Shown: positions 1 to 64,000 of the stretch, piece after piece
Numbering within the stretch: position 1 is the stretch's first letter
Layout: the number at the start of each line of letters is the position of its first letter
Assembly (NCBI GenBank): GCA_041650835.1
Contig: JBAZKL010000001.1
Coordinates: forward strand, 101,094-165,093
Direction: 5' to 3'
Length of the DNA: 64,000 nucleotides
DNA from: Candidatus Omnitrophota bacterium
Lineage (GTDB): Bacteria; Omnitrophota; Gorgyraeia; Gygaellales; Profunditerraquicolaceae
Position numbers and translations under genes: made by a program
The notes under the pieces: generated by a model
What the model saw: the letters and a program-made list of their open reading frames with translations, nothing else
What the model was told of the DNA's origin: nothing
The model's database searches: none

Positions 1-2063
1 GGCGCGTTCAATAAAATGGATCGCGAAATCGACCGCCAGTCCCAGTGTCAAAGCCGAAAGTACGGCTACCGGCATATCATATTCCTTACCGGTAAAGCCC
101 AGTGTGCTATAAATAAAAAGTATCGTCACCGTCAAAGGCAGCATAGACAAAAGCCCGGTCACCGGCGATTTAAAAAGCACGATCATCATAAAAAGGACGA
201 TAATGAAGCTGCCGAGGAAATTCACCAGCATTCCCACCACCATCTTATCCTGCCACACCATATTAATATAGGTCAGGCCTGCCCAATGATAGGAAACGGT
301 AAATGGCGCAGGGTGCGCCTTAAAGTATTCATCAACCTGCTTAACGACAACCGCCATCTGCTTATTATCTCCTGAAGTCAACTGCATCCAGACATTAGCC
401 TTGGAATAATCGGGAGTAACAAAGTGCCAAAGATCATCCGGCTTATGGGAATTCTCAAATGAAATAAGCGATTGAGCCACTGCCTGAGGTGTCGCGGGGA
501 TAATATTATTCTTTTTATCGCCGCCTAAAAGTTCATAATAGACCTTCTTAGTGATATCCGCCAAAGAACTGGACTTGCCGACCCTGCCTTTTTCAAGCAA
601 GTATTGCTGCAGCCCCTCGATATACCTCAACATCTGCGGCTCCTGGAAGACCAATGCGCCCTTATCTTTTGCCTCGAGCACCAGGTACGCGCTGTAGGTC
701 CCGCCGAAATGTTCATTAAGCACCTTATCCGCCACGCGTATGGGATGCTTTTTGTTAAACCATTTGACCGGATTATCATTGATCTGGATATGGGAAATCC
801 CGTACAGAGAAATCACGACCAGGACAATAGACACGGATAAAACCAGCTTCCAACGCGTTACGGTAAATTTACCCCAGGCGGCAAGCATACGGCTTAATGG
901 CCCCTTTCCAACATCGTCCTCATGAACGCCGAAATCACCCATTTTCTTCTCATCAAGCAAGGCAATATACGCGGGGATCAACAAGACGGTAAGAACCCAT
1001 GCCAGGGCGACACCGAACGCGACTGCGATCCCGAACACCTGTACCGGAGGGATGGGGGCAAATGATAATGAAAAGAAACCCGCGACCGTAGTTAATGAAG
1101 TAAAAAGATTCGGGCGATACAGTTCATTCAATACATACGTAATGGTTTTATTCTTGTTCTTAAAGCTGCGGTATTTCTCAAAGAATTCATTCAAGATATG
1201 GATAGAATCAAGCACTGATATAGGCAAAAGGAATATCGGGATCATTGAACTCATAATATGTATAGGAAACCCTAAACCTACCATGGCGCCCATAGTGATA
1301 ATAACCACGATGATCGCCATCACCAGCGGCATTATTACCAGCGCCACATGCTTAAAGAACCACCACATCAGGAGAAATATGACCAGCACTGCCAAAGGAG
1401 CCGAAATACCCATCTGCCAGAACATCTCAACGCCAAAGGCGTCCTCTGCTAAAGGAAGGCCGGTCAAATGGTACGCTTCGACCCCGGGATATCCGTCAAC
1501 GATCTTCCGGATCGATTTTGCTATACGGTAGCTCATCTTCTTTTCTTTTATGGGGACATAAACACAAAGCGCCTTGCCGTCACGTGAGATCAGTGTGTCG
1601 TAAAATAAAGGGTTTTCGAGCGCGCGGCTTTTAATACGCAGAGCGTCCGCCGCCGTATACGGAGGATCACCCATCAGCCAGCGAAAGCTGATAGCGCCCT
1701 CACCCGCCTGCTCGATATCGTCTTTATTAGCTAAACTCATTAACTCATACGCGATAACGCCGTCTATTTTCTTTATTTCACCGGTGATTTTGTATATTTT
1801 CCCCAGAGTGGAAGGATTAAATACACCGCCCGGGTCTTTTTCATTAACCACTCCCAGGACGATATAATCATAGATAGTGAATTCTTTCTTAACTTCGCGA
1901 TTAAAAACGCGGACAAACTCATTTTCAGGAAGCATATTCTCCGGATCAGTATCCACTTTCACCCGGAAAAATGCCGCCAGCGACGCCAATACGAGCAAGA
2001 ACGTGATAAAAAATATCAGTTTGGGCTTCTTAAGGGCAAATGCCACAAGTTTATCTATCATTG
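1..2063 (-). CDS. MMPL/RND superfamily transporter (sterol-sensing-domain type), partial: 3' end beyond window start
   Basis: Reverse-complement translation from ATG at 2063 gives MIDKLVAFALKKPKLIFFITFLLV... and stays open to position 1. Two multi-TM blocks flank large soluble loops, which is typical MMPL/HpnN-like architecture. It is absent from the ORF track because no stop falls in the window. Confidence 0.7.
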
Positions 2064-2411
2064 CCGTCCTCCTTCAAGAAGTTCCGCTGCCTTTTCCACG
2101 CATCCCAGGCAGGTAAGTTTACGCTGGCCGCGTATATCTTTACACTTAAGGGAACCCGCCGCGCTCGAAAACTCCCGCTCAAGTATTACGCCCCGCTGCG
2201 GATCTTTCTTTTGAATTAAATACTGAGCCGCGTAATACGCGCCACACCTGCCTCCGGGAGCCTTGCCTGCCCCATACGCGGCAAAAGAATCGACATCCTG
2301 CTGCGAAGCGCTAAAAACGTCATGATACGCCTTGATCACGGCTTGCGCGCAATTAAGCTTTACGTGCCCTTCCTGGCCTAAAAAATGCTTCTTTGCTTTT
2401 TCTTTACGCAT
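2058..2411 (-). CDS. C_GCAxxG_C_C family putative redox protein
   Basis: 117 aa with GGRCGAYYAA and CLGCVEKA motifs. The stop overlaps the start of the MMPL gene (ATGA). Confidence 0.5.
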   Translation of the reverse strand: MRKEKAKKHFLGQEGHVKLNCAQAVIKAYHDVFSASQQDVDSFAAYGAGKAPGGRCGAYYAAQYLIQKKDPQRGVILEREFSSAAGSLKCKDIRGQRKLTCLGCVEKAAELLEGGRQ

Positions 2412-2427
2412 ATTCCACCTCTCAATA

Positions 2428-2754
2428 TTACCTTGTCTTCGAAACAGTATATGCTCCGCCGCCTATACGCAGCGCCTTTCCGCAGAGCAGCGCTTCGGCG
2501 ACTTTTTTACGGGCAGATTCGATGATATTACCGAAAGTCTGGCGGGAGATCTTCATCTTCTTTGCCGCGTCGGCCTGATACATTCCCTGACGATCGGCAA
2601 AGCACAATGCCTCGCATTCATCAATCGTCAAAACGATCTCCTGAAGTTTGGTCAAAGGGACCCCCTGCGGCTTAAAAAACCGCACGCGAGGCTCTCCCCT
2701 GACACAACGGCATTTCCTGGGCCTGCCGCGGCTTATTTTTTTATTTTTTAGCAT
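2428..2754 (-). CDS. DUF134 (UPF0251) predicted DNA-binding protein
   Basis: N-terminal RGRPRKCRCV...FKPQG...DE.EA...AD.....AA..M.ISR.TF signature of DUF134. Confidence 0.65.
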   Translation of the reverse strand: MLKNKKISRGRPRKCRCVRGEPRVRFFKPQGVPLTKLQEIVLTIDECEALCFADRQGMYQADAAKKMKISRQTFGNIIESARKKVAEALLCGKALRIGGGAYTVSKTR

Positions 2755-2871
2755 ATGCCAATATTAAAACAAAAAACATTTTTTGTCAAGAAATTATTTA
2801 ACCTGACATTCCCAAAATGCCTGTCCCCGAAAGTGACTGTCACTAACAGGGACACCAGATCACCCAAAGAC

Positions 2872-2923
2872 ACCCCCAAAAAAAAGGCGGCAGATCACGA
2901 AGTTCGTGATCGCCACCTTTTTT
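2872..2923. terminator. Bidirectional rho-independent terminator (A-run, 14-bp-stem hairpin, T-run)
   Basis: Hairpin GGCGGCAGATCACGAAGTTCGTGATCGCCACC at 2886-2917, flanked by A8+ upstream and T6 downstream. It lies 25 nt past the stop of the minus-strand zinc-ribbon ORF. Confidence 0.7.
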
Positions 2924-2945
2924 AAAACACGCCTTAAAACCTTAT

Positions 2946-3104
2946 TTAACGGCCGCTATCTTTTCTTTTTGAATAGCATTCTTTGCAATAGATCGGGCGA
3001 GCTCCATTAGGCTTGAAAGGAACTTCACACTCTTTTTTGCAATCAGAACACACTGCTTTATGCATTTCCCGCGGCTGCCTGTTAAATCCATCCTGAAACC
3101 CCAT
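2946..3104 (-). CDS. Small CxxC-x17-CxxC zinc-ribbon protein (52 aa)
   Basis: Unlisted ORF: MGFQDGFNRQPREMHKAVCSDCKKECEVPFKPNGARPIYCKECYSKRKDSGR. A GGAGGA RBS sits 7 nt upstream of the ATG. Confidence 0.55.
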   Translation of the reverse strand: MGFQDGFNRQPREMHKAVCSDCKKECEVPFKPNGARPIYCKECYSKRKDSGR

Positions 3105-3157
3105 TTCGCTTCCTCCTTGTAAATACCTGTATTCAGGTATTCCGGTTAACTAATTAT

Positions 3158-3607
3158 TTACCTGCGGCCTTTTCTCTTAAACGGAAATGGCTTTTTTTTA
3201 TGCTCAAATCCACCTCTGGAGCCTTCGCTGCGCCTTGGAAAACTGCGCGCCTCGCCGCCGAAATCCCTTTCCCGCGGCTCCCCGAAATCCTTTTTCTTAT
3301 GCTCAAACCTTGGCGCTTCTTCACTGCCGCGTTTTTCAAAGCGGCGCCCGCCGCGGTCAAATCTTTTCTCTGCGAAGCTATCGCCGCGAGGCCGGTCAAA
3401 TGGACGACGGGGCCGGTCAAATGACCGGAATGGCTTCGAAAAATTCCTTTCACCCGAAGGCCTATGCGCTGATTGTTCGATCAAAACATCTATCTTTCTC
3501 TCCAACGCAGCCAATTGATGCTGCATCTTCTTGACCAAAGCCGCCACATCCTGCTCCCCGGGCTCTTGAGATATGGGATCATCATCTTTAAACTGCTCGC
3601 TCATTAC
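3158..3607 (-). CDS. Arg/Gly-rich low-complexity protein (RGG/FDRPR repeats), likely RNA-binding
   Basis: AAGGAG RBS before MSEQFKDD... (an internal start within the listed 177-aa ORF). Repeats FDRPRRPFDRPRG, RGGRRFEKRG and FEHKKK(D/P)F. Confidence 0.5.
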   Translation of the reverse strand, partial: VMSEQFKDDDPISQEPGEQDVAALVKKMQHQLAALERKIDVLIEQSAHRPSGERNFSKPFRSFDRPRRPFDRPRGDSFAEKRFDRGGRRFEKRGSEEAPRFEHKKKDFGEPRERDFGGEARSFPRRSEGSRGGFEHKKKPFPFKRKGRR

Positions 3608-3778
3608 TACTCCTTTTTTCTGCTCAAAAATATTTATCGCCTGCTCACTACAGCTCAACCGGGAGCAAGGCGGTATCAGATCCATGAACAACTAACAGGG
3701 CGCTCTTTTATCTTAATCTCTGAAGCTTATCATCCTGCCCTAAATGAACATGGCAATATTCCTCATGATTGTAAATAC

Positions 3779-4915
3779 TTAAGATCTGCTTACAATGGGG
3801 GAATCTGCATTTTCTAGACTTGGCTGAAGTTTTAACTTTTTTAATGATGCACGCGTCCCTTCCACAAGCTCGGTAAAAAGCTCTTTTACCGAAACAATTT
3901 TCTTAATCCGATAGGCATTACTGCCGCACATGGCAAAGCCTTTATCCATCTGGCCGGCAGCTGCGTTAAACAAGGCATTAGCGATGCAATAATTAGCCTT
4001 TTGATGGTCACAGGTAGCCAGGCATTTATACGGGCACCCGAAATCAAGGCGCTTGCCGCTGGATATTTTTTTGACAAAATCATTACTAATGACCCTTCCC
4101 GGCATTCCCACGGGGCTCTTAATGATCACGATGTCTTCTTTTTTAGCCGTTAAATACGCTTCCTTATAACTGTAAGACACATCGCATTCATGAGTACAAA
4201 CAAACCTTGTAGCCATCTGCACCGCGCTTGCCCCTAAACGGATAACCCGGGCGATATCTTCTCCGTCGAAAACACCTCCCGCGGCGATAACCGGGATCAT
4301 GCCTGCCTGGCTTTCGAAATCTTTGACGGCAGCAAGCACTTCCGTTAAAATATTATCCAGGCTCACCCGCTGGGGATCTTTAATATCCTCCAGGCTGTAA
4401 CCCAAATGCCCGCCGGCCAAGGGGCCTTCAACCACAAGAGCATCCGGGAAACGATCATATTTCTTTTTCCAGACACGGCAGATCAATTGCGCCGCCCTGG
4501 CAGAAGAAACGATCGGTACAAGTTTAGTCCTTTTATTCTTGATCAATGAAGGAAGCTTTAACGGCAAGCCCGCCCCCGAAATGATCACATCGACTGACTC
4601 ATGCTGCGCGGCGTCCACCAGATCATCATAATTCGTGAGCGCGCACATAATATTCACCCCGAACGGCTTATCAGTAATAGCGCGGGTCTTGCGGATAGCG
4701 CTTACCAGGGAACTGCGCGAGCGCGCGGCATAATCGCGTACTGAAGGATCAGCGTCTTCACCAAGCCCCACGGACGCTATAACGCCCAAACCGCCCTCGT
4801 TAGATACCGCGGAAGCCAAACCGAACGAGGAAACTCTCACCCCCATACCGCCCTGAACGATGGGGATCTCGATCCGTACATCTCCAATATCAAAATCCTT
4901 AAATAGGCTATTCAT
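3779..4915 (-). CDS. Nitronate monooxygenase / FabK-like NAD(P)H flavin oxidoreductase family
   Basis: IPIVQGGMGVRVSS, GGLGVI and AGGGV motifs of the NMO/2-nitropropane dioxygenase fold, with a Cys-rich C-terminal extension. Confidence 0.7.
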   Translation of the reverse strand: MNSLFKDFDIGDVRIEIPIVQGGMGVRVSSFGLASAVSNEGGLGVIASVGLGEDADPSVRDYAARSRSSLVSAIRKTRAITDKPFGVNIMCALTNYDDLVDAAQHESVDVIISGAGLPLKLPSLIKNKRTKLVPIVSSARAAQLICRVWKKKYDRFPDALVVEGPLAGGHLGYSLEDIKDPQRVSLDNILTEVLAAVKDFESQAGMIPVIAAGGVFDGEDIARVIRLGASAVQMATRFVCTHECDVSYSYKEAYLTAKKEDIVIIKSPVGMPGRVISNDFVKKISSGKRLDFGCPYKCLATCDHQKANYCIANALFNAAAGQMDKGFAMCGSNAYRIKKIVSVKELFTELVEGTRASLKKLKLQPSLENADSPIVSRS

Positions 4916-4922
4916 CGGTCAG

Positions 4923-5126
4923 CTACCCCGTGACTTTTATATTAATAGCCCGCGGGCCCTTGGGAGATTGCTCCACCTCAAATTCCACCTGCTGCTCTTC
5001 ATTCAACGCGTCAAATTTTACTTCGACTAAACTGGACTGATGGAAAAAGATCTCTCTGCCGTCATTATCATTAATAAAACCAAATCCACGGTCACGAGCA
5101 AGCTTCTTAATTTTACCTGTGTGCAT
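4923..5126 (-). CDS. csp: Cold-shock protein (CspA family)
   Basis: GKIKKL..RGFGFI..DG.EIFFH...L. (RNP motifs). 67 aa with GGAGGA RBS. Confidence 0.9.
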   Translation of the reverse strand: MHTGKIKKLARDRGFGFINDNDGREIFFHQSSLVEVKFDALNEEQQVEFEVEQSPKGPRAINIKVTG

Positions 5127-5157
5127 TTACTTCCTCCTCTTAATAGTTACTACAAAT

Positions 5158-5235
5158 AAAAAAAACCGTAAAGGTTAGTAGTCGTGCCCCTTTACGGCTA
5201 AAAGATTTTCTAATCTTCTTTTGTACAGCAAGAGC
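5158..5235 (-). promoter_or_regulatory. csp leader module: hairpin CCGTAAAGG/CCTTTACGG followed by U8 on the sense strand, plus an AAGATTAGAA...TCTT inverted repeat
   Basis: Intrinsic-terminator-like hairpin only ~33 nt upstream of the csp ATG on the coding strand. A near-identical block lies upstream of the second csp (17179-17245). Confidence 0.5.
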
Positions 5236-5877
5236 ATTATATCATACTCTTGGCATTTTACAATTATTACTTACATTTATTTTCCCGGCACCCCGCTTTC
5301 CAGGTCCCGAGGTCAATTACAACTATACTTTTTCCTCTCCCTTCTTTAAGATCTCGTTGCATTTCAAGCAAACGATCGATCTAACAAACCTTTCCTTTGT
5401 CTCTTTAAAAAATGTTACCAAATAATTATGTTGGAACTTGATCCCGCATCTCTTGCAGCTATTCATGATACTCTCCCTTTTTTGTTTCGTTTTAAAATTC
5501 CCCTAAAACTAACAGCTCAACAAATAATCCGCCCTGACAAACAGGCAAATCGCGACAAAAAATATTCTAAATTCTTCTTTGCTTCAGGTATTGATGTATT
5601 CCCGGAATTACTATTACTCCTTCATGCGGGCTTACCGTGAAAAGATTCTACACAAGAGCATTTTCCTGATGGGACATTTAAGGAGAGCAACAAGAGTGAG
5701 CAATAGGTATAGTATACCACTATAAAAGAATTATAACACTATTATTTTTTTAAAGAAGACCTGATTGATGCCCTCTTTCACGGGCATGACAAACGGGTTC
5801 GATTAACAATAAACGATAATTAAAATATTCCCGTCATCGGCAACTCACCCGGGGTCATTGTGGGGAGCCATAAACAT

Positions 5878-6546
5878 CTAACGGATTATGAAAGAACTGA
5901 ACGCCGGGTGCCTGGCGATCCGCTTGAGCGCCTGTTTCAGCAAACTCTTCCCCGGCTCTTTACGGTGCCAGGGAGAAGCGCCAGACGGATGCGGCAAAGG
6001 GATAAGGTCAAAAGTATTGCCCCGCCGCGTAAGCGAAAATTTTCTTCCGATGATCCGGTCAAGCTTTTGCAAGGGGATAAATTGCTCGATTGCCAGCTTA
6101 CCGACAGGAATGATCAATTCCGGCTTGAGGATCTTTATTTCCCGCTCAAGTGAGGCGCTGCAATTCAACACCTCTTGCGGCGACGGCACGCGGTCCCCGC
6201 CCTTGGGGTTTTTCCCGGGAAAACACCGGCACACCGCTGCCATATAGATGGAGGCGCGAAAACGTTCTTCGCTCATCCCCGCGGCCTCGCTGAACCTGCG
6301 AAAAAGAGTTTTCCCCGCGGTCCAGGCGAACGGGCGTCCGAGCTTCGGCTCCTTATCTCCCGGGGCCTGTCCTACCAGGACGACTTTACTCACCACCGCT
6401 CCCCCGCTGACCACAGGCGGATGCATTCTCGGGCACAGCCGGCACTGCCGCAGTTTTTCGATATGCGCACAGAGCTTCCCGGCAGCAGCTCTATCAGGAG
6501 GCGCACCTTCTCTCATGGGCATACACAATTCCTTTATCTTAACCAA
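5878..6546 (-). CDS. Uracil-DNA glycosylase, family 4 (Fe-S type)
   Basis: GQAPG..E...GRPF.G.AG..L motif and CxxC cysteines typical of family-4 UDG. Confidence 0.75.
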   Translation of the reverse strand: MVKIKELCMPMREGAPPDRAAAGKLCAHIEKLRQCRLCPRMHPPVVSGGAVVSKVVLVGQAPGDKEPKLGRPFAWTAGKTLFRRFSEAAGMSEERFRASIYMAAVCRCFPGKNPKGGDRVPSPQEVLNCSASLEREIKILKPELIIPVGKLAIEQFIPLQKLDRIIGRKFSLTRRGNTFDLIPLPHPSGASPWHRKEPGKSLLKQALKRIARHPAFSSFIIR

Positions 6547-6557
6547 AAAGGCGAAAG

Positions 6558-7073
6558 TTACGGCGTCAGCACCTTCTTTATTAAAGCATTACCCGAAGTA
6601 TCGATCAGGACTTCAACCGCTACCGAACTCTTACTTCCCCGCATGTGCGCCTCAATATCTTTACCTTCGCCTTCCGGAACAAAATAACTTTCTATTCCAT
6701 ACTTAAGCGCTAATTTCTTCTGATAACAGGCTTGGACGCTCGCCTTGATATACACTCCGGCTTCATTAACCGGCTTTTTCAGGTAAATTGCCGTTGCTTC
6801 CCAGAATTTTTCCCCCGGCTCGATCTTTACATATACCTTCCTGCCGCGTTCATAATAGGATTTCTCACTGAGCGTCGTCGACAGGTCAAGCGTGCTTATT
6901 TTATAGCGCAGGACGACATAATCACCCCTCAAAAAATCACGGGGGTCTACGGGGACAGTTTCTAAAAGCACGGTTTTTCCGGTCCTTATAATATGCTGTT
7001 TGGAACTTATCAACCCCGCCGCCACCGCTAACCACAAAAAACTCACGACAAAAAAGATCAGCTTTTTATTCAT
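6558..7073 (-). CDS. GDYXXLXY domain protein (membrane-anchored)
   Basis: PVDPRDFLRGDYVVLRY motif with an N-terminal TM. Adjacent to a DUF2157/DUF4401-like membrane protein. Confidence 0.7.
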   Translation of the reverse strand: MNKKLIFFVVSFLWLAVAAGLISSKQHIIRTGKTVLLETVPVDPRDFLRGDYVVLRYKISTLDLSTTLSEKSYYERGRKVYVKIEPGEKFWEATAIYLKKPVNEAGVYIKASVQACYQKKLALKYGIESYFVPEGEGKDIEAHMRGSKSSVAVEVLIDTSGNALIKKVLTP

Positions 7074-8734
7074 TCTGCTTTCATCCTTTCTATGATCTTC
7101 TTTCTTTGTTTTTCCAGATATGTCCCGAGAAATAAAATAAACAATCCCCCGGCTATAAAAAAGAGGGATTTTTCCTTTAATTTCCAGGTTACATCAATAT
7201 AACGGGTGATGATGAATAAAACGAAGATCACAATGCCCAAAGTGAAGATGCGGGGCCGTTTAAGTTCAACGCCTAAGAAAATATTACAGAGCGCAAAAAC
7301 CACCAAGACAGCGTTCATAACTATCGTATTCAACAATATCGCTTGAGGGGCCATTAATAAAACAAGGCTCCCCCCCAGAGCCGCGGCCATTGCCGTAAAT
7401 TCTATCCGGTCAGGCCTGCTCTTAATATTGCCGGACTTTATTTCATCGAGCATAAACAGGACAATAGCCGCCCCTAATGCCAGCGACCCGAAAAGATAAA
7501 CGCTGTTTGAGGCCTCCCCCCCTTCATCGAGAAGCGCCTTGAACGCTAAAAGATAGACGCAAATAAACGTCACCAGATAACCGGATATTTTATAGGTCAC
7601 GGGGAATAAATATCCTCTCCTGCGGGAAACGATCCCCGCGGAATAAACAGCTAACCCCAGGAATGATTGCAAGACGATAAACTGGATCCCGTTAAATTGA
7701 TAATAAAACAGGTAAGAAAACGAAGATAACGCTAAATTTATCCCTACTATCAAACCAGCCAGGCATAAAACCAGGTTCTTTTCTATATTATCCTTGTACG
7801 TCAAATAAAACATATATCCTACCGGCAGGAGAAAATAGAGATTCGGCCGGCCTTCTCTAACGGTAAAATAAGCGATATTCCAGAAAATAAACGAAAGGCA
7901 CGCGGAATACAGATACGCGCGCTCTTGCTTGCGGAACAGATAACAGGCCAATAACCCAACGCTGATCATAAGTGACAGCCACTCATATTTATTAAAACAA
8001 CAGTAAAAGCTTGCAGCTACCAGGCCGATGATATTGATCCTGCGGCTGACGACCAGATCCTGAGCCGTCGGCAGCATGCAGAGCAAAACGATAAGAGGAT
8101 AATAGTAATTGGCCGCGCCGTTACTGCCGCTGTAAAGGAAGTTCCAGATAACGAACAATACGGACGCGAGAATATGCGCATAATCATTCTTATAAAAAAC
8201 GGCGAGCGGCACAATAGGAAAAGCCCAGAGCAGTATGATATACCAGTTTTCAGAAGTAGGGATATTATAGATCTGTCCGATGAGCGCTATAGTCCCTCCC
8301 CAAAAAAGCGAAGCTAAAAGTAAGAGGCTCTTGCCTAAATTAAAATAACCCTCTTTTTCGAAGCTATAGACGTACCCCGCGTAGAGCGCCCCCAGAGTGA
8401 CTGCTAACAACATCGAGGTCCTCATAAGCGCAGGGATCCGCTGCCAGTTAGAGCCCACAAAAAAGATAACGCCTAACCCCACGAATATAGCTCCGACCAG
8501 GGTAAGGACCTTAACCATATCCATCCTTTTCCCGGCGGCCGCTCTTTTTAATTTATAAAGGGTCAAGAGAGCATCGCCCTGCTCTTTACTGATGATATTC
8601 TTCTCTTCCCATAACGGGACCTCCCGCCGCAACCAGGAAGCGTTCTTTCCAAACCCGCGAGTAACTGATCTGGCTACGGCAAAGATAATGACTCCCCACA
8701 TCAATAAACTGAATATCATGCTCAACATCATCAA
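7070..8734 (-). CDS. Polytopic membrane protein (DUF2157/DUF4401-like), partner of the GDYXXLXY protein
   Basis: 554 aa with >12 predicted TM helices. 4-nt overlap with the downstream GDYXXLXY gene. Confidence 0.5.
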   Translation of the reverse strand: MMMLSMIFSLLMWGVIIFAVARSVTRGFGKNASWLRREVPLWEEKNIISKEQGDALLTLYKLKRAAAGKRMDMVKVLTLVGAIFVGLGVIFFVGSNWQRIPALMRTSMLLAVTLGALYAGYVYSFEKEGYFNLGKSLLLLASLFWGGTIALIGQIYNIPTSENWYIILLWAFPIVPLAVFYKNDYAHILASVLFVIWNFLYSGSNGAANYYYPLIVLLCMLPTAQDLVVSRRINIIGLVAASFYCCFNKYEWLSLMISVGLLACYLFRKQERAYLYSACLSFIFWNIAYFTVREGRPNLYFLLPVGYMFYLTYKDNIEKNLVLCLAGLIVGINLALSSFSYLFYYQFNGIQFIVLQSFLGLAVYSAGIVSRRRGYLFPVTYKISGYLVTFICVYLLAFKALLDEGGEASNSVYLFGSLALGAAIVLFMLDEIKSGNIKSRPDRIEFTAMAAALGGSLVLLMAPQAILLNTIVMNAVLVVFALCNIFLGVELKRPRIFTLGIVIFVLFIITRYIDVTWKLKEKSLFFIAGGLFILFLGTYLEKQRKKIIERMKAE

Positions 8735-8919
8735 CTCCTCCTGTTAAACTATAAAAACGCTTTTATTCCCTTTTTATAAAACCACCGGATAAGTAATAAC
8801 TATACCACTGCCATAGGATTAAGGAAGATTTATTTGCTTTATAAAGAAACGATTCCCCGGTCAGAACACCTTCATTCACCTTTACGGAGCGGCGGATGGA
8901 CTGGCCTCTTAAACTAATC

Positions 8920-9162
8920 TTACCAGCGAAAATACAGGTAAATCCTCCCCCATCCTTTTTCCGTCTTCTCCAGGCGCGAATAAAGCTTACGGACATCTTT
9001 CCTGTTCAAAACACTCAGGATACGTTTTTTAACAATATCGCTCGCCGGACCATAGGCGATCTCAACCATCTTAGCGCGGTTATCCACAGCTTCCCGGATG
9101 ATCTTTTCAATTTCTTCTTCCATATCCGGGATCACCGGATAGACGTTTAATTTTAACTTCAT
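8920..9162 (-). CDS. Small protein, degenerate Smr-like domain
   Basis: 80 aa. Weak similarity to the Smr pattern (LNVYP...VEIAYG...ILSVL). Confidence 0.3.
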   Translation of the reverse strand: MKLKLNVYPVIPDMEEEIEKIIREAVDNRAKMVEIAYGPASDIVKKRILSVLNRKDVRKLYSRLEKTEKGWGRIYLYFRW

Positions 9163-9199
9163 CTTTTATGGCCGCCCCTCATATTTACCCGCTCAAGTA

Positions 9200-11266
9200 T
9201 CATTCCCCCGCCTGTTTGTCTCGAAGAGACTTAGATACGGCATTCGCGTTTAAGGGAATCGCCTGTTTTATTGCGGAAACGGGTAAATCGACTTGAATTT
9301 CTGTTCCCTTACCGGTTTTGCTTTCAACACGCATTGAACCCGCATGCAAAGTTACTACTTGCAGGCACACCGGCAAACCCAGCCCGGTGCCTTTTGGTTT
9401 AGTGCTGAAAAACGGTTCAAAAACCTTACCCAAAGCGTCTTCATCAATACCAACGCCATTATCCTTAAACGAGATCTTGATCAGAGTTTGATCATTACAG
9501 ATCCCGACCTCTATCCTGCCTCCCCGGGCCGGCAGGGCGTCGGCAGCATTATTGAGTATGTTATAAAAAACTTCTTTCATCTGCAACGGGTCAACCTCAG
9601 CCGTAACCGGATTTAACGCTCCGAACGATCTTTTAACAATGATCTCTTTCTTGACCTGATTAAGGGTCTGGTCTATGCATTCATTCAAGAGAGCGCAGAT
9701 ATCGATCTTTTCATAGACCGGAGGCCTGAGCTTGGAATAAAATAAAAGGTTATTTATTATCGAGTCGCTTTCAGCGATCTTTTTCTCTATATTTTGCAAA
9801 TTCTTCAGCAATGACTCATCCCGGGTCTTTCTTTTGATATTAGACGTAGCTAAAGCTATCGTGGACAACGGATTCCTCAGTTCATGCGCCACTGTCGCCG
9901 CCAGGGTCCCGATATCAGCAAGCCGCTTAGCCCTATCCAATTCCTGCTGCCTCAAACTTAGCTCTGTATGCGCCGTGATAAGCTTGGCCTGCGCGTGTTT
10001 TCGTTCGGTAATATCCTGAAAAACCACGACTTTTCCTACAAACATACCCGCTTCCATTATCGGTGTCCTGCTATATTCCACAGGGAAACACGTCGCGTCT
10101 TTTTTCCAGAATACTTCATCATTTACGAATGTGACCAGGTCGCCTTTATGGGTTTGATGTATTGGACAGGTACTTTCAAGATAAGGCTCGCCCCCTGCTT
10201 TAGAGTGGTGCCAGATCTCATGGCTCTTCTTACCGATAAGCTCCTCTGCTTTATACCCCAGCATTCTCGCGGCCGCGGGGTTGACAAAGGTATGCCTGCC
10301 GTTTAAATCCAACCCGATGATCCCGTCCGCCACAGAATCTAAGATCAATTTATTCTGGTATTGCAGCCATTCAGCCAGCCCCCTTGCTTTCAGCCGTTCC
10401 CCTTCTGCCCGGTCAAGAGTGGCAGCGATACCCCTGGACACCTGGAATACGATAATACAAGCGATGGCCATAAAACCAGCCGTGGTAAACATTGAAAAAA
10501 ACGCGTAGTTCATCGTGAACCACGCCGGCATTATCCTGTAAATAAGGCTATGCGTGAGAGCCGCGATAAAAATTATCGGAAAGAACGCGCGTAACAGAAT
10601 GGCATAAGCAGATGTGCCGCTGAGCGGCCTTAAAGGAAAATGCTCCCGGCCAAAAGCGCAGATCAAACCCACCGACAAGAACAAAAATGCCAAAGAGCTG
10701 CTAAAGGCCATGGGAATGATCCTGCCTCCCTGGAACATCGGCACATCGTAAGAATATCCCAGCAGCATCGTCAGAGCAATAAACATAACGAGAATAACCA
10801 GCCATCCCGGCACATCTTTAAAAACGGACTTTTTCCTTAAAAACAAAAACATAAGCACCGCACAACCTGTCAGAAAAAATGCCACCGTAGTGACCGGGGA
10901 CATACGCCTGTACAAATTGAATTCTTCCCAATAGAGATGTCCGTAGGTGAATATTTTATCCAACCTTAAATCCAGCCTCATAAAAAGCTCAATCATCCTT
11001 AAGGCGCTAAAGATCATAACCGGTACGCAGGCAGATATTATATAAACCCTGCTCACCTTGAACTTCGGGGAAGACAATATAAGACACAGGCAAGCACCAC
11101 ACAACACAAATCCTAAAGCAGTGCTTGCTCCCATCGGCTTATAACCTAACCCTAAAGCGGTAAAAAGAGTAAGGTCAGACAGCCAGTCGACGACCCCCAA
11201 AACGCCGATGGAGAGAACAATTACGCAGCAAAAAAATCCTGCCTGTTTAAGAATACTTTCTTTCAT
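9200..11266 (-). CDS. Sensor histidine kinase (multi-TM N-terminal sensor, PAS, HisKA, HATPase_c)
   Basis: ATVAHELRNPLSTI H-box and N/G1/G2 boxes. About 8 TM helices N-terminally and a PAS between TM region and kinase core. Confidence 0.85.
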   Translation of the reverse strand: MKESILKQAGFFCCVIVLSIGVLGVVDWLSDLTLFTALGLGYKPMGASTALGFVLCGACLCLILSSPKFKVSRVYIISACVPVMIFSALRMIELFMRLDLRLDKIFTYGHLYWEEFNLYRRMSPVTTVAFFLTGCAVLMFLFLRKKSVFKDVPGWLVILVMFIALTMLLGYSYDVPMFQGGRIIPMAFSSSLAFLFLSVGLICAFGREHFPLRPLSGTSAYAILLRAFFPIIFIAALTHSLIYRIMPAWFTMNYAFFSMFTTAGFMAIACIIVFQVSRGIAATLDRAEGERLKARGLAEWLQYQNKLILDSVADGIIGLDLNGRHTFVNPAAARMLGYKAEELIGKKSHEIWHHSKAGGEPYLESTCPIHQTHKGDLVTFVNDEVFWKKDATCFPVEYSRTPIMEAGMFVGKVVVFQDITERKHAQAKLITAHTELSLRQQELDRAKRLADIGTLAATVAHELRNPLSTIALATSNIKRKTRDESLLKNLQNIEKKIAESDSIINNLLFYSKLRPPVYEKIDICALLNECIDQTLNQVKKEIIVKRSFGALNPVTAEVDPLQMKEVFYNILNNAADALPARGGRIEVGICNDQTLIKISFKDNGVGIDEDALGKVFEPFFSTKPKGTGLGLPVCLQVVTLHAGSMRVESKTGKGTEIQVDLPVSAIKQAIPLNANAVSKSLRDKQAGE

Positions 11267-11280
11267 ATAAGCCGCTTAAA

Positions 11281-11306
11281 AATTAAAAACCAGGCAAATG
11301 CCTGGC
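11281..11306 (-). terminator. Rho-independent terminator
   Basis: Sense-strand hairpin CCAGGCATTTGCCTGG followed by a U-run, ~100 nt after the stop of the 11413 gene. Confidence 0.55.
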
Positions 11307-11412
11307 CTTGTAGAGATGAACAAATGTTGCGATTTAACCTCATTGCGTACTTCCCTGCGCATGATCATATTTTACAGCGCAAGGAAGTATTGTCAAAGGA
11401 AATATCCCCTCT

Positions 11413-12126
11413 CTATAATTGGGATCCGGAAAGGAGTTCTCTGGTCCCGTGCTTATCTTGAATATATACTTCAGGGACAAATTCAACCGAGTTAGGGATA
11501 AGCTCATCCATAACTTTTTTTATTCGCGCCTGCTGTGTTTGGTTTTGAGGGTCAAAGATAGGATTAAGGCTCAGATCGTTCAATAAAAGTATGACCGGGA
11601 CACGCGAAAAGGTATAATCCTTCAAAAGCTGCTTGATAAGAAGATCCAGGTACTCCGCTTTATCTTTAAACACATCCACAGCGGTTTTAAAATTGATCTT
11701 TCCCCAATCCTCATCGATCTTTTTATGGATGAGCGCGTAAACGGAAGAATATTTAAGCAATGCGGCCTTCCCGGGAGACAATCTCCCGGCCTCATTTATA
11801 ATAACGCCGGTCAGTTCGGAATGTTTAAATGATTTAATTTCCCTGTAAATATCAATGGCGAGAAGGTCAAAGATATAAACGCCTCGCACGCTGGAGGTGG
11901 CATCAATGGTGCTGCGCTTTACAAAATCCTCAACCGCGTCCCAGAGGAGTATTTCATCGTTTCGAATAAAATTCAGCGCCAGGAAATCGCAAGGCTGATC
12001 TTCGCGCAGCGCCCTGTATTGGCGGACTTTCCCTTCACTAAAGCCGGAATAAGTTATTTCGGCAAACCGCGGCATATGGCGAAAAATACTTGAATCCTGG
12101 AAACCGGAATCGATTAAATTCAACAT
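11413..12126 (-). CDS. Hypothetical protein
   Basis: 237-aa ORF with no recognisable motif. Confidence 0.4.
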   Translation of the reverse strand: MLNLIDSGFQDSSIFRHMPRFAEITYSGFSEGKVRQYRALREDQPCDFLALNFIRNDEILLWDAVEDFVKRSTIDATSSVRGVYIFDLLAIDIYREIKSFKHSELTGVIINEAGRLSPGKAALLKYSSVYALIHKKIDEDWGKINFKTAVDVFKDKAEYLDLLIKQLLKDYTFSRVPVILLLNDLSLNPIFDPQNQTQQARIKKVMDELIPNSVEFVPEVYIQDKHGTRELLSGSQL

Positions 12127-12195
12127 AGATATGCTATTTACCGTTATTTCAAATCATATTAAATAATTAAACGTTGTTTTACCGGAATTTACTGC

Positions 12196-12375
12196 TTATT
12201 TCATGAATAATTCAGCTATTTTCTTCTCGATCAATAGTACATGCTTTTCTTCTTCATTGATCAGAAAATAGAACAGGTCTTTCAAGGCAGGATGCTGAAT
12301 CAGCAATTTTTTGTAGACTTCTACCGCGTCTTTTTCTTTTGATAAAGCTAATTTCAAAGCATCAATTGTATCCAT
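12196..12375 (-). CDS. Small ferritin-like/rubrerythrin-type helical protein (59 aa)
   Basis: Start reassigned to MDTIDALK... (RBS AGGGGGGAGA). The listed ORF's N-terminal 41 aa run through a repeat element and give the same FLLHPTLKS artefact as the ORF at 55546. Confidence 0.45.
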   Translation of the reverse strand: MDTIDALKLALSKEKDAVEVYKKLLIQHPALKDLFYFLINEEEKHVLLIEKKIAELFMK

Positions 12376-12386
12376 TCTCCCCCCTT

Positions 12387-12497
12387 GCGCCAGAAAGGCG
12401 CATACCAACGCAATTCCGCGGCAGAAAGCCGCGTACCGGCGCAATTCCAATCTGCGCCGGGTGCTTTTAAGCGTTGGGTGAAGCAGAAAGCGAAACA
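12387..12497. repeat. Structured repeat element, family B, copy 1 (GCAGAAAGC-containing hairpins)
   Basis: 34-nt identity (ACCAACGCAATTCCGCGGCAGAAAGCCGCGTACC) and further blocks shared with 55437-55622. Lies between the rsmH stop and the small ferritin-like gene start. Confidence 0.7.
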
Positions 12498-12577
12498 TCT
12501 AACATAATTATATCACGACAAAAAAAGTATGGAACAATTCTTTACCGCAGAAGTGATCCGAAGTTAAGAACGCGATC

Positions 12578-13654
12578 TTATTCCCCTTGTTTTTGCGAAG
12601 AGCGCGCCGCCCAACGTAAGATGGCACTTTTGGAGCGCGGGTTATCAAAACATTCCTGAGGCATCGGCCGTATCGGCTCGCGGCAAATATCGGAATAGAT
12701 CCCTGCTTCCAATCCTGCCTGAAAAAACTTCACTACCCTCTTCTCTTCACCGGAATGAAAGGTTAAAACCGCCGCTCGGCCATTGGGTTTAAGGCATAGC
12801 GGCAGATTCCTTAAAAACTGCTCCAACGCCGAGAACTCGTCGTTAACCTCAATGCGTAAAGCCTGGAAAGTTCGACGGATCGAAGTAGTTATTTCTTTAC
12901 GGGAATCGGTACGAGCGATAGGAGCCAACGCTTCTTTTACGGTATCCGCCAACGCCGTAGTTGTAGAGATTTTACGGCAGTTCTTGTGGATCGCCCTGGC
13001 GATCTCTTTCGCGTAGGGTTCATCGGAATTATCAAAAAGCACTTTTTCCAGGGCTTTTTCGGAAATTCTCTTGATCAAAGCTGAGGCTGGTTGGCCGCGT
13101 TGGGGATTAAACCGTAAATCAAGCGGCCCTTCCCTTTTAAAGGTAAAGCCCCGCTCAGGATTATCCAATTGCATTGACGAAACGCCCAGATCAGCCAAAA
13201 TGAAATCAAACCCGCCGCCGGCGTCGGCAAGTATCTTGGGAATACCGGCAAAATTGATCTGTCGCAGGATAAGTTCTTTATCGGTAAAACCCAAAGCACG
13301 CAGCCGCGCTTGGGTACGCGTTAACTCGATAGGGTCAACATCGATGCCAAAAAGACGGCCGCCGGGGATAATGCGCTCAAGAAGCGCCTCTGCATGCCCG
13401 CCGAACCCCAAGGTAGCATCCAAACCTGTCTCACCGGGTTTAGGGTCAAGGACTTGTAAGATTTCTTTAACGCAGATCGATCGATGCATCCCGGCAGGCG
13501 TTTTCCCGCTCTTAATGATCTTCTTGATATCATCAGCGTATTTTTCCGGATTGAGTTCCTTGTACTTTTCGTCAAAGCGGCGGGGATGCGTGCCCTTATA
13601 GCGCACGCGCCGTTTTCGTTTCAAAGTTTCATTGTTTAAAACGGTATTTTCCAT
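12578..13654 (-). CDS. rsmH: 16S rRNA (cytosine1402-N4)-methyltransferase RsmH
   Basis: HRSICVKEIL...GLDATLGFGGHAEAL...FGIDVDP motifs. Start uncertain: the conserved core begins at M 13489, and the listed ORF start at 13738 would overlap the mazG-like gene. Confidence 0.8.
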   Translation of the reverse strand: MENTVLNNETLKRKRRVRYKGTHPRRFDEKYKELNPEKYADDIKKIIKSGKTPAGMHRSICVKEILQVLDPKPGETGLDATLGFGGHAEALLERIIPGGRLFGIDVDPIELTRTQARLRALGFTDKELILRQINFAGIPKILADAGGGFDFILADLGVSSMQLDNPERGFTFKREGPLDLRFNPQRGQPASALIKRISEKALEKVLFDNSDEPYAKEIARAIHKNCRKISTTTALADTVKEALAPIARTDSRKEITTSIRRTFQALRIEVNDEFSALEQFLRNLPLCLKPNGRAAVLTFHSGEEKRVVKFFQAGLEAGIYSDICREPIRPMPQECFDNPRSKSAILRWAARSSQKQGE

Positions 13655-13694
13655 AAATAAAAATAAAGCAAAAAAGATATCCCCGGGTAAAGCC

Positions 13695-14042
13695 TCATAA
13701 TTTATTGTACTTTGTATGTTTGCCCCTGGCTTTTTCAACCGGGTACTTTAATTCATTTTTCTCAAGCTTTTCTTCCATCGCGCTCATTAGATTTATTCCA
13801 AGATTATCAGCCAACTCAAAAAGATATAAAGCAATATCGGCAATTTCGTCTTTGATCTCGCCATGGCTTTGCTTTGTGTATCTCTCCACTTCCTCAGCAG
13901 TCTTCCATTGAAAATGCTCAAGAAGTTCAGAGGCTTCAAGGATCAATGAAACAGCCATATTTTTAGGATCGTGGAATTGCATCCAGTCGCGTTCATCCCT
14001 GAATTTTTTTATTTTATCTGTAATTAATTTAACTTCGCTCAT
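13695..14042 (-). CDS. MazG-like nucleotide pyrophosphohydrolase
   Basis: FRDERDWMQFHDPKN...E.SELLEHFQW...EIADIALYL signature of the MazG NTP-PPase domain. Confidence 0.8.
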   Translation of the reverse strand: MSEVKLITDKIKKFRDERDWMQFHDPKNMAVSLILEASELLEHFQWKTAEEVERYTKQSHGEIKDEIADIALYLFELADNLGINLMSAMEEKLEKNELKYPVEKARGKHTKYNKL

Positions 14043-14365
14043 AATATCCTCCCAAATTAAAAAACCGGATCTCCCCCCCTGACCCGGCTTGTTTAATGCT
14101 TATTATTGCGTAAAATCGCGTTCATAACGCCTCTTATGCTTTCGTCGTAATTGTATATAAGTATACAACTTTTGGGCCTGGATGACAAGGAGGATTTAGA
14201 AAACACCTATAATGTTTTGATTCCCGCTTATAGCTATGTAAGAGACCGGGAATGACGCCCCACTTGTCATGCCCGCGAGTTTACTCGGCTCTAAACGGGC
14301 ATCTAAAAAGCATAGATCCCCGCTTAAAGCATGCGGGGATGACAGACGAGAAAAACGGGAATGAT

Positions 14366-14530
14366 TATATAAATTTTAAAGGTTAAAAATCAAATAACAA
14401 AAGAAATTCAAAGAATAAAGATCAAATTTTAAAATTACCTGCGGTAGGCAGTAACCTTATACCTTTAACCTTCCTTTGTTATTTATACTTTAGACTTTAT
14501 CATTAACGCTATATAACCTAACTACTTAAC
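14366..14530. repeat. Palindromic MITE-like intergenic element, family A, copy 1
   Basis: About 85-90% identical to 16544-16715. Inverted arms AAATAACAAAGGAA.../...TTCCTTTGTTATTT around a CTGC-GGTA-GGCAG core. Confidence 0.75.
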
Positions 14531-14610
14531 CTAACAACCAAACTAACAGCTTAACCTTTACCTTAACCTAAAAACCGGTCTATCTATTTTAAGACCTGGT
14601 CTTGTGAATT

Positions 14611-16503
14611 CTATTCAGCTAATTCTTCGAGGTGTTCCCAGCGTTGGTAGGCTTTTTGGAGTTCGTCGGAAAGGGCTGCGGAGCGCTTTTTGACGCGCTC
14701 AACTTCCCCGGGGTCGCCCTGGTAAAAGTTAAAATCCGCTAACAATTTATAGAGCTCTTCCTGCTCATTTTCTAATTTCTCGATCTTTAACGGAAGTGCG
14801 TCTAATTCTTTCTGCTCTTTGAAGGTAAGCTTACGAGGGACAACAGGTTTCTTCTTTTTTACAGGCTCAAGTCTTTCCTTTGTTTTCGGAGGTTCAAGGC
14901 GCGCTGCCGGCTTACGCTGGCTTAACCAGTCGTCATAGCCGCCGGGATATTCGTTGATCTCACCCGCTCCTTCCATCACGATGGTCGAGGTAACTACATT
15001 ATTCAGAAATGCCCGGTCATGACTGACTAAAATAATTGTTCCCGGATAATCAAGGAGTAACTCTTCCAAGAGCTCCAGCGTCTCAATATCCAGGTCATTG
15101 GTCGGTTCATCCATCACCAAAACATTCGAAGGCTTGGAAAATAGTCGAGCCAGGAACAAGCGATTTCGCTCGCCTCCGGACAAAACTTTTACCTGTGTCA
15201 GGCTGCGTTCAGGGGCAAAAAGAAATTCCTGCAAATATCCCAGAACGTGTTTAGGCTTGCCGTTAATGATAACGGTGTCGCCCGCGTTATTTACATTCTC
15301 CGCTACAGTCTTATCTTCATCCAACTGCTCGCGCAGTTGGTCGTAATAGGCAACCTCGAGATTAGTGCCCAGAGTAACTGTTCCCCGTTGAGGCGCCAGC
15401 TTCCCCATTAAAATACGCAGTAAAGTAGTCTTGCCGCTGCCGTTAGGCCCGATCAGCCCGATCTTATCCCCGCGCGTGATCTGGGTCGAGAAATCTTTGA
15501 TCAAACATTTCTCATCGTAACTAAACCCCAGTTGGAACGCCTTGATCACGCGGTGGCCGGAAAGAATCGAGTTTTGCGCGCGCATACGGACTTGGCCTTC
15601 CTGCTTGCGCTGGGTCTTCTTCTCTTCCCGTAAGTGCTCCAGGGCCTTGACGCGTCCTTCATTGCGGCAGCGCCTGGCTTTAACACCCCGGCGGATCCAA
15701 ATTTCTTCTTCGGCTAATTTCTTATCAAAATGCCCCCAGGCTGCTTCGTCAATATCGAGCGCCGCTTGTTTACGCTCTAAAAAAGTCTTGTAATCGCATG
15801 CCCAGCTATAGATCCTGCCCCGGTCAAGTTCAATGATCCTGGTAGCTAAATGCGTCATGAACATCCGGTCATGGGTGACAAAGAAAACCGTGCCCGGATA
15901 ATTTGAAAGGAATTCCTCCAGCCAATTGATAGAATCGATATCCAAATGGTTGGTCGGTTCATCCAAAAGCAATACTTCAGGTTTTATCACCAGTGCCCTT
16001 GCTAACAGCACGCGGCGCTTCTGGCCGCCGGAAAGGCTCTCGAAATCACTCTCCCCGTCGAGCTTCATGCGGGTGATCACATTCTCAACATGGTTATTCA
16101 CATCCCAGGAATTGGTATGATCCAACTCGGCTTGCAGGACGTCCAGCTGTTTTAATAATTCCGGGGTATGTTCCGTATGAAGCCGGTGAGTGAGCGCGTG
16201 ATATTTGCTTAAAAGTACCGCGCGTTCCCCTAAACCGGAGAGGACGATATCATAGACGCTTCCTTTCATATCGACAGGGACTTCCTGCGGCAGGTGCGTG
16301 ACTTGTATTCCTTTTTGAAAAATAACTTCTCCGTCATCAACTGCCAATTGTCCGGCCATCACCTTCATCAAGGTGGTTTTACCCGCGCCGTTCCTGCCAA
16401 GCAGGGCAACACGCTCGCCCGGTTCAAGCTGAAAGCTTAAACCGTCAAAAATAAGCGGGCCGCTGAATTTTAAGGTAATTTCCTGCAAACTGATCAAGGC
16501 CAT
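14611..16503 (-). CDS. ABC-F family ATPase (Uup/EttA-like, two ABC domains plus C-terminal coiled coil)
   Basis: Two Walker A (GRNGAGKTT, GPNGSGKTT) and two signature motifs (LSGGQKRR, LSGGERNR). No TM domain. Confidence 0.9.
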   Translation of the reverse strand: MALISLQEITLKFSGPLIFDGLSFQLEPGERVALLGRNGAGKTTLMKVMAGQLAVDDGEVIFQKGIQVTHLPQEVPVDMKGSVYDIVLSGLGERAVLLSKYHALTHRLHTEHTPELLKQLDVLQAELDHTNSWDVNNHVENVITRMKLDGESDFESLSGGQKRRVLLARALVIKPEVLLLDEPTNHLDIDSINWLEEFLSNYPGTVFFVTHDRMFMTHLATRIIELDRGRIYSWACDYKTFLERKQAALDIDEAAWGHFDKKLAEEEIWIRRGVKARRCRNEGRVKALEHLREEKKTQRKQEGQVRMRAQNSILSGHRVIKAFQLGFSYDEKCLIKDFSTQITRGDKIGLIGPNGSGKTTLLRILMGKLAPQRGTVTLGTNLEVAYYDQLREQLDEDKTVAENVNNAGDTVIINGKPKHVLGYLQEFLFAPERSLTQVKVLSGGERNRLFLARLFSKPSNVLVMDEPTNDLDIETLELLEELLLDYPGTIILVSHDRAFLNNVVTSTIVMEGAGEINEYPGGYDDWLSQRKPAARLEPPKTKERLEPVKKKKPVVPRKLTFKEQKELDALPLKIEKLENEQEELYKLLADFNFYQGDPGEVERVKKRSAALSDELQKAYQRWEHLEELAE

Positions 16504-16543
16504 AATTCTTTACAATATTGTACTTAAAAGATTAATGACATGA

Positions 16544-16715
16544 CTATAAAAATTTTAAAGTTTAAAGGCTAAATAACAAAGGAAATTCAAAGAATAAAGG
16601 TTAAATCTTAAAATTTCCTACCTGCCGGTAGGCAGGAACCTTATACCTTTAACCTTCCTTTATTATTTAGACTTTAGACTTTATCATTAACGCTATATAA
16701 CCTAACTACTTTACC
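16544..16715. repeat. Palindromic MITE-like intergenic element, family A, copy 2
   Basis: Arms TAAAGGCTAAATAACAAAGGAA / TTCCTTTATTATTTAGACTTTAG. Central hairpin CCTGCCGGTAGGCAGG. Confidence 0.75.
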
Positions 16716-16806
16716 TTAACCTGTCAACTGATCTAACACGGATTCCCGCGTAAAATAGCAAGGCCCGGGATCTCGAAAGATACCGGGCCCTGTTTGAAAC
16801 TCAAGA

Positions 16807-17007
16807 TTATAACTTGACTACATTAGTAGCCTGCTCGCCTTTAGGGCCTTGTTCGATATCGAACTCAACCTGAGCGCCTTCAGCTAAAGATTTATAGCCA
16901 TCGCCCTTGATAGCGGAATGATGTACGAATACATCTTTGCCGTTTTCAGGTGTGACAAATCCATAACCTTTTTGATCATTGAACCACTTTACTATTCCTT
17001 TTGCCAT
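16807..17007 (-). CDS. csp: Cold-shock protein (CspA family)
   Basis: [15 protein letters not shown]...VFVHHSAI motifs with AGGAGG RBS. Confidence 0.9.
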
Positions 17008-17178
17008 TGCTTGTACCTCCTTTTCTCTATATTTAGTAACTTGTTAGAAATCGTTATCATCTTTACCTGCTAGACTTTAGACTTCTAACGGGACAAACAA
17101 TGACAAACACCATGTTGCTGCTGACTTACACCCCGCGCTGATTGGAAATTGCGCGGGTGTGCTGCTTTCCGCAGCAAC

Positions 17179-17245
17179 AAAAAACCGTAAGGTCAGTTAT
17201 CCTTTCCTTACGGCTAAGACTTCTAATCTTTTACTGTTTTTTAGT
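17179..17245 (-). terminator. Hairpin + U6 terminator-like module (second copy of the csp-associated module)
   Basis: CCGTAAGG...CCTTACGG hairpin, then TTTTTT on the sense strand. Preceded by the AAGATTAGAAGTCTT block shared with 5158-5235. Confidence 0.55.
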
Positions 17246-17285
17246 ATACCACTAATGCGTTTTTTGTCAAGGGTTATTATATAAA

Positions 17286-17415
17286 GTCTAAAGTTTAAAG
17301 ACTAAATAACAAAGGAAGCTCAAAGACTAAAGATTAAATTTTAAAATTACGCCTTAAACCTTTGACCTTACTTTGTTATTTAAACTTTAGCCTTTAGACT
17401 TAACTCTCTATCTCT
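17286..17415. repeat. Palindromic MITE-like element, family A, copy 3 (shorter and diverged)
   Basis: TAAAGACTAAATAACAAAGGAAG...CTTACTTTGTTATTTAAACTTTAGCC arms. Lacks the central GGTA hairpin. Confidence 0.6.
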
Positions 17416-17425
17416 CATTAAAAAG

Positions 17426-18112
17426 CTACTTCGCTGACTCGTTCTTTATCCTGCCGATGAGCCGCAGGAACCCATCAAGGATCGTCAAGGGATGCGGCGG
17501 ACACCCCGGAATATAAAGATCTACAGGAACAAGTCCCTCCAATCCCCGGGACGATTCAGGCCCGTCGACAAAAACGCCTCCGGATATCGCGCAGGCGCCG
17601 ACCGCGATCACGATCTTTGGTTCAGGGATCGCCTCATATGTTTTTATCAACGCGTCCTTCATATTGCGCGGCAGAGGCCCCGTGACCACGATCCCGTCGG
17701 CATGGCGCGGTGAGGCCACAAACTGTATCCCGAACCGGCTCAAATCAAAGACCGGAGTATTCAAGACGTTAATATCCGATTCACAGGCATTGCATCCTCC
17801 GGCGGATACTTGCCGCAGTTTCAGCGACCGGCCGAAAAGCTTACGGATATCTTCCTTCAAAGCGCGCGCCAAGGCATACTCATCGCCTTTAAGGAGAAGA
17901 GCGCCGCGGTTGGATACGGCCATCCGGAAATCAGTAGAGTATTGAATACCGCCATCCGGAACAAATGTAATCGCCCCCGCGTCAATACCGGGCCCCTGCC
18001 CGGCGATGATCGGCCGGCCGCGGTAGCGCGCAGGCAAAACCGGCAGCTTACCTTTCGGGAAGCGCAATGTCCGGCGGCCTTGTCTAATACGCGTGAGAAT
18101 GATTTTCAGCAT
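17426..18112 (-). CDS. NuoB/HycG-like small subunit of a group-4 energy-converting hydrogenase-type complex
   Basis: GGCNACE, PRHADGIVVTGP and YIPGCPP motifs, plus an ~85-aa N-terminal extension. Confidence 0.8.
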   Translation of the reverse strand: MLKIILTRIRQGRRTLRFPKGKLPVLPARYRGRPIIAGQGPGIDAGAITFVPDGGIQYSTDFRMAVSNRGALLLKGDEYALARALKEDIRKLFGRSLKLRQVSAGGCNACESDINVLNTPVFDLSRFGIQFVASPRHADGIVVTGPLPRNMKDALIKTYEAIPEPKIVIAVGACAISGGVFVDGPESSRGLEGLVPVDLYIPGCPPHPLTILDGFLRLIGRIKNESAK

Positions 18113-18121
18113 ACGGATCCT

Positions 18122-19633
18122 TTACAGATCATGTCCACAATACGATAAATTAAAACTTTTATTACACAACGGAAAATCAGAGATCTCCTGGTTACGCATA
18201 GCCATGGCCAGGCCCTGCCAGTTATGGAAGGACGGGTCCTTGATCTTATACCGGCTGAAAGCCCCCTGCCCGTCGGTTATCCCGACATGCATGATCTCTC
18301 CTCTCCAGCCTTCCACCAGGGAAAGAGCCAGCGCCTCCTGCCTCATCAAGCCGACGGGAACCATGATCTCGCCCTTAGGCAAGGCAGGCAGCGCCTTTAG
18401 CAGGAATTCCAGCGAACGCATCACTTCCTGCCGGCGCACCAAAGCCCGCGCGTACACATCACCGGTCGCCGCAAGTGAAATAGGGATATGATAGAACTGC
18501 CACATTCCCGAAGAATACTCGATACGCGCGTCGTGCTCAAGTGAGCTGGCGCGCGCCGCCAGTCCCACCAAACCGAACTTCTTCGCGTTCTTGGCAGAGA
18601 TCACGCCTATCCCTTCAAAACGCGCCAGCACCGAAGGGCGGGTGAATAAAAGCTCACTGACATCCTCAAATTCTTTTTTGTAAGTCTTAAGTTTGCGGCA
18701 AAGTTCATCCGCCATTTTAGCGTCGATATCGAAGAGGACGCCGCCCGGACGGCACAAGCCTTTTCCAAAACGATTGCCCGTGACCGTTAAAAGCAGGTTT
18801 AAATAATCGCCCCGCATGCGGCCGAAATACTCGCTCGTCGGCATAAAACCGGCATCTCGTCCTAACGCGCCCAGGTCGCCCACGTGATTGGCCAAACGCT
18901 CCAACTCCAGGCATACCGCGCGGATCGCCTGCGCCCGTGGTGAGATCGCGCATCCGCAAAGCGATTCCACCACCTCACAAAACGCCGTAGAATGCCCGAT
19001 GGATGTATCTCCGGCAATGGATTCACTTAATCGAACGCTACGGCTCAGATCGCATCCTGCCATCATCGCTTCTATTCCGCGGTGCTGATACCCTAACTGG
19101 ATCTCCAGATGCATCACTTCTTCCCCATGGCACTGGAAGCGGAAATGCCCGGGTTCAATAATACCGGCATGCACCGGGCCGACGCCGACTTCATGGACCT
19201 CTTCTCCATCCATGGCATAAAAAGGGTACGCCCCCGGTATCGAACGCGTTGAGATATCCTTCCAGACATCAGGAGCCCCCCGATAATTAGAGTGATACCG
19301 TAGCGGCTTAAACCAGGGATGTCCCTCGGGAAGGATCGCCCACTGCTCCGCGATCTCACGTTCGAACATGTTCGCCTGAGTGAGCGCCGGAGTCAAAGCT
19401 TCGTAACGCGGATCTTGCGCCGGAATGCGCGCCGAAAGGGCCCGTATCCGGGCTTCATCGTCGAATCCCAATATCGCGAACAATCGAATGTCCCCCCCGG
19501 GCTCAAGGCTTCCAAAAAGGTTTATCAAGCGGGCTTCATGCTGACAACGCCGGATGACTTCCGCGCGAAATTCCTGAACATTGAGTACCGCAATATCATT
19601 CAGCGCGATACGCGCGCCATTGAATAAATCCAT
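18122..19633 (-). CDS. Fused NuoC-NuoD / HycE-like large subunit lacking canonical NiFe-binding cysteines
   Basis: GPVHAGIIEPGHFRF and HRGIE motifs. No N-terminal RxCGxC or C-terminal DPCxxC ligand motifs; the C-terminus reads ...FPLCNKSFNLSYCGHDL. Confidence 0.75.
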   Translation of the reverse strand: MDLFNGARIALNDIAVLNVQEFRAEVIRRCQHEARLINLFGSLEPGGDIRLFAILGFDDEARIRALSARIPAQDPRYEALTPALTQANMFEREIAEQWAILPEGHPWFKPLRYHSNYRGAPDVWKDISTRSIPGAYPFYAMDGEEVHEVGVGPVHAGIIEPGHFRFQCHGEEVMHLEIQLGYQHRGIEAMMAGCDLSRSVRLSESIAGDTSIGHSTAFCEVVESLCGCAISPRAQAIRAVCLELERLANHVGDLGALGRDAGFMPTSEYFGRMRGDYLNLLLTVTGNRFGKGLCRPGGVLFDIDAKMADELCRKLKTYKKEFEDVSELLFTRPSVLARFEGIGVISAKNAKKFGLVGLAARASSLEHDARIEYSSGMWQFYHIPISLAATGDVYARALVRRQEVMRSLEFLLKALPALPKGEIMVPVGLMRQEALALSLVEGWRGEIMHVGITDGQGAFSRYKIKDPSFHNWQGLAMAMRNQEISDFPLCNKSFNLSYCGHDL

Positions 19634-19636
19634 AGA

Positions 19637-21046
19637 TCATACCCCTATCATCGCTACTGCCTCACGCAGGACCTTCTCAAGAGGTGCCGGCATCCACAGG
19701 CCGAGTGAGATCAAGGCAGCGGCGGAAACGGCAATAGCGCTATTCATAAAAAAACTCTCTTTCTTAGCCAGAACCGGTTCTGTCGGCGGGCCGTAAACGG
19801 CTTCCAGGACGATCCTGGCCAACCCGATAAAGATCACGATCAAAGCCGCCACAAATATCCCGGCAAGAAGGTATTGCCTGGATATGATCGCGCCGTTAAG
19901 GATCATCAGTTCGCTATGAAATGTCGCGAACGGAAACATCCCCGTTCCGGCAAACAATGACAGGAGCAAAAACACACCTGTCGCGGGGAACGTATTGATG
20001 ATCCCCTTCACATCATCAACGCGGGATGACCCGTATTTCTGGGCAATAGACCCGGCGGTGAGGAACATAACTACTTTAGCCAAAGCGTTGGTGATCATAT
20101 GGAACAGCGCGCCGAACAAGCCGATCCCCCCCAGGCCAAGCCCTAACACCAGGATACCCATATGTTCAATAGAAGAATACGCGAAAGAGCGTTTGATATT
20201 ATTCTCTCCCAGCATGAACAAAGCCGCGACCAGGAGCGACAAAACGGCAGACACAAAAAGGATAGATGAGTAAAAATTACCGAGATCTGTCTTAAAGCAG
20301 ATCTGACTGACCCGTACCAAAGCAAGAAAAGAACACTGCGTCAACCCTCCGGCCATCAGCACTCCCACCATACCCGTTGCCTGGCCATAGGCCTCCGGCT
20401 TCCAGCTGTGCATAGGCGCCAGCCCCATCTTGCAGCCGTAACCGACTAATAAAAAGATCACGCTCAATTTCAACCAATTGATCGACAATGACGGCGCCGC
20501 GTTCAAGAGAGACGGCAGCAAAAGCGTATGCACATCATGCGCGGCGATGGCCAAAAAGAATGTCCCCATGAGGGCCAGGGCAATACCGACAGAACAAACC
20601 AATAAATATTTCCAGGTCGCCTCCAGCGTCTCCTTGTTACGGTGAAAGCTGATGAGCGGAGCGCTGAAGAGCGTTCCCGTTTCAACCGCTACCCAGAGCA
20701 GCCCCAGATGGTAGCTCACCGCAGTCAATGTCATCGTAGATAATAAAAGTAGTAAACAGGAAATAAAGACCTGGCCGTTCCTCTGCTCATGCCTGAAATA
20801 CCCTATCATGAAAAAAGATACGGACAAAAACAACATGCTGGTTATGGATAAAAAAATAAGCCCTAAGGGATCCAGCACCAAATAACCATTAAATTCAGGC
20901 AGGGGCAACTGCTTCCAGAACGACGCGACGATAATGGCATGAATAACGGATACAGCGAACAAGAGCCACACGCGGAACATTTTGCCCACCGGCAAGAACG
21001 CGGCTAAAGCGCAAACAAAGGGTATCAGCAGAAGGCTCGTCACCAT
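19637..21046 (-). CDS. NuoN/NuoM/MrpD-like antiporter subunit (HyfD/F-like)
   Basis: 469 aa, ~14 TM, with the conserved proton-pumping-subunit topology. Confidence 0.75.
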   Translation of the reverse strand: MVTSLLLIPFVCALAAFLPVGKMFRVWLLFAVSVIHAIIVASFWKQLPLPEFNGYLVLDPLGLIFLSITSMLFLSVSFFMIGYFRHEQRNGQVFISCLLLLLSTMTLTAVSYHLGLLWVAVETGTLFSAPLISFHRNKETLEATWKYLLVCSVGIALALMGTFFLAIAAHDVHTLLLPSLLNAAPSLSINWLKLSVIFLLVGYGCKMGLAPMHSWKPEAYGQATGMVGVLMAGGLTQCSFLALVRVSQICFKTDLGNFYSSILFVSAVLSLLVAALFMLGENNIKRSFAYSSIEHMGILVLGLGLGGIGLFGALFHMITNALAKVVMFLTAGSIAQKYGSSRVDDVKGIINTFPATGVFLLLSLFAGTGMFPFATFHSELMILNGAIISRQYLLAGIFVAALIVIFIGLARIVLEAVYGPPTEPVLAKKESFFMNSAIAVSAAALISLGLWMPAPLEKVLREAVAMIGV

Positions 21047-21699
21047 CAGGAACTTTCTCCCATCTTAGACCGGCTCACCAGCCCCGGGTCATGTTCAAAT
21101 TCTTCGTTAATATGGTTGAGCACAATGGCCATGATAAAGACTGCGACAAAGATATCTAAAAGAATACCCATTTCGATCATGGTCGGCATGGCGTCGAATA
21201 ACGACAGCGCGAACAGGAATATTCCGTTCTCGATCACCAGATACCCGATAACCTGAGTCACTGCCCGTGTGCGGGTCACCATGATCAAAAAACCCAGGAG
21301 CACAGTCGCCAGAGAACACGGCAGGCCCAGGTCCGCAACCGGCAATCCCGGCAGTTGCAACGATGACGATACCCAGAATGCGCCGGCGATCAAGAATCCC
21401 CCGAAGACGATGGAACTGCCCACCCCGATGATCGGATTGATCTCGGAACGGATGGAAATATGGCGGATCGCCCACAACAAAATATACGGGACCAGGATAG
21501 CCTTGAGCACCAGCGTGCCGACCGAGAGGACCAGCTCATGTCCCGATATAGAGTCCGCGTGCAGGAATAACGGCACAAAGCCCAGGACAAAAGACTGCAA
21601 GGCGAAGATGCGGATCATCCCGACAATACGATGAGTCGCCAGGATACTCAAAGAAAAGAAAACGATCAAGATACAGCTCAGGTCAATCCAGGTGGTCAT
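21046..21699 (-). CDS. HyfE/MbhE-like small membrane subunit
   Basis: 217-aa polytopic membrane protein between the NuoH-like and NuoN-like genes. Confidence 0.55.
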   Translation of the reverse strand: MTTWIDLSCILIVFFSLSILATHRIVGMIRIFALQSFVLGFVPLFLHADSISGHELVLSVGTLVLKAILVPYILLWAIRHISIRSEINPIIGVGSSIVFGGFLIAGAFWVSSSLQLPGLPVADLGLPCSLATVLLGFLIMVTRTRAVTQVIGYLVIENGIFLFALSLFDAMPTMIEMGILLDIFVAVFIMAIVLNHINEEFEHDPGLVSRSKMGESS

Positions 21700-21702
21700 T
21701 GC

Positions 21703-22638
21703 CTAAAACCTCCACAATGTCACGATAAGCCCCAAAAATGCCAGGACAAAAGCGATCAACAAAAGGTCCCTGACGCGGTTCAAGCGGATACGCGCCATAG
21801 ACGACTCTAGCAATCCTACCAAAACAGCCAGCCCCAGCATCCCCGCGAAAAAGATCAGCATGTCCAAAAGCGGATGCCCGGTCGGCACAGGAAGAATGAT
21901 CGTAACCAGGATCGCGGCAAAGATCCAAAGTTTGACGGCCGAAGCGTAAAGCAGGTACGCCAGGTCCACCCCGCTGTGGTCAAGTATCATCACCTCATGG
22001 ATCATGGTAAGTTCCAGGTGCGTGTCCGGATCATCGATAGGAATACGGCAATTCTCCGCTAAAAGCACGATAAAAAAACTTGCCATAACAAGAAGTAATA
22101 CCGGGCCCAAAGAAACCCAGGACAAAGGGACATCAGCCCCCAGCATGGCCGACAAGGAAATGCTGCGGCTCAGACACGCCAGCGTAATGATATTCATGAA
22201 CAACGCTAATTCCGATAAACAGGCGAAAAATGCTTCTCTACTGGCGCCCATACCTTCAAAGCTTGACCCGGTATCCAGCGCCGCCGTGATCATAAAAAAA
22301 CGCGTGAGCGCTAAAAGGTAGGCGGCCAGAAAAATGTCACCCGGGAAGCTGAGTGGCGCCTTTGACGCGCCGAAGGGGACCAAAAGCGCCAAAACCAGCA
22401 TAGCGGCGACCGCCACCAGAGGGAACATCCGGAATACCCACGTCGCGCTGCTGCTATAAACACACTTTTTACGCAATAACCTCGCCAGGTCAAAATACGG
22501 CTGGCAGACGCTCGGCCCCACCTTGCCGCCGATAAAAGCCTTGATTTTGGCGGTCACTCCCAGAAAAAGCGGCGCGCAAAGGAGCGCGATAGCCCAATGG
22601 AATACGACCGATAATAACACTAGCAATTCAGGTTTCAT
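21703..22638 (-). CDS. NuoH/HycD-like membrane subunit
   Basis: 311 aa, 8 TM, with the PYFDLARLLRKK motif of the NuoH family. Confidence 0.75.
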   Translation of the reverse strand: MKPELLVLLSVVFHWAIALLCAPLFLGVTAKIKAFIGGKVGPSVCQPYFDLARLLRKKCVYSSSATWVFRMFPLVAVAAMLVLALLVPFGASKAPLSFPGDIFLAAYLLALTRFFMITAALDTGSSFEGMGASREAFFACLSELALFMNIITLACLSRSISLSAMLGADVPLSWVSLGPVLLLVMASFFIVLLAENCRIPIDDPDTHLELTMIHEVMILDHSGVDLAYLLYASAVKLWIFAAILVTIILPVPTGHPLLDMLIFFAGMLGLAVLVGLLESSMARIRLNRVRDLLLIAFVLAFLGLIVTLWRF

Positions 22639-24503
22639 TTCAGTTTCCAGGCTAATAAAAATATCAGGAATAAAAAGATATAAATAAGATACAGCTGGGT
22701 ATAGCGAATGCCTGCATTGTTAACTTTTTTCGAAAGGCCGGTTAAAATTGCCAACCCCGGACGGAAAATTCTCTCTTCAAAGAAATCGTGAACCGATGAA
22801 GACATATGCGTCTTTCCCGGAAAGAGCCCCGTAGCCTGTCCGCCATGACGGCGAAACATCAAGACCAAGCGCACTAAGTCAATGATCGACCGGGCAAAAG
22901 AGGACGATGTATACTGAAAACGCGGCGTCACCTGCGAAAACCCGCAACTCCAGGTTGAGCGGACCGGCATAGGCCGGGGCCCCAGTAATAAACGGCGGAT
23001 GGAGAAGAACACCAGGATCAGGGCTAAGAATATAAAAGCTGAACTGATCACCATGTCGAGCGGGACAAAGACCGCCTGAAGATCGATGCTGGAAATATCG
23101 GTATACGCCAAATAGGCGCCGCCGAGAAAAGTCAAGCGAGCCATAGTTTGAGGCGAAAGCCCGATCCAAACGCAAAGCCCTGCCAAAACTATCATCGGGA
23201 GCAACATCCAACAGGAGGTGTCTTCAGCAACGCTCCCTCTTACAACAGGCGCTCCCGCATTTTGAAGGCATGGCGATGTTTTTCCTTTAACGCTCTCGCG
23301 CGCCTCACCTGAAAACACAACCCCGTAAACCTTGCAGAAACACGCCAACGCCAACGCCCCCATAAGCGCCAGCGAGATGATCCCTAACGAACAAAAGATC
23401 ACACCCGGCAAAGCCAGCCCAAAGACCCCCTGAAAGAGCCCGAAATAAATTATGAATTCACTGATGAACCCGTTAAAAAGCGGCAGGCCGCAGATCGACA
23501 GCGCACCGATCAAAAAGAGCGCGCTGGTCAGCGGCATAGACCGGGTGAGCCCCCCCATACGGTCCATTTCGCCGGTATGAGTCTTTTGGATCACAGACCC
23601 TGCGCCAAGAAACAAAAGCCCCTTGAACAAAGAATGGTTGACGACATGCAACAATGCTCCCCCAAAACCCAAGACCGCAAGCAAGGGGATCCCGTAGCTG
23701 CGCCCCAACATACCAACGCCCAAACCGAGAGCGATAATACCGATATTCTCAATACTGTGATAGGCGAGCAGTTTTTTTAATTCATGCTGGCCCAAGGCGT
23801 ACAAAACCCCCAGAACGCCGCTCACAACTCCTATCACTAAAAGAAGGTATCCGCACCAGTGAGGAAGCACCCCCACGATCCAGAGGACCCGGCAGATCCC
23901 GTAGATCCCCATTTTGATCACGACCCCCGACATCACGGCGGAAATATGCGATGGCGACGCGGGATGGGCGTGCGGCAGCCATATATGAACCGGAACAAAG
24001 CCCGCTTTGACCCCAAAACCCGCCAGGGCCAGGAGAAAGATCATTCCCGCCAAGAACGGCGAAAAAGCCGTACGAAACATAACATCGAAATTCATTGAGC
24101 CGGATATATGGGCCATCAAGAAAAACATAAGAAATAGGAAAAAGGTCGCGCAATGGGAAGCGATAAAATAGATAAAGCCCGCTTTTCGGACAACGGGCTT
24201 CTCGTCGTTAAAAATGATCAGTAAATAGGTGACAATGGTCATCCCCTCCCACGCTCCCAGGAAGAGGATAGCATTGTTGGCGCTGACAATGAGAAAAAGC
24301 ACCATTACCAGCATTATATAAAAGAAGACATGCAGCCCCAGCGGTTTCTTGCCCCAATAAGGCCGCAGATATCCGACGCTGTAGATCCCGGCGCACACAG
24401 AAAGGATAGCGATCGCGATAAGGAACAAGCTGCTCAAAGGGTCAAGCTTCAGTGAAAGCTCACCGCCCGGGACCTGCCAGGCGCGGGTAAGGATCCTTTC
24501 CAT
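22635..24503 (-). CDS. NuoL/HycC/HyfB-like membrane subunit
   Basis: 622 aa, multi-TM, with NuoL-type antiporter-like repeats. Confidence 0.75.
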   Translation of the reverse strand: MERILTRAWQVPGGELSLKLDPLSSLFLIAIAILSVCAGIYSVGYLRPYWGKKPLGLHVFFYIMLVMVLFLIVSANNAILFLGAWEGMTIVTYLLIIFNDEKPVVRKAGFIYFIASHCATFFLFLMFFLMAHISGSMNFDVMFRTAFSPFLAGMIFLLALAGFGVKAGFVPVHIWLPHAHPASPSHISAVMSGVVIKMGIYGICRVLWIVGVLPHWCGYLLLVIGVVSGVLGVLYALGQHELKKLLAYHSIENIGIIALGLGVGMLGRSYGIPLLAVLGFGGALLHVVNHSLFKGLLFLGAGSVIQKTHTGEMDRMGGLTRSMPLTSALFLIGALSICGLPLFNGFISEFIIYFGLFQGVFGLALPGVIFCSLGIISLALMGALALACFCKVYGVVFSGEARESVKGKTSPCLQNAGAPVVRGSVAEDTSCWMLLPMIVLAGLCVWIGLSPQTMARLTFLGGAYLAYTDISSIDLQAVFVPLDMVISSAFIFLALILVFFSIRRLLLGPRPMPVRSTWSCGFSQVTPRFQYTSSSFARSIIDLVRLVLMFRRHGGQATGLFPGKTHMSSSVHDFFEERIFRPGLAILTGLSKKVNNAGIRYTQLYLIYIFLFLIFLLAWKLK

Positions 24504-25187
24504 TTAGGATGCCCTCACGATCTTTGATTCACAGACTTGGAACGTTGCTATGGTCTCTTGAGGACTTGCGCGGCGGATGAGCGCCGATTTCACGGACTCT
24601 TCCTGCAAACAGAAAGCCAGCCGAGACAATAACGACAAATGCCCTTTAAAGGACCCGGTCAGGATCACAAACAAGGTGTGAACCGGCTCCCCGTCAAAAG
24701 CGAAAAAGTTGACCGGCTGTTTCAGGAAAAAAAGCCCGACCACCGCTTCGACGCCGGCAAAGATCACGGGATGTTTGACATGCGGGATGGCGATACCATT
24801 GCCGATCCCCGTCGTTCCGATCTGCTCCCGGGACAAAAGCATCTCCTTTAACGGCGACCGGGGAATATGGGCAGGAAGCGGCAGGAAATCCAAAACCTTA
24901 TCGAGGATCTCCGCAGCAGAGCCTCCCTCAACCCCGGAATGGACACCGCCGCGCATCAAAGCTTGCGTGAAGATATCCAGCCCCGGACGATTCTTTTCGC
25001 AAAGCTTCAAAGCTCCCGGAGTCAAAGGGATATGATTCTTGAGCGCCCACTCCAGGACCTCGGCTGAATTAAAATAATACTGGTCATTGGCCTTGACCGC
25101 AGGCATATTACGGGAATTAAGCCATTGATAAAGCATTTTCTCCTCGATCTCAAAGGCCTTTTCTATATCATGAAACGTCAATTGCAT
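24504..25187 (-). CDS. Fusion of an excisionase-type HTH and a PTS EIIA-2 (PtsN-like) domain
   Basis: N-terminal MerR/excisionase-like HTH. C-terminal GNGIAIPH active-site motif of EIIA-2. The stop abuts the start codon of the NuoL-like gene. Confidence 0.65.
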   Translation of the reverse strand: MQLTFHDIEKAFEIEEKMLYQWLNSRNMPAVKANDQYYFNSAEVLEWALKNHIPLTPGALKLCEKNRPGLDIFTQALMRGGVHSGVEGGSAAEILDKVLDFLPLPAHIPRSPLKEMLLSREQIGTTGIGNGIAIPHVKHPVIFAGVEAVVGLFFLKQPVNFFAFDGEPVHTLFVILTGSFKGHLSLLSRLAFCLQEESVKSALIRRASPQETIATFQVCESKIVRAS

Positions 25188-25247
25188 GCCTCTTCCCCGC
25201 TCCTATCTGACTGCCGGACTCAGCAGGATACCTGACTTAACCGGGCT

Positions 25248-25616
25248 TTACTCTCTTCCTAAACTCTCCAGAAGCTTTTCGCTGCGTTTCAATTTCTTAC
25301 GCAGGAGCTCCGCGATCGGCCGCAGGACATTGAAAATATCATTATCCTGCAAACTGTAATAGACATTCTTTTTTTCCTGGCGGGCCTTCAAGACCCCCAG
25401 CTCCCTTAAGATCGACAGGTGACGCGAAAGGCTGGATTGCTCGACCCCCAATTCCTGCACAAGTTTGCCGACGCTCTCTTCCCCATCTTTAAGATATTCA
25501 ATGATCTGAAGGCGCACCGGATGAGCTAAAGTTTTCAGGAAGTCCGCTTTTATCTTAAATACCATATCATCGATCTTTCGCATAAACCCTTTCTCAATAA
25601 AAGCCGGCGGACACAC
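25248..25616 (-). CDS. ArsR/SmtB family transcriptional regulator
   Basis: LAHPVRLQIIEYL...LSRHLSILRELGVL wHTH signature. Confidence 0.85.
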   Translation of the reverse strand: MCPPAFIEKGFMRKIDDMVFKIKADFLKTLAHPVRLQIIEYLKDGEESVGKLVQELGVEQSSLSRHLSILRELGVLKARQEKKNVYYSLQDNDIFNVLRPIAELLRKKLKRSEKLLESLGRE

Positions 25617-25699
25617 TACCGCGATAATTTATTATTTCAAAACAATCCAATCTATTATATGCAATATCAAACATATGTAAATATATATTTTACATTTCA

Positions 25700-25711
25700 G
25701 GGAACGTTCCC
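25700..25711. promoter_or_regulatory. Palindrome GGGAACGTTCCC (candidate ArsR-family operator)
   Basis: Perfect 12-bp palindrome ~85 nt upstream of the arsR-like start. A near-copy GGGGAACGTCCCC lies at 25838-25850. Confidence 0.4.
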
Positions 25712-25867
25712 CGAGATGACCCCCTTACTCCCTACAACTAACTATATTGCAATCAGTTACAAAGATACTTCCCTATAAAAACTATACCTACCTCTCGTTA
25801 TTTTCCAAATACTTACAACTCAATAGCCTGCTACTTCGGGGAACGTCCCCTGAGGCATTCAGAATTA

Positions 25868-26692
25868 TTACGGGATCAAAATATCCTTTTTCGCGCGTAA
25901 GGCGGGAAATTTCATGCCCAGCGAAGAAAGCTTTTCCACGATTACACTCGATATAATAAGATTACGGTACCAGTTCCTGTTGGCAGGGATAACATACCAC
26001 GGGGCGTATTGCCGACTTGTTGCCTGTATCGCTTTTTCATAGGCGCGCATATAATCGTTCCAGAGCCCGCGGGTATTCAGGTCATCCACGTTAAATTTCC
26101 ATTGTTTCGCGGGATCATCTAATCTTTCCTGGAGGCGCACCTTCTGTTCCTCTTGATCGATATGTATAAAAAACTTCAAGATAATCGCCCCTTCATCAGA
26201 AAGCTCTTTTTCAAAAGCTTTAATATGTTCGTAGCGCTTACGGATAAGCGAAACGCTCACAAGATCTCTTACGAGGGGCACCAAAACATCTTCATAATGG
26301 CTGCGGTTAAATATCGCTATCTGGCCCTTCGCGGGAACGGCATTATGCACGCGCCAGAGATAATCCCTATCCAGTTCATCAGCAGACGGCGCCTTAAAAC
26401 AAGTTACCCGCACGCCCTGCGGATTGACCCCTTTAAACAAATGCTTTATCACCCCGTCCTTTCCTGAGGTATCCATCCCCTGTAAAACGATCAATATCTT
26501 GTAAGCGTGCGTGGCATAGAGCAATTCCTGCAACCTGCTTAATTGTTCCAGATTTTGCTCAAGTATCTTTTCGGCTTTTTCTTTACCGCCCTGAAAGGCG
26601 CTTCTATCTTCAGGGTTGATAGTACGCAAGCGCAAAGCAACAGCTTTTTTTACACGGTACCTCTCGAAATCAACCTTATCATGCTTTTTCAT
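25868..26692 (-). CDS. ppk2: Polyphosphate kinase 2 (PPK2) family
   Basis: GMDTSGKDG Walker A and the RVHNAVPAKGQIAIFNRSHYED lid region. Confidence 0.85.
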   Translation of the reverse strand: MKKHDKVDFERYRVKKAVALRLRTINPEDRSAFQGGKEKAEKILEQNLEQLSRLQELLYATHAYKILIVLQGMDTSGKDGVIKHLFKGVNPQGVRVTCFKAPSADELDRDYLWRVHNAVPAKGQIAIFNRSHYEDVLVPLVRDLVSVSLIRKRYEHIKAFEKELSDEGAIILKFFIHIDQEEQKVRLQERLDDPAKQWKFNVDDLNTRGLWNDYMRAYEKAIQATSRQYAPWYVIPANRNWYRNLIISSVIVEKLSSLGMKFPALRAKKDILIP

Positions 26693-26731
26693 CGACTCCT
26701 CCTGATCTTACGATCACCTGCCTTTTAAGTA

Positions 26732-27649
26732 TCATTCAATCATTTGTTTCTTCATGATCGCCGCTAAGATCTCCTCCGCCATAATGGCGTACCCTTTGGC
26801 GTTGGGATGCGAGTAAGAATACCGCGCAGAAAAACATTCCTCCAGCCGGCCATTAACCATATATTCCTTAAACTTCGCGTAGTTACGGACTATCGCGACA
26901 TTTTTTCTGATCGAGATATTCTCGAGGGCCTTATCAAAGACAAACCCTTTCGGATATTGAGAAAACAAAACATCGATACCGAGTGATCGGGCAAAATCGA
27001 CAAATTCATTCATATTTTGTTCAAAGACAAGGCGGACCGTGTTTAAATGTTTATCTCCCAACCGTTTTTGCGCCTGGAATCCATCGGGATCGGCAAGAGC
27101 GGTTTGTCTTTTAAAATTAGTTTCCGCGACGACGGTTTTATTGGCAAAACATATCGACAACAACTTCGCGGTCCTGGTGCGCATCACTGCCATGGCGCAT
27201 TTCGCCAAAAAAGGATCCATCCGGGAATAAGACACAATTTCCGTATTATCGGCAACATTCCACCAGTCATTCATGCCGGTCATCACGATAACCAGGTTCG
27301 GCTTACCATAACTGCCGGAATTCAAAATGTATTTAAAATAATTACACACCTGCCGTGAATTCGAGCCGGGGATACCGAAGTTAACAACCTTAACATGATT
27401 ACCCGGATATTGTTTCTCACAAAGTTCCTGCAGCGCTTCGGGGTAGCCTTTTTTATTCTCACTCCCGATCCCGTACGTAAATGAATCCCCGAAACAGTAT
27501 ACAAAAAAATCCCCCTTACCTGTTTTCTTTGCCGCAGCCAGGTCCTTATGATAGAAAAAGCCGATGATCCAAAGCGATGCCTCTACCATGCTTACAAATA
27601 AAACAAGCGCGGCTAAGCTAAGAAGGAGACCTTGAACGATTTTTCGCAT
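26732..27649 (-). CDS. SGNH/GDSL hydrolase family protein
   Basis: N-terminal TM/signal anchor, FGDSFTYG (GDSL block I) and GMNDWW. Confidence 0.65.
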   Translation of the reverse strand: MRKIVQGLLLSLAALVLFVSMVEASLWIIGFFYHKDLAAAKKTGKGDFFVYCFGDSFTYGIGSENKKGYPEALQELCEKQYPGNHVKVVNFGIPGSNSRQVCNYFKYILNSGSYGKPNLVIVMTGMNDWWNVADNTEIVSYSRMDPFLAKCAMAVMRTRTAKLLSICFANKTVVAETNFKRQTALADPDGFQAQKRLGDKHLNTVRLVFEQNMNEFVDFARSLGIDVLFSQYPKGFVFDKALENISIRKNVAIVRNYAKFKEYMVNGRLEECFSARYSYSHPNAKGYAIMAEEILAAIMKKQMIE

Positions 27650-27790
27650 TTTCCGCTATTAATAAAAAGAAGAGTTATTTTCTTGCGTTCTAAAGCTTCA
27701 TTTTTCCTTAATTATACAGCCTGCTTCCCTAAATGATAAGAGATTTCTTTAGAAAACAAAAAAAGGGATAATTTTATTTAAATATTAGGG

Positions 27791-28276
27791 TTATTTGCTC
27801 TGGAAGAATTTCTTAAGAGCGTAGAACAGCAAAACGAGCGCTAAAGAAAGAATTCCCGCGAGGATCTTTCTCCTGCTCACTGAATGGATAACTGGATTTC
27901 CCGGGATCACTTTCTTTATGGCGACGGCGTGAATATCCAGATCTCCCCCATGTTCAAGGCAGCTGCGATGGAACGTCCCGGAAATTTCCACAACATCTCC
28001 CTTATTATGGTAATCCCCGCCATGAAGGATATCTTTAACCATGTTTTTTGGAGCCCAGATACCGATTGCAATTGAGCCGTCATTCACATGCAGCCATGCG
28101 TAATCTCCCCGGGCCATTACTTCACCGACAACTTCTCCCTTATAGCTGACAATTGAGCCGTCATACTGCTGAGTGTTATTTATCAAATCCAAACCCGCAG
28201 CTGCCTGGGAATAAACGGGAGTAGCGGAAAGCATCAATACCAAAAACAACACCGGACAAAAGAAAAGACTTTTCAC
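27791..28276 (-). CDS. Exported hypothetical protein (signal peptide plus C-terminal TM)
   Basis: Signal peptide ...VYSQAAAG. Start codon overlaps the trkH stop. Confidence 0.45.
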   Translation of the reverse strand: MKSLFFCPVLFLVLMLSATPVYSQAAAGLDLINNTQQYDGSIVSYKGEVVGEVMARGDYAWLHVNDGSIAIGIWAPKNMVKDILHGGDYHNKGDVVEISGTFHRSCLEHGGDLDIHAVAIKKVIPGNPVIHSVSRRKILAGILSLALVLLFYALKKFFQSK

Positions 28277-29784
28277 TTATACCTGCCTTTCACAAATGCC
28301 GCGAAAAAACCGATCAGGGCGAAAACAGACAATAGCTCGAGCCTGCCTGCCCACATCTCGATTATGTAGGTAATTTTCAATATCATCGGCATGCTTGCGT
28401 CGGTTATGCCGCAGGAAAGCCCGACGTTACCGGCAGCAGAGGTCGATTCAAAAAGAGCTTCCAAAAAAGGATATCCCAGCGCTACGCCTATAAGAGTACC
28501 CAATCCATAGAGGAGAAAATACCCAAAAGTGACGGTCAGGACCGCCCGCACTTGTATATCCTCAATGAACATTGTTCTTATATGATGGAATTTCTGCACG
28601 ACGACCGCGTTTGGTGAAAGCAAAATCCTTTTAATATCCTGCCTGAACGCTTTAAAGATAATGCCCGCGCGCAGCATCTTTATACCTCCGGCAGTCGAAC
28701 AAGCGCAGCCTCCCCAAGCCATGGCAATGATCATTCCTGTCAACGCAAAATCGCCCCATTCCTTAATGAACTGCTGCGCGTATATGGTCATATAACCGGT
28801 AGTGGTATGCGCCGAAATGATCTGGAAAAACCCCTTACGGAACAAGATCATGCCCTGCGTATAAACACCCCATTTTTTCAAGCCGGCCATCGTGATCAAC
28901 GTAACGATCATAACCACAAACAAGAACGTGCGGGCCTCGATATTTTTCCATATTTCCTTAAAATTACCTGTCCATACCTGATAATGCAGATTAAAATTAA
29001 ACGAGCCGATCACCATAAAGAAAATTATGACAATTTCATAGAGCAAGCTGTGATAATAAAGGATATTCAGGGATAGAGGAGAAAAACCCGCGGTATCAAA
29101 TCCGGCCATAAAAATGCAGGCTCCGTGCAAGAACGCGCTTTGCGGCCTTAAACCTATAGACATCCCGATGAACCCTAAGATGACGGTACCGAGTGCCAGA
29201 TACACTATACTGATCGCCCAAATAAAACGCGCCGTATGTATGACATTGGGAACTAATTTCTCATCGCGCCCCTCACCTATATACAGATTAAAAGACCCGC
29301 TGGTGCCCCCGACCAGAAAAGAGATCGCGATAATAGCGATCCCCTGCCCTCCCAGGAAAGGCCCAAAGTGGCGCCACAAATTATGCGTCCAGGAAAGATG
29401 ATCCAGGTCTTGCACCAGAGTCAGTCCGGTCGTGGTGAACCCCGACATGGTCTCAAAACAGGCATCAAGAAATGAACTATAGTGGCCGCTCAATAACAAT
29501 GGTATGGCGGACAGCGCCATAGCGGCCAGCCATGAAAGAGCAATGACGACCATTGCCGGGCCGGCATGTAGATCCTTATCCGTTTTGCAGAGCCAGCTTA
29601 AAGCTAAACCGATGAATATCGCGATATTAGCGCTTATCAAGAAATCAAAGGCAGGGCCGGGCTCTCTCAATAAAACAAGCCCCGCCATAAACGGCAGGAA
29701 CATGGTAAGGCCGATACCAAGAATGATCCTTCCCAAATAATAGCCGATGTTCTTAATATCGTTCAATTGAGGCTTCAGTATCAT
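28273..29784 (-). CDS. trkH: TrkH/KtrB family K+ transporter
   Basis: Repeated selectivity-filter-like motifs GFTTTG, TTTGYM and AGNVGLS in a 10-12-TM protein. Confidence 0.85.
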   Translation of the reverse strand: MILKPQLNDIKNIGYYLGRIILGIGLTMFLPFMAGLVLLREPGPAFDFLISANIAIFIGLALSWLCKTDKDLHAGPAMVVIALSWLAAMALSAIPLLLSGHYSSFLDACFETMSGFTTTGLTLVQDLDHLSWTHNLWRHFGPFLGGQGIAIIAISFLVGGTSGSFNLYIGEGRDEKLVPNVIHTARFIWAISIVYLALGTVILGFIGMSIGLRPQSAFLHGACIFMAGFDTAGFSPLSLNILYYHSLLYEIVIIFFMVIGSFNFNLHYQVWTGNFKEIWKNIEARTFLFVVMIVTLITMAGLKKWGVYTQGMILFRKGFFQIISAHTTTGYMTIYAQQFIKEWGDFALTGMIIAMAWGGCACSTAGGIKMLRAGIIFKAFRQDIKRILLSPNAVVVQKFHHIRTMFIEDIQVRAVLTVTFGYFLLYGLGTLIGVALGYPFLEALFESTSAAGNVGLSCGITDASMPMILKITYIIEMWAGRLELLSVFALIGFFAAFVKGRYK

Positions 29785-29912
29785 CGTAAATATTGAATTG
29801 CTGAGGCAAAAAGTAAACCTATAGCGATGATCACCATCGCATACGCCGCTTCCCAGAATATCCCCAGGATAACAGTAAATAATCCGCTGATTTTCTTCTT
29901 TAGATTAAACAT
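29781..29912 (-). CDS. Small hydrophobic peptide (43 aa) translationally coupled to trkH
   Basis: Unlisted ORF MFNLKKKISGLFTVILGIFWEAAYAMVIIAIGLLFASAIQYLR. Its TGA overlaps the trkH ATG (ATGA). Confidence 0.35.
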   Translation of the reverse strand: MFNLKKKISGLFTVILGIFWEAAYAMVIIAIGLLFASAIQYLR

Positions 29913-30065
29913 TTTTGACCACCCAAGGCGCGAACATGAAAATGCCAGAGAATAAAACACTCTGGCTCTTGATAAGACGAAACTAAAAATTGTATTTATT
30001 CTAAGAGATTACGATACGCTTGACTAACAAGGAAGGCAAGTCAAAAAAAGGTCAAAACGCAAAAG

Positions 30066-30767
30066 TTAATCGTCAGAACGCAGACGGTAGCCTACTGCCG
30101 GCTCCGTAAGGATGTAGGTCGGCCGATCGGGGTTGGGTTCGATCTTACTGCGCAAATTACTCATGGTTACACGCAAAAGGTGTAAAATGCCTTCATAATC
30201 TTCTGTCTTATCCCAGATCTCACGCAAGATCAGTTTATGCGTCAGCACTTTCCCCGCGTTCCAAAGCAGAAGTTTGAGGATGTCATATTCGGTAGGAGAC
30301 AAATTGATCACGGTATCTTCAACTGTTACCCGGCGGCAGGTAATATCCATGACAAGTTTACCGCAAGAGACGATCTCCTCTTTTTCCAAAGGCAAAAGCC
30401 GTCTCATAACCGCCTTCATGCGCGCCAGCAATTCTTCGAGAGAGAAAGGCTTGGTAAGATAGTCATCTGCCCCCGCGTCAAGGGCAGCGACCTTCTCAAG
30501 AGGGTCGTCTCTTACCGATAAAATAATAATAGGGATCTTTGTGCGTTTACGGATCCTTACAATAACTTCTCTCCCCTGCATATCAGGAAGCCCCAGATCA
30601 AGAATAATGGCATCCGGATGCGCGCTTACCGACTCTGTTAAAGCTTCTTTACCTTTTGTTGCTTCAAATACGCTATAACCGTACGCCGCAAGAGATGTCT
30701 TAAGAAAATCGCGTATAGATTTTTCGTCGTCCACCACAAGGATCCGTAAATTATTCTGTTCTGCCAT
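30066..30767 (-). CDS. OmpR-family response regulator (KdpE-like)
   Basis: REC domain (D-box LDLGLPD) plus a winged-helix Trans_reg_C. Confidence 0.85.
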   Translation of the reverse strand: MAEQNNLRILVVDDEKSIRDFLKTSLAAYGYSVFEATKGKEALTESVSAHPDAIILDLGLPDMQGREVIVRIRKRTKIPIIILSVRDDPLEKVAALDAGADDYLTKPFSLEELLARMKAVMRRLLPLEKEEIVSCGKLVMDITCRRVTVEDTVINLSPTEYDILKLLLWNAGKVLTHKLILREIWDKTEDYEGILHLLRVTMSNLRSKIEPNPDRPTYILTEPAVGYRLRSDD

Positions 30768-30775
30768 TATTGCCT

Positions 30776-31855
30776 TTACTCCAGCGGTAGTTCAATAATA
30801 AACGTGGAACCTTTGCCGAATATACTTTCCGCGCGGACACGGCCTCCGTGAGCCTCAATGATATTCTTTGAAATACTTAAGCCCAAACCGGTTCCCGGGA
30901 CATTTCGAACACTCCCTACCCGATAAAACTTGTCAAAGACCCGCCCCAGGTCTTCCTTAGGGATCCCATCACCGTGATCCCGGACAGAAATGCGCGCCTT
31001 TTTATCTGCGCAAAAAACCTCAATTTCAATCGAAGAGTCATCCGGCGAATACTTCAAAGCGTTATCCATGACATTCGAGAACGCCTTAAGCATATACGGG
31101 AAATCGACAGCTACTTCGGGAGTGTCCTGCGGGATATTTATTTTTACGTTCCGGCTGCCTATCTTATCATTGAGCTGCTCAAGGGAGGCGCCGATGAAAT
31201 CCCTCAGATCACACGGTTTTTTAGAGATCCGTAATACGCCTGATTCCGACCTCGTCATATCCAAAAGATTGTTGACTATGCGATTGAGCCTCGCGGATTC
31301 ACCGTAAGCTGTTTGTAAAAGACCGGTTTTTTGCTGCTCTCCAAGCTTTGATTTATTATCCAAAAGAGCGCTTAAAGCCCCGGTGATCGAAACAAGCGGT
31401 GTTTTCAGGTCATGGGAGATCGAGCTGAGAAGCGCTGAATGAAGCTTCTCTGTCTGGCGCTGAATGATCTGCGCCCTGACCCTGGAAGCCAGCGCGCTTA
31501 CGATAAAACCAACAGCTAAAAAAGCCGCGAAGGTAAAAAGATACTCAAAATCATGCACGTTCAAAGTAAGATATGGCGGGACTAAAAAGAAGTCGAATGC
31601 AAGGACGCTTAATACTGAAGTTACGATCGCCGGGCCCTGGCCCCAGCGGATCGCGGCTATTACGACGGCCAAAAGATAGAACATCACGATATTTGTCGGC
31701 TCAAGCCTTCTTTTGAGGAATTCACCCAACAAAGTCATGATGAAAACAAGCCCTGCGCTTATCAGGTAAGGATAGATCTTTTTCCGTAAAACCGTTATCT
31801 TTTGCATAGGGATAGCTCCGTGGTCATATTGTACCACGGTGATTCTCAAGCTCAA
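30776..31855 (-). CDS. Sensor histidine kinase resembling the KdpD C-terminal half (DUF4118-like TM domain, HisKA, HATPase)
   Basis: 4 TM, then SISHDLKTPL H-box and ATP-binding boxes. Lacks the N-terminal KdpD/Usp domains. Confidence 0.75.
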   Translation of the reverse strand: MSLRITVVQYDHGAIPMQKITVLRKKIYPYLISAGLVFIMTLLGEFLKRRLEPTNIVMFYLLAVVIAAIRWGQGPAIVTSVLSVLAFDFFLVPPYLTLNVHDFEYLFTFAAFLAVGFIVSALASRVRAQIIQRQTEKLHSALLSSISHDLKTPLVSITGALSALLDNKSKLGEQQKTGLLQTAYGESARLNRIVNNLLDMTRSESGVLRISKKPCDLRDFIGASLEQLNDKIGSRNVKINIPQDTPEVAVDFPYMLKAFSNVMDNALKYSPDDSSIEIEVFCADKKARISVRDHGDGIPKEDLGRVFDKFYRVGSVRNVPGTGLGLSISKNIIEAHGGRVRAESIFGKGSTFIIELPLE

Positions 31856-31892
31856 GGGAATAAAGACCCCGGATAAATAATGGAACCCGCGT

Positions 31893-32327
31893 TTAAGATA
31901 CTGATCTTAACCACGAATCAATTCTTTGCAAAATATTGTCCCTGACAGAGCGCGTTCTCTCCAACTTTTCTTCCCTGCTTCCTTCAAAGCTCGCCGGATC
32001 ATCAAAGCCCCAATGGATCCTTTGAGTGGCGGCAGTCCCGGGGAACACAGGGCACTTTTGCGCCTGAGATTCGTCACAAACTGTAATTACGTAGTCGTAG
32101 CGCCTGCCTTGTTTATAAAAATCAAAAACGCTTTTGGTTTTATTCTGAGAGATATCGATCCCTATCTCCCGCATAACTTCGATGACCAGAGGATTGAGTT
32201 TGCCCGGCTCAAGGCCGGCGCTTTCGGCTTCAAAGCGGTCGTTTGCCTTCTGTTTCAGGAAAGCTTCGGCCATCTGAGAGCGCGCCGAATTATGCGCGCA
32301 GACAAAAAGCACTTTTTTCTTATCCAT
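31893..32327 (-). CDS. arsC: Arsenate reductase / LMW protein-tyrosine phosphatase family (ArsC-like)
   Basis: CAHNSARSQMAE P-loop and a downstream CDES...CP Cys pair. Confidence 0.8.
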   Translation of the reverse strand: MDKKKVLFVCAHNSARSQMAEAFLKQKANDRFEAESAGLEPGKLNPLVIEVMREIGIDISQNKTKSVFDFYKQGRRYDYVITVCDESQAQKCPVFPGTAATQRIHWGFDDPASFEGSREEKLERTRSVRDNILQRIDSWLRSVS

Positions 32328-32348
32328 ATGTACCGGCTCCTTTCATTA

Positions 32349-33014
32349 TTATAACCTTTCAGGATGGTGCTTTACCACATCGGCTTTAACCATATATATT
32401 ACGTCTTCGGCGATATTGGTGGCATGATCGCAGATCCTTTCCAGGTGCCGGGCGATCAAAAGCAGCGGGACCGCGCGCGTCGCGGTAGACGGATCTTTAC
32501 TCATATAATCATCAACGAGCTCTTTTTGGACTAAATTACGCAATTTGTCGGCTTCGTTATCCCGCAAGATAACGAAGCACGCCAATTCCGCGTTTTTATT
32601 CACAAAAGAATCCAACGCGTCTTTTGTCATCTGCTGAGCGAGGTTGGTTAACTTCGGGATATCAATGAGCGGTTTAAGTAACGGCTTGCCCGCCAGATCA
32701 TGGACGCGTTCAGCGATATCTACCGCCAAATCGGCTATCCTTTCCAAGTCGGTGGTTATCTTCATAGACATGGTAATGAACCTCAGATCGATCGCCATGG
32801 GCTGCCTGAGCGCCAAGAGGTCAAGGCATCGCTCATCGATAGCATTCTCCATTTCGTCAATAACCTTATCTTCGCTGATTATTAACCCGGCCTTTTCCAT
32901 ATTGAGTTCTTTGAGCGCTTCCACAGATTCAAAGATCGCCTTCTCGACAAGCGTGCCCATTTTAAGCAGCTGCTGCTTTACATCCGTTAATTCCTGGTCT
33001 AAATGCCTTTCCAT
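32349..33014 (-). CDS. phoU: Phosphate signalling complex protein PhoU
   Basis: Two PhoU repeats (E.IADLAVDIAERV / ERICDHATNIAEDV). Confidence 0.9.
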   Translation of the reverse strand: MERHLDQELTDVKQQLLKMGTLVEKAIFESVEALKELNMEKAGLIISEDKVIDEMENAIDERCLDLLALRQPMAIDLRFITMSMKITTDLERIADLAVDIAERVHDLAGKPLLKPLIDIPKLTNLAQQMTKDALDSFVNKNAELACFVILRDNEADKLRNLVQKELVDDYMSKDPSTATRAVPLLLIARHLERICDHATNIAEDVIYMVKADVVKHHPERL

Positions 33015-33038
33015 AACATCACCCGCTTTCTCTATATA

Positions 33039-33799
33039 TTAACCGAACCTCCCGGTAATGTAGGCCTCGGTCCTGGGATCCTGAGGCTTGGTAAATATAT
33101 CCTGCGTCTTGCCGAATTCAATGAGCTCCCCAAGCAGGAAAAACGCGGTATGATCGGATACCCGCGCCGCCTGCTGCATATTATGCGTGACAATGACATG
33201 GTATATTCTTTTTTGAGCTCGGTAATAAGCTCTTCTATCTTGGCGGTAGATATAGGGTCCAGGCTCGCGCAGGGCTCATCAAAAAGGATTCCCTCGCTTT
33301 CGACCGCCAGGCAGCGCGCGATACATAAACGCTGCTGCTGCCCTCCGGAGAGCTTTAAAGCGCTTTCATGGAGCCTGTCCTTTACCTCCATCCATAACGC
33401 CGCTTTTTTGAGCGCCCATTCAACTTTTTCCCCGATAAAAGCCCTGTCTCTGGCCCCGTTGACTTTAAGCCCGTAGCTGATATTATCAAAAATGCTTTTC
33501 GGGAAAGGATTGGGTTTTTGAAAAACCATACCGACACGCTTCCTGATATCCACCGCGTCCACCGAAGCGTCAAAAATATTCTTCCCGTCAAGAAGTATCT
33601 CACCCTTAACGGTCGAACCGGCGACCAGTTCGTTCATACGGTTGAGCAGGCGTATAAAGGTGGATTTCCCGCACCCCGAAGGGCCGATAATAGCTGTCAC
33701 CTGTTCGTCGTAAATATCCATTGTGATATCTTTCAACGCCTGATTCTTCCCATAGAAAAAATCTACACCGCTGGCCTTGATCTTTACCCTGTTATCCAT
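33039..33799 (-). CDS. pstB: Phosphate ABC transporter ATP-binding protein PstB with an apparent 1-nt frameshift
   Basis: N-terminal 199 aa (Walker [19 protein letters not shown], Walker B) in one frame. The canonical C-terminus [20 protein letters not shown]...[10 protein letters not shown] is in the -1 frame from ~33198 and ends at 33039. Confidence 0.8.
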
Positions 33800-34640
33800 T
33801 CAAGCCTCTCTGTCTTTGACGAATGTAAATAGCTATCCCTGATATCAATAATACCATAAACAACAGGATCAGGCTGCATCCATAGGCGATAGCTTTTTGT
33901 TTATCCGGATGGGCCCCTTCGGTCATTAACGCGTAAATATGGTACGGCAATGCCATAACTTCATTAAAAATACTTTTCGGATAACCGCGCTTATAAAAAG
34001 CAGCCGCGGTAAAAAGGATAGGCGCGGTTTCACCGGCTACCCTGCCGATACTTAAGATCACTCCTGTCAGTATTCCCGGTAACGCGGTAGGTAAAACGAT
34101 CCTCTTGATCGTCTCCCATTTACTGGCTCCCAGGGCAAGCGATGCCTCACGGATGGAATGCGGGACAGCGATGAGCGCTTCCTGGGAAGCCGAAATGATC
34201 ATCGGAAGCACCAGTATCCCCAGCGTCAGGCTTCCCGAGAGGATCGATACGCCGAATCCGAAGAACTTGACGAATACCGCCAGTCCAAAAAGGCCAAAGA
34301 CGACCGAGGGGACCCCCGCGAGATTATTGATACTGACACGGATGATATTGACCACGACGCTCTTGGGTGAGTATTCGCACAGGTATACAGCGCAGGCAAG
34401 GCCTAACGGAACGGCAAAAAGCATAGAGCCTAAGGTCAAATAAAGCGTCCCTGCAATAACGGGCGCGACGCCTCCCTCGGTCATGGCATTGCGCGGAGGC
34501 AAAGTAAGGAATTCCCAGGACATCACCTGAATACCGCGGGAGAGAATAAAATAAATAATTATCCCTAAGAAAAATAATGTGGCCAGAATGCAAAGGAAGA
34601 GGGAAAATAAGCCTAAATTTTGGACGATATCGCGTTTCAT
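33792..34640 (-). CDS. pstA: Phosphate ABC transporter permease PstA
   Basis: 6-TM permease with an EAA-like loop, in pstSCAB order. Confidence 0.85.
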
Positions 34641-34677
34641 GGTTGCGGCCCTTTAATCGCCTGCGTGCTCAAACACC

Positions 34678-35562
34678 TTACCCGCTTAACCCCAATTTTA
34701 TCCTGAATTTGCGGGAAACGATCTCAGCGATGATATTAAACACAAACGTGATCAGAAATAAAATAAGCGCGATCGCGAAAAGCGCGTGATAATGGTCGCC
34801 GCCCATAGGGGCCTCCCCCATTTCAGCTGCGATCGCCGCGGTCATCGGGCGTACCGGGACCAGAAATGAATGCGGAATGACCGCTGCGCCTCCCGCGACC
34901 ATCAATACGGTCATGGTTTCACCGATCGCGCGGCTCATTCCTAAGATGATCGCCGTTGCGATCCCCGAGCCTGCCGCGGGGACCACTACCTGCGTTAAGG
35001 TCTGCCAGCGGTTGGCACCTATGGCAAAAGAAGCCTCCCGGAAAGAACGCGGCACATAACTTAAGGCGTCCTCGGCAATACTGCAAACGCTCGGCGTCGC
35101 CATAAGCCCGAGGATAAAGCTGGCGTTCATCGCTGTCATGCCTGTAGGAAGATTGAATGTTTTCTGCAAGAAAGGAGTGACGACGACCATTCCGAAAAAC
35201 CCGAAAACGACCGAAGGGATACTCGCCAGCAGTTCTATGACCGGCTTTAAGAACTGCCGCTGCTTGAAACCGGCGATCTCATTAAGGTACAAAGCGCTTC
35301 CTATTCCTAAAGGGACGCAAACGACCACCGCTCCCAAAGTAACCAGGGTTGACGCCAGTATCAAAGGAAATATGCCGAACTCAGCAGGACTATACGTCGG
35401 GTACCAATATTTGCCGAAAACAAAATCCTTGAAACTTACTTTCGAGAAAATCGGGAGGCTTTCATTGAAAAGAACGACCACTATCGCGATCAGGAATAAT
35501 AACGACGCGAAAGCTAATATCGTGAATATCCACTTATATAATTTCTCCTTTAATCGTTTCAT
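34678..35562 (-). CDS. pstC: Phosphate ABC transporter permease PstC
   Basis: 6-TM permease. Confidence 0.85.
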   Translation of the reverse strand: MKRLKEKLYKWIFTILAFASLLFLIAIVVVLFNESLPIFSKVSFKDFVFGKYWYPTYSPAEFGIFPLILASTLVTLGAVVVCVPLGIGSALYLNEIAGFKQRQFLKPVIELLASIPSVVFGFFGMVVVTPFLQKTFNLPTGMTAMNASFILGLMATPSVCSIAEDALSYVPRSFREASFAIGANRWQTLTQVVVPAAGSGIATAIILGMSRAIGETMTVLMVAGGAAVIPHSFLVPVRPMTAAIAAEMGEAPMGGDHYHALFAIALILFLITFVFNIIAEIVSRKFRIKLGLSG

Positions 35563-35623
35563 GTTTGAGTAAGATAGGGGAAGGGCACGGCGGTCTCACT
35601 TTGCCGTGCCCTTCCCTTCACAT

Positions 35624-36439
35624 TTACTTTAACCCGACATATCCTTCACCCTCAACGAGCGCCTGACCAGCCTTACTTTTTACAAAATCCAGATATTCTT
35701 TTACCATTCCTTGCGGCTTGCCCTTAGAATACATAAAAAGCGGGCGGGTCACGGGATATTCTCCGGATAAAACTGTTTCTTTTGAGGCCACGACCCCATC
35801 GATCTCAAGAGCCTTGATATCCGAGGTCAGGAATCCCAATCCGACATAACCGATCGCGGCCGGAGTCTGAGTAACGTTCTGGGCGACCGCTTGGTTTGAA
35901 GCCTGCATCAACGCGTCAGGCCTGACCTTCTGGTTGTCCATCACCAAAACCCCGAACGCTTCAAAAGTCCCGCTTGAAGTATCCCGGGAAATAACCACGA
36001 TCTTACCCGGATTACCGCCTATTTGCGACCAATCGGAAACTCTCCCCGCGAAAATGTCCTTTACCTGCTTTTTAGAAAGTTTAGATAACGGGTTGGATTT
36101 GTTCACTACTACCGCGATACCATCCATCGCGACGATATGAGCAACAGGGTCCCTGCCGTTCGCGGCCGCCTGCTGAATCTCAGTATCTTTGATCGCCCGT
36201 GAAGCATCGGCTATATCGCAGGTGCCGTCAATAAGAGCGGCGATACCAACGCTTGAGCCTCCGCCCCGCACCGATATATCGGCGTTCGCGTTTGAGTCCA
36301 TAAAAGCCTCAGCGGTCTTCTGCGCGATAGGAAGCACCGTTGTAGAACCGGCGATAACGATCTTCTCGGCGAAACAAGCTGTGGCAGCAAGGCTTAAACC
36401 CGCAATTCCCGCCAGCATCAACATGACAAACTTTTTCAT
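35624..36439 (-). CDS. pstS: Phosphate-binding protein PstS
   Basis: Signal peptide plus PBP-like IAGSTTV...SRDTSSGT motifs. Confidence 0.85.
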   Translation of the reverse strand: MKKFVMLMLAGIAGLSLAATACFAEKIVIAGSTTVLPIAQKTAEAFMDSNANADISVRGGGSSVGIAALIDGTCDIADASRAIKDTEIQQAAANGRDPVAHIVAMDGIAVVVNKSNPLSKLSKKQVKDIFAGRVSDWSQIGGNPGKIVVISRDTSSGTFEAFGVLVMDNQKVRPDALMQASNQAVAQNVTQTPAAIGYVGLGFLTSDIKALEIDGVVASKETVLSGEYPVTRPLFMYSKGKPQGMVKEYLDFVKSKAGQALVEGEGYVGLK

Positions 36440-36516
36440 AATACCTATCCTCCTTAGTTATTACCCGCTGAGAGCAGCGCTCTTACGGGCTATATTTTCC
36501 CGGGACTGCAGACCTC

Positions 36517-37818
36517 TTAAAACTTCAAGTTCCAATCAACCTGAATCAAAGTTTCCGGAGCAAACGGCTTTGCCAATTTCTGCGCGCGGTAAACGTCGAG
36601 TTCAAGCCATGTATTCTTACCTAAACCATACGCGAATTTAAATTCATGGGCCTTTATATTCGTCTGCCCGCCATAACGGTCGGAATCAGGCAAAATATCA
36701 AGGATCGCGTTTCTCTCAAGCCTGACAAAATTGTAGGTAGCCTGCCAATCGCCCCATCCGGCGATCTTCTCGGCTCCTAAACTCGCCCCGAACATCTGCC
36801 CGGTCTTATTATCATCCGGTACGACATCGGCTATATTAGTCACAAATTCACCGAATAATTTCAGCTGAGGCACATTAAGGAAACTAACGCCTAAAGCGCT
36901 GAACGGCTCTTTGATCTTAACTTCTACCGCGGGCGATACCGTAAAGAAATTCGCGGTAGGATACGCGAATCCTCCTTTTGAACCGGTGTTTGTATTTGTG
37001 CTGCCGTCCAAAGCATGATTTTTAACCACAAAATAATCAAGCGCGACGCCGCTCTTTAAAGAAATAGTATCCGACAATTTACCGGTAAAGCCCGGCTGCA
37101 TATGAACAAAATACGGGTCATCATTGCTGCCGCTGATCTCTTCCAGGAAATACACGCCGGATTTCAGGAACATGTTCAAGGAAGGATTAACCTTTTTATT
37201 TACGTCGAATGCCACGCCTTCAGGAGTGATATCGGTATCCCAGATCATATCTCCCGGCTCCCAAACCGAGTCGCTCAACAATAATTTCCCCCCGAAAAGC
37301 GCAAATCCCGGAAAAGGCATATACTTGGCGTAGGCGTAATCCAGGTTGAAGGGCTTTTTCGCGAAAGAATTACCTAAGGACTGGTTCGTGGAACGCACCG
37401 TATCGGCGCTGGTAGCGGTATATTCGTTGAGTCCCGTTCCCAAGCCGAAAGCAACAAGCAGCTTTTCATTGACCTTTGATTCCATTCCTAATCTCAGCCT
37501 GATACGCGCCCTCTGCCGATTATTCGTGATATCGTTGGCCGCCTTGGCATGATTGACCTGATAGCGAAGCCTGAAATCGCCTTTAAGTTTTATATTCTGG
37601 ACCCAAGCCGGCAAAGTCGCCGAAGTACTGGTCGCGATCTCTTTCTTTACCTGCTCCTGCGTCTCGATCTTGACCTGCTGCGCTTCCGCGCCGGTCAACA
37701 CCCCTTTTTCAACAAGCTTCTGTAACAAGAGGTCGATTTCTCCCGCGTATGAAGTACGCATCCCTGTTGCCGCTACGATAAATCCAAGCAATACTGCCGC
37801 TGCTACAAACTTCCTCAT
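36517..37818 (-). CDS. Outer-membrane porin, probable phosphate-selective OprO/P-like
   Basis: Signal peptide, N-terminal coiled coil, beta-rich body ending in ...WNLKF. Sits immediately upstream of pstS. Confidence 0.6.
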   Translation of the reverse strand: MRKFVAAAVLLGFIVAATGMRTSYAGEIDLLLQKLVEKGVLTGAEAQQVKIETQEQVKKEIATSTSATLPAWVQNIKLKGDFRLRYQVNHAKAANDITNNRQRARIRLRLGMESKVNEKLLVAFGLGTGLNEYTATSADTVRSTNQSLGNSFAKKPFNLDYAYAKYMPFPGFALFGGKLLLSDSVWEPGDMIWDTDITPEGVAFDVNKKVNPSLNMFLKSGVYFLEEISGSNDDPYFVHMQPGFTGKLSDTISLKSGVALDYFVVKNHALDGSTNTNTGSKGGFAYPTANFFTVSPAVEVKIKEPFSALGVSFLNVPQLKLFGEFVTNIADVVPDDNKTGQMFGASLGAEKIAGWGDWQATYNFVRLERNAILDILPDSDRYGGQTNIKAHEFKFAYGLGKNTWLELDVYRAQKLAKPFAPETLIQVDWNLKF

Positions 37819-38126
37819 TTTCCTTCCTCCTTTTAATAAGGCCTCAATTTACGGAACAGCTTAAACGTAAATTGCCGGGCCGGATTTTCCCCGCGCCGAA
37901 GCAAGGGGCACTCGTTATTGTATCCGCGTTCATCGATCAACTTTATTCTTGAGCGAATTGTTTATAAAAAAGATCCATTGCCCTTTGCTCTTCATCAAAA
38001 ACTTCTTTCAGGTATTCCGAGACCTTCTTGAGTATTTTTGCTATGATTTTATTCATCCTCTTTTAACCGTCTCTTCCTGCCGGCTTTCTTTCATTGCTTT
38101 AGTTTACAAAACCCAGGTAACAAAAT

Positions 38127-38156
38127 CCTTAACGCTTTGTGAACTTTCTGTGAAAT
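38127..38156 (+). promoter_or_regulatory. Conserved motif CCTTAAcG-TTTGTGAACTTTCTGTGAAAT (Pho-box-like direct repeats), copy i
   Basis: One of 4 copies of CCTTAAGG followed by TGTGAA-N5-(T/G)GTGAA with 11-bp periodicity. Confidence 0.45.
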
Positions 38157-38178
38157 CAAGAAAACTCAAATTCTCGCG

Positions 38179-38880
38179 TTAAGCCGACGAATCAAATTTG
38201 TACCCTTCTCCCTTTACTGTCCTGATCAACTGCGGATCTTCGGGGTCTTTTTCTATCTTTTCCCTCAAATGCCTTATATGGACATCGATGTTCCCGTATT
38301 CGACAATATTGTCCTGCCCCCAGACGGCATCCAGGATCGCGCTGTGGCTCAGTACTATACCGGGATTATTGATGAATAGCTTAAGCACGCCTCTTTCTTT
38401 CTCCGTAAAGGCTATTCTCTGATCGTTACGTTTTACCTCTAAATTTTCCTGATCGATCTCAAGTGAGCCGATCTTGATGATCTTTAAGCTTGAATTCTTG
38501 TTCTCCGACCGAGCTAAGACCCTTTTTACCCGCACTACCAGTTCGCGGGGGCTGAACGGCTTGGTGACGTAATCATCCGTGCCGAGGTCAAAACCCTTTA
38601 GTTTATCCTCGATCTCGGAAAGCGCGCTGAGTATAATAATAGGTATATGCCTGGTCTGCGGGTTATGCTTTAAACGCCGGCAGACTTCCCACCCGTCGAT
38701 CCTGGGCAGCATAATATCGAGGATAATAAGCGCGGGATTTTGAGTATTGCAGATCTCTAATGCTTCGATGCCATTGTTCGCGGAAACCACATCGTAACCG
38801 GCTATCGTCATATGAAAAGCGATCAACTTTATGATCTCCTTTTCATCCTCAACGATCAGTATCTTTCTTTTCAGCACCAT
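38179..38880 (-). CDS. OmpR-family response regulator (PhoB/PhoP-like), orphan
   Basis: REC plus Trans_reg_C. No adjacent kinase. Confidence 0.8.
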   Translation of the reverse strand: MVLKRKILIVEDEKEIIKLIAFHMTIAGYDVVSANNGIEALEICNTQNPALIILDIMLPRIDGWEVCRRLKHNPQTRHIPIIILSALSEIEDKLKGFDLGTDDYVTKPFSPRELVVRVKRVLARSENKNSSLKIIKIGSLEIDQENLEVKRNDQRIAFTEKERGVLKLFINNPGIVLSHSAILDAVWGQDNIVEYGNIDVHIRHLREKIEKDPEDPQLIRTVKGEGYKFDSSA

Positions 38881-38986
38881 ATCTGCTCCTTTTCGTAGCC
38901 GGCGAAATACGCCGTAATCGCGGGCAACGCAGCCTGGTATTTTCTCATGCTTACAAAGAAAGTATACAAAACCAAGGTTACAATAT

Positions 38987-39016
38987 CATTAAGGGATTGT
39001 GACTTTATGGTGAATT
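38987..39016 (+). promoter_or_regulatory. Pho-box-like motif copy ii (CATTAAGGGATTGTGACTTTATGGTGAATTT)
   Basis: Same architecture as the 38127 motif, about 110-140 nt upstream of the orphan response-regulator gene. Confidence 0.4.
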
Positions 39017-39799
39017 TGCATTTGACGTAAGGAAGCGGTTAATTTCTTCCACGTTCAAGAAGTCACCGGATTTACGGAATAATTCCCTGCTCAATAAGAG
39101 CGTTTCGATGCCCTGCTCATGCTGGCCGTTCAAATAATAGGCGTTGGCCAAAAGCCGGCAGGCCGCTGCATCCTCGGGAAACGATTCCAGGACCATTTGA
39201 GCGTATTCGATAGCCTTGCAATAATCGTCGGAAAAATAATGCGCCAACGCCAGGTTATACATCACGTCGGGGTCATTCGTTTTCATTTCCAAAGCCCTCA
39301 TCAGCTCAGGGATCGCTTCCCGGTACTTTTGGTTTAATAACAGCTCCAGCCCTTTGAACACGTAAGAGGCGTATTCTTTGCTTACCGCGCCGCTCTTTAA
39401 TTCGCGTAAAAGGCCCAGCGCTCCGGCGGCATCGAAACCGCAACCAACAGCCCGCACTTGATTGAATTCTTTTTCAGCCTCATCGAATTTGTCTTGCGAG
39501 GCGCACGCCACGCCTTTTTTGAATGAGCGTCCGGTATCCTCAAGGGCTGCTTCATCAGCCGCGGGTAAAGCGGGGCCCTCTTCAATACTCCGGATATATT
39601 TATTCTCGTAATAAACAGGCCCTGAGGCAGTATCGATCGCGATATAATCTTTTTGTTTCTCGGTAATCTTACCTTCTGTTCTTTTACCCGACTTAAGCGT
39701 AACTATATCGGCAAAAAGCGAGCCTCCGTGATAAAAAACGCATATAAAAATAACTGCCGATGTAAAAGCTCTTACGAACCTGTTTTTTACCTTGATCAT
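39005..39799 (-). CDS. TPR-repeat protein with N-terminal signal anchor
   Basis: TPR-like helical repeats (AYYLNGQHEQGIE...) and an N-terminal hydrophobic segment. Confidence 0.6.
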   Translation of the reverse strand: MIKVKNRFVRAFTSAVIFICVFYHGGSLFADIVTLKSGKRTEGKITEKQKDYIAIDTASGPVYYENKYIRSIEEGPALPAADEAALEDTGRSFKKGVACASQDKFDEAEKEFNQVRAVGCGFDAAGALGLLRELKSGAVSKEYASYVFKGLELLLNQKYREAIPELMRALEMKTNDPDVMYNLALAHYFSDDYCKAIEYAQMVLESFPEDAAACRLLANAYYLNGQHEQGIETLLLSRELFRKSGDFLNVEEINRFLTSNANSP

Positions 39800-39800
39800 T

Positions 39801-42800
39801 TTATACTCCCGGTGAAAACGTTAATCGCGCCAAATTCTCCCTGAAGAGGCCTTCCGTCCCGTTATTTTCAAGCAGTCCCAGGAAATCAGGAAGAAGCGCG
39901 TCCACATGAACGCAGTGAGCTTCCTCTAACCGCAGGATCTGCCGCATCCAAACGCGCACATACCTGATACATTCGGATAACCGCTCTTTACTGATCTTCG
40001 CTTCCATATATTCCTTAATACGCTCCAAAGATGGGATAATCCCTGCCTCGATAAGATGCTGTATGTCCCTGCCCTCAAGGTCATCAGCCGGTATTTCGGC
40101 GGGGAAAAATCCTCCATGGCCGATGGGCTCACCCTGCGTAACAACAAACGCGGAAGAGGCCGAACGCAGGTCGATCCCGCCTAATCCGGATTGTCCCGGG
40201 TTCTTCTCAACGCGTATAGCCGAAGAACTCGGCGCAACGCTCATCCCCGGGAACAGGACTTCCCCCGCGATTGCCTGAGGGACAAATACTTCATCCTTGG
40301 CCTTACGTGCCGCTGGGACTGCCTTCCCGGGATGCCCCCGTAAATAACCGCCAAGCTCCTGCATTCTCTTGCGCTGGATCCGGCTTTTATCCATTCTCAC
40401 GTAAAACGACCCCAGCGGATAAGACGAAAAATAACCTATGTCCCGGAAGCATTTCTTTATAGTATCCTTGTTCTCAAAATAATATTTGAACAGTTCATGG
40501 AAAGCCAGTATTTCTTTATCCTCCAAAGAATAATAAACATCATCGCTGCCTACCGCCGCCGCGGTATATGTGGAAAACTTCCCCGAATTCAATACCCGCA
40601 GGAGAGGGATAATAATGAACGGCATGATCCGGTAATTGTCATATCCTTCCTGAATATGTCTTTCCATAATAGGCTTCAGGCCGTTCACCGCGACCCGCGC
40701 GAACATCCTGCCCTGCTGCGGCTCCAGGCTGAACATGAACCCGCCGGTAGAAGCTAAGACATCGCTCTGCTCGAATTCAGCGTCGCCGATATGCTTCCAG
40801 TCGATAAAAGAATAGAACGGCTCATGCTTTAATTTTGTCTTTAACGTCGCGTGGTCGGCTTTTTCATATACCTCTGCCAAGCCGTTGCGGGAGCCGTTAT
40901 TGACCCCGGGGACCAGCACCCCGAACTTCTGGTCAATGACCTGTTCGAGTTTGGTCCACATGCCCCATAAAGTCACATTCGCGGTAGGGACAAAATTGCC
41001 TACCGGTATCCCATTAGAGAACATGACCATCATTTTATCGCTCTGAAGCCCGCCGGGATCATGAGGATTTTCCATGCCGGCGTTCTGAATGGTTTTCAAT
41101 AAAAGATATTCTATCCCCGTGAAAGGCCTGCCCAGGGCTTTCGCCGGCGGCAAGGGCAAAGGCTTGAATAATTCTCCGGAATTCCGGCTAAAACCGTCTA
41201 CAAACACAACCGCTTTTTTCATCCGTGTCGCGTCTTTACCATTAAGGCCCGGATATCGCGAGGTGAAATCCTTGAATTCCTGAGAATAGTAAAGATAGTC
41301 ATAAAGTTCGCAAAAACGCTGGGCGTTCTCTTTGCTTTCCGAGAATAAATATACGACGGGGAATTTCTTCTTCGCAAAGATCCCCAACGAACCCTTTACA
41401 TGCGCCATCAACTTTTCTTTATCATCTCCGCTTATTACCACGATCGCCACATCCGCGGGCAATTCTTTTTCCAACAGGCCGACAGTCGCGTCATATTCGA
41501 ATTTGAGCCGGGCCTGCCTGAAATCAACGGTTTTCCTGCCGTTCGTTTCCTGCTGCAAAAGGCGGTCATACTCTTCGACAACCCTGCTCATCTCCTTATA
41601 AAAAGGGTTCTTTACCAACTTCACTACCGCCCAGGAAAGCAGGAATGATATCCATCCCAGAAAGAACGCTCCCAGGCCGATCCATCCGACAATAGTAGCG
41701 GGAGGAGACAGCGTGACCACCATATTCATGAATGAATAACTTCCCGCGATAATGCCGCAAATACCCCCGAATCGCCCGTACATGCCTCTATTTTTCCATT
41801 TTTTTTCCAGATGCAATAAAAACGACGAATCCACCTTAAGGCCGTCAAACCATTGCTGCCAATCGTCAATGATCGTATTTTCCTTACCCGCGTACATCTC
41901 AGGCTCGACCGGCTGAGCGTACTTGAACAAACCGTGTATTTTACTTTTAAACCTTTCCATATCTTTACTGCTCATCCGTAAGCCATACCAGCACCTTACA
42001 AACCATGTATAGAAACGGCCCATCATCCCGAATTTCCTGAGCTTGTAACTGAAAGCCATCTGGAATTTATACGCGGTATTGGCATTATCTTCATACTCTA
42101 AAGCGTACGTTCCGATACGCTGCAGTTTTTCGATATCCATCTCTATCGACCGGCGCTGCTCGTCTGACATCGAGGCATGGCCGCGCAATTGAAGAAAAAG
42201 CCTGCGCTGTGTTTCCAGAGATAACTTGGTCATTTCCTGGAACGTTTTCACAAGCGGTTTTACGTTCTGATCAATGATCTCCCGCGTAAAAGGGAGCCCC
42301 CTGATCAGGGAATGCGCGATATTATTGATGGTAACGCGATCATAGTCCGTCAGGAAGCCGGACTTCTTTGACCGCAGGGACAGCTTCCATTGATTAAGGA
42401 AAGTCTTGACCAGCTCCTGGCTGAAACGATTTTCTTTGCTTTGGTTATACCAGCGGTCTTCTTCCGCGATAAATGAATTCTGCAGCAGGTCCGTGCCATT
42501 GCCTTTATTCCACCAGCGGTATAGATAATACGAAACAACCCCTCCCGCCAGTATCCCCAAACCGATCAACAAATACGGTGAAGCAAGCCACTGGCCGAGA
42601 TTTTCAAAAAGACCACTTCCCCTATCGAAATCCCCTCTTCCCGCCAATGGGTCAAGAGGCAACATCCCCGTGTCAAGGTCGCCGCGCCCTGCCAGGGGCC
42701 CGGTTCTTGGCATATCAGGGATATACGGCGGCGCGGAACCAAAAGGAACTGCCTGTCCGGTTAAATAGGCAATGGCTTCCGGGGTCGCGTATTCCTGAGG

Positions 42801-44468
42801 TATAGCGATATGCTGCCCGGAAAAAATAAGGTCGGGATCAGCGATACTTGAGTTAACGGTAAGGATCTTCCTGACCAAATTCGCTACTTCGGTATTACCC
42901 GGCTCTAAAACACCGTTGCCTTTAAGCACGTCGCGGGCGATCCCCCAAAGCGTATTCTCGGCAGGGTTAACGAATGACCAGTTTTGCGGCACAGAAAGTA
43001 ATCCCAGGCCTTTGGCGACAAATTGATGAGCAAACGCTAATCCCGGGACAAAAAAAGAACCGAAGATAAAAGCTGCAGAAACCAGTGTCTTCAATGAAGG
43101 CCGAAACCTTTCCAGGGATCCTATTTTGCGCTCTTTTAAGGGAGAGCCGGCGCTACGCGCCGGAACTTTCTCCGGGGCATCCGCGCGCGCGGGCTGCGTG
43201 ACGGCCGATAAAACCTCTTTATTGCCTTGTGTGGTATCGACCACATGCATTTTGCCTTCTTTATAGATAAATTCGGCTAATTCCGGGCTGAAAAAGATCG
43301 CTCCGTCATTCTCGCGGTTCCCGCCGATCAAACTCCGCTGTTCTCCTTCCGGGGAAGTATAGGTCTTTGCCTGTCCGGGTTTAAGCGGATGGGAGAATAA
43401 CTCAGGCATACAAGCAAGAAAATTGATCCCCCCGCTCAAGTATGTCCTGATAACCTGCCCGAAAGCGCCGGGGACGGCGGTCTTAAGATTGTATTCTCCC
43501 CGTTCAAAAGATTCCCGGTATTGCCTGAAATAATCCTCCTTTGACCAGGGTCCTGCCGAGGTCAAACCGGTAAGGTCTCCTTGATCTATGAACGCGGCGT
43601 ATATCCCGCCTTTGCCGGAGAAACGCGCCTTGAACCACTGAGCAAGGATCAATGAGTAGTAAACCTGCCTCAAAGAAGCGTAACGTTTCGCGGTATTGAC
43701 ATCATGAGTAAGCTTGGGAATGATCAACGCTTTAAGCAGGCAGGAAGAATATTCATTCAACTCTTTTAACCGTTCATCTTTAAGATCATAGGCACCGCTA
43801 TCTTTCAGATGATCATGTTCCAGCATTACCTTAAGCGTGGCCTTATAGATATAGGCGTTATCAACCGATTCCCGGATAATGATCTCACCCGGGACTATCC
43901 AGGGGCGGGTGATCGTAGGAATAACCAGGTTATCACCGCCAAAGAGAGCTTCTGCCTTGCGGTATAGTTTATCCCAGTATTCTTTACCCTCGGGTGTTTC
44001 AGGAGAGCTAAAGAGCGCGGTATCTTTCTTAAGCTGCAGGTCGGCTTCCAGAAGGATCATCCCGACATCCGTCCTGGCTAAATTATCGTCTATGATAGTA
44101 TCTTGCGAATCAGGCCGCAGGTTCACCCAAAAAGCGTCATTCGGCAGGCTTATCCCGACAAAAAAATAGTTGAGAAGCGTTTGCGCGTTATTTTCGGTTA
44201 TCCGCTTATTCAGTCCGCTCAGGCCGCCTTTATCGACCAGGCAGCTGAAATTATTATTACGGCCGTCGTAGGAAAGATACCGTAAATACTCAAAACCGGA
44301 CATGCCGGGAACAGGAGTATTTCTTAAGAAAGCTGTCCGCGAAGAGATATCCAATTCCCCGGCAACCTGAGCAATACCGCTTTGATGGAACAACAAGCAA
44401 AGAGAGAGCGCGGAAATGATTATTTTGTCCACGCAGAAACGCTCACCCTGCAGCATATGGCCCCTCAA
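39801..44468 (-). CDS. Giant (1555-aa) multidomain membrane protein: signal peptide, LysM-like domain, PLAGRGD repeats, 3 TM segments, and large domains of unknown function
   Basis: LysM pattern NTLWGIARDVL...NLVRKILTVN...GQHIAIPQ. Tandem PLAGRGDLD/PLAGRGDFD repeats. TM helices at ~aa 640, 905 and 930. No other recognisable domain. Confidence 0.6.
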   Translation of the reverse strand: MRGHMLQGERFCVDKIIISALSLCLLFHQSGIAQVAGELDISSRTAFLRNTPVPGMSGFEYLRYLSYDGRNNNFSCLVDKGGLSGLNKRITENNAQTLLNYFFVGISLPNDAFWVNLRPDSQDTIIDDNLARTDVGMILLEADLQLKKDTALFSSPETPEGKEYWDKLYRKAEALFGGDNLVIPTITRPWIVPGEIIIRESVDNAYIYKATLKVMLEHDHLKDSGAYDLKDERLKELNEYSSCLLKALIIPKLTHDVNTAKRYASLRQVYYSLILAQWFKARFSGKGGIYAAFIDQGDLTGLTSAGPWSKEDYFRQYRESFERGEYNLKTAVPGAFGQVIRTYLSGGINFLACMPELFSHPLKPGQAKTYTSPEGEQRSLIGGNRENDGAIFFSPELAEFIYKEGKMHVVDTTQGNKEVLSAVTQPARADAPEKVPARSAGSPLKERKIGSLERFRPSLKTLVSAAFIFGSFFVPGLAFAHQFVAKGLGLLSVPQNWSFVNPAENTLWGIARDVLKGNGVLEPGNTEVANLVRKILTVNSSIADPDLIFSGQHIAIPQEYATPEAIAYLTGQAVPFGSAPPYIPDMPRTGPLAGRGDLDTGMLPLDPLAGRGDFDRGSGLFENLGQWLASPYLLIGLGILAGGVVSYYLYRWWNKGNGTDLLQNSFIAEEDRWYNQSKENRFSQELVKTFLNQWKLSLRSKKSGFLTDYDRVTINNIAHSLIRGLPFTREIIDQNVKPLVKTFQEMTKLSLETQRRLFLQLRGHASMSDEQRRSIEMDIEKLQRIGTYALEYEDNANTAYKFQMAFSYKLRKFGMMGRFYTWFVRCWYGLRMSSKDMERFKSKIHGLFKYAQPVEPEMYAGKENTIIDDWQQWFDGLKVDSSFLLHLEKKWKNRGMYGRFGGICGIIAGSYSFMNMVVTLSPPATIVGWIGLGAFFLGWISFLLSWAVVKLVKNPFYKEMSRVVEEYDRLLQQETNGRKTVDFRQARLKFEYDATVGLLEKELPADVAIVVISGDDKEKLMAHVKGSLGIFAKKKFPVVYLFSESKENAQRFCELYDYLYYSQEFKDFTSRYPGLNGKDATRMKKAVVFVDGFSRNSGELFKPLPLPPAKALGRPFTGIEYLLLKTIQNAGMENPHDPGGLQSDKMMVMFSNGIPVGNFVPTANVTLWGMWTKLEQVIDQKFGVLVPGVNNGSRNGLAEVYEKADHATLKTKLKHEPFYSFIDWKHIGDAEFEQSDVLASTGGFMFSLEPQQGRMFARVAVNGLKPIMERHIQEGYDNYRIMPFIIIPLLRVLNSGKFSTYTAAAVGSDDVYYSLEDKEILAFHELFKYYFENKDTIKKCFRDIGYFSSYPLGSFYVRMDKSRIQRKRMQELGGYLRGHPGKAVPAARKAKDEVFVPQAIAGEVLFPGMSVAPSSSAIRVEKNPGQSGLGGIDLRSASSAFVVTQGEPIGHGGFFPAEIPADDLEGRDIQHLIEAGIIPSLERIKEYMEAKISKERLSECIRYVRVWMRQILRLEEAHCVHVDALLPDFLGLLENNGTEGLFRENLARLTFSPGV

Positions 44469-44484
44469 GGAAACACATATCCTA

Positions 44485-44682
44485 TCAATAAATATTGGTT
44501 CCGATATCCGTCAACTTCAATTCTTTATTTCTTGCAGACAACGGGTATTCCCGGTCACTGCCCGTCACTAATAAAGCTAATTTCTTTATGTATTCTTCAC
44601 AACAATTATTCCATCCAATATCTTCCAGGCTTTGAGGATTAAGGACTTTTTTAGGAATAATTTCCGTAAAGGTGTCACTCAT
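44485..44682 (-). CDS. Small hypothetical protein (65 aa)
   Basis: Start reassigned to MSDTFTEII..., preceded by a strong AAGGAGGG RBS. Confidence 0.45.
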   Translation of the reverse strand: MSDTFTEIIPKKVLNPQSLEDIGWNNCCEEYIKKLALLVTGSDREYPLSARNKELKLTDIGTNIY

Positions 44683-44775
44683 GCGTCCCTCCTTATTTAT
44701 AGTGCTTAAGCTTCGGCTCAACCCGGCAAAACTGTCCGCTTAACTATTCATCAAGAAGAGTATACATTAAGAGAC

Positions 44776-44808
44776 GCAACAAATTCCTTAAGGTTTTGTG
44801 AACTTTTC
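44776..44808 (+). promoter_or_regulatory. Pho-box-like motif copy iii (CCTTAAGGTTTTGTGAACTTTTCGTGAAC)
   Basis: Perfect CCTTAAGG palindrome, then direct repeats TGTGAAC-N4-CGTGAAC. Lies between the phoR stop and the small ORF / giant gene. Confidence 0.45.
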
Positions 44809-44855
44809 GTGAACTTTCGACAAGAAATTGTGACAAACAGGAAATGCGCGGAGTG

Positions 44856-46631
44856 TTACGCCAGAGGAATGGTAAAACTGAAGGTAGAACCGGCGCCAAG
44901 TTCAGATTTAACCCAGACCTGGCCGCCGTGGGCGGATACAATGTGTTTAACGATGGCTAGGCCCAGCCCCGTACCCCCGAGTTCGCGGGAACGGGCTTTG
45001 TCCGCGCGGTAGAAACGCTCGAATACGCGGGGAAGGTCTTTTTCGGAAATACCGATCCCGGTATCAGCAATATCGATTTGTAAAGCGTCATCGGTTGCCT
45101 TGGCGGAAATGACAACCGTTGCTCCTTCAGGCGAGTATTTAAGAGCGTTATCGAGTATGTTGATCATGACCTGCGAAAACCTTGCTTCATCAACACGGAT
45201 CTTAGGCAACCCCGGGAGGAGATCGATCTTGAGTGAGATCGATTTTGCCTTAGCTTGATTATCAATGATCGTTATCGCTCTTTTTATCAACACAACAGGG
45301 TCAAGTGACTCAAAAGACATCTTTAACTTGCCTGACTCTATCTTTGATAGATCAAGCAGATCGTTTATAAGGGCGGCCAGGCGGTCGGCGTCCTGACAAA
45401 TGATGCTCATGAATTCCTGAGCGTGGTCCTTATCATCGAGGGCGCCCTCAAGAAGCGTTTCGGCATAGCCTTTGATGCTTGATATCGGAGTGCGCAGTTC
45501 ATGAGAAACATTGGCGACAAAATCCCGCCTCATTTTTTCCAGGCGCCTTAATTCAGTAATATCGTGAAATACCAATATCGCCCCTTCAAGTTTTCCGTTA
45601 CTCATGATCGGCACGCCGTTCACCTTAAGGATCTTTTCATCCGGTGCGTGGACAACGATCTCTTCGATCGCAAGCTGCTGACCTCCCGTAATGATCCTTT
45701 CCACCATATCTTCCACCGAGGTATTACGGACAACCTCCAGCATCATCTTACCTTCAGGGTTTGATTCAATGAAGAAAAGCTTTCTTAAAGAAGGATTCAT
45801 CAGAAGGATATTTTCATCCGCGTCGGTAACGATCACCCCTTCGAACATGCTCGAGAGGACCAGGTCGAGTTTTGCCTTCTCTGAATTGATCTTTTCGATC
45901 TTATCCTTGATCTCATCAGACATGGCATTTAATGAACGGGCAAGTTCGCCGATCTCATCCTTGAAATAGAGAGAAGCTTTCCGGGAAAAATCGCCCCGCG
46001 CCATGAGTTTGGCGATCGCCGACATCTCTTGGAGGGGGCGTGAAACAAATACGGACACCAAATAAGTCAAACCGAGGCTTAAGAGCAATATCCCGGCAAC
46101 GCTCACCCCTACTACCCTAAGCATCTTTGACTGCAGCAATTCAACATCAAGCAGAGGGACGGAAAAGCGCAATATCCCTTCAGTTTTTTCCCGGCCAAAA
46201 GGCATTGCCGTATAAAGCATATCTTTCTTGACCGTATAACTAAAACGATTACTTACCCCCAGGCCGCGCAGTAACGCCTCCTTTACTTCAGGCCTGTTCG
46301 CGTGATTTTCAACGGCGACGAGCTGCTCTCTGGTTAAATCGGCATCCCCCAGCACTTTTCCGTCAAGTGAGATAATGGTCACGCGCAGGAAAAGTGCCTT
46401 GCCCATCTTAAGGGAAAGCTCCTGGAAATCAAGGGGGGCGGTTTTAGCTAAAAGATGAGTTTCCAACAGCTCCTTACCGAGAGTAAGCTGGCGTAAAACA
46501 TTTTTTCTAAGGTTACTTTCCACGAAGTACTTAAGGTGGGGGGCCAGATAAAAATATCCGGCTGAAATAGCAAGAACAACAACAAAACAAAAAACAAAGG
46601 TAAGCTTCCACGGAAGTTTGATCTTAATCAT
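44856..46631 (-). CDS. phoR: Phosphate regulon sensor histidine kinase PhoR-like (2 TM, HAMP, PAS, HisKA, HATPase)
   Basis: ANVSHELRTPISSIKGY H-box. Overlaps the upstream response-regulator gene by 8 nt. Confidence 0.8.
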   Translation of the reverse strand: MIKIKLPWKLTFVFCFVVVLAISAGYFYLAPHLKYFVESNLRKNVLRQLTLGKELLETHLLAKTAPLDFQELSLKMGKALFLRVTIISLDGKVLGDADLTREQLVAVENHANRPEVKEALLRGLGVSNRFSYTVKKDMLYTAMPFGREKTEGILRFSVPLLDVELLQSKMLRVVGVSVAGILLLSLGLTYLVSVFVSRPLQEMSAIAKLMARGDFSRKASLYFKDEIGELARSLNAMSDEIKDKIEKINSEKAKLDLVLSSMFEGVIVTDADENILLMNPSLRKLFFIESNPEGKMMLEVVRNTSVEDMVERIITGGQQLAIEEIVVHAPDEKILKVNGVPIMSNGKLEGAILVFHDITELRRLEKMRRDFVANVSHELRTPISSIKGYAETLLEGALDDKDHAQEFMSIICQDADRLAALINDLLDLSKIESGKLKMSFESLDPVVLIKRAITIIDNQAKAKSISLKIDLLPGLPKIRVDEARFSQVMINILDNALKYSPEGATVVISAKATDDALQIDIADTGIGISEKDLPRVFERFYRADKARSRELGGTGLGLAIVKHIVSAHGGQVWVKSELGAGSTFSFTIPLA

Positions 46632-47313
46632 TTTCTTGAAATCTATAGCCTAATCCTCTGACCGTTTCGATTTGATCCCCTATCTTTCCGAGCTTTTCTC
46701 TCAAGCGTTTGATATGGGTATCAACGGTCCGGGTAAACACATTCGCGTGCATATCCCAGACATCAGACAATAACTGCTCCCGCGACTGGATGCGGCCGGT
46801 CCTTTCAACAAGCGTGACAAGAAGTTTAAACTCCAGGGGAGTGAATTCGATCTCTTTAGTATTGACCGTCACTTTATGTTTAGGGATATCAATGGACAAT
46901 CCCCCTTGTCTTATAATATCTTTGGGAGATCCTTCAGTTTTGCCCCTTCTCAGGATCGCTTTTACGCGCAGCATCAATTCCCGGGGGCTAAAAGGCTTGA
47001 CCACATAATCATCAGCTCCAAGTTCGAGGCCGACTATCCTATCCACCTCCTCTCCTTTTGCGGTCAGCATAATAACAGGGATATCTTTAAGTTTAGTATT
47101 TTGCTTAATTGCGCGGCATACCTCAAAGCCATCCATCTTAGGGAGCATAATATCTAAAACGATCAAGTCCGCGCCCTGTTTAGTTAAAACATCCAGGGCC
47201 TTTTCGCCGTCTTCTACGACCGTAGGGTCATAACCGGCTTTCTCGGCGTTATATTTTACAAGCTTAGCTATATGTTTATCGTCTTCGATTATAAGTATTT
47301 GTTCTTTAGGCAT
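46624..47313 (-). CDS. phoB: OmpR-family response regulator PhoB-like
   Basis: REC plus Trans_reg_C. Translationally coupled to the PhoR-like kinase. Confidence 0.8.
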   Translation of the reverse strand: MPKEQILIIEDDKHIAKLVKYNAEKAGYDPTVVEDGEKALDVLTKQGADLIVLDIMLPKMDGFEVCRAIKQNTKLKDIPVIMLTAKGEEVDRIVGLELGADDYVVKPFSPRELMLRVKAILRRGKTEGSPKDIIRQGGLSIDIPKHKVTVNTKEIEFTPLEFKLLVTLVERTGRIQSREQLLSDVWDMHANVFTRTVDTHIKRLREKLGKIGDQIETVRGLGYRFQEND

Positions 47314-47545
47314 AGATACCTCGTTAACCGGCTCTTAAAAATCCCCCCCTTAGAAATATCAAAACAATATGAACCGGAAAAATAGTCTTATCAATCCGGA
47401 TATTTATAATAAGTATAACAAACTATAATGAGATATTCTATATAATTATTCTTCTGATCACAGGGGAATGACCCGCGTGAGTATTATGAGCCACATAAAC
47501 CCAGGCTTTCCTCCGGAGATGATACTTAACAATAAATTATCACTT

Positions 47546-47578
47546 CCTTAAGGATTCTTTGTCATTTTGTGGTATAAT
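47546..47578 (+). promoter_or_regulatory. Pho-box-like motif copy iv fused to an extended -10 (TTTGTCATTTTGTGGTATAAT)
   Basis: CCTTAAGG, then TTGTCAT-N4-TGTGGTATAAT. The -10 ends 7 nt before the ATG at 47586, which implies a leaderless or near-leaderless mRNA. Confidence 0.5.
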
Positions 47579-47585
47579 TAACGGT

Positions 47586-48551
47586 ATGAAAAATAATTAC
47601 TTCGCGGGAATCGATATCGGCGGAACAAAAATAGCCGCAGCCTTGGCGACTAAAGACGGGAAGATCCTCAGCCGCAGCAAGTCTCCCACCCCCAAAAACG
47701 CATCCCCTGCTAAAATAGCCTCCATCGTAGCCGACCTGCTGGAAGAGATGCTTTACGCCTGCGGCATTAACAAAAAGGAATTATGTGGTGTCGGGATAGG
47801 GATCCCCGGAATAATCGACTCCGTTTCCGGGAAGATCCTGCGCACACCAAATATGCATATCGCAGGGGCAAATCTCCAAAAACAACTCAAGAAAAGGCTC
47901 AACATCAACTGTTGCCTCGGCAATGATGTTAATTTAGGGACCTTGGGGGAAAAATGGCTCGGCGCGGCAAAGAAAGCAAAGAATGTCGTCGGACTGTTCA
48001 TCGGCACAGGCATTGGCGCCGGGATCATTATTGACGGCAAGCTCTTTACCGGCAGCCACGGCGCTGCCGCGGAGATCGGCCACATGATCATTCAAGGCAG
48101 CGGCCCAAAATGCAGTTGCGGGAATACCGGCTGCCTGGAATCACTCGCCGGCAGATGGGCGATAGAAAGAGATATCAGGCAGGAAATTAAAAAAGGCAAA
48201 AAAACGCTCCTTACCAAACTTCTTGATAAGAATTCAGACCCTATCAAAAGCAAGATATTGCGCAAATCACTTGAAAAGCATGATAGGCTTACTGTCAAAA
48301 TACTTAAAGCGGCGGCGGAACAAATAGGTATCGCCTGCGTGTCCATCAGGCATATATTCGACCCGGAGATGATCGTGCTCGGCGGCGGAGTTATAGAAGC
48401 ATGCGCGGGCTTCATATTGCCGATAGTCAAGAAAACCGCGCAAAAAGACAAATTCTTTTCCACTATAGGAAGCTGCGAGATCGTCGCATCCAAGCTGGGA
48501 GATGATGCTATCGTTTTAGGAGCTATTAAACTATCCCAACAACACTCCTAA
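47586..48551 (+). CDS. ROK-family sugar kinase (glucokinase-like)
   Basis: GIDIGGTKI, the zinc motif CSCGNTGCLE and ASKHA fold. Only plus-strand gene in the window. Start taken at MKNNYF. Confidence 0.8.
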   Translation: MKNNYFAGIDIGGTKIAAALATKDGKILSRSKSPTPKNASPAKIASIVADLLEEMLYACGINKKELCGVGIGIPGIIDSVSGKILRTPNMHIAGANLQKQLKKRLNINCCLGNDVNLGTLGEKWLGAAKKAKNVVGLFIGTGIGAGIIIDGKLFTGSHGAAAEIGHMIIQGSGPKCSCGNTGCLESLAGRWAIERDIRQEIKKGKKTLLTKLLDKNSDPIKSKILRKSLEKHDRLTVKILKAAAEQIGIACVSIRHIFDPEMIVLGGGVIEACAGFILPIVKKTAQKDKFFSTIGSCEIVASKLGDDAIVLGAIKLSQQHS

Positions 48552-49441
48552 GCATCCCGCCTTAACTTCTCCCATAAACGCGTTTTCCGTAAATTCTTCC
48601 AGAGACTTACAAACTTACCATAAACACCTTTGCGTAAACCCGCGCATTCCCGCGTTAAATACGCGGCGGTCGCCTTGAGCCCTTTGTCCGGTCCCTTAAG
48701 AAAACCGGACAACACTTCAATAAGAAGGTCTAACTCATGCAAATCACCGAGGGAGTCCTGGATATCGCGGCTGGCGTAAATATAGCCGTCAAAGCGCTTG
48801 CCCTTATGACTTGGCCGGAAGATCTCCAAAGTGTAACGCAGCTTTTTAGCGGCAATACGCATGCGATGCAGCTCTTTTGTCTTTTTCGGCTTAAACACAT
48901 AGGGCGCCAAATCAAGCAATGTATCCAGCCGCTTGAGGATCATCGCTTTCTTTCGCGCGAGAAACGTATCGGCACAGGACTTACGGCTGCCGGAAGAAAT
49001 ATCACGCAAACAGTCCTTTAACCCGGGAAGCCGCGTCTTAATTTCAAATCCCTTAAGCTCAATCCCGATCCGCCCCTGCGCCTGTTCTCTTTTCCGCTTA
49101 AGGAAACGGATTATACCTTCGGTATGGATAACGCGGGAACTCTTTTTTAAGCGCTTGCGGGCGGCTTCTAAGAATTTGATCTGGACATCCAGCTGCCGCG
49201 CCAAGCCAAGCGCCCGGCCTATCTGAGCGATCTCTTTTCTCCAGGCCCTGGACTTCTTGACCGGAAGGATACCTTTAAAGGTGCTCAACGCCGCTCTTAA
49301 GCGGCGGGAAGCGACGCGCATCCGGTGAACCGGCTCTATGCCGGCTGAAAGCAAAACATCATTACGCTCTTTGAGGAAAGAATCGAGATACAGAAAAATG
49401 ATCTTGCGGGAGTAACGGTAAGGATCAATCTTATTTCGCAT
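48548..49441 (-). CDS. CHAD domain protein (polyphosphate-granule associated)
   Basis: VHRMRVASRRLRAAL and a second HRMRIAAKKLRY CHAD repeat. Start is uncertain (listed ORF begins at 49558). Confidence 0.7.
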   Translation of the reverse strand: MRNKIDPYRYSRKIIFLYLDSFLKERNDVLLSAGIEPVHRMRVASRRLRAALSTFKGILPVKKSRAWRKEIAQIGRALGLARQLDVQIKFLEAARKRLKKSSRVIHTEGIIRFLKRKREQAQGRIGIELKGFEIKTRLPGLKDCLRDISSGSRKSCADTFLARKKAMILKRLDTLLDLAPYVFKPKKTKELHRMRIAAKKLRYTLEIFRPSHKGKRFDGYIYASRDIQDSLGDLHELDLLIEVLSGFLKGPDKGLKATAAYLTRECAGLRKGVYGKFVSLWKNLRKTRLWEKLRRDA

Positions 49442-51461
49442 AATACCCGATAAAGAACTCTTGGGCGTTGAACGCTTTGCCTTCCCGCGCGGGGCGGATG
49501 TATTCATTGCGCGCGGTAAACAGATGTGTTTTTGAGTTATCTCTCCAATATTCTTCAAGGATGAACCTTAAATGCTCATTAAGGTCCTGCCTGCTTATTT
49601 CAAAAAGGAGCTCGATCCGGCGGTCAAAATTCCGGCTCATCCAATCAGCGGACGCAAGAAAGACCCTGGGTGAAGAATTATTATTAAAGCAGTACACGCG
49701 TGAATGCTCCAGGAACCTGCCCACAAGGCTCTTAACTTCAATATGCTCGCTCATCTGTTCGACACCGGGTATCAAACAACATATCCCGCGCACCAGCAGC
49801 CTGATCTTTACCCCCGCGTTCGACGCCTCATAAAGCTTATGGATGATCTGCGTATCTTCCAGGGAATTCAACTTGGCAAAAATAGAACCGTTCTTATACC
49901 TTTTCTGGAATTCAATTTCCTTATCGATCAACTCGAAGAAATACTTGCGCATATCATGGGGAGAAGCGATGATCCGCTTCCAGCGCGCCGGCAGCGAGTA
50001 GCCGGTAATAACGTTAAACACGTCTGATATGTCGATAGCGAAATCATCGCTTCTGGTAAAATAGCCTATATCGGTATAAACGCAGGCGGTCCGCTCGTTA
50101 TAGTTGCCGGTAGCCAGATGGACGTAGCGGGCGATCCGGCCTTCTTCCTGCCTCACGATAAGCGCCATCTTCGCGTGTATCTTGATCCCCGGCATTCCGT
50201 ATATGACATGGCAGCCTGCCGACTCCAGGTCCCTGGTCCAGCCGATGTTGCGTTCTTCGTCAAAACGCGCTTTCAATTCAACCACGACCGTCACCTGCTT
50301 CTTATTCTTGGCTGCTTCAGCTAAAGCCTTAATGATCGCCGAATCCTCGTTGGTCCGGTACAGCGTCATTTTGATCGCCAGAACATCGTTATCTTTCGCG
50401 GCAGCCTGGATCAGGTCAACCGTAGAATAGAAAGATTGGTACGGCATATGCAGCAGGAAATCCCCTTCTTTTATCTTGTCGAAAATATTCTCGTATTCTA
50501 TCTTAGAGGGCGTGTAGCTGCCGAACATCAATTCAGGCCTGCTTACCTGAGTGAGCAGCTCCGACAAAGAAGACAGGTCCAGGTTACTATCGGCGAAAAT
50601 AATATCCTCTTTGGGAAAATCAAGGTTCGCGTACAATAGGTCCAGCAGCTGGGCGTGCTTGCCCTTCTCCACCTGTAAACTTACCACCTTGGCTTTCGGC
50701 CGCTTTTTTATCTCGTTCTCAATAGCCTTCAGCAGGTCGGGTGAGTACTCTTCCCGCAGCGAGATATCGCTGTCGCGAATGATCCTGAAAGAAAAGCTGT
50801 CCACGATCTGGTAGCCGCGGAAAAACGACTCAAGGTTTTCCCGGATGATATCATCGATGAATATAAAACAAAATTCATCCTTTTCCGAAGGCAGCTTGTA
50901 CAAACGCGGGACCGACTTAGGGATTATCGCCAGCGCCAGGTACATTTCCTCTTTTCGGCTCAAAGCAAGCGCGAACGCGTTGGTCTTGGAATGTAAAACA
51001 GGGAAAGGATGCCCCGGATCAACCGCCATAGGAGTGACTATGGGGAACAAAGTCGCCTCAAAATATTTCTTCGCCACCCTTTTCTGCTCCCCGTTAAGCT
51101 GGTCGGGCTTGAGGATAAAGATCTTATTCTTTTGCAGCTCTTTACCGATATTTCCCTTATAAATATCGTATAATTTCCCGATCTGCGCGTCTATCCGCGA
51201 GCGTATCTCTGAAAAGAGCTCCAGAGGGTAATACCCGAACCCATCCTTATGGTTATGTCCGGCATCGATCAGCCTTTTTAATCCCGCTACCCTGACCATA
51301 AAGAACTCATCCAGGTTGTTAGCGGCGATGCTTAAGAACTTAACGCGTTCAAACAACGGGTTAGCGACGTCGGCAGACTCTGCGAGCACCCGCTCATTGA
51401 AAGCAAGCCAGCTTAGATCGCGGTGTATAAAAACATCTTTAGGCTCTTTTTCTTTATCCAT
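49431..51461 (-). CDS. ppk: Polyphosphate kinase 1
   Basis: 676 aa with PPK1 N-terminal, HD-like and two PLD-like C-terminal domains (FLSIAANNLDEFFMVRV, ...GNYNERTA...). Confidence 0.9.
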   Translation of the reverse strand: MDKEKEPKDVFIHRDLSWLAFNERVLAESADVANPLFERVKFLSIAANNLDEFFMVRVAGLKRLIDAGHNHKDGFGYYPLELFSEIRSRIDAQIGKLYDIYKGNIGKELQKNKIFILKPDQLNGEQKRVAKKYFEATLFPIVTPMAVDPGHPFPVLHSKTNAFALALSRKEEMYLALAIIPKSVPRLYKLPSEKDEFCFIFIDDIIRENLESFFRGYQIVDSFSFRIIRDSDISLREEYSPDLLKAIENEIKKRPKAKVVSLQVEKGKHAQLLDLLYANLDFPKEDIIFADSNLDLSSLSELLTQVSRPELMFGSYTPSKIEYENIFDKIKEGDFLLHMPYQSFYSTVDLIQAAAKDNDVLAIKMTLYRTNEDSAIIKALAEAAKNKKQVTVVVELKARFDEERNIGWTRDLESAGCHVIYGMPGIKIHAKMALIVRQEEGRIARYVHLATGNYNERTACVYTDIGYFTRSDDFAIDISDVFNVITGYSLPARWKRIIASPHDMRKYFFELIDKEIEFQKRYKNGSIFAKLNSLEDTQIIHKLYEASNAGVKIRLLVRGICCLIPGVEQMSEHIEVKSLVGRFLEHSRVYCFNNNSSPRVFLASADWMSRNFDRRIELLFEISRQDLNEHLRFILEEYWRDNSKTHLFTARNEYIRPAREGKAFNAQEFFIGYYAK

Positions 51462-51467
51462 GGATAG

Positions 51468-53021
51468 TTATTCCGTATATTGTATTTTCAGGTTGATCTT
51501 ATTGCCTGATATCTCTTCAAACATGCCTTTTTTTTCCTGGAAATCTATCTTTTCCAGAAGAAAGTTACCCGGGACAAATACCGTCAAAGATATGTCCTGG
51601 CTGCGGTTGAATTTAACCTCGATCTTCTTCACTTTTTGTTTATGCGAGCGGTCAAGCGCGTTAGAAAGCCTTAAGACAGAACTCAGCTTCTGGACGAGCA
51701 CCTGTTTATCCTTGGACAATGAATTATAAAGGAAATGCGTTTCCGCGGGAGTGCCCTTGCGGTGGTAACGCCCGATGCAGGCGATAACTTTTATTTCTTC
51801 GCTTGAGAGCCTGAAGAGGTTCAGGTTTGAAATAAGGTACTCGCTATGCTTATGATGGGCGCGGTTATACACAAACATCCCCAGATCGTGCAAGTGCGCC
51901 GCCAAGAGCAGATACAATAGATCCCCCTTCTTAAGGCCCAGCGTCTCCTTTAAATTATCAAAAAGCATGTCGGAAAGATCCGCCACCTGTTGTGAATGCT
52001 TGATATCCATGTTGAATTTCCGGCAGATAGCTTTTGCTATCGAGATCAACTGGTTGGTTTTGTTGTATTTCTGGGATATCTCGAAATCAAGGATTATATC
52101 GGCGAGTACCGCCTCGGCAAGCGGAACATCCAATAAATAAACATTCTTACTCTCGCTTAACTTCACGAATGTATTCAGGATTATGGCGTAAGCCGGGAAG
52201 GTCTCGGCGTTCTCCAGCGGTATTTTGTATTCGTCAACCAGCTCTTCGGTATTTCTTTCCGTAACGTTCGTCAAAAGCGCGGAGGTATCGGCTTCACTTA
52301 ACTTAAAAAAAGACTCATTCGGCTTATTGCTCGAAATGACCTTCGACAGGTGCGAAGTATGCGTTTCATCGATCAAAATGATATCATCGATGCTCACCAA
52401 AGGCATTTCTCTCCTGAAACAGGAGAACTCGTTATCCACATTTTCTTCTACCGCCGCGTAATTCTCCCGAAGGCTCCCATCCAGCTTTCCCATCAACTGT
52501 TTGATGCGCAAAGTGCCCAGCGGGAGCCCGACATTCATAAGCGTGAAGCCTTGCGCCATCACCGACACGTCAAGGCTGCCGGCGCCGAGCTCCGCGATAA
52601 TAAGGTTTTTGGTATGAAGCGGGTATTTATCTTTGAGCTTATGATACAGATAGGCGTCGATATAATAAATGACGTCTCCGACTGTCAAGACCTCGATATT
52701 AAAACCCGTTTTTCTATAGACCGTATCTATGAAAACGTCCCTGTTCGCGGCTTCCCTTACCGCGGTAGTAGCGATGACCTTAACGCCCGCCACTGAATAC
52801 TCTTTAAGCTTATCGCTGTATTTCTCCAGGATCGCGACCACGCGATTGATCGTCTCCTGGCTGATACGGTCTTTTAAAAAGGTATCATTGCCCAGGGGCA
52901 CGACGTTTTTCAGCAATTCAAGTATCTTAATTTCCTCCCCATCCTTTTCGGCGATAAAAAGCTTAATGGAATGAGTACCGATATCAATTACACCGCTGCG
53001 GGCGATCTCTTTGTCTTTCAT
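51468..53021 (-). CDS. ppx: Ppx/GppA exopolyphosphatase with C-terminal HD domain
   Basis: ASKHA N-terminus (VIDIGTHSIKLFIA) and an HD motif (HLHDLGMFV...HHKHS). Confidence 0.85.
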   Translation of the reverse strand: MKDKEIARSGVIDIGTHSIKLFIAEKDGEEIKILELLKNVVPLGNDTFLKDRISQETINRVVAILEKYSDKLKEYSVAGVKVIATTAVREAANRDVFIDTVYRKTGFNIEVLTVGDVIYYIDAYLYHKLKDKYPLHTKNLIIAELGAGSLDVSVMAQGFTLMNVGLPLGTLRIKQLMGKLDGSLRENYAAVEENVDNEFSCFRREMPLVSIDDIILIDETHTSHLSKVISSNKPNESFFKLSEADTSALLTNVTERNTEELVDEYKIPLENAETFPAYAIILNTFVKLSESKNVYLLDVPLAEAVLADIILDFEISQKYNKTNQLISIAKAICRKFNMDIKHSQQVADLSDMLFDNLKETLGLKKGDLLYLLLAAHLHDLGMFVYNRAHHKHSEYLISNLNLFRLSSEEIKVIACIGRYHRKGTPAETHFLYNSLSKDKQVLVQKLSSVLRLSNALDRSHKQKVKKIEVKFNRSQDISLTVFVPGNFLLEKIDFQEKKGMFEEISGNKINLKIQYTE

Positions 53022-53046
53022 AGTTTTTCAAGCAGTTAAGGGCTGT

Positions 53047-53541
53047 TTATAAATCGCTTTCAGGCGAGTGAGAAAACACTATCTTTCCTTTTTTCCGCGC
53101 GACCTTCTTCCAGGAATCAACGCTAAAATCAATACCAAACACCCCGCAGGGGCGAAATTCCTGCGTTAAACGCCCGGATAAATAATTAACAAGGTTCAAG
53201 AATTCAGGATTGTGCCCGAAAATAATGGCCGATCCGGCTTTATCGTCAATATTCTTAATGACCTTTAAGAGCTTTGGAATATTGGAGTAGTATAGAGCGT
53301 TAACTACTTTGATTTTCTTGCGGGAGAATCCTATTTTCCTGGCGATCGCCCTGGCTGTATCAAGGGCCCTTGTCGCAGGACTGGTATATACTGCCTGAAC
53401 GGTTATACCGCGCTTTTTCAAGTGCTTACCTGTGTCACGGGCCTCTTTCTCCCCTCGTTTATTAAGCGGCCTGTCTCTATCTTTTATACCGGGGATATCC
53501 TTATTGGATTTCGCGTGTCTGATCAGGTAAAGCCTTTTCAT
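53047..53541 (-). CDS. Histidine phosphatase family protein (SixA-like)
   Basis: LIRHAKS...RPL RHG motif. 164 aa. Confidence 0.75.
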   Translation of the reverse strand: MKRLYLIRHAKSNKDIPGIKDRDRPLNKRGEKEARDTGKHLKKRGITVQAVYTSPATRALDTARAIARKIGFSRKKIKVVNALYYSNIPKLLKVIKNIDDKAGSAIIFGHNPEFLNLVNYLSGRLTQEFRPCGVFGIDFSVDSWKKVARKKGKIVFSHSPESDL

Positions 53542-53668
53542 TTGTCTTTCTATAATTCGTCTTACTTATTATACCACAATATTATACCGCTCAACATCAA
53601 ATATGCCAAGCGGTAAATCCGGGCTACTGATCTCATGTGTCAATACGGGTGTAATGAGGGTAAAAACC

Positions 53669-54502
53669 TTAAGACAATTCCTGAATTTGACTTTTCTTGA
53701 GCTGGTCGGTAAGCAGCACGTTAACCTTAGAGAAGCCTGCTTCCCGTATTCGCCGCGTGATCTTACCAAGCGCCGTTTGGGGAGTATTGTTATCCCGGCT
53801 TAAATGCGCGAGAAAAATACACTTGAGAGCGTTATCGGAGGAATTCTTCAGGATCTCAGTAATAGCATTCGCCGAAGCATCGTTGCTGAGATGCTGCTTC
53901 CAGTTTACGTGACGAGGCGGATTATTCTCTATCATTTCCAGGTCATGATTCGCTTCAATAACCAGGCAATGAGAATTACTTAAAGCCCGGATCATTTTCC
54001 TGGAAACTTCTCTTGTATCCGTTAAATACCCTATTTTGCGCGCCTTACTTTGCTGTCCGTGTTCAATGCAAAAACCATGGGGCTGCCCCGCGTTACCGCC
54101 CTCATGAACCGACCGGAATGGCGTGATCCTGAATTCTTTAACCGAGAACATGCGGATATTATGGTGCTGTATAAGGCAGCGCGGACATTTTCCCTTACTG
54201 TCGCTACCCTTCAAAAGAGTTTTCTTGTGAATATAAAGAGGTATATTATACTCTTCGGCGATCTTAACCGTATCTCCATTAACATGGTCCCCATGCCCGT
54301 GCGTAACAACGATCGCGTTTATCCGCGCAGGCTCCAGGTCGATCGCGCGTAACATTTGGCAGAAGCTCTCTCTCGATATCCTTCCTCCGCAATCAATAAG
54401 TATCGCGCTTTCGCCTGTCCATATGGCAGTGCAATTACCGGAACTCCCGCTTTTCAAAACGCAGATCTTTAACGGCAAACTCCCTCCCTTATCGATAGGC
54501 AT
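53669..54502 (-). CDS. MBL-fold metallo-hydrolase (YycJ/PhnP-like)
   Basis: VTHGHGDHVNG motif, with N-terminal LKSGSSGN...IDCG. Confidence 0.7.
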   Translation of the reverse strand: MPIDKGGSLPLKICVLKSGSSGNCTAIWTGESAILIDCGGRISRESFCQMLRAIDLEPARINAIVVTHGHGDHVNGDTVKIAEEYNIPLYIHKKTLLKGSDSKGKCPRCLIQHHNIRMFSVKEFRITPFRSVHEGGNAGQPHGFCIEHGQQSKARKIGYLTDTREVSRKMIRALSNSHCLVIEANHDLEMIENNPPRHVNWKQHLSNDASANAITEILKNSSDNALKCIFLAHLSRDNNTPQTALGKITRRIREAGFSKVNVLLTDQLKKSQIQELS

Positions 54503-54544
54503 ACATCAGGCTCACGCGGGGTATCCCCGGCAATGGCCGTCTGC

Positions 54545-54907
54545 CTATTTTTTATTCGGTTTTTTCTTTGATTTTTTCTTGGATTTTACCATCGCGCACA
54601 AAAAGTCCGCCTGGGAAGATAATTTTCCGTTTTCATACGGGAATTCTTTACAATGGATGGGCTTCAAACTATAATCGACCTTATGGATGGCGCAGAGGCC
54701 TTCAGGGGTAAGGAACGTACAGGGATCATCTTCGCGGCTGGTCCCGACTTTATATCCGGAAGGAAAATTCTTATCTAACTCAAGGTGAAAGAAATCGCCT
54801 TTTAATCCGAGAGACACTATTTTCTTAGCCTCTTCCAGATCCACCCATGCCCCGAAATCACAACAGGAATATTGCTGTTTACATTTTAAGCAATCGACCT
54901 TTTTCAT
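54545..54907 (-). CDS. YkgJ-family (UPF0153, CxxCxxCC) putative Fe-S/zinc protein
   Basis: CLKCKQQYSCC motif. 120 aa with a Lys-rich tail. Confidence 0.65.
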   Translation of the reverse strand: MKKVDCLKCKQQYSCCDFGAWVDLEEAKKIVSLGLKGDFFHLELDKNFPSGYKVGTSREDDPCTFLTPEGLCAIHKVDYSLKPIHCKEFPYENGKLSSQADFLCAMVKSKKKSKKKPNKK

Positions 54908-55058
54908 TTTTTCCTTTTTACGCGTCAGAGGTTATCAGATAAACAGGATTCTGTTTTCATTGAATAATTTTAACATACTCGAAAAGTTAAAACAACGACT
55001 ATCTTAACATTTGCTTACGCGGCCATAGGGGCAAGAAATGAATGATTCAGCCCGCGTA

Positions 55059-55424
55059 TTAATGGCAGCCGTGCTGCGCGCAGGCGTTGTGCACGGTTAT
55101 TTCCTCAAGGCCGCCTTTCTTGAACTGAGCGATAATATCGGCTACTGTCCCCGGCACAGCCCGGTAAGCATGGATCCCTCCCTGATTAAGCCCCTGGACC
55201 GCGCGGGCGCCCATCCCGCCGGTAACCACGGCGTCGATCGACTTCCCCTGTAACGCGTTCATCGGCTGGCACATGCCGTGCGCGTGATGTTGATTGGCGT
55301 TATCAATGACCTCAACTGAATCTTTTTCCGTATCAACAATGGTAAAATACGGCGCGCTGCCGAAATGGCCGTAAACCTTCGCGCTTTTTCCTTCATTTGT
55401 TTCTGTGGGGATACATAACTTCAT
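55059..55424 (-). CDS. NifX/NifB-type dinitrogenase FeMo-cofactor-binding domain protein (standalone)
   Basis: MKLCIPTE...HFGSAPYFTIVD...HGMCQP...VDAVVTGGMGARA pattern of PF02579. Start reassigned to MKLCIP with AAGGAGAGG RBS. Confidence 0.7.
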   Translation of the reverse strand: MKLCIPTETNEGKSAKVYGHFGSAPYFTIVDTEKDSVEVIDNANQHHAHGMCQPMNALQGKSIDAVVTGGMGARAVQGLNQGGIHAYRAVPGTVADIIAQFKKGGLEEITVHNACAQHGCH

Positions 55425-55436
55425 TTTACCTCTCCT

Positions 55437-55622
55437 TTCGCAGAAAGCGAAACACCAACGCAATTCCTTTTAAGCGTTGGGTGTAGCAGAAAGCGAAACA
55501 CCAACGCAATTCCGCGGCAGAAAGCCGCGTACCTTGCCCTTCCAATTAAGGCAAAGTGCTTTTAAGCGTTGGGTGTAGCAGAAAGCCTGCCTGCCGGTAG
55601 GCAGGCGAAACACGCCGGGTAT
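55437..55622. repeat. Structured repeat element, family B, copy 2 (tandem GCAGAAAGC-containing hairpins)
   Basis: Internal direct repeats (GCAGAAAGCGAAACACCAACGCAATTCC x2; TTTTAAGCGTTGGGTGTAGCAGAAAGC x2). A 34-nt block is identical to copy 1 at 12405-12438. Overlaps the 3' end of the methyltransferase ORF. Confidence 0.7.
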
Positions 55623-56205
55623 TTTTCCCGGCGATAATAACAGTTTGACATACATCCCGGTAAACTCTTACCCTTAAACCTGCCCGCCGCAGGTATTCTT
55701 TTACTCCCGACAAGGACATTTGAGACGGCGCGTGTTCATGCCCGTCTAACGCGTGCACTTTTTCCATGATCTTCTGTCCCCTTTTATTCAGGTCCGCGAT
55801 GATCAGTTTTTCCTTAGTTACCCGCAGCATCTCTTTAAGGCATTTAAGCGGATTTTTCGCGTGATGGATAAAATTAACCGAGATCACAGAATTAAAATAA
55901 TCATCCGGGAAGCGTAATTTCTCGGCATTCATTATTTTAAGGGAAGCCGATCTCTCAAGCCCGAGCGCCTTGAGGCTTACCCCGGCCGCTCTTTGCGCTT
56001 TTTTATCCAGGTCGACCGAGATAAACTTAAAACCTTTGCGCGCCAGAGCTAAAGCCAAATGCCCCCTTCCCGTGCCAACTTCCAAGAGCCGCCCTTTACC
56101 GAGTTCGGCCTTGGCGAGAATAAAATTCCTGGCCCTGGGGATATCATAACCGTAGTGCTTAAACAATTTCAAACGAGCCTGCGCCTCTTTTAACAAATTA
56201 TCCAT
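55546..56205 (-). CDS. Class I SAM-dependent methyltransferase
   Basis: LEVGTGRGHLALALA motif I and a short Methyltransf_11/25-type core. The last ~20 codons run into repeat element B. Confidence 0.7.
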   Translation of the reverse strand: MDNLLKEAQARLKLFKHYGYDIPRARNFILAKAELGKGRLLEVGTGRGHLALALARKGFKFISVDLDKKAQRAAGVSLKALGLERSASLKIMNAEKLRFPDDYFNSVISVNFIHHAKNPLKCLKEMLRVTKEKLIIADLNKRGQKIMEKVHALDGHEHAPSQMSLSGVKEYLRRAGLRVRVYRDVCQTVIIAGKNTRRVSPAYRQAGFLLHPTLKSTLP

Positions 56206-56323
56206 TTAACCCGCTCTTTCAAGCTTCGCGCGCGGTAAGCCTTAACGCTTTCTACCCGCCCCAAGGACCTTCACGGCAATGAACGCGGCTTCCGCCCTAT
56301 TTCCCCGGGTGAGGGCCCCGCTT

Positions 56324-56351
56324 TATATTATTAGCATATGCTAATAATATA
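56324..56351. promoter_or_regulatory. 28-bp perfect palindrome TATATTATTAGCATATGCTAATAATATA
   Basis: Exact inverted repeat ~120 nt upstream of the methyltransferase start. Candidate operator or promoter. Confidence 0.5.
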
Positions 56352-56467
56352 AAAGAAAAGGCCGGCTCTGTCAATATAATAAATTGCGGCGCGGATAAAA
56401 CCGGGAGGAAAAAGTTCTTACAATTTTCACTTACGGGCTGCGAAAGCTCGATGAATTGTTAAAAAAA

Positions 56468-57493
56468 CTATCTGCTATTACCCGAATGGCTCTTAAGGCA
56501 CTCTATTTCTTTTTTAAGCTCAATGATCCGCTCTTCCCTGCCTATGGCAGCCTTATAAAAAATTTCCAATTCCTGCAAATGCTTTTCCACTTCAGCTTCC
56601 GCCTCTTTGCGCTCGGTATAATCGTCATACACAGCGACTATTTCACCTGAAGGCAACTTATAGACGTAGTTCTCCACCCATTCAGATAAGCGCCCATCAT
56701 GGTAAAAAGAGACGGGGTGGCGAAGAGATATCCCGCTTTTCCACACCTGAAGGAACACTTCAAATAAACCGATCTTTTTTACCCCGGGAAAAACCTCTAA
56801 GACCCCCTTGCCGATGATCTCTTCACGCCTGACCCTGCTATTTCGTTCACCGCTCTTATTTATATCTTTAATGATGAAATCCCGGCCTTCATCTATTGCC
56901 TCATAGATAGCTACGCCGCTGCTCATATTATTAAACAGCTCCTGGAAGCGCACATTACTGCTGCGTAAAGCCTCCTCAGCCCTCCTTCGGCCGGTAACAT
57001 CCCTAAAAATAGCCACCATGTAATCTTTTCCCAATAAATTCATTTTCGTGCCAAGAACATTGGCGTAAAAAATACTGCCGCCTTTTTTTATCACGGGCAG
57101 GTCCGCGGCAGGGACAAGGGAGTCCTTCGATTGCTCCTCGATGCGTTCCAGGACATTGGCCAATTGTTCTTTCGGATGGATATCCTCAACTCCCAGCGAT
57201 TTAAGCTCTTCTAAATTATAACCGAGCATCCCGCACATACTTTGATTGGCGTCATGGAATTTCTTAGACTCAAGATCGGTTATTATGATCCCGTCGGTTG
57301 AGTTGTTAAAAATAGTCCTGAACTTTTTCTCCGATATCCTTAAGACATCCCCCACCTGTTTACGCTCAATGTTTATCGTCTCAAGTTCAGCTATCCGCTT
57401 ATACAAAAGATTTATCTCTTCCTTAAGCTCTTCATTAGTTTTATCTTCCTGTGTCATCACTGAGCCCTCAATAAAGGATCCTAAAGCCTGCAT
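56468..57493 (-). CDS. Tandem PAS-domain protein without output domain
   Basis: N-terminal coiled coil followed by two PAS/PAC folds. Confidence 0.65.
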   Translation of the reverse strand: MQALGSFIEGSVMTQEDKTNEELKEEINLLYKRIAELETINIERKQVGDVLRISEKKFRTIFNNSTDGIIITDLESKKFHDANQSMCGMLGYNLEELKSLGVEDIHPKEQLANVLERIEEQSKDSLVPAADLPVIKKGGSIFYANVLGTKMNLLGKDYMVAIFRDVTGRRRAEEALRSSNVRFQELFNNMSSGVAIYEAIDEGRDFIIKDINKSGERNSRVRREEIIGKGVLEVFPGVKKIGLFEVFLQVWKSGISLRHPVSFYHDGRLSEWVENYVYKLPSGEIVAVYDDYTERKEAEAEVEKHLQELEIFYKAAIGREERIIELKKEIECLKSHSGNSR

Positions 57494-57621
57494 TTCTTAA
57501 AAAACTCTTTTATATGATTATACCACCTTAAAATGATTAGTGAACAATTCTTTGTCCCTGATGCCCTCTCCTCAGAGGCAGTGTCTGCCGTCTCAATTAC
57601 CGATAATGCCGCATTTCCCGC

Positions 57622-59181
57622 TCAAGAATTATTTAACCTGTATTCCCTTAAGGCACTACGCGCATGATCGACAGGAACGCCTTTTCCCGAACTGTTCCTT
57701 TCATAACAATAGACCCATAAACCGTCAAGGTACCCCTCAAACAAGAGCTTAAGATCACTATCAAGCGACCGTTTTACCGCGACGGAATTCTCATCTAATT
57801 TACCGCTTCTTTCCCAATCCAGGCAAATAACCCATATTCTCTTAAACGCAAGGCCGCCTATTTTATGTATCGGCACACAAAAGCGGGTTTCCGTTACCGG
57901 CCTTTGCCAGTCGGAATTTAAAACCTGAGGCGAAAACAGATAATACTGAGGGATCATTCTTTTAGAATAGAAATTTAATCCCGGCATTACTGATACATTA
58001 GTAAATGCGACAAGGTCGCCACTCCTGACATTATTGTCCAAATAACCAGCAAGAGGCCTGACAGGCTTTTTCAGGCATGCCCCTGAATGATACCTTCCGG
58101 GCGGATATATATATCCATAAAAATATAACCAGGTCCCGCAAAGAAAAATGGAGATTAAAACCCCTGCCGCGACCGCCCTGATGCCCCTGCTTAATCCCAT
58201 CACCGCGCACGATAATAATAAATAAAAATAGGGGCTAAACAATAACAGTCCGCGGCTTAAATATACCGAAAAGAATAATTTAGAAAATAAAAAAACCAGG
58301 GCAAGAGGGATAAAGAGCAAAAGGCCGCAGAAGTAAACACTCCTGCGCATATCTCTTTTTTTCATCACGACCGCGAATAAGATCATAAATATAATCACTG
58401 TTAATAAAGACGAAAGCGCATACAGTACCGCGGTGCCGTTGTATCCGAGGACATAATTCTGCAAGGTAATATTCAAAGACTGCCAATCCGGCTTTTTAAG
58501 CCAGAAACCTTGAGAAACAAACATCAATTTAGAGATAAAACGCGGCAGATAAAAACCGGAAATCCCCGCTATGAATAAAAAACACCACCACGCCTTATTC
58601 GCGCGGTATCTTGTAAGGGACAGGGCATATAAAGCTTGAGCGGAAATTAAAAAAATGTAAAAATAATTAGTGTATATTCCGGCCGATGAAACAATAGAAA
58701 ACCACAACCATCTCTTAAAAGTGCTTTTTTTGGTCGCTATAAGAAGCAGGTACGATGATACCGTACCGAGTAATAACACCATGCTGTAATCACGCGCCTC
58801 CTGCGCGTACCACAGGTGGAACGACGACAGTCCAATAAGCAACGTCGCTAAAATTGCCGTTTTTTTATCAAAGAGCTCTTTACCGAGCATAAAAACAATG
58901 ACTGTAGCAAGAAAACTAAACAGCATTGAAGGCAAGCGTAAACAAAACTCTGAAACACCAAAGGCCTTTACCCAAAAATGAAGTACTATCCAATATAACG
59001 GCGCATTCCAGTTATTCCACGGATATATTGCCAAGGATACCGAGTGTATTTCGTCAAACCAGAAATCTTTCGCGCCTAACCCGTAAATACGCAGCAAAAA
59101 AGAAATGACGAAAACACCCGCGACTATTAAGGCGCTTCGGTTACAACATTCATTTACCGGATCTTTACTGTTTTTGAACAT
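57622..59181 (-). CDS. Glycosyltransferase family 39/83 (ArnT/PMT-like) membrane protein
   Basis: About 12 TM with an N-terminal ...YGLGAKDFWFDE... DE-containing first loop. Confidence 0.65.
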   Translation of the reverse strand: MFKNSKDPVNECCNRSALIVAGVFVISFLLRIYGLGAKDFWFDEIHSVSLAIYPWNNWNAPLYWIVLHFWVKAFGVSEFCLRLPSMLFSFLATVIVFMLGKELFDKKTAILATLLIGLSSFHLWYAQEARDYSMVLLLGTVSSYLLLIATKKSTFKRWLWFSIVSSAGIYTNYFYIFLISAQALYALSLTRYRANKAWWCFLFIAGISGFYLPRFISKLMFVSQGFWLKKPDWQSLNITLQNYVLGYNGTAVLYALSSLLTVIIFMILFAVVMKKRDMRRSVYFCGLLLFIPLALVFLFSKLFFSVYLSRGLLLFSPYFYLLLSCAVMGLSRGIRAVAAGVLISIFLCGTWLYFYGYIYPPGRYHSGACLKKPVRPLAGYLDNNVRSGDLVAFTNVSVMPGLNFYSKRMIPQYYLFSPQVLNSDWQRPVTETRFCVPIHKIGGLAFKRIWVICLDWERSGKLDENSVAVKRSLDSDLKLLFEGYLDGLWVYCYERNSSGKGVPVDHARSALREYRLNNS

Positions 59182-59209
59182 AAAAAACCTTTAAAAAAAG
59201 AAAGTCCCG

Positions 59210-60370
59210 CTATTTCACAAGGAGCTTTTTTAAAATATACAGAAAGCGCCAATGGTACAAAAAACCCGTTTTTTTACTATAAGCCTTTAACCCGTAGAAT
59301 TTCGCGAACTGCTCCCGGGGAACATTAATGGCATACGCGAGTGATTCAAGGATATTGTCATGCAGAAGAAAATGCAATTGTAAATAAATATCATTGCGGC
59401 GCAGAAGTTTTTTTATGGAGAAGGTGTTTCTTGCGATAAACATCCGAATGGCCTTTCTTCGCAATGCCGGGATATCCAATTTCTTAAGGATATGTTCCGG
59501 GACAGCGTACCCGGAGAAAGACTGCATCTGAACCAATAAAAAAAATAGGGTTGTTCGCATATCATATTTTTCGCTCATCGCCAGGCAATAATCCCAATCA
59601 AAACGCTCCTCGTGTTTACGCATAAGCAGGATAGCGTCGTAAACATTCTTTAAACAGAGATTTTCGCCAAACCTCCGGGAATGCAACGCCAAACTAAAAA
59701 GCGAGTCTTCCGGAGAAAGCAATTTTATTATTTTACCGTCATACTGAATATCCCTTAACCTCTGCCAGATCTCCGGCAAAAGGCGGCGTTTTTTCCTTTT
59801 ATAATCAAGGGCCCAATGTAACTCCACACGATGCATAACGCTTGAGTTATTTCTCAAAAAAGCAATGTGATATTGATTTTCCCGCCAATACTCCTCTTTA
59901 AACCCATGCAATTCTTTTTTATAACCTAAATCAAGTAATATTGCCTCCGCATGAGAATAGCCTTCCTCCTGGACCAAAAGGTCTATATCTACCATTTGGC
60001 GGAGAAAAGTGTCTTGATATATGTCCGCAAGAAAAGCCACGCCTTTTATAGGCACAAGAGTAACTGCCGACCGTTCAAAAGCACCCGCTATCCGCGTAAA
60101 TTCCCGCCAGAACCGGTGCGAACGTTGCAGCGTAGCATATGAATTGTTTTTTATGAATCCTGCTAATTCTGCCGGCAAGGACCCGATAAGGTCTTTTAAC
60201 CTTAGATAAGCAAGCGGGATCAGTTGATGGTAAATAATGAGCTGTTTAAACACATCCCAATTAATATTATTATCCGCGAAAATCGCTTCTATTTTTGTAT
60301 CGGGCCCCGTTTTTAAAGCCGGTCCCCGGGCTATCTCCTTGAGAAATTCCTGTTCAGCGTTCACAGACAT
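59210..60370 (-). CDS. Nucleotidyltransferase family protein (NTP_transf_5-like)
   Basis: 386 aa. Central ...LVPIKGVAFLADIYQD...VDIDLLV... resembles PF14907 proteins, which often sit next to rSAM/SPASM genes. Confidence 0.55.
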   Translation of the reverse strand: MSVNAEQEFLKEIARGPALKTGPDTKIEAIFADNNINWDVFKQLIIYHQLIPLAYLRLKDLIGSLPAELAGFIKNNSYATLQRSHRFWREFTRIAGAFERSAVTLVPIKGVAFLADIYQDTFLRQMVDIDLLVQEEGYSHAEAILLDLGYKKELHGFKEEYWRENQYHIAFLRNNSSVMHRVELHWALDYKRKKRRLLPEIWQRLRDIQYDGKIIKLLSPEDSLFSLALHSRRFGENLCLKNVYDAILLMRKHEERFDWDYCLAMSEKYDMRTTLFFLLVQMQSFSGYAVPEHILKKLDIPALRRKAIRMFIARNTFSIKKLLRRNDIYLQLHFLLHDNILESLAYAINVPREQFAKFYGLKAYSKKTGFLYHWRFLYILKKLLVK

Positions 60371-60392
60371 GCTTGCCTTATCCTATCCTGCT

Positions 60393-61517
60393 TCATGAGA
60401 GCGCTTTGGCCCGGGCATGAGCTACTTTACAGAAATATTCAACTGGTTTATCCAATTCACCGGTTTCTAAGTAGGAATGCGCGGGGCACCAGATACAGAG
60501 ATTAATTATGGGACATGCCCGGCATTTTTTTAGGAAATCCCCGCTCTTTGAGCGCATATCACATACCCGGGGAGTAAATTTTTCCCAGGCCTCGGTTAAA
60601 CTCCCCTTTTTAAGGTCATAGATACAATCGGAATGCAAAAGCGAGGAACAAAGCCGGAAATACCCGTCATAACTCACAATAAAGTTTCCATTGCCTATTC
60701 CACAGTGAAAAAGATGATTACACCCAGGATGAGCAAATTCAGGATTAATAAATTGACTGCATTCTTTCCGTATGGCATTAAAACGCTCCGGGTCGGCTTT
60801 TTCAATACCCACAATTTCATCAGGAGTAAGGCGTTCTCGCTCTATCTCCTTGTTTTTCTCATGGTCTCTGTCAAAACGAAGGTGCAGAAACGGGTCGAAG
60901 CGGAAATAATCTTTGGTGATCCTGCGGCAAAAACCGGCGATCTGCGGCAATTCATGCATATTTGAACGCAAAGCCATGGCTTTAAAACGCACTCTAATCT
61001 TATTTTCTAAAAGAAGATCCAAGCCGCGCATAAAAGCGGCAAATGATCCTTTAACCTTAGTTACTTTTTCGTAGGTATCGCGCGTTACTCCATAAACCGT
61101 TACCTCGATATCTCGGGGAGGATATTTATTAAGGATATTTACGTGCTCCTGGACAATTAAGGTCGCATTGCTGAAAACTGAAACTAAAAGCCCTTTTTTC
61201 TTTAAATAAAGATAGATATCAAGAAAATCCTCTCTTAAAAAAGGCTCACCTCCGGTAACCAGGCACCAAAAAGCCCCCAAAGATACGGCTTGATCAATTA
61301 TTTTCCTGATCTCAGCAAAAGAAAGCTCTTTTTCTTTTGCCCTTTTATCATTACCCGGTAAGTTTATATAGCAATGGCGGCAATTGTTATTGCAGCGAGC
61401 GGTCAGCTCTAAACTAAACGAGATAAGCCTTCTCTGGTTTCTTGTCCTTTCCCAAAGAGATAGTTCGGGGAAAGAGATCGATTCCACGTAAGGTCCTTTA
61501 ACGCGCCTGGCTTTCAC
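60393..61517 (-). CDS. Radical SAM/SPASM domain protein (peptide-modifying maturase type)
   Basis: CNNNCRHCY (CX3CX2C) and GGEP. C-terminal SPASM cysteines (CGIGNGNF...C, CRACPIINLCIWC). Confidence 0.85.
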   Translation of the reverse strand: MKARRVKGPYVESISFPELSLWERTRNQRRLISFSLELTARCNNNCRHCYINLPGNDKRAKEKELSFAEIRKIIDQAVSLGAFWCLVTGGEPFLREDFLDIYLYLKKKGLLVSVFSNATLIVQEHVNILNKYPPRDIEVTVYGVTRDTYEKVTKVKGSFAAFMRGLDLLLENKIRVRFKAMALRSNMHELPQIAGFCRRITKDYFRFDPFLHLRFDRDHEKNKEIERERLTPDEIVGIEKADPERFNAIRKECSQFINPEFAHPGCNHLFHCGIGNGNFIVSYDGYFRLCSSLLHSDCIYDLKKGSLTEAWEKFTPRVCDMRSKSGDFLKKCRACPIINLCIWCPAHSYLETGELDKPVEYFCKVAHARAKALS

Positions 61518-62622
61518 AAACGTTTCTCTCCATTATTACACGGCTGGCGAACAGCTTATTCATGGCGCCTGCCCCCTTTTCTTTAGAGGCAGGCATTTCC
61601 TTGAAGCCCAGCCGCTGAGCAAACAAACTGCCCGGATATTCCCCTTTTATAACACTTACGGATATTTTATTTATCCGCGACAGCTTTAATAAATTGTCAG
61701 CCTGCTCAAGCAATTCTTTCTCAATAACAGTGCCTCGGTATCGAACCATGATCCTTGATTCGCACAGCCACCACCCCGGAAAGGGACACGCGGCCGGCCT
61801 GAACATAAATGACAAAGAAGCCGCCTGCCGGGAATTGATATCAAGTGCGATCGTCCACTTGGAAAGCGAGTTTTTATCCATACCAAGATTTAAATCAATG
61901 AGCTCGCAGGCAGAGATTTGCCTATTCAACCTGCCGGCTCCTTTGATGTTTATGGGAACACGTATTGAAAATTCAGCTTTTTTATTTAAATTTGGGAATA
62001 AAAATCCGGCGAGCCAGCGGTAAGCGTTAAACTGCTGTATATAATTGACCCCATAGATAAACCAAAAGAATAAATGTTGCCTCAGATAAGAATATTTAAG
62101 GAGAAAACCCAGAGCCATCTTCCCGAACAAATTATATTCTTTTTGCGCCGTTTCCAAGCGCTTGCCCTTTCTCTCTATACCCGATACTATCCCTAAGATA
62201 TCCTGATCAAAATGGGGGCCGTCGTTTCCGGAGCGAGCCATATCGGGCCGGGTAATAATATACTCTAAACCGTTTTTATTGCCTTTATCAATAGCGCGAT
62301 GGCCAAACAAATGGCTGGAGCGCCGGAAAACCGCGATATCCCCGATTTTGATCTGCTTCGCCTTCCGGGGCTCTATATGTAATATATCGCCCGGTCGCAC
62401 ACAAGGATACATACAAATGCCTTGAGCGCGGAACTTAATCATTTTCTTTTGCAAGAATACTTCTCTTAATTCAAAGAACTGGTGTATCAGCCTTAACTCG
62501 CCTGAACCTTGATCATGAGATAAAACGCGGGAAAGATCATTACTGTCTATTTCTTTACAAGAGGGGATAGAGCGGTACGTCTGAGCGCAGAATGCTTGAT
62601 ATTCCGGATTGTGACAGGACAT
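61498..62622 (-). CDS. Cytoplasmic S26B/SipW-like peptidase domain (putative Cys-His variant) fused to a GNAT-like C-terminal domain
   Basis: GICMYPCVRPGDIL (Cys in the GSMEP box-B position), GDIAVF and GHRAI (His box). No TM anchor. C-terminus ...ISVSVIKGEYPGSLFAQRLGFKE is GNAT-like. Confidence 0.5.
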   Translation of the reverse strand: MSCHNPEYQAFCAQTYRSIPSCKEIDSNDLSRVLSHDQGSGELRLIHQFFELREVFLQKKMIKFRAQGICMYPCVRPGDILHIEPRKAKQIKIGDIAVFRRSSHLFGHRAIDKGNKNGLEYIITRPDMARSGNDGPHFDQDILGIVSGIERKGKRLETAQKEYNLFGKMALGFLLKYSYLRQHLFFWFIYGVNYIQQFNAYRWLAGFLFPNLNKKAEFSIRVPINIKGAGRLNRQISACELIDLNLGMDKNSLSKWTIALDINSRQAASLSFMFRPAACPFPGWWLCESRIMVRYRGTVIEKELLEQADNLLKLSRINKISVSVIKGEYPGSLFAQRLGFKEMPASKEKGAGAMNKLFASRVIMERNVCESQAR

Positions 62623-62684
62623 TTCTTCTTTATTTCAAGAATAGCTTTTAGCGGCCATGGACCGGTTTTAAAAGGGACCTGGGA

Positions 62685-62864
62685 CTAACTTGAAGTCTGC
62701 CAGCTGCAGGACCCGCAAACGCCGGTATTATCGCATCCCGTATTACCCGCTCCAGGCCCACTCGACCAACCGGCACCCGCCTTACATTGAGATAAAATTC
62801 TTTCTTCGGGAGTTCCCCTTATCAACACACTCAACTTCGGCTTTTTCCATTTCTTTTTCTTCAT
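62685..62864 (-). CDS. Candidate RiPP precursor peptide (59 aa, Lys-rich leader, Cys/Gly-rich core)
   Basis: MKKKKWKKPKLSVLIRGTPEERILSQCKAGAGWSSGPGAGNTGCDNTGVCGSCSWQTSS. GGGAGGG RBS. Lies 62 nt upstream of, and co-oriented with, the peptidase / rSAM-SPASM / NTase genes. Confidence 0.6.
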   Translation of the reverse strand: MKKKKWKKPKLSVLIRGTPEERILSQCKAGAGWSSGPGAGNTGCDNTGVCGSCSWQTSS

Positions 62865-63058
62865 TACCGCCCTCCCCGAATACTGCTTTCGCAATTTTAA
62901 TTAAGATCACCGGCATAAATATCAGAACAGATGATTTTAATTATACAATATAAAAGTTGATAAATCAAAACAATCTCAAATACTGTCTTAAATTAAACTT
63001 AACTATGCCGATCCTTCGTTTATAGTTCTCTGCGCGTTAACAGGCATGGACAAAGAGG

Positions 63059-64000
63059 TTACAAGATCTTACCTGTCCACCCTCCCCTTCCCTGAGGCTT
63101 GTCAAATAAGTTTATTTTCATTCTAAAACATGCCGAAACTTTCCTAAACCCTTTATTAAGTTCTTCTTGATATTTTTTGTTTTCTCCCAGGTATTTATAA
63201 TGACGGGCAAGCAAAAAATTGATTTTCTCATTATCAGGGTCGGTCTTTTCCGCTTTTAGTAATTCATCAACGGCTTTTTTATACTGCCGCAGCGCAAAAA
63301 AACAATTCGCTAAAAACAGATTCAAGGGATATATCTTTCTCACCAAACCGTGCATTGAGATCATTTCCTTAGCCGTGCGAATACAGTCCTCGTATCGGCC
63401 GGCACCGGAATATTCGAGCGTTTTGTTCAATAATCGCGTCAAAATACTCCGTTTCTTCTGATATGCGCGAAATGCAACTATAAATAATTGTTGCCCCATC
63501 TTATTTGACCGCCATCGGGCACTTTTTATCTCCTCGTATAAGCTCTTTGTCACGAAAAAACCCCCTGAGGGGAAAGAAGACAGGGTTTGGCTCCGTTTCG
63601 CGATCCCTTCAAAACCTTCACCCGCGCTCAGATCTAAAAGCCTCGTATAAACATCTATGGCTGAACGAATATCCCCTATAGCCTCATAGCAGATACCCAG
63701 ATAAGCCAGAGCTTGATCCCTTATTTCCTCATTAAGCAGCGGCTCATCAAGAGCCATCAGAAAATACGCTATTGACCTTTTATAAAGGGGCTTGCTCATG
63801 AGTAAGAGCGCCTTGAAATAAAAATACGCTCCTGAATTACGGTCTTTTAAATCAATTCCCTTACTAATATAGCTCTGAGCCTTTTTAAACTTACCGACAC
63901 CTGAACTTTCATTGGCAAGCGCAATTAAGGAATTCCTATACGCCATTTTGCGCTCATAATACTTTGCGCCGGAAATATACACATTAACAGCAGGGATATT
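63059..64000 (-). CDS. TPR-like repeat protein, 5' end probably beyond the window
   Basis: The ORF stays open to the window edge (a GTG is listed as its start at 63982). TPR-like helical repeats. Confidence 0.5.
   Translation of the reverse strand, partial: NIPAVNVYISGAKYYERKMAYRNSLIALANESSGVGKFKKAQSYISKGIDLKDRNSGAYFYFKALLLMSKPLYKRSIAYFLMALDEPLLNEEIRDQALAYLGICYEAIGDIRSAIDVYTRLLDLSAGEGFEGIAKRSQTLSSFPSGGFFVTKSLYEEIKSARWRSNKMGQQLFIVAFRAYQKKRSILTRLLNKTLEYSGAGRYEDCIRTAKEMISMHGLVRKIYPLNLFLANCFFALRQYKKAVDELLKAEKTDPDNEKINFLLARHYKYLGENKKYQEELNKGFRKVSACFRMKINLFDKPQGRGGWTGKIL

Follow-up and report, generated by a model that had tools for sequence, protein, structure and literature searches.

What is the conserved block that precedes both genes for cold-shock proteins (Csp) in the 64,000-nt stretch of Omnitrophota DNA analyzed here (the window)? 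An earlier note, made by reading the letters, had described it as two hairpins followed by a U-tract and had considered an attenuator, a small RNA gene, a terminator, and a co-opted repeat.

Two copies of one element precede the csp genes

The csp genes lie on the minus strand at 4923-5126 (csp1) and 16807-17007 (csp2), and both ORFs match the Pfam CSD family. An NMO/FabK-like gene (3779-4915) begins 8 nt past the csp1 stop codon; on the basis of ORF positions and Pfam matches, csp1 and this gene form one putative regulated operon (3779-5126, minus strand), with csp2 as the second regulated gene. The block was indeed found before both genes, on the minus strand, at 5217-5158 and 17230-17179. 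Copy 1 of the element (5158-5223, minus strand), delimited by a covariance-model match at 5156-5223 (69.1 bits), its fold, and pattern matches, reads AAGATTAG (5217-5210), AAAATCTTTT, AGCCGTAAAGG (5199-5189), a 14-nt loop, CCTTTACGGTT (5174-5164), and T8 (5165-5158), with the csp1 ATG downstream at 5126. As RNA, it consists of a conserved 5' segment, AAGAUUAG (5217-5210), followed by AAUCUUUU (5207-5200), and a terminator-like hairpin with its 5' strand at 5199-5189, a loop at 5188-5175 with CUAA at its 3' end, the 3' strand at 5174-5164, and U8. Copy 2 (17179-17236, minus strand; covariance-model match 17175-17236, 61.8 bits, and fold) has the order AAGATTAG (17230-17223), AAGTCTT, AGCCGTAAGG (17215-17206), a 13-nt loop, CCTTACGGTT (17192-17183), and T6 (17184-17179), upstream of the csp2 ATG at 17007; its RNA has AAGAUUAG (17230-17223), AAGUCUU (17222-17216), the terminator 5' strand (17215-17206), a loop (17205-17193) with CUGA at its 3' end, the 3' strand (17192-17183), and U6 (17184-17179). 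Minimum-free-energy folding gives the two hairpins in both copies (z = -3.6 and -3.9 versus shuffles).

Degenerate patterns of the block matched exactly twice in the 64 kb, with 0.00 matches expected from shuffles, and the covariance model, run over the window with filters off, gave a next best score of 14.2 bits after the two copies; neither search found a further copy in the window. The rest of the csp1 leader (5124-5157, minus strand), as judged from sequence and fold, contains UUUGUA (5156-5151), which pairs with UACAAA (5225-5220) and closes the element, the SD GAGGAGG (5139-5133), and the AUG (5126-5124); past the U-tract it is too short for a second promoter. No Rfam family matched within the whole window at gathering thresholds or within 4900-5400 at E ≤ 10, the covariance model of the cspA thermosensor (RF01766) did not match the element in the Rfam searches of the window, and a tRNA/tmRNA scan found nothing. 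A leader peptide was not found either, as no AUG occurs within either window copy and any ATG occurs in just 38 of the 149 copies described below.

Predicted promoters place the element at the start of the csp transcripts

The predicted csp1 promoter (5236-5263, minus strand; TTGTAA-16-TGaTATAAT) matches the consensus at 10 of 12 positions and has the TG; its -35 hexamer TTGTAA lies at 5263-5258 and, after a 16-nt spacer, its TG-extended -10 hexamer TATAAT lies at 5241-5236, giving a predicted transcription start at ~5229. For csp2 (17243-17270, minus strand; TTGACA-16-TGgTATACT; 11 of 12 matches, TG present) the corresponding hexamers are TTGACA at 17270-17265 and, again after 16 nt, a TG-extended TATACT at 17248-17243, with a predicted start at ~17236. 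Each window copy begins ~15-20 nt past such a strong extended -10 sigma-70 promoter. The same holds in relatives, where 68 of 70 copies follow a promoter that matches at 9 or more of 12 positions (11-12 of 12 in 47) and control windows never exceeded 8 of 12. The spacer between element and start codon is 21-55 nt in most copies, which leaves no room for another promoter; a search between U-tract and start codon returned background-level matches only in relatives and none in the window. Because a promoter lies 15-20 nt before each copy, the csp transcript is predicted to begin with the block, which is then not a terminator of the upstream operon. We conclude that it forms, as far as sequence can tell, the first ~65 nt of both csp mRNAs, a promoter-proximal leader. 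The earlier argument that the block lies inside the csp leaders is thus supported by the predicted extended -10 promoter just upstream of both copies, and the suggestion that the csp2 block could terminate the hydrogenase-like operon is contradicted by the csp2 promoter, which sits between operon and block. The order of promoter, terminator, RBS, and ORF on the same strand is the architecture of an attenuator.

The element marks a cold-shock gene set in Omnitrophota

The earlier note had named absence of the block upstream of csp in relatives as one outcome that would refute it, and conservation there was confirmed: of 80 Omnitrophota csp loci, 67 gave a match to the covariance model. The model also gave 85 matches in 80 metagenome loci, which had been located with a DNA pattern that took no account of the downstream gene. 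In all, 149 distinct copies were assembled, of which 109 precede Csp genes and 27 small Cys/His protein genes, with four directly before a DEAD-box helicase, two before NMO-like genes, and two before a small CxxC protein; just three, all weak matches, precede none of these gene families. The coding strand carries 144 of the 149 copies, immediately upstream of the same few families, and genomes hold several divergent copies rather than one conserved locus. At one locus (L086) the small Cys/His protein gene is followed by the DEAD-box helicase gene. Pfam searches confirmed CSD, DEAD/Helicase_C, and NMO in the downstream genes and assigned no Pfam family to the small Cys/His protein. At three loci (L019, L024, and L035) a leader copy lies directly before the NMO-like gene, inside an operon and without its own promoter, which fits a cis-acting attenuator and not a small RNA gene.

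These results widen the original description, which had tied the block to csp genes only: DEAD-box helicase, small Cys/His protein, and NMO-like genes have this leader too. They also lead us to reject a co-opted repeat, since only two copies occur in 64 kb and both orientation and gene association are strict. The block is very probably the cis-regulatory leader of the Omnitrophota cold-shock regulon. Since it is conserved before Csp, DEAD-box helicase, and small zinc-finger-like protein genes, the most likely reading is an undescribed RNA switch serving that regulon; no description of the motif was found in the literature searched, whose coverage was incomplete, so that absence is not proven. 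A metabolite riboswitch would be expected with genes of a single metabolic or transport pathway and with a complex conserved ligand pocket, and the element does not fit this: the products of the downstream genes are RNA chaperones, a helicase, and small proteins, and the conserved unpaired bases are largely explained by an alternative helix (see below).

The second hairpin is a covarying terminator-like helix

The terminator stem comprises 9-11 bp with a GCCG/CGGC base and averages -15.7 kcal/mol. Across relatives, 93.1% of its cells are paired and 80 are double-change cells, a result reached by 0 of 500 shuffles, and the signal collapses once the partners are slid. A U-run of at least five follows the stem in 69 of 71 copies, including the U8 and U6 of the window. 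The loop has a median of 12 nt (range 8-25), longer than the ~3-8 nt of a short-loop terminator, and a standard terminator scan does not call this hairpin in either window copy because its loop of 13-14 nt exceeds the limit of 8. In these genomes, genes are followed by ordinary hairpin-plus-U terminators. RNAalifold, applied to the full element, recovers the terminator only. Of the two-hairpin module first proposed, the terminator hairpin therefore stands on strong covariation, whereas the first hairpin shows none across relatives.

Hairpin 1 does fold in both window copies and is strong (8 bp) in copy 1. As a conserved helix it was rejected, with native duplexes no better than permuted ones (p ~0.99) and fixed-register counts equal to those of shuffles (382/500). 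Its 5' strand is conserved instead together with a complementary segment of the terminator loop.

The conserved 5' segment can form an alternative helix

The 5' segment AAGAUUAG can pair with CUAACCUU, a segment running from the terminator loop into the top of the 3' strand. In copy 1 this putative antiterminator 3' strand lies at 5171-5178 (minus strand), identified by its complementarity to AAGAUUAG at 5217-5210 and by a duplex test. Duplexes between 5' segment and loop 3' end averaged -4.73 kcal/mol in native pairs versus -3.68 kcal/mol in permuted ones, with 0 of 5000 permutations reaching the native value; the result stands in the 26 variant sequences alone, and controls were flat. Variant clades stay complementary (GAGUAG/CUCGCC, GAAUUG/AAUUCAC, and GGUAAA/UCUACC), and CYRR(N)CYU occurs at the junction in 72 of 82 metagenome copies, although the search pattern made no demand for it. 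In a fixed register the helix was marginal, with 85.7% paired versus 84.0% in shuffles (12/500) and 9 versus 4.1 double-change cells (4/500), so support rests mainly on the register-free energy test, made on related sequences. The loop-only part of the pairing was weakly native-specific (14/3000).

When nascent prefixes were folded, the alternative fold dominated in 55-60 of 70 copies. For copy 2, a helix of AAG.AUUA with CUGA.CUU plus an inner hairpin is the minimum-free-energy nascent structure (-9.9 kcal/mol); for copy 1, the 8-bp hairpin 1 outcompetes the alternative helix. RNAalifold found no consensus helix in the nascent prefixes. The alternative fold averages about -9.8 kcal/mol versus -18.5 kcal/mol for the full element, and it can therefore matter only kinetically. 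An H-type pseudoknot formed alongside the terminator was considered and is less favored than mutual exclusion of the two helices, because the helix of variant clades runs continuously into the CCUU of the terminator strand.

csp2-type leaders carry a second candidate switch at the start codon

Just past the U-tract of copy 2, sequence and fold reveal a GC-rich palindrome (17114-17178, minus strand) whose sequence and length differ among near-identical relatives. Repeats abound around csp2. The downstream part of this leader (17005-17108, minus strand; minimum-free-energy fold z = -8.0) contains an anti-start segment, GUUUGUCAUUGUUUGUCC (17108-17091), that pairs with the SD/AUG region (~17028-17000) in a duplex of -23.7 kcal/mol, a predicted translation-locking helix. 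In csp2-type relatives the post-terminator segment pairs with the SD/start at -16.8 versus -15.2 kcal/mol in permuted pairs (1/3000) and with the 5' flank at -10.6 versus -9.5 kcal/mol (1/3000). Structures that could free or sequester the RBS and start codon are thus present in csp2-type leaders and are not evident in the short csp1 leader.

A model of kinetic attenuation and its competitors

We judge it slightly better than an even chance that the leader works as a transcription attenuator. The transcript position, conservation, gene association, terminator helix, and native-specific complementarity of the alternative helices are observed; we infer from them that termination occurs, that it is regulated, and by what signal. 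In the proposed model, transcription would begin ~8-12 nt before AAGAUUAG, after which two mutually exclusive folds would be possible. In the OFF fold, the long-looped hairpin GCCGUAAGG...CCUUACGG followed by U6-8, in some copies together with hairpin 1, would cause RNA polymerase to terminate after ~65-75 nt. In the ON fold, AAGAUUAG would pair with CUAACCUU, the 3' end of the terminator loop and the top of its 3' strand, in a helix enclosing a small inner hairpin that would tie up the terminator 5' strand as well; the terminator could then not nucleate and polymerase would continue into csp, into the helicase operon, or into the NMO-like gene. The ON fold is complete before the 3' base of the terminator is transcribed, yet the OFF fold exceeds it in stability by ~9 kcal/mol, so kinetics should decide between them. 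At low temperature the leader would stay caught in the ON fold, and free Csp, as an RNA chaperone, would speed conversion to the terminator through single-stranded (G/A)UCUU and U-rich stretches, for a net effect of cold induction with negative feedback. In csp2-type leaders the segment past the U-tract would add a second switch, pairing with the 5' flank to leave the start codon free or with the SD/AUG to lock it.

A different account, which we consider unlikely, is that the leader acts only after transcription, as a thermoswitch or mRNA stabilizer whose hairpin and U-rich tail do not terminate; a compact 5' structure of flank helix and hairpins would block RNases and/or set the SD/AUG fold, as in the 5'UTRs of E. 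coli cspA and S. aureus cspB/cspC. Such a role would agree with the native-specific helix between 5' flank and post-U-tract segment (-9.6 versus -8.6 kcal/mol; 0 of 3000 permutations), the alternative sequestration of the SD/AUG by the latter (-17 to -25 kcal/mol), the atypically long terminator loop, and the control of translation or stability by known csp leaders (PMC8034633, PMC3386247, and Xia 2002, cited in PMC1636342). A stabilizer has no need of a U-tract, however, and a GC-based stem leading directly into U5-9 is kept in 69 of 71 copies, also in csp1-type, helicase-operon, and intra-operon copies that have no long anti-start segment; moreover, the alternative helix specifically overlaps the terminator 3' strand.

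If the switch is real, its sensor might still be a dedicated protein that recognizes the near-invariant GAUUAGAA and/or CUAAC, the signal then being neither temperature nor Csp; we regard this as improbable. Autoregulated regulators are often encoded behind their own leader, and one candidate would be the small basic Cys/His protein, whose gene is the second most frequent behind the element (27/149); GAUUAG and CUAAC are also conserved beyond what pairing alone requires. RNA binding by that protein is conjecture, however, clades with a variant 5' segment change the loop segment in step, which argues for RNA-RNA pairing rather than a fixed protein site, and the gene set is a classical cold-shock set.

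It is less probable still that each copy is an independent gene for a trans-acting small RNA (promoter, ~65-nt RNA, and terminator), with csp expressed by read-through or from promoters of its own. A strong promoter and a terminator-like end do flank each copy, and a pool of short transcripts could titrate Csp, but 144 of 149 copies are co-oriented immediately upstream of one small gene set with spacers mostly too short for a promoter, genomes carry several divergent copies, and the operon-internal copies have no promoter. That the block simply terminates the upstream gene or operon, or is a dispersed repeat near csp by chance, might be suggested by the hydrogenase-like operon before the csp2 block and the repeats around csp2, but is already contradicted and can be practically discarded, given the promoter between upstream gene and block at both sites and in 68 of 70 relatives, the mere two copies in 64 kb, and the strict orientation and gene association.

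Returning to attenuation, a broader version that we call Csp-stat is advanced only tentatively: one ~65-nt terminator/antiterminator leader may set the transcription of the whole Omnitrophota cold-shock regulon, with temperature and the amount of free RNA chaperone read out as two folds compete kinetically. Its regulon, equally tentative, would include two Csp types, the DEAD-box helicase operon, the NMO/FabK-like enzyme, and the uncharacterized small zinc-finger-like proteins. If true, this class of regulatory RNA would be phylum-wide and so far undescribed; the autoregulation of cold shock that has long been inferred in E. coli could be tested directly with a minimal RNA, and the small Cys/His proteins would become candidates for new cold-shock factors.

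Comparison with known attenuators and csp leaders

The trp-TRAP, pyr-PyrR, and bgl/sac systems consist of a promoter, a short leader, a terminator whose 3' strand can pair upstream, an RBS, and a gene, and each leader type is reused across a regulon. The Omnitrophota leader would share this layout and the regulon-wide reuse; its motif and gene set differ. Those systems are governed by RNA-binding proteins. In the Omnitrophota leader, the candidate alternative helix spans just 7-8 bp, interrupted by a mismatch or bulge, and the terminator surpasses it in stability, so that kinetics or temperature would exert the control.

The leader is best seen as a variation on the known csp 5'UTR switches. 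Csp proteins act as antiterminators and csp 5'UTRs as switches (PMC1636342, PMC8034633), and the 5'UTRs of S. aureus cspB/cspC are RNA thermoswitches (Catalan-Moreno et al. 2021, PMC8034633). These, E. coli cspA (RF01766), and the Omnitrophota element are all cis-acting leaders of csp genes with mutually exclusive conformations, predicted ones in the case of Omnitrophota. In the S. aureus and E. coli examples, the RNA is open while a 5' hairpin holds the anti-RBS segment, or else its RBS is locked, and Csp protein is proposed to push the RNA toward the repressed form; csp2-type Omnitrophota leaders have the same predicted toggle among 5' flank, anti-start segment, and start region. Unlike those leaders, with which it has no sequence or model similarity (no Rfam match), the Omnitrophota element also precedes non-csp genes (the DEAD-box helicase operon and the NMO-like gene), and its core is a promoter-proximal hairpin with U-tract and competing helix, implying control of transcription elongation, whereas the S. 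aureus and E. coli examples act on translation or stability.

For E. coli, transcription antitermination by Csp (Bae et al. 2000 and Phadtare et al. 2002) and a cold box in cspA (Xia et al. 2002) are described, all cited in PMC1636342. Both E. coli and, putatively, Omnitrophota link cold-shock proteins, intrinsic terminators, and the induction of cold-shock genes, with a 5'-proximal csp mRNA element tied to autoregulation or stability; the E. coli terminators lie upstream of nusA-infB-rbfA-pnp, not in csp leaders, and are not known to share a conserved RNA motif. In Omnitrophota, by contrast, a specific conserved csp leader itself carries the putative terminator.

Detailed knowledge of how cold-shock genes are controlled comes only from a few cultivated bacteria, where control acts mainly on mRNA stability and translation through a 5'UTR that is unrelated in each species. 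Omnitrophota are an uncultivated phylum of ultra-small bacteria, and in them one compact, recognizable leader marks a whole regulon, which can thereby be read from sequence together with two small-protein families without known function. The leader suggests that premature termination can control cold-shock genes, it is a candidate for a new Rfam family with ~150 diverse members, and its ~65-nt RNA would serve as an in vitro test object for the feedback among RNA structure, temperature, and Csp chaperones.

The signal is best read, within the model, as temperature and/or free Csp, which may promote or prevent termination. As a Csp site, (G/A)UCUU would be a lead only. The (G/A)UCUU motif occurs in 73 of the 149 copies, and it resembles the heptamer GTCTTTG/C preferred by Bs-CspB (PMC7825780).

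The csp leader element in the window

Both cold-shock genes of the window are on the minus strand and carry a Pfam CSD domain (csp1, 4923-5126, E = 1e-20, AUG at 5126; csp2, 16807-17007, E = 2e-29, AUG at 17007). The earlier note had described the same block on the coding strand upstream of each, and this was confirmed by degenerate patterns, a covariance model, and folding. In copy 1, the block upstream of csp1, the conserved 5' segment AAGAUUAG (5217-5210, minus strand) is followed by AAAAUCUUUU, a hairpin of AGCCGUAAAGG and CCUUUACGGUU (5199-5189 with 5174-5164) closing a 14-nt loop, and a U8 tract (5165-5158). Copy 2, upstream of csp2, consists of AAGAUUAG (17230-17223, minus strand), AAGUCUU, a hairpin of AGCCGUAAGG and CCUUACGGUU (17215-17206 with 17192-17183) enclosing a 13-nt loop, and a U6 tract (17184-17179). 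The patterns matched only these two sites in the 64-kb window (0.00 matches expected), and the covariance model, run with its filters off, gave 69.1 bits for copy 1, 61.8 bits for copy 2, and 14.2 bits for the next best site.

A near-consensus sigma-70 promoter with an extended -10 element directly precedes each copy (TTGTAA-16-TGaTATAAT at 5263-5236 for csp1 and TTGACA-16-TGgTATACT at 17270-17243 for csp2, both minus strand); transcription is thus predicted to start ∼8-12 nt upstream of AAGAUUAG, which would place the block at the very start of the csp mRNAs. Only 31 nt, Shine-Dalgarno sequence included, separate the U-tract of copy 1 from the AUG, so that the block lies within the csp1 leader as had been proposed. 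A scan of the 170-nt spacer between the csp2 U-tract and AUG revealed no further promoter. The hydrogenase-like operon, for which copy 2 had been considered a possible terminator, ends at 17426; the csp2 promoter is situated between that end and the block, which therefore cannot serve this function.

Conservation and associated genes

The window belongs to an 868-kb metagenome contig, and proteins identical or nearly identical to those it encodes carry the label Candidatus Omnitrophota. Both blocks and both promoters are retained in close relatives. Using a covariance model built from a seed alignment of 26 blocks, we found the element in 67 of 80 csp1-type loci taken from species-representative genomes, every time on the csp strand, which bears out its expected conservation upstream of csp genes. 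Scanning metagenomes for a DNA pattern blind to the downstream gene yielded at least 85 covariance-model matches in at least 80 loci. Promoters with at least 9/12 matches preceded 68 of 70 related copies (11-12/12 in 47, TG extension in 43), the -10 element mostly ending 12-20 nt upstream of the core; control windows never exceeded 8/12. The order seen most often in the phylum is leader, csp2-type gene, terminator, and csp1-type gene, the two genes being adjacent in most Omnitrophota genomes (fetched loci L009-L088, e.g. L010, L013, and L015). The csp genes of the window are separated by 12 kb and have a leader each, and csp1 forms an operon with an NMO/FabK-like gene.

The first downstream gene was scored for 149 distinct copies, drawn from the csp loci and the metagenome matches listed. 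Among these it was a Csp gene in 109, a gene for a ∼50-aa Cys/His-rich protein (..KVKTSHKGRKCK..HILSIYNHEAYCH..) in 27 (with a DEAD-box helicase next in L086), a DEAD-box helicase directly in four, the NMO/FabK-like gene located behind csp1 in the window in two, and a small CxxC protein homologous to the window ORF 5323-5466 in two; three weak matches preceded none of these kinds, and two copies were at contig edges. Pfam confirmed DEAD plus Helicase_C, NMO, and CSD domains in the downstream genes and assigned no family to the small proteins. The element is flanked by csp1 and the NMO-like gene in loci L019, L024, and L035, and in the first two no promoter was found in front of it. RNA chaperones and an RNA helicase make up the kind of gene set to be expected in a cold-shock regulon. 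That the copies are so strictly oriented and so close to these genes identifies the element as cis-acting, contradicting the small RNA gene or co-opted repeat offered in the earlier note.

Terminator helix and alternative helix

The terminator helix is solidly supported: 93.1% of cells were paired and 80 were changed on both sides (e.g. one position at which 23 sequences have C-G instead of U-A), values reached by 0/500 shuffles, and the signal collapsed once the partners were slid. In 69 of 71 copies the hairpin was followed by a U-run of at least five. A consensus terminator scan had missed this hairpin because of its long loop (median 12 nt). The two-hairpin description of the block holds in part: both hairpins make up the minimum-free-energy structure of each window copy (z = -3.6 and -3.9) and the terminator covaries, but hairpin 1 is not a conserved helix, its native duplexes being no more stable than permuted ones (-2.23 versus -2.49 kcal/mol, p ∼0.99) and its fixed-register covariation counts equaling those of shuffles.

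The conserved sequences comprise GAUUAG and, at the 3' end of the terminator loop, CUAAC. AAGAUUAG is complementary to CUAACCUU, which reaches from the loop to the upper part of the terminator 3' strand, defining an alternative helix as a putative antiterminator. Native pairs averaged -4.73 versus -3.68 kcal/mol for permuted pairs, and 0/5000 permutations reached the native value when kinship was ignored; the difference held in the 26 variant sequences alone, control segments were flat, and hairpin 1 in the identical test provided an internal negative control. Both sides change in step across variant clades (GAGUAG/CUCGCC, GAAUUG/AAUUCAC, and GGUAAA/UCUACC), and CYRR(N)CYU occurred at the junction in 72 of 82 metagenome copies among the matches listed, for which the search pattern had fixed GAUUAGA and not the loop. 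The register slips between clades; fixed-register covariation was marginal (85.7% versus 84.0% paired, 12/500 shuffles; 9 versus 4.1 double-change cells, 4/500 shuffles), and RNAalifold predicted no structure on nascent prefixes.

When transcripts were folded with only 5 nt of the terminator 3' strand included, the ensemble at 37, 20, and 10 °C was dominated in 55-60 of 70 copies by the alternative helix plus an inner hairpin, on which it stacks and which also occupies the terminator 5' strand. This fold dominates in window copy 2 (-9.9 kcal/mol). Copy 1 is an exception in which the 8-bp hairpin 1 prevails, a result that would fit competition among three structures (anti-antiterminator, antiterminator, and terminator). 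The mean energy was -9.8 kcal/mol for the nascent fold and -18.5 kcal/mol for the complete element; hence the terminator is predicted to win at equilibrium, and the alternative fold could act only as a kinetic block while polymerase crosses the U-tract.

Putative second switch in csp2-type leaders

In csp2-type leaders a segment following the U-tract (consensus CUGCCAUUAUUUACUA) is predicted to pair either with the 5' flank (GUAGUAAAUAAG, ∼-10 kcal/mol) or with the start region (GUAGUGAAUAAUGGCA, ∼-17 to -25 kcal/mol), and both pairings are native-specific (1/3000 permutations each). For the window csp2 a locking helix is predicted between 17108-17091 and the SD/AUG (-23.7 kcal/mol). The entire leader is strongly structured (z = -8.0), and no 5' segment stands out in it as a clear competitor for this pairing.

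Proposed mechanism and comparison with known systems

The best-supported reading, which we favor with moderate confidence, is that the leader is a transcription attenuator for a cold-shock regulon. By default the alternative helix would form cotranscriptionally and keep the terminator from nucleating; refolding to the more stable terminator would halt transcription after ∼65-75 nt, and cold would trap the less stable fold, leading to induction. Free Csp, a single-strand-binding chaperone, might prevent pairing of the 5' segment or of the neighboring (G/A)UCUU, accelerating terminator refolding and giving negative feedback. Low temperature and free Csp are plausible and mutually compatible inputs. 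Bs-CspB prefers d(GTCTTTG/C) and was cocrystallized with GUCUUUA (PMC7825780), sequences that (G/A)UCUU resembles; since the motif is present in only 73 of the 149 copies among the matches listed, we retain it only as a lead.

A purely post-transcriptional stabilizer or thermoswitch is unlikely and leaves unexplained the conserved U-tract in copies that have no anti-start segment. Sensing by a dedicated protein, perhaps the co-regulated small Cys/His protein, appears more doubtful still. An independent sRNA gene is highly improbable given the position, orientation, and gene association of the element, and the same evidence leaves an upstream-operon terminator or repeat with almost no likelihood.

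Csp proteins acting as antiterminators and the cspA 5' cold box have precedent in work referenced by PMC1636342, CspA is proposed to favor the locked form of the Staphylococcus aureus cspB/cspC thermoswitches (PMC8034633), and the S. aureus cspA 5'UTR is processed by RNase III (PMC3386247); each covers a separate part of the proposed scheme. By analogy, the Omnitrophota leader may be grouped functionally with both csp 5'UTR switches and classical terminator/antiterminator leaders, but it differs from known csp leaders in that its conserved core is a promoter-proximal terminator and in being common to a regulon. Rfam 15 gave no match at gathering thresholds in the window or at E ≤ 10 for 4900-5400, and literature searches returned no description of the motif; by these sources the leader falls outside all described families. 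Its many copies form a candidate RNA family in an uncultivated phylum, and the mechanism proposed for it is testable.

Additional features of the csp neighborhoods

The ∼50-aa Cys/His-rich gene (e.g. L086:570-720 and many of L089-L168, such as L090, L122, L128, L136, and L141) has, as judged heuristically from the RBS, an apparent AUU, AUC, or AUA start in 18 of the 27 copies, and a DEAD-box helicase gene follows wherever the flank is long enough, as in L086. Just upstream of the csp1 promoter is a 47-aa CxxC...CxxC ORF (5323-5466, minus strand) whose homologues directly follow a leader copy in L154 and L168; no leader copy precedes the window ORF, and there is a faint resemblance at 5640-5600 (GUAGAAUCUUUUCACGGUAAGCCC). 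Downstream of the csp1-NMO operon, a 52-aa CxxC...CxxC zinc-ribbon protein (2946-3104, minus strand; annotated in the locus as Pfam zf_Tbcl_2) and a 177-aa ORF (3158-3691, minus strand) that is highly basic and rich in repeats may be further RNA-binding proteins of this neighborhood.

Within the csp2 leader, directly 3' of the U-tract, lies a GC-rich palindrome (17114-17178, minus strand) that is replaced by a longer, different one in the otherwise near-identical flanking leaders of L005-L007, and its appearance suggests a hairpin that is hypervariable or has been inserted. Two ∼130-nt AT-rich palindromic elements bracket csp2 (17278-17412 and 16545-16685), with a partial copy at 14474-14499; they are composed of 7-nt TAAAGNC units, are 87% identical over 71 nt, and have 62-nt arms that are 79% complementary. 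A related stretch, AGAAGUCUAAAGUCUAG, occurs within the csp2 leader (17061-17088), and on the csp strand the arms of the AT-rich element read AGUCUUUG and AGUCUUUA, heptamers preferred by Bs-CspB.

Follow-up and report, generated by a model that had tools for sequence, protein, structure and literature searches.

We describe here a dispersed, non-coding repeat family whose members are palindromic over their whole length, and to which three intergenic sequences in a 64-kb stretch of Candidatus Omnitrophota DNA belong (the window, meaning the whole of the DNA analyzed). The family has not been described before and occurs in several uncultured Omnitrophota genomes; nothing on Omnitrophota repeats was found in the literature searched. 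We think it probable that these sequences are best explained as an A+T-rich, selfish and non-autonomous intergenic family, of the kind represented by ERIC, Correia or REP-BIME elements, that has been gained lineage by lineage. The phylum Omnitrophota is uncultured and its genomes are small, and our analysis shows its intergenic spacers to be fast-changing mosaics of nested palindromes that rewrite the promoter-proximal and ribosome-binding regions of the conserved csp and ABC-F genes between close relatives. This matters for annotation, for regulation, and for assembly and binning (repeats break contigs), and the repeats represent potential strain-typing markers. Loci with L numbers (L001, L046, L113 and the like) are metagenome contigs compared with the window.

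The initial annotation of the window reported three copies of the element, and three there are, all on the + strand, in one orientation and intergenic, each folding as a long imperfect hairpin (Table 1); no fourth copy was found within the 64-kb window. They lie, as had been stated, in a minus-strand gene array, the neighbors being a NuoB-like gene, csp, ABC-F and a MazG-like gene. The long inverted arms that had been remarked upon are those of an internal palindrome, found in every copy, with 42-62 nt per arm and 71-79% complementarity (in copy 3, 17284-17345 and 17340-17401, 79% complementary). The minus strands fold at -43.7, -49.9 and -31.8 kcal/mol, far better than shuffles (z-scores of -6.7, -6.8 and -3.1), a hairpin potential that supports the family reading given above. 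The identity of 85-90% estimated for 14366-14530 and 16544-16715 agrees with the 88.7% that we obtained for copies 1 and 2 over 177 aligned bases; of the three, copy 1 has decayed furthest. Copy 3 is 73-75% identical to copies 1 and 2 and is shorter, as had been noted, but mainly through having no 20-nt G+C insert and not through truncation. It lies between the NuoB-like gene, whose stop codon is at 17426, and the csp promoter, ending ~10 nt upstream of the -35 box. The terminator-like hairpin of csp is native and outside the repeat, and is kept in all five lineages compared (5/5), including those that do not carry the element.

Table 1. Repeat modules and neighboring signals in the 64-kb window (positions are those of the window).
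Feature	Positions	Strand	Remarks
Copy 1, A+T-rich palindromic core	14361..14532	+	Downstream of ABC-F stop codon; nhmmer envelope 14370-14515, 92.9 bits
Decayed remnant of 20-nt G+C mini-palindrome in copy 1	14438..14451	.	CCTGCGGTAGGCAG; from sequence and alignment with copy 2
Tail module	14510..14603	+	94 nt, rich in TAACC/CTAAC repeats, terminal hairpin AAGACCTGGTCTT; continues copy 1
Copy 2, core and shortened tail	16540..16716	+	Between csp terminator and ABC-F start codon; nhmmer 105.2 bits
Intact mini-palindrome in copy 2	16617..16636	.	CCTACCTGCCGGTAGGCAGG; inserted between ATTT and AACC
csp terminator-like G+C hairpin	16762..16790	-	GGGCCCGG...CCGGGCC, then U-rich stretch
csp promoter	17243..17270	-	TTGACA, 16-nt spacer, TGgTATACT; 11/12 matches, TG extension
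Copy 3, core without G+C insert	17273..17413 (start approximate)	+	nhmmer 113.9 bits
Second intact mini-palindrome, in repeat B	55586..55605	.	CCTGCCTGCCGGTAGGCAGG; within AGAAAG^CGAAAC

The core of the element measures ~130 nt, or ~150 nt with the 20-nt insert (range 130-155 nt), and is imperfectly palindromic over almost its whole length, each arm being a run of ~eight 7-nt units (TAAAGNN) around a AAATTTTAAAATTT center. Over the family the arms measure 42-66 nt, the outermost ends in some copies read CGTTAATGATAAAG...CTTTATCATTAACG, and no ORF of at least 90 aa spans any copy. The tail module that continues copy 1 is 95.7% identical to L001 6126-6219 and is a repeat in its own right, frequently found beside the core: inverted pairs of tails surround cores in L003 and L013/L017, and tails without a core stand back to back at L048 2181-2283. 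Three levels of nesting are present (tail palindrome, A+T core and 20-nt G+C mini-palindrome), and both the nesting and precise indels are seen within otherwise near-identical sequence.

A central hairpin had been assigned to both full copies as part of the element. It is intact in copy 2, but copy 1 holds a decayed remnant only, and it is a separate insert and no part of the element: the L001 orthologue of copy 2 is without exactly the 20 inserted bases. This mini-palindrome, CCTRCCTGCCGGYAGGYAGG, is an independent unit at the center of the A+T core; most of its copies are perfect palindromes (CCTGCCTGCCGGCAGGCAGG), and its sequence with both variants is CCTGCCTGCCGG(C/T)AGGCAGG. The 20-mer has been gained or lost precisely between orthologous copies, and in the L001 orthologue of copy 3 it sits on the other side of the center, together with an insert of approximately 77 nt. 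Its reported recurrence inside repeat B, at ~55590, is genuine, the chance expectation in the window being 0 matches. Repeat B is G+C-rich and unrelated to the A+T core, and its neighboring units (55441-55533) have AGAAAGCGAAAC with no insert.

By the initial annotation, a lack of further copies would have told against a mobile or REP-like family; at least 17 were found on other Candidatus Omnitrophota contigs. A 22-nt arm pattern run over metagenomes matched 51 stretches, and confirmation by BLAST and nhmmer gave full-length members at L002, L003, L013/L017, L014, L018, L032, L033 (2), L037, L041, L046 (4, within 7.7 kb) and L050 (2); the copy at L006 has a truncated right arm. An ABC-F protein identical to that of the window and proteins from the other copy-bearing contigs bear the Candidatus Omnitrophota name at NCBI. 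In one NCBI Omnitrophota MAG, distinct from the genome of the window, three contigs (435, 366 and 93 kb) together carry 15 copies or more, and other lineages carry copies as well; the Pst proteins of this MAG and of the window organism are only ~50% identical, but could be paralogues. Every one of the 19 non-redundant copies is intergenic, often 0-40 nt from gene ends, and copies from different genomes are 80-92% identical. Copy 2 had no match in plasmids, cultured phages or E. coli genomes. Eight pattern matches in viral contigs were rejected as chance, nhmmer having found no A+T core there.

Comparison of the csp/ABC-F locus among relatives bears out the hotspot that had been suggested, in that copies cluster and their presence or absence differs between relatives. 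All three copies are present in the window lineage, two (copies 2 and 3) in L001, one (copy 2) in L114 and none in L113 or L116. Copy 1 is absent at the orthologous position in L001, L113, L114 and L116, copy 2 is present at its orthologous site in L001 and L114 and absent from L113 and L116, and copy 3 is absent from L113, L114 and L116 despite the conserved csp promoter there. That promoter is conserved in L001, L113, L114 and L116 whether the element is present or not. L113 and L116, with ABC-F proteins 94% and 83% identical, respectively, keep both the csp-ABC-F adjacency and the csp promoter, and have spacers of 109 nt and 72 nt at the copy 2 site. Because these relatives have the same csp/ABC-F gene order without the elements, we interpret the copies as lineage-specific gains. 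Between filled and empty sites the entire spacer differs, with the copy-2 block standing in place of the ABC-F Shine-Dalgarno region seen in relatives. L113 and L116 are empty, but their flanking spacers are not alignable, and no clean, alignable empty-site junction was found.

Three same-orientation copies within 3 kb might suggest that a segment around csp and ABC-F had simply been duplicated locally. Such an origin is effectively ruled out by the copies elsewhere, some of which are nearer to copy 2 than copy 1 is (91.6% identity between copy 2 and L046 2793-2935, as compared to 88.7% with copy 1), and the flanks of the three copies have nothing in common apart from other repeat modules. The element had also been called MITE-like. 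In favor of this description it is small (under ~500 bp), non-coding and dispersed in many copies, and has terminal inverted repeats, all of which would fit an internally deleted DDE-type insertion sequence moved by cut-and-paste with duplication of its target; moreover, in the window lineage direct TATATAA flanks copy 1 and CTATA/TATAA flanks copy 2. Against it, these A/T-rich flanking repeats are absent from at least 15 other copies and are within chance for the composition. A search of 18 copies by palindrome-end extension, by a grid of alignment boundaries and by a free per-copy search gave no target-site duplication, fixed in length, that was consistent at any outer boundary, and no consistent outer boundary yields a duplication of at least 3 nt. 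The only matches seen were A/T-rich, 5-7 nt long and in the window lineage, and where the grid seemed to do “best”, its boundaries were within the conserved TAAAG/CTTTA repeats. A Pfam scan of 30 window ORFs identified no transposase or RAYT, including no Y1_Tnp match, and no multi-copy ORF was seen among 158 ORFs from family-bearing loci totaling 167 kb; the cognate transposase that the initial annotation proposed to look for was found in neither set, nor was an insertion sequence with matching ends seen. The palindrome, furthermore, runs the whole length of the element and does not form discrete terminal repeats. As neither a target-site duplication nor a cognate transposase was found in the copies and ORFs searched, we refrain from placing the family among MITEs in the strict sense, and we consider a classical MITE origin improbable.

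Two functional explanations appear less probable again. The copies had been proposed to act as UTR stem-loops, and a selected cis-acting RNA, i.e., a UTR or inter-cistronic hairpin setting mRNA stability, processing (e.g., by RNase III) or termination, would be in keeping with their tight placement between co-directional genes. The mRNA-sense (minus) strand folds better than the antisense in 3/3 window copies (-43.7/-36.7, -49.9/-43.4 and -31.8/-17.6 kcal/mol, the last being copy 1) and in ~12/15 unambiguous copies. The copy-2 region is also more conserved than synonymous sites, being 97.8% identical between L001 and L114 where ABC-F third codon positions are 71% identical, and the high similarity of copies across genomes could reflect function instead of recent mobility. 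However, RNAalifold gave covariation in 0/16 pairs, and in the full structure of 43 pairs, 90.0% of cells are paired as compared to 90.2% in shuffles. G·U and A·C occur 17 and 15 times, respectively, at consensus pairs (p = 0.86), with no sense bias, and orientation relative to genes (10 vs 4) is not significant; because this base-pair count is the cleaner measure and orientation gave no more, we dropped the sense-strand signal suggested by the fold energies. Some copies (L033, L046) stand between convergent genes, no U-tract follows the hairpin, and the element is missing from the same loci in close relatives. No Rfam family matched the window at gathering thresholds, and relaxing the limit to E-values up to 1 brought no match on the elements, the only relevant one at that level being a sub-threshold cspA thermoregulator over the csp gene itself. 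Copy 3, being upstream of the csp promoter, is outside the csp UTR. A UTR role is possible in principle, but with no support from covariation, G·U pairs or orientation we judge selection for it to be quite unlikely.

Even less likely, in our view, is a DNA-level binding array, in which a nucleoid-associated protein, a regulator or Csp-type proteins on single strands would read the phased TAAAGNN heptads as part of a regulon. The ~eight heptads per arm are regularly phased and conserved across copies, copy 3 abuts the csp -35 box, and GTCTTTG and GTCTTTA, present on the pyrimidine-rich strand, appear to resemble the heptamer preferred by Bacillus CspB. On the other hand, the adjoining genes are unrelated, the copies lie at either gene end and also between convergent genes, and relatives without the element have a csp promoter that is both intact and conserved; no candidate binding protein was identified, and a 7-bp phasing does not fit the DNA helical repeat. 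Nor was an outward-facing promoter in the element established: -10-like boxes at the ends occur only in the window lineage, and the box of copy 3 is partly flank.

We return to the reading of a selfish, non-autonomous family gained lineage by lineage, which is also favored by the copies being more alike than neutral sites (the comparison of L001 and L114 above). Such elements would presumably be mobilized in trans by an enzyme encoded elsewhere, and, because no target-site duplication was seen, a single-strand hairpin mechanism (HUH/RAYT-like) or recombination is likelier than DDE cut-and-paste. Gains fall in particular intergenic “mosaic” hotspots, alongside other small palindromic modules. 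An inserted copy would then be co-transcribed, giving a ~60-bp A-U-rich hairpin, and insertion would remodel neighboring signals; for instance, copy 3 supplies A+T-rich DNA directly upstream of the csp -35 box, and the copy-2 block has replaced the ABC-F Shine-Dalgarno region of relatives. The hairpin and the signal remodeling are likely side effects, by-products as opposed to the reason for the existence of the element.

The closest analogues in kind are ERIC and Correia elements and REP/BIME mosaics. ERIC (IRU) sequences of the Enterobacteriaceae are imperfect palindromes of ~127 bp, strictly intergenic and often between co-transcribed genes, with variants that have insertions at fixed internal points; they are not known to have a transposase or a target duplication. 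The Omnitrophota core is similar in size, in its near whole-length palindromy, in its intergenic sites and in its internal inserts (here 20 nt and ~77 nt), but differs in being A+T-rich with 7-nt repeats and in its host phylum, and copy 2 had no match in 5,426 E. coli genomes (28 Gb; blastn, word size 11). Correia elements (NEMIS) of Neisseria are 100-155 bp intergenic inverted-repeat elements that can alter promoters, form RNA hairpins and occur in mosaic spacers; their terminal repeats are discrete and 26 bp long, and the target they duplicate is TA. The Omnitrophota copies are likewise intergenic and clustered with other small repeats in mosaic spacers, as Correia elements are with dRS3 (PMC3733652). 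By description they are set apart from Correia in showing no consistent duplication. REP families, for their part, are usually species- or genus-specific, unlike the 20-mer, which is found in identical form in contigs of 33-70% G+C. REPs are 20-40 nt stem-loops in which one end bears GTAG or CGTC as an unpaired tag, and REPs inserted within small palindromes have been described in T. roseum and H. neapolitanus (PMC3733652). The 20-mer is comparable as a short G+C stem-loop that is intergenic, multi-copy and nested in palindromes, and the mosaic arrays resemble BIMEs. Nevertheless, a REP is much smaller than the A+T core, which is untagged; in the 20-mer, GTAG is confined to the T variant, where it is paired inside the stem and does not form an unpaired end tag; and, unlike in REP/REPIN systems, no RAYT gene was found in the scanned window ORFs and related loci.

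The mini-palindrome is the more unusual part of the system. In viral contigs, 47 stretches contain the exact 20-mer, as compared to 0 for each of two composition-matched controls; no protein family is common to more than 5/47 of these stretches, and calls of the 20-mer as “inside” or “outside” an ORF at high-G+C viral loci were judged unreliable. A literature search found no paper mentioning the sequence. Based on the viral counts against controls, the precise pairs with and without the 20-mer, and its contexts, we tentatively raise the possibility that the 20-mer is itself a minimal mobile element, inserting precisely and without target duplication into the loops or centers of hairpin-forming sequences, and occurring with no base changed in widely different genomes and viruses. 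Mobility and sharing of this kind would call for a conserved sequence-specific enzyme, or for frequent horizontal spread. If truly mobile, the 20-nt mini-palindrome would rank with the smallest mobile DNA units known and would offer a tractable way into hairpin-targeted insertion. Besides the A+T core, on either side of its center, and repeat B, its contexts include a tRNA-Met variable loop, a tRNA D-loop fragment, other palindromes and the loops of other hairpins. Rickettsia palindromic elements are selfish palindromes of 100-150 bp, confined to one lineage and tolerated inside protein and RNA genes; by description the 20-mer differs from these in length and in not being limited to a single lineage, and resembles them in its sites within the tRNA-Met variable loop and the loops of other hairpins.

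We consider the three A+T-rich palindromic repeats beside the csp and ABC-F genes to be members of a genuine, apparently undescribed palindromic intergenic repeat family in Omnitrophota, closest in kind to ERIC, Correia and BIME mosaics. The relatedness of the three copies, proposed in the initial annotation, holds: by direct reading and repeat finding all share one orientation, copies 1 and 2 share 88.7% identity across 177 aligned bases, and copy 3 is 73-75% identical to both. BLAST found no fourth copy in the 64-kb window. Every copy is internally palindromic, its arms measuring 42-62 nt with 71-79% complementarity, and the single minus strands of copies 1 to 3 have predicted fold energies of -43.7, -49.9 and -31.8 kcal/mol (z-scores of -6.7, -6.8 and -3.1 against dinucleotide shuffles). 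Each arm is made up of about eight 7-nt units, which in copy 3, for instance, read TAAAGTC TAAAGTT TAAAGAC TAAATAA CAAAGGA ... TAAAGAT TAAATTT, with the centre AAATTTTAAAATT. The neighbouring genes are all on the minus strand, as first described. In minus-strand sense, the position of the csp promoter places copy 3 immediately upstream of the csp -35 box, past the stop codon of the NuoB-like gene; copy 2 has the csp terminator hairpin on one side and the ABC-F start codon on the other, and copy 1 lies past the ABC-F stop codon.

Coordinates of the repeats, neighbouring genes and signals in the window, and of features in other loci (locus handle given)
Feature	Location	Strand	Remark
Copy 1	14361-14532		
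Copy 2	16540-16716		
Copy 3	~17273-17413		
MazG-like gene	13695-14042	minus	
ABC-F ATPase gene	14611-16503	minus	
csp terminator hairpin	16762-16790		
csp	16807-17007	minus	
csp promoter	17270 to 17243	minus	strong; TTGACA, 16-nt spacer, TGgTATACT
NuoB-like subunit gene	17426-18112	minus	
MmeI/Eco57I-like restriction-modification genes	L001 1974-2642, 473-1987		
Type I HsdR-like gene	L113 6347-8893		
tRNA-Met with 20-mer in variable loop	L096 2239-2330		tRNA still called by ARAGORN
20-mer in D-loop of tRNA fragment	L107 ~515		

The family is dispersed beyond this genome. A 22-nt arm pattern matched 51 metagenome stretches, and BLAST and profile searches recovered full-length members in L002, L003, L013/L017, L014, L018, L032, L037 and L041, as well as two in L033, four within 7.7 kb in L046 and two in L050; the L006 copy has a truncated right arm. 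The other stretches match the 22-mer by chance. Most confirmed members come from three contigs (435, 366 and 93 kb) that, by their consecutive NCBI protein accessions, represent one other Omnitrophota MAG; exact-protein look-ups lead to these contigs and not to the window's 868-kb contig, and so set this MAG apart from the window's genome. Local segmental duplication, the alternative offered originally, is ruled out by these further copies in other Omnitrophota contigs and by the greater similarity of copy 2 to L046 2793-2935 (91.6% identity) than to copy 1. Position is strictly intergenic (19 of 19 non-redundant copies), often just 0-40 nt off gene ends, and the flanking genes are co-directional, convergent or possibly divergent. 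Several loci, like the window, hold two to four copies, and clustering is therefore typical of the family. At L003 5330-5580 a ~46-nt unit (GCTCAGGGTAAACCCTTCGACTTAAT...) is repeated in tandem about five times beside an A+T core with tails on both sides.

The G+C-rich hairpin, initially described as central to the two full copies, is a distinct unit of 20 nt, CCTRCCTGCCGGYAGGYAGG, in essence (CCTG)2CC·GG(CAGG)2, that is gained or lost precisely. It is present in window copy 2 (ATTT^...^AACC) and missing from the orthologue in the sister lineage L001, where the surrounding sequence is ~98% identical; in L001 copy 3 it lies at the mirror position across the centre (GATT^...^AAAT), and window copy 3 is without it. 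Neither event is accompanied by any duplication. Its earlier reported presence inside the unrelated repeat B near 55590 was borne out: at 55586-55605 it breaks AGAAAG^CGAAAC of one unit, and adjacent units are unbroken. Other modules behave comparably. A ~60-77-nt insert occupies an identical right-arm point in L001 copy 3 and L048, a 44-nt double hairpin sits inside the loop of another hairpin in the L001 csp 5' UTR, and the tail (the module at 14510-14603) forms an inverted pair flanking cores and also occurs back to back without a core. The architecture is thus one of a G+C mini-palindrome within an A+T core within a tail palindrome. There is precedent in REPs nested in other palindromes (PMC3733652).

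Repeat B (12391-12498, 55441-55620) is a G+C-rich nested palindrome with an outer stem, CACCCAACGC/GCGTTGGGTG, around two inner hairpins; the window's csp 5' UTR (~17128-17165) has a stem of this type without inner hairpins, and it is exactly in the loop of this stem that the L001 two-hairpin insert falls. A methyltransferase ORF (55546-56205) extends ~40 codons past the end of its Pfam domain; this stretch crosses the 20-mer and enters repeat B ahead of the stop codon, and the ORF's C-terminus may have been remodelled by the repeats.

Of all the parts described here, the mini-palindrome stands out as the most unusual. An exact scan of IMG/VR contigs found the 20-mer CCTGCCTGCCGG(C/T)AGGCAGG in 47 viral stretches (L066-L112) of 33% to 70% G+C, as a perfect palindrome in 34 and as the G·T variant in the remainder, and two composition-matched controls, a mirror repeat and a shuffled-half palindrome, each gave zero matches in the viral contigs. 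It lies at the centres of other palindromes, in short periodic repeat runs and in tRNA sequences (L096, L107, L092 and L067 are examples of stretches that carry it), and no protein family is common to more than five of the 47 stretches. The exact 20-mer was absent from 2.3 Gb of cultured phages and 7.3 Gb of plasmids, and a literature search for the sequence found no paper. REPs are defined by an unpaired GTAG or CGTC tag, a definition the 20-mer fails.

Of the mobility hallmarks raised in the initial annotation, neither target-site duplications nor a cognate transposase emerged. Three approaches gave no consistent duplication; the sole candidates, TATATAA around copy 1 and CTATA/TATAA around copy 2, are A/T-rich, occur in the window lineage alone and do not exceed chance. 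A Pfam scan of 30 window ORFs found no transposase or RAYT, and none of 158 ORFs in 167 kb of family-bearing sequence was multi-copy. Copy 2 matched nothing among plasmids, cultured phages and E. coli genomes, and there was no Rfam match. We infer that the copies may be mobilised in trans by an enzyme encoded elsewhere, probably not by classical DDE transposition.

Orthologous loci, retrieved via ABC-F homologues, differ by lineage in which copies are present.

Copies at the csp/ABC-F locus in the window and its relatives
Locus	ABC-F identity	csp-to-ABC-F spacer	Copy 1	Copy 2	Copy 3
Window	100%	303 nt	present	present	present
L001	96% (protein)	313 nt	absent	present	present
L114	93% (protein)	513 nt	absent	present	absent
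L113	94% (protein)	109 nt	absent	absent	absent
L116/L117	83% (protein)	72 nt	absent	absent	absent

L001, the sole hit in the genome collection, has ~88% nucleotide identity to the window. The window itself matches part of ENA ERZ27247363 contig k141_1924541 (868 kb) exactly, on the reverse strand, and NCBI assigns a protein identical to its ABC-F to Candidatus Omnitrophota. L113 and L116 retain csp-ABC-F adjacency and the csp promoter, with only ~45 nt, and no element, upstream of the -35 box; at the copy-3 site L114 has G+C-rich repeats instead, including one perfect 20-mer. The filled/empty junctions are not clean because the entire spacer differs between the two kinds of site, including the stretch of 40 nt that precedes the ABC-F ATG, and no empty-site alignment among these loci reaches the element ends.

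In some comparisons the copies evolve at a lower rate than neutral sites. Between L001 and L114 the copy-2 region is 97.8% identical over 232 nt, against 71% at ABC-F third codon positions and 87% in the first 150 nt of ABC-F; between the window and L001 the corresponding figures are 90.5% for the copy-2 region and 77.8% for ABC-F third positions. Among these lineages the third positions of csp are 97-100% identical. Purifying selection, exchange of the csp-to-copy-2 block between lineages or homogenisation of paralogous copies might each account for the slower change. Relative to the window, csp third positions are 97% (L114) and 91% (L113) identical and the whole csp coding sequence of L001 is 100% identical (16807-17242 compared), with ABC-F third positions at 69-78% in the same three comparisons, which speaks for either very strong constraint on synonymous sites or recombination of the csp block.

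Evidence for selection on the hairpin as RNA is negative or neutral. RNAalifold found no compensatory pairs, and 90.0% of cells in the full 43-pair palindrome are paired as compared to 90.2% in column-preserving shuffles; pairing therefore stems from conservation of both arms, not co-variation. The sense strand is the better fold in all three window copies and in ~12 of 15 unambiguous copies, but this signal fails closer testing, with 17 G·U to 15 A·C consensus pairs (p = 0.86) and a non-significant 10 to 4 split of element orientation relative to gene direction.

As a by-product, the copies would probably influence the promoters, ribosome-binding regions and mRNA structure around them. Across 13500-18500 a scan found no intrinsic-terminator-like sites (6.5 expected from shuffles) and 18 promoter-like sites (6.9 expected), the majority within A+T-rich repeats. 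Relatives have a GAGGGG-type Shine-Dalgarno before ABC-F that the filled lineages are without; in copy-2 lineages, as a comparison of window 16504-16543 to L113 and L116 shows, A+T-rich sequence stands in place of the native region (GAGGGG in L113). A TACAAT box ~14 nt ahead of the ABC-F ATG within this replacement suggests a short-leader or leaderless transcript. Elsewhere, a 40-nt repeat family (5708-5747, 8796-8835, 12504-12543, 57514-57553) presents, on the minus strand, promoter-like TGnTATAAT / GTGGTATAnT upstream of genes. Another family, with the motifs GTCATCCCCGC / GTCATTCCCG / GGGCATGAC, adjoins copy 1 (14200-14360), and ~370 nt of it is present upstream of csp in L114 (~2130-2480). 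Downstream of ABC-F the sister lineages have restriction-modification genes where the window has MazG/RsmH, a variable island that adjoins the repeat hotspot.

What the first reader, a model, noticed from the sequence alone, without database searches (positions are those of the whole stretch)
38127..47578. Four co-oriented copies of a CCTTAAGG + TGTGAA-N5-GTGAA motif flanking the Pho genes: a candidate Pho box for this lineage
The same ~30-bp architecture recurs at 38127, 38987, 44776 and 47546. It is a CCTTAAGG palindrome (or a near variant), then two direct heptamers TGTGAA(C/A) with 11-bp periodicity.

Each copy sits in an intergenic region of the phosphate cluster. These are upstream of the porin-pst operon, upstream of the orphan PhoB-like regulator, upstream of the small ORF plus the 1555-aa protein, and fused to the -10 of the ROK kinase promoter in the position a Pho box normally takes.

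Direct repeats with 11-bp phasing are the hallmark of OmpR-family (PhoB/PhoP) binding sites. This predicts that the giant LysM protein and the ROK kinase are phosphate-starvation regulated.

One oddity: all four copies are on the plus strand although three of the neighbouring operons are on the minus strand.
Basis: partly seen in the sequence, partly recalled or inferred. Interest (0 to 1): 0.6.

Follow-up and report, generated by a model that had tools for sequence, protein, structure and literature searches.

The report
Pho boxes in an Omnitrophota genome
Three (possibly four) promoters in the phosphate-gene cluster of an uncultured Omnitrophota bacterium carry the classic four-repeat docking site for a phosphate-starvation regulator, each pointing towards its own gene; the switch is an ordinary kind, but it links an uncharacterised 1,555-residue membrane protein to phosphate scarcity.

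Summary
Read towards the downstream gene, each site is four hexamers at 11-bp spacing: TTCACA-n5-TTCACA-n5-TTAAGG-n5-GTTACC. A -10 box (TAtACT) follows 8-10 nt later and there is no -35. This matches the published Bacillus subtilis Pho box (four TT(A/T/C)ACA-like units, 11-bp period).

Sites 1-3 lie on the minus strand, like their operons. Site 4 is the mirror image on the plus strand. The "all on the plus strand" oddity comes from the palindromic CCTTAAGG, which is just repeat unit 3.

A matrix built only from 13 sites in related Omnitrophota genomes ranks the four sites as the top four of about 128,000 window positions. The box recurs upstream of porin-pst operons, the orphan regulator, PstS, a phosphate-selective porin, a glycerophosphodiesterase and orthologues of the 1,555-aa protein. 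It is not a dispersed repeat.

Site 4 (ROK kinase) is weak. It is not conserved, and ROK promoters share an extended -10 that should not need an activator.

Verdict: tandem Pho boxes, a new member of a known kind. The main new content is the conserved Pho-box control of an Omnitrophota-specific giant protein plus its TPR partner. Binding and phosphate induction remain untested.

The parts
38116..38154 (-). Pho-box array 1. Four units read on the minus strand: TTCACA (38149-38154), TTCACA (38138-38143), TTAAGG (38127-38132), GTTACC (38116-38121). Promoter of the small ORF-porin-pstSCAB-phoU-arsC operon.
   Evidence: 20/24 to TT[ACT]ACA x4, the best hit in the window. 52.9 bits with the relatives-only PWM. 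Orthologous boxes in L006:4800, L007:3834, L004:7673 and others.
38101..38106 (-). -10 box TAAACT of promoter 1, 9 nt downstream of unit 4. No -35 match at 17-nt spacing.
   Evidence: Read from the sequence. TAnnnT sits at exactly this offset in 40 of 51 non-redundant related boxes.
38976..39014 (-). Pho-box array 2: TTCACC, GTCACA, TTAATG, GTAACC. Promoter of the orphan OmpR-family regulator. Unit 1 overlaps the last codons of the TPR gene.
   Evidence: 18/24. 52.9 bits. Orthologous boxes upstream of orphan-regulator orthologues in L006:3927, L007:3025 and in 18+19 metagenome or other loci.
38961..38966 (-). -10 box TATACT of promoter 2.
   Evidence: TATACT is the commonest -10 in 105 related boxes.
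44775..44813 (-). Pho-box array 3: TTCACG, TTCACA, TTAAGG, GTTGCG. Promoter of the ORF78-1555-aa protein-TPR operon.
   Evidence: 18/24. 22.7 bits, never reached in random sequence. Boxes of 36-40 bits precede the full-length orthologues in L086-L088. L003 and L057 are further cases.
44759..44764 (-). -10 box TATACT of promoter 3, 10 nt after unit 4.
47526..47564 (+). Candidate Pho-box array 4, read on the plus strand: TTAACA, TTATCA, TTAAGG, TTGTCA. Lies upstream of the ROK kinase. Doubtful.
   Evidence: 19/24 but only 11.0 bits, a score reached by 3-9% of random sequences. The nearest relatives have a 1-nt deletion and a degenerate unit 4. The box is absent from ROK orthologues at 69-76% identity.
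47570..47578 (+). Extended -10 (TGGTATAAT) of the ROK promoter, 8 nt after unit 4. ATG at 47586.
   Evidence: TGnTATAAT is conserved before all ROK orthologues examined.
46624..47313 (-). PhoB-like response regulator. Most likely binder of the boxes.
   Evidence: Response_reg + Trans_reg_C. Best NCBIfam hit is PhoB TIGR02154 at 256.6 bits, below the 296.2 cut-off. Best solved relative is RegX3. Recognition helix TRTVDTHIKRLREKL resembles that of PhoB.
44856..46631 (-). PhoR-type sensor kinase (TM-HAMP-PAS-HisKA-HATPase).
   Evidence: Pfam. Passes the NCBIfam PnpS cut-off, 441.5 against 400.
38179..38880 (-). Orphan OmpR-family regulator (RpaA/RpaB-like). It is itself box-controlled and is an alternative or additional binder.
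   Evidence: In most relatives it lies directly after phoB-phoR and before the porin-pst operon.
31893..38056 (-). Target operon 1: 37-aa ORF, Porin_5 porin, pstS, pstC, pstA, pstB, phoU, arsC-type LMWPc.
39005..44721 (-). Target operon 3: ORF78 (44485-44721), 1555-aa protein (39801-44468), TPR protein (39005-39799).
   Evidence: The gene pair and its box are conserved in L086-L088.
47586..48551 (+). ROK-family sugar kinase. Doubtful target of site 4. Convergent with CHAD-ppk-ppx.
   Evidence: The synteny is conserved in L093-L096.

Best explanation
Sites 1-3 are tandem Pho boxes. They are operators for a phosphorylated OmpR/PhoB-family response regulator. The most likely binder is the PhoB-like protein at 46624-47313, partnered with the PhoR/PnpS-type kinase at 44856-46631.

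Each operator has four 11-bp direct-repeat units: consensus (G)TTCACA, (G)TTCACA, (C)TTAA(G/T)G, GT(T/A)AC(A/C). They span about -60 to -22, on the same strand as the gene. The last unit ends 9 nt before a TAtACT -10 box, and no -35 element is present.

Inferred mechanism, by analogy with E. coli PhoB and B. subtilis PhoP. Under phosphate limitation the kinase phosphorylates the regulator. Two head-to-tail dimers occupy the four units on one face of the helix. They take the place of the missing -35 by contacting sigma region 4 and so switch on transcription.

Targets in this window:
1. The porin-pstSCAB-phoU-arsC operon.
2. The orphan RpaA/B-like regulator.
3. The ORF78-1555-aa protein-TPR operon.

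Site 4 (ROK) may be a weak fourth member.

Shown here: the motif, its geometry, its orientation, its conservation and the genes it precedes. Inferred: who binds it, that it activates, and that phosphate is the signal.
For: 1. Anatomy. There are four hexamers at exact 11-bp spacing, followed by a -10 at 8-10 nt, and all are co-oriented with the downstream gene.

2. Match to independent published consensus sequences:
- B. subtilis: four TT(A/T/C)ACA-like units with 11-bp periodicity (PMC11870197, citing Eder 1999).
- S. coelicolor GTTCACC and E. coli CTGTCAT, in 11-nt direct-repeat units (PMC4415409).
- Synechocystis CTTAACCT, three or more copies, 8+3 bp (PMC1906773).
- The window sites score 18-20 of 24 and are the top hits.

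3. Non-circular PWM test. A matrix built only from 13 sites in relatives ranks the four sites first to fourth among about 128,000 positions: 52.9, 52.9, 22.7 and 11.0 bits, against a next best of 5.2.

4. Phylogenetic footprint. In pstS-anchored loci from 13 Omnitrophota MAGs (PstS 64-90% identical), every hit at >=18/24 is intergenic. Each is co-oriented with a porin, the orphan regulator, a receiver-only regulator ahead of the porin, a TPR protein or a big protein.

5. Function-blind survey. An exact-pattern scan of metagenomes gave 82 matches in 71 contigs, 79 of them outside long ORFs. Downstream genes include a receiver-only regulator followed by a porin (29), orphan-regulator orthologues (18) and the giant-protein family (7 plus about 6). 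Single cases are PstS, Porin_O_P (phosphate-selective porin) and GDPD.

6. Outside the bases fixed by the search pattern, 51 non-redundant sites conserve TA.ACT at +48..+53. TAnnnT is at offset 9 in 40 of 51.

7. Specificity. Of 121 hits at >=12 bits in 670 kb of loci, only 4 are inside long ORFs. Four control loci (44 kb of housekeeping context) have nothing above 3.8 bits. Similarity among the window sites is confined to about 60 bp.

8. Cognate machinery. The kinase passes the PnpS (Firmicute-type PhoR) cut-off. The regulator's best hits are PhoB and RegX3.
Against: - No binding or expression data exist for any Omnitrophota.
- The regulator scores below the PhoB equivalog cut-off (256.6 against 296.2).
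- phoB-phoR itself has no box in 19 relatives, unlike the autoregulated phoBR/phoPR of the model organisms.
- ppk, ppx and CHAD have no box in the window.
- Units 3 and 4 differ systematically from units 1 and 2, so two different proteins or a hybrid site cannot be excluded.
- The orphan regulator, always flanked by two boxes, is an equally placed candidate binder.
- The crude consensus score is not strongly period-specific within the window alone.
- Only 64 kb of an 868-kb contig could be scanned, so genome-wide specificity for this organism is untested.
- The metagenome survey used a pattern derived from sites 1 and 2, so it is enriched for orthologous promoters.
Confidence: 0.8

Rival explanations
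1. The arrays are the operator of the orphan RpaA/RpaB-like regulator (38179-38880) rather than of the PhoB-like protein. This would be a positive autoregulatory loop that also drives the adjacent porin-pst operon. PhoB would act elsewhere, or only by phosphorylation cross-talk through PhoR.
For: - The orphan regulator gene is flanked by two boxes in the window and in most relatives, and it is the commonest box-controlled gene.
- phoB-phoR itself lacks a box.
- The orphan regulator keeps a PhoB-like recognition helix (IDVHIRHLREKI) and wing.
- Its best matches are RpaB and RpaA. From memory, their sites are direct repeats of (G/T)TTACA, similar to unit 4 (GTTACA).
Against: - It has no kinase of its own.
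- In relatives it sits directly after phoB-phoR, which fits a Pho-regulon member or second output.
- Distant lineages (L086-L088) keep the box in front of the Big-TPR operon, in loci where no orphan regulator is seen within 5 kb.
- The repeat period is 11 bp, as for PhoB/PhoP. From memory, RpaB sites have a 10-bp period.
- Either way the site is a phosphate-cluster OmpR-family operator.
Confidence: 0.15
2. Site 4 (47526-47564) is not a functional Pho box. It would be a chance resemblance in an AT-rich divergent promoter region. The ROK kinase would then be transcribed constitutively from its extended -10 promoter.
For: - It scores only 11.0 bits, a value reached by 3% of random 64-kb sequences and 9% of intergenic-like 10-kb sequences.
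- The nearest relatives carry a 1-nt deletion between units 1 and 2, and their unit 4 is TTGGCC.
- ROK orthologues at 69-80% identity score 3.9, -5.4, -6.6 and -7.8 bits.
- All ROK promoters keep TGnTATAAT, a promoter type that by established knowledge works without a -35 or an activator.
Against: - It scores 19/24 against the independent B. subtilis consensus, second best in the window.
- It is in the correct register, 8 nt from the -10, and is co-oriented with the gene.
- It lies inside the Pho cluster, and ROK is always linked to CHAD-ppk-ppx.
- A box-like remnant persists in L093 (17/24).
Confidence: 0.6
3. The motif is a dispersed repeat or mobile-element remnant, or a chance pattern, with no regulatory role.
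For: Sites 1 and 2 are very alike. The exact octamer CCTTAAGG is over-represented in the window, 6 copies against 1.6 expected.
Against: - Similarity is confined to about 60 bp, with no terminal repeats.
- Copies occur only upstream of, and co-oriented with, a small set of gene families across many lineages.
- Spacing to a -10 box is fixed.
- Control loci have no copies.
- Only 3 of 82 exact-pattern matches and 4 of 121 PWM hits fall inside long ORFs.
Confidence: 0.02
4. The conserved block is the promoter of an alternative sigma factor, with an upstream element and an unusual -35, rather than a response-regulator operator.
For: The block has a fixed distance to the -10, and a conserved TTAAGG lies near the -35 position.
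Against: - It consists of four phased direct repeats of one hexamer family. In some relatives all four units are TT(T/A)AC(A/C) (L010, L011).
- The -10 is sigma-70-like (TATACT).
- TTAAGG lies 20 nt from the -10, not 16-18.
- No sigma factor gene is linked to the cluster.
Confidence: 0.03

Closest known systems
Bacillus subtilis PhoP-activated promoters (Pho box: four TT(A/T/C)ACA-like units, 11-bp periodicity; PMC11870197, citing Eder et al. 1999)
   Same: - Four hexamers at an 11-bp period on the coding strand, covering about -60 to -20, with no -35.
- Units 1 and 2 (TTCACA) fit TT(A/T/C)ACA exactly.
- The sensor kinase has the Firmicute PhoR/PnpS architecture and passes the PnpS cut-off.
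- The pst operon is the prime target.
   Different: - The phylum is Omnitrophota, with an outer membrane. The operon starts with a porin.
- Unit 3 is systematically TTAA(G/T)G and unit 4 is GT(T/A)AC(A/C).
- phoB-phoR itself carries no box, whereas B. subtilis phoPR is autoregulated.
- The regulon contains lineage-specific giant proteins.
Escherichia coli Pho box (two 11-bp direct-repeat units, CTGTCAT core, replacing the -35; PMC4415409)
   Same: - 11-bp units bound head-to-tail.
- The array ends about 10 bp upstream of the -10 and takes the place of the -35.
- Tandem boxes lie in front of pstS.
   Different: The core sequence is TTCACA, not CTGTCAT. The regulator scores below the PhoB equivalog cut-off. 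The kinase is PnpS/PhoR of the Gram-positive type rather than the proteobacterial PhoR model (308.8 against 334.2).
Streptomyces coelicolor PHO box direct-repeat units (GTTCACC core; PMC4415409, PMC2275107)
   Same: The heptamer GTTCACA of units 1 and 2 differs from GTTCACC at one position. The units are 11 nt long, and their number and quality vary between promoters.
   Different: The AT-rich spacer and genome context differ. This is a different phylum, and here the array sits at a fixed distance from the -10.
Cyanobacterial SphR Pho box (three or more CTTAACCT units, 8+3 bp; PMC1906773)
   Same: Units 3 and 4 (CTTAAGG, CTTAATG, TTAACC in relatives) resemble CTTAACCT or CTTAATC. The period is 11 bp. 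The box lies upstream of pstS and sphX-type genes.
   Different: Units 1 and 2 are TTCACA-type. The similarity was recognised by eye and not scored.

Membership tests
Pho box (operator of a PhoB/PhoP-type response regulator) | Two or more direct-repeat units with 11-bp periodicity | tested here: met
   There are four units at exact 11-bp spacing in sites 1-4. The same holds in 105 unique related boxes.
Pho box (operator of a PhoB/PhoP-type response regulator) | Unit sequence within the range of experimentally defined Pho boxes (TT(A/T/C)ACA, GTTCACC, CTGTCAT, CTTAACCT) | tested here: met
   The sites score 20, 18, 18 and 19 of 24 against TT[ACT]ACA x4 and are the top hits in the window. Consensus sequences come from PMC11870197, PMC4415409 and PMC1906773.
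Pho box (operator of a PhoB/PhoP-type response regulator) | Position overlapping or replacing the -35, about 10 bp upstream of a -10 box, co-oriented with the gene | tested here: met
   Unit 4 ends 8-10 nt before TAAACT, TATACT or TATAAT. TAnnnT is at offset 9 in 40 of 51 non-redundant relatives. No -35 match was found by inspection.
Pho box (operator of a PhoB/PhoP-type response regulator) | Occurs in front of the pst operon and other phosphate-acquisition genes | tested here: met
   The box precedes porin-pstSCAB-phoU. In relatives it precedes PstS, Porin_O_P and GDPD.
Pho box (operator of a PhoB/PhoP-type response regulator) | Conserved in orthologous promoters of related genomes | tested here: met
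   Shown in 13 MAG loci, 71 metagenome contigs and L086-L088 at 35% protein identity.
Pho box (operator of a PhoB/PhoP-type response regulator) | Cognate PhoR/PhoB two-component system encoded in the genome | tested here: met
   The kinase passes the PnpS cut-off (441.5 against 400). The regulator's best hit is PhoB, but below cut-off (256.6 against 296.2). Its best solved relative is RegX3.
Pho box (operator of a PhoB/PhoP-type response regulator) | Bound by the phosphorylated regulator (EMSA or footprint) | not testable with these tools
   No protein-DNA binding data exist and the organism is uncultured.
Pho box (operator of a PhoB/PhoP-type response regulator) | Downstream genes induced by phosphate limitation | not testable with these tools
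   No expression data were available. No paper on Pho regulation in Omnitrophota was found.
Pho box (operator of a PhoB/PhoP-type response regulator) | Autoregulation of the phoBR/phoPR operon through its own box (common but not universal) | tested here: not met
   The upstream regions of phoB orthologues in 19 relatives score 0.6 bits or less in either orientation. In the window the only nearby box points away from phoB.
Dispersed repeat / MITE | Many copies in unrelated contexts, similarity extending beyond a binding-site length, terminal inverted repeats | tested here: not met
   Similarity is limited to about 60 bp. Copies are restricted to promoters of a few gene families. Control loci have none.
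RpaB HLR1-type site (definition from memory: two (G/T)TTACA(T/A)(T/A) repeats, 10-bp period) | Two 8-nt direct repeats separated by 2 nt | tested here: not met
   The period here is 11 bp and there are four units. A period-10 scan gives 1 cluster against 6 at period 11. The family definition was not checked in a paper.

The most novel reading that the evidence does not exclude
The Pho regulon of Omnitrophota includes lineage-specific giant membrane proteins.

The operon of the 1,555-aa protein (N-terminal domain of unknown fold, shared with more than 800 long Omnitrophota proteins) and its TPR partner keeps a strong Pho box. It also stays embedded in pst/phoU/ppx/ppk clusters in lineages that are only 35% identical. 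A second giant-protein family (N-terminus ..YFFSN..ETNFWAERR..) also carries the box.

If so, at least some of the enigmatic long proteins of these ultra-small, possibly host-dependent bacteria are phosphate-starvation effectors, for example surface machinery for scavenging phosphorus.
Probability: 0.6. Interest if true: 0.55.

Novelty: new member of a known kind. Interest (0 to 1): 0.35.

Why it matters
- It gives the first sequence-level description of a Pho box, and a draft Pho regulon, for Omnitrophota. This phylum has no cultured model, and I found no regulatory literature on it.
- The box is sharp enough to serve as a search tool: 36-60 bits at true sites against less than 6 bits in background.
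- It attaches a physiological cue, phosphate scarcity, to proteins that otherwise have no annotation. These are a conserved pair of a roughly 1,500-aa membrane protein and a TPR protein, a second giant-protein family, a receiver-only regulator that heads porin-pst operons, and an RpaA/B-like regulator.
- As a mechanism it is conventional, so the value is in annotation and hypothesis generation, not in a new principle.

Tried and rejected
1. My first pattern, TGTGAA-N5-GTGAA, had the spacing wrong by one base and found none of the sites. I replaced it with register-aware scans.
2. The crude TT[ACT]ACA x4 count is only moderately specific as a stand-alone statistic. Periods 7 and 15 give nearly as many clusters. 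I therefore relied on a PWM trained on relatives.
3. An intergenic-only shuffle test failed technically. My ORF mask swallowed two of the sites, so the result is not used.
4. The 1,555-aa protein was considered as an anchor for related loci and rejected. Its N-terminal domain hits more than 800 paralogous long proteins. PstS was used instead.
5. Autoregulation of phoB-phoR was looked for and not found.
6. A box in front of ppx-ppk-CHAD or the upstream genes (53-58 kb) was looked for and not found.
7. Conservation of site 4 in front of ROK orthologues was not found beyond the closest clade.
8. The idea that the whole giant-protein family is box-controlled was rejected. Four arbitrary members in housekeeping contexts have no box.
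10. An Rfam scan of the window for leader RNAs found nothing at gathering thresholds.
11. No remnant of the receiver-only regulator gene lies between box 1 and the porin.

Full report
ORGANISM AND GENE MAP

The 1,555-aa protein in the window is 100% identical to a protein of a Candidatus Omnitrophota MAG (NCBI locus tag WC695_00660, contig 868 kb). ORF listing plus Pfam and NCBIfam scans give the map below. All genes are on the minus strand except ROK.

- ppx 51468-53021
- ppk1 49431-51461
- CHAD 48548-49558
- ROK kinase, plus strand, 47586-48551
- PhoB-like regulator 46624-47313
- PhoR-type kinase 44856-46631
- ORF78 44485-44721
- 1,555-aa protein 39801-44468 (no Pfam domain, so the "LysM" label is unsupported)
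- TPR protein 39005-39799
- orphan OmpR-family regulator 38179-38880
- 37-aa ORF 37943-38056
- Porin_5 porin 36517-37818
- pstS, pstC, pstA, pstB, phoU and an arsC-type phosphatase (down to 31893)
- a KdpD/KdpE-like pair and TrkH

WHAT IS ACTUALLY IN THE SEQUENCE

The octamer of site 3 is at 44786, not 44776.

Reading these sites on the minus strand, which is the strand of the genes they precede, shows a longer and more regular structure. There are four hexamers at exact 11-bp spacing, followed by a -10 box.

- Site 1: TTCACA gaaag TTCACA aagcg TTAAGG atttt GTTACC tgggttttg TAAACT
- Site 2: TTCACC ataaa GTCACA atccc TTAATG atatt GTAACC ttggttttg TATACT
- Site 3: TTCACG aaaag TTCACA aaacc TTAAGG aattt GTTGCG tctcttaatg TATACT

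The "CCTTAAGG palindrome" is unit 3.

Site 4 does not have the heptamers to the right of its octamer. It has the same four-unit layout on the plus strand, with the other units to the left: TTAACA ataaa TTATCA cttcc TTAAGG attct TTGTCA ttttgtgg TATAAT, then the ROK start codon.

So each array points towards its own gene: three on the minus strand and one on the plus strand. The reported oddity of all copies being on the plus strand arises from aligning on a palindromic unit. Among 105 unique related boxes only 9 carry the full palindrome. Palindromy is therefore not a feature of the element.

IS IT MORE THAN CHANCE?

I scanned both strands of the window with a consensus taken from the literature, not from this sequence. 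This was the B. subtilis Pho box, four TT(A/T/C)ACA-like units with 11-bp periodicity (PMC11870197). The four best non-overlapping hits are exactly the four sites, in the orientations given above: 20, 19, 18 and 18 of 24. The only other hits at 18 lie inside long ORFs.

This count is only moderately powerful. There are 6 clusters against 1.7 +/- 1.3 in dinucleotide shuffles, and 1 of 200 shuffles reaches 6. Periods 7 and 15 give 5 clusters each.

A stronger and non-circular test used a 60-nt weight matrix built only from 13 sites found in related genomes. Across about 128,000 window positions (mean -48.8, sd 12.4) the top four are site 2 (52.9 bits), site 1 (52.9), site 3 (22.7) and site 4 on the plus strand (11.0). 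The next best is 5.2. Random sequences never reach 22.7. They reach 11.0 in 3% of window-like 64-kb sets and 9% of intergenic-like 10-kb sets.

Sites 1-3 are secure and site 4 is borderline.

RELATED GENOMES

A PstS-anchored scan of one genome per species returned 14 loci. Thirteen are from Omnitrophota MAGs with PstS 64-90% identical.

Every literature-consensus hit at >=18/24 in those loci is intergenic and co-oriented with the next gene. That gene is the porin (L005, L006, L009, L010), the orphan regulator (L006, L007) or a receiver-only regulator that heads the porin-pst operon (L004, L007, L010, L013). The others are a TPR protein (L010, 23/24) and a 1,181-aa relative of the big protein (L003, 21/24).

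In some lineages all four units are plain TT(T/A)AC(A/C). One example is L011: TTAACA, TTTACA, TTAAGC, TTTACA. This argues for one repeated recognition unit rather than a composite of unrelated elements.

In most relatives the gene order is phoB-phoR-[box]-orphan regulator-[box]-(receiver)-porin-pst. The window has the ORF78-Big-TPR operon, with its own box, inserted after phoR.

A FUNCTION-BLIND SURVEY

I searched the metagenome collection for the exact pattern TTYACA-N5-TTYACA-N5-TTAAKG-N5-KTWAC. Chance expectation is of the order of one to ten matches (my estimate from pattern degeneracy and an assumed collection size, not a computed value). It returned 82 matches in 71 contigs, and 79 lie outside long ORFs.

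For the 75 matches that have a downstream ORF on the contig, the first co-oriented gene is:

- a receiver-only regulator, often followed by a porin: 29
- an orphan-regulator orthologue: 18
- a member of the big-protein family: 7
- unknown proteins of at least 100 aa: 16
- the Porin_5 porin: 2
- PstS: 1
- a homologue of the 37-aa ORF: 1
- no ORF above the size limit: 1

The 16 unknowns include about 6 of a second giant-protein family, a phosphate-selective porin (Porin_O_P, E 2e-50) and a glycerophosphodiester phosphodiesterase (E 5e-51).

A few matches look like noise: EF-P, a human-gut contig and an aminoglycoside acetyltransferase.

At positions not fixed by the search pattern, 51 non-redundant sites conserve TA.ACT at +48 to +53. 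TAnnnT sits exactly 9 nt after unit 4 in 40 of 51. This fixes the orientation and shows that the array is part of a promoter with rigid geometry.

Over all 92 loci held (670,642 nt), 121 matrix hits reach 12 bits or more, and only 4 are inside long ORFs. The 32 hits that were neither training sites nor pattern-selected lie before orphan regulators (19), receiver/porin operons (4), big proteins (4) and PstS (2). Two lie before unknown genes and one is at a contig end.

Four control loci of housekeeping context (44 kb) have nothing above 3.8 bits. Similarity among the window copies is confined to about 60 bp.

THE GIANT PROTEIN

Only four database proteins are full-length orthologues (35% identity, 98% coverage). 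Their contigs all show pstB-arsC-phoU, then the roughly 1,500-aa gene, a TPR gene (sometimes two), and then a second pstSCAB or ppx-ppk.

In the three contigs with DNA, the only strong matrix hit of each 10-13-kb locus lies directly upstream of the big gene. The scores are 36.3, 40.5 and 39.0 bits (21-22 of 24). An example is TTTACA tacaa TTCACA ttgtt TTAAAA ccgcc ATTACA tgcccgagc TATATT.

Box and synteny are thus conserved over a long evolutionary distance.

The N-terminal 340 residues are about 60% identical to more than 800 long Omnitrophota proteins with varied C-terminal modules. Four arbitrary members of that family lack the box. Control is therefore specific to particular members.

SITE 4 AND THE ROK KINASE

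ROK is adjacent to phoB only in the window and its nearest relatives (L006, L022). There the homologous stretch has TTTACA, a 1-nt deletion, ACAACA, TTAAGG and TTGGCC.

ROK orthologues at 69-80% identity are always convergent with CHAD-ppk-ppx but have different upstream neighbours. Their upstream regions score 3.9, -5.4, -6.6 and -7.8 bits. All keep TGnTATAAT a few bases before the start codon. By established knowledge, an extended -10 works without a -35 or an activator.

I therefore rate site 4 as more likely non-functional or marginal (about 0.6) than a true box.

The phoB-phoR operon has no box in 19 relatives. The polyphosphate genes have none in the window.

WHO BINDS, AND HOW IT PROBABLY WORKS

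The kinase passes the NCBIfam cut-off for PnpS, the Firmicute-type PhoR (441.5 against 400). The adjacent regulator's best family is PhoB (256.6, below the 296.2 cut-off), and its best solved relative is the mycobacterial phosphate regulator RegX3.

The orphan regulator is closest to RpaB and RpaA and also keeps a PhoB-like helix.

By analogy with PhoB and PhoP (PMC4415409), I infer the following. Phosphate limitation leads to phosphorylation of the regulator. Two head-to-tail dimers then occupy the four units from about -60 to -22 and replace the missing -35. This activates the porin-pst operon, the orphan regulator gene and the Big-TPR operon.

The induced orphan regulator and, in relatives, the induced receiver-only protein suggest a second regulatory layer. 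This could be a feed-forward output and a phosphoryl sink, but that is speculation.

The motif, geometry, orientation, conservation and gene associations are shown here. Binding, activation and the phosphate signal are inferred.

COMPARISON WITH WHAT IS KNOWN, AND VERDICT

The element meets every sequence-level criterion of a Pho box that I could test. These are 11-bp direct repeats, unit sequences within the range of defined boxes and position in place of the -35. It also precedes pst and other phosphate genes, is conserved in orthologous promoters and has a cognate two-component system.

- The unit sequences fall within the range of B. subtilis TT(A/T/C)ACA, S. coelicolor GTTCACC, E. coli CTGTCAT and cyanobacterial CTTAACCT (PMC11870197, PMC4415409, PMC1906773).
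- It does not show autoregulation of phoBR.
- Binding and induction cannot be tested here.
- I found no paper describing phosphate regulation in Omnitrophota.

It is therefore a new member of a known kind. It is useful for annotating an uncultured phylum and for tying unannotated giant proteins to phosphate scarcity. It is not a new mechanism.

Confidence that sites 1-3 are Pho-type response-regulator operators is 0.8. Interest is 0.35.

Noticed in passing
[not shown]
   Followed up: partly
L086:1159-6431, L087:3481-8774, L088:1570-6827; window 39005-44721: The gene pair of the roughly 1,500-aa protein and the TPR protein is embedded in phosphate clusters in distant Omnitrophota lineages (35% identity). 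The layout is pstB-arsC-phoU upstream, and a second pstSCAB or His_Phos-ppx-ppk downstream.
   Followed up: yes
L024, L042, L044, L052, L075, L083 (genes downstream of the box): A second family of giant proteins (518 to 2,236 aa or more) also sits directly behind the same box. Its N-terminus reads ..YFFSN..(A/V)ETNFWAERR... The only Pfam signal is a weak ChaN/Tiki-like hit at E 5e-4.
   Followed up: partly
L004:7864-8316, L007:4026-4493, L010:8168-8572, L013:4614-5018, L094:246-707; window 37819-38100: In many relatives the first gene of the box-driven porin-pst operon is a receiver-only response regulator (134-180 aa). The window and L006 lack it. They have a small ORF instead (37 aa, 37943-38056), and tblastn finds no remnant of the receiver gene.
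   Followed up: partly
window 10997, 41834, 45623, 57646 (plus the two in boxes at 44786 and 47546): The exact octamer CCTTAAGG occurs 6 times against 1.6 +/- 1.3 expected, and 0 of 100 shuffles reach 6. With one mismatch there are 62 matches against 28 expected. Four of the six exact copies are not in Pho boxes. This is unexplained and could reflect codon or oligonucleotide bias, or a restriction-modification footprint.
   Followed up: no
window about 47455-47500: A 45-nt insertion relative to the nearest relatives (L006, L022) lies in the phoB-ROK spacer, next to a short hairpin at 47500-47517. The rest of the spacer is largely identical between the three sequences (83% mean column identity over the whole alignment).
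   Followed up: no
window 47570-47588; L093-L096 about 3985-4003: ROK kinase genes across Omnitrophota keep an extended -10 (TGnTATAAT) only about 7-10 nt before the ATG. This implies a very short leader or a leaderless mRNA. ROK is always convergent with CHAD-ppk-ppx.
   Followed up: partly
window 31893-32327: An arsC-type (thioredoxin-coupled) LMWPc arsenate reductase follows phoU in the pst operon. This position is conserved in relatives (L006, L009, L010, L086-L088). It suggests arsenate detoxification coupled to high-affinity phosphate uptake.
   Followed up: no
window 30066-31855: A KdpE-like regulator is paired with a short KdpD-like kinase (DUF4118-HisKA-HATPase, 359 aa) that lacks the N-terminal Kdp sensor domain. 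They lie next to TrkH rather than kdpFABC, and the arrangement is conserved in L006.
   Followed up: no
window 44814-44836: Upstream of unit 1 of site 3 there are two further degenerate units in approximate phase (GTCACA, TTGTCG). Site 3 may therefore have six units. This was seen by eye only.
   Followed up: no
window 1-64000: No Rfam family reaches its gathering score anywhere in the 64-kb window.
   Followed up: yes
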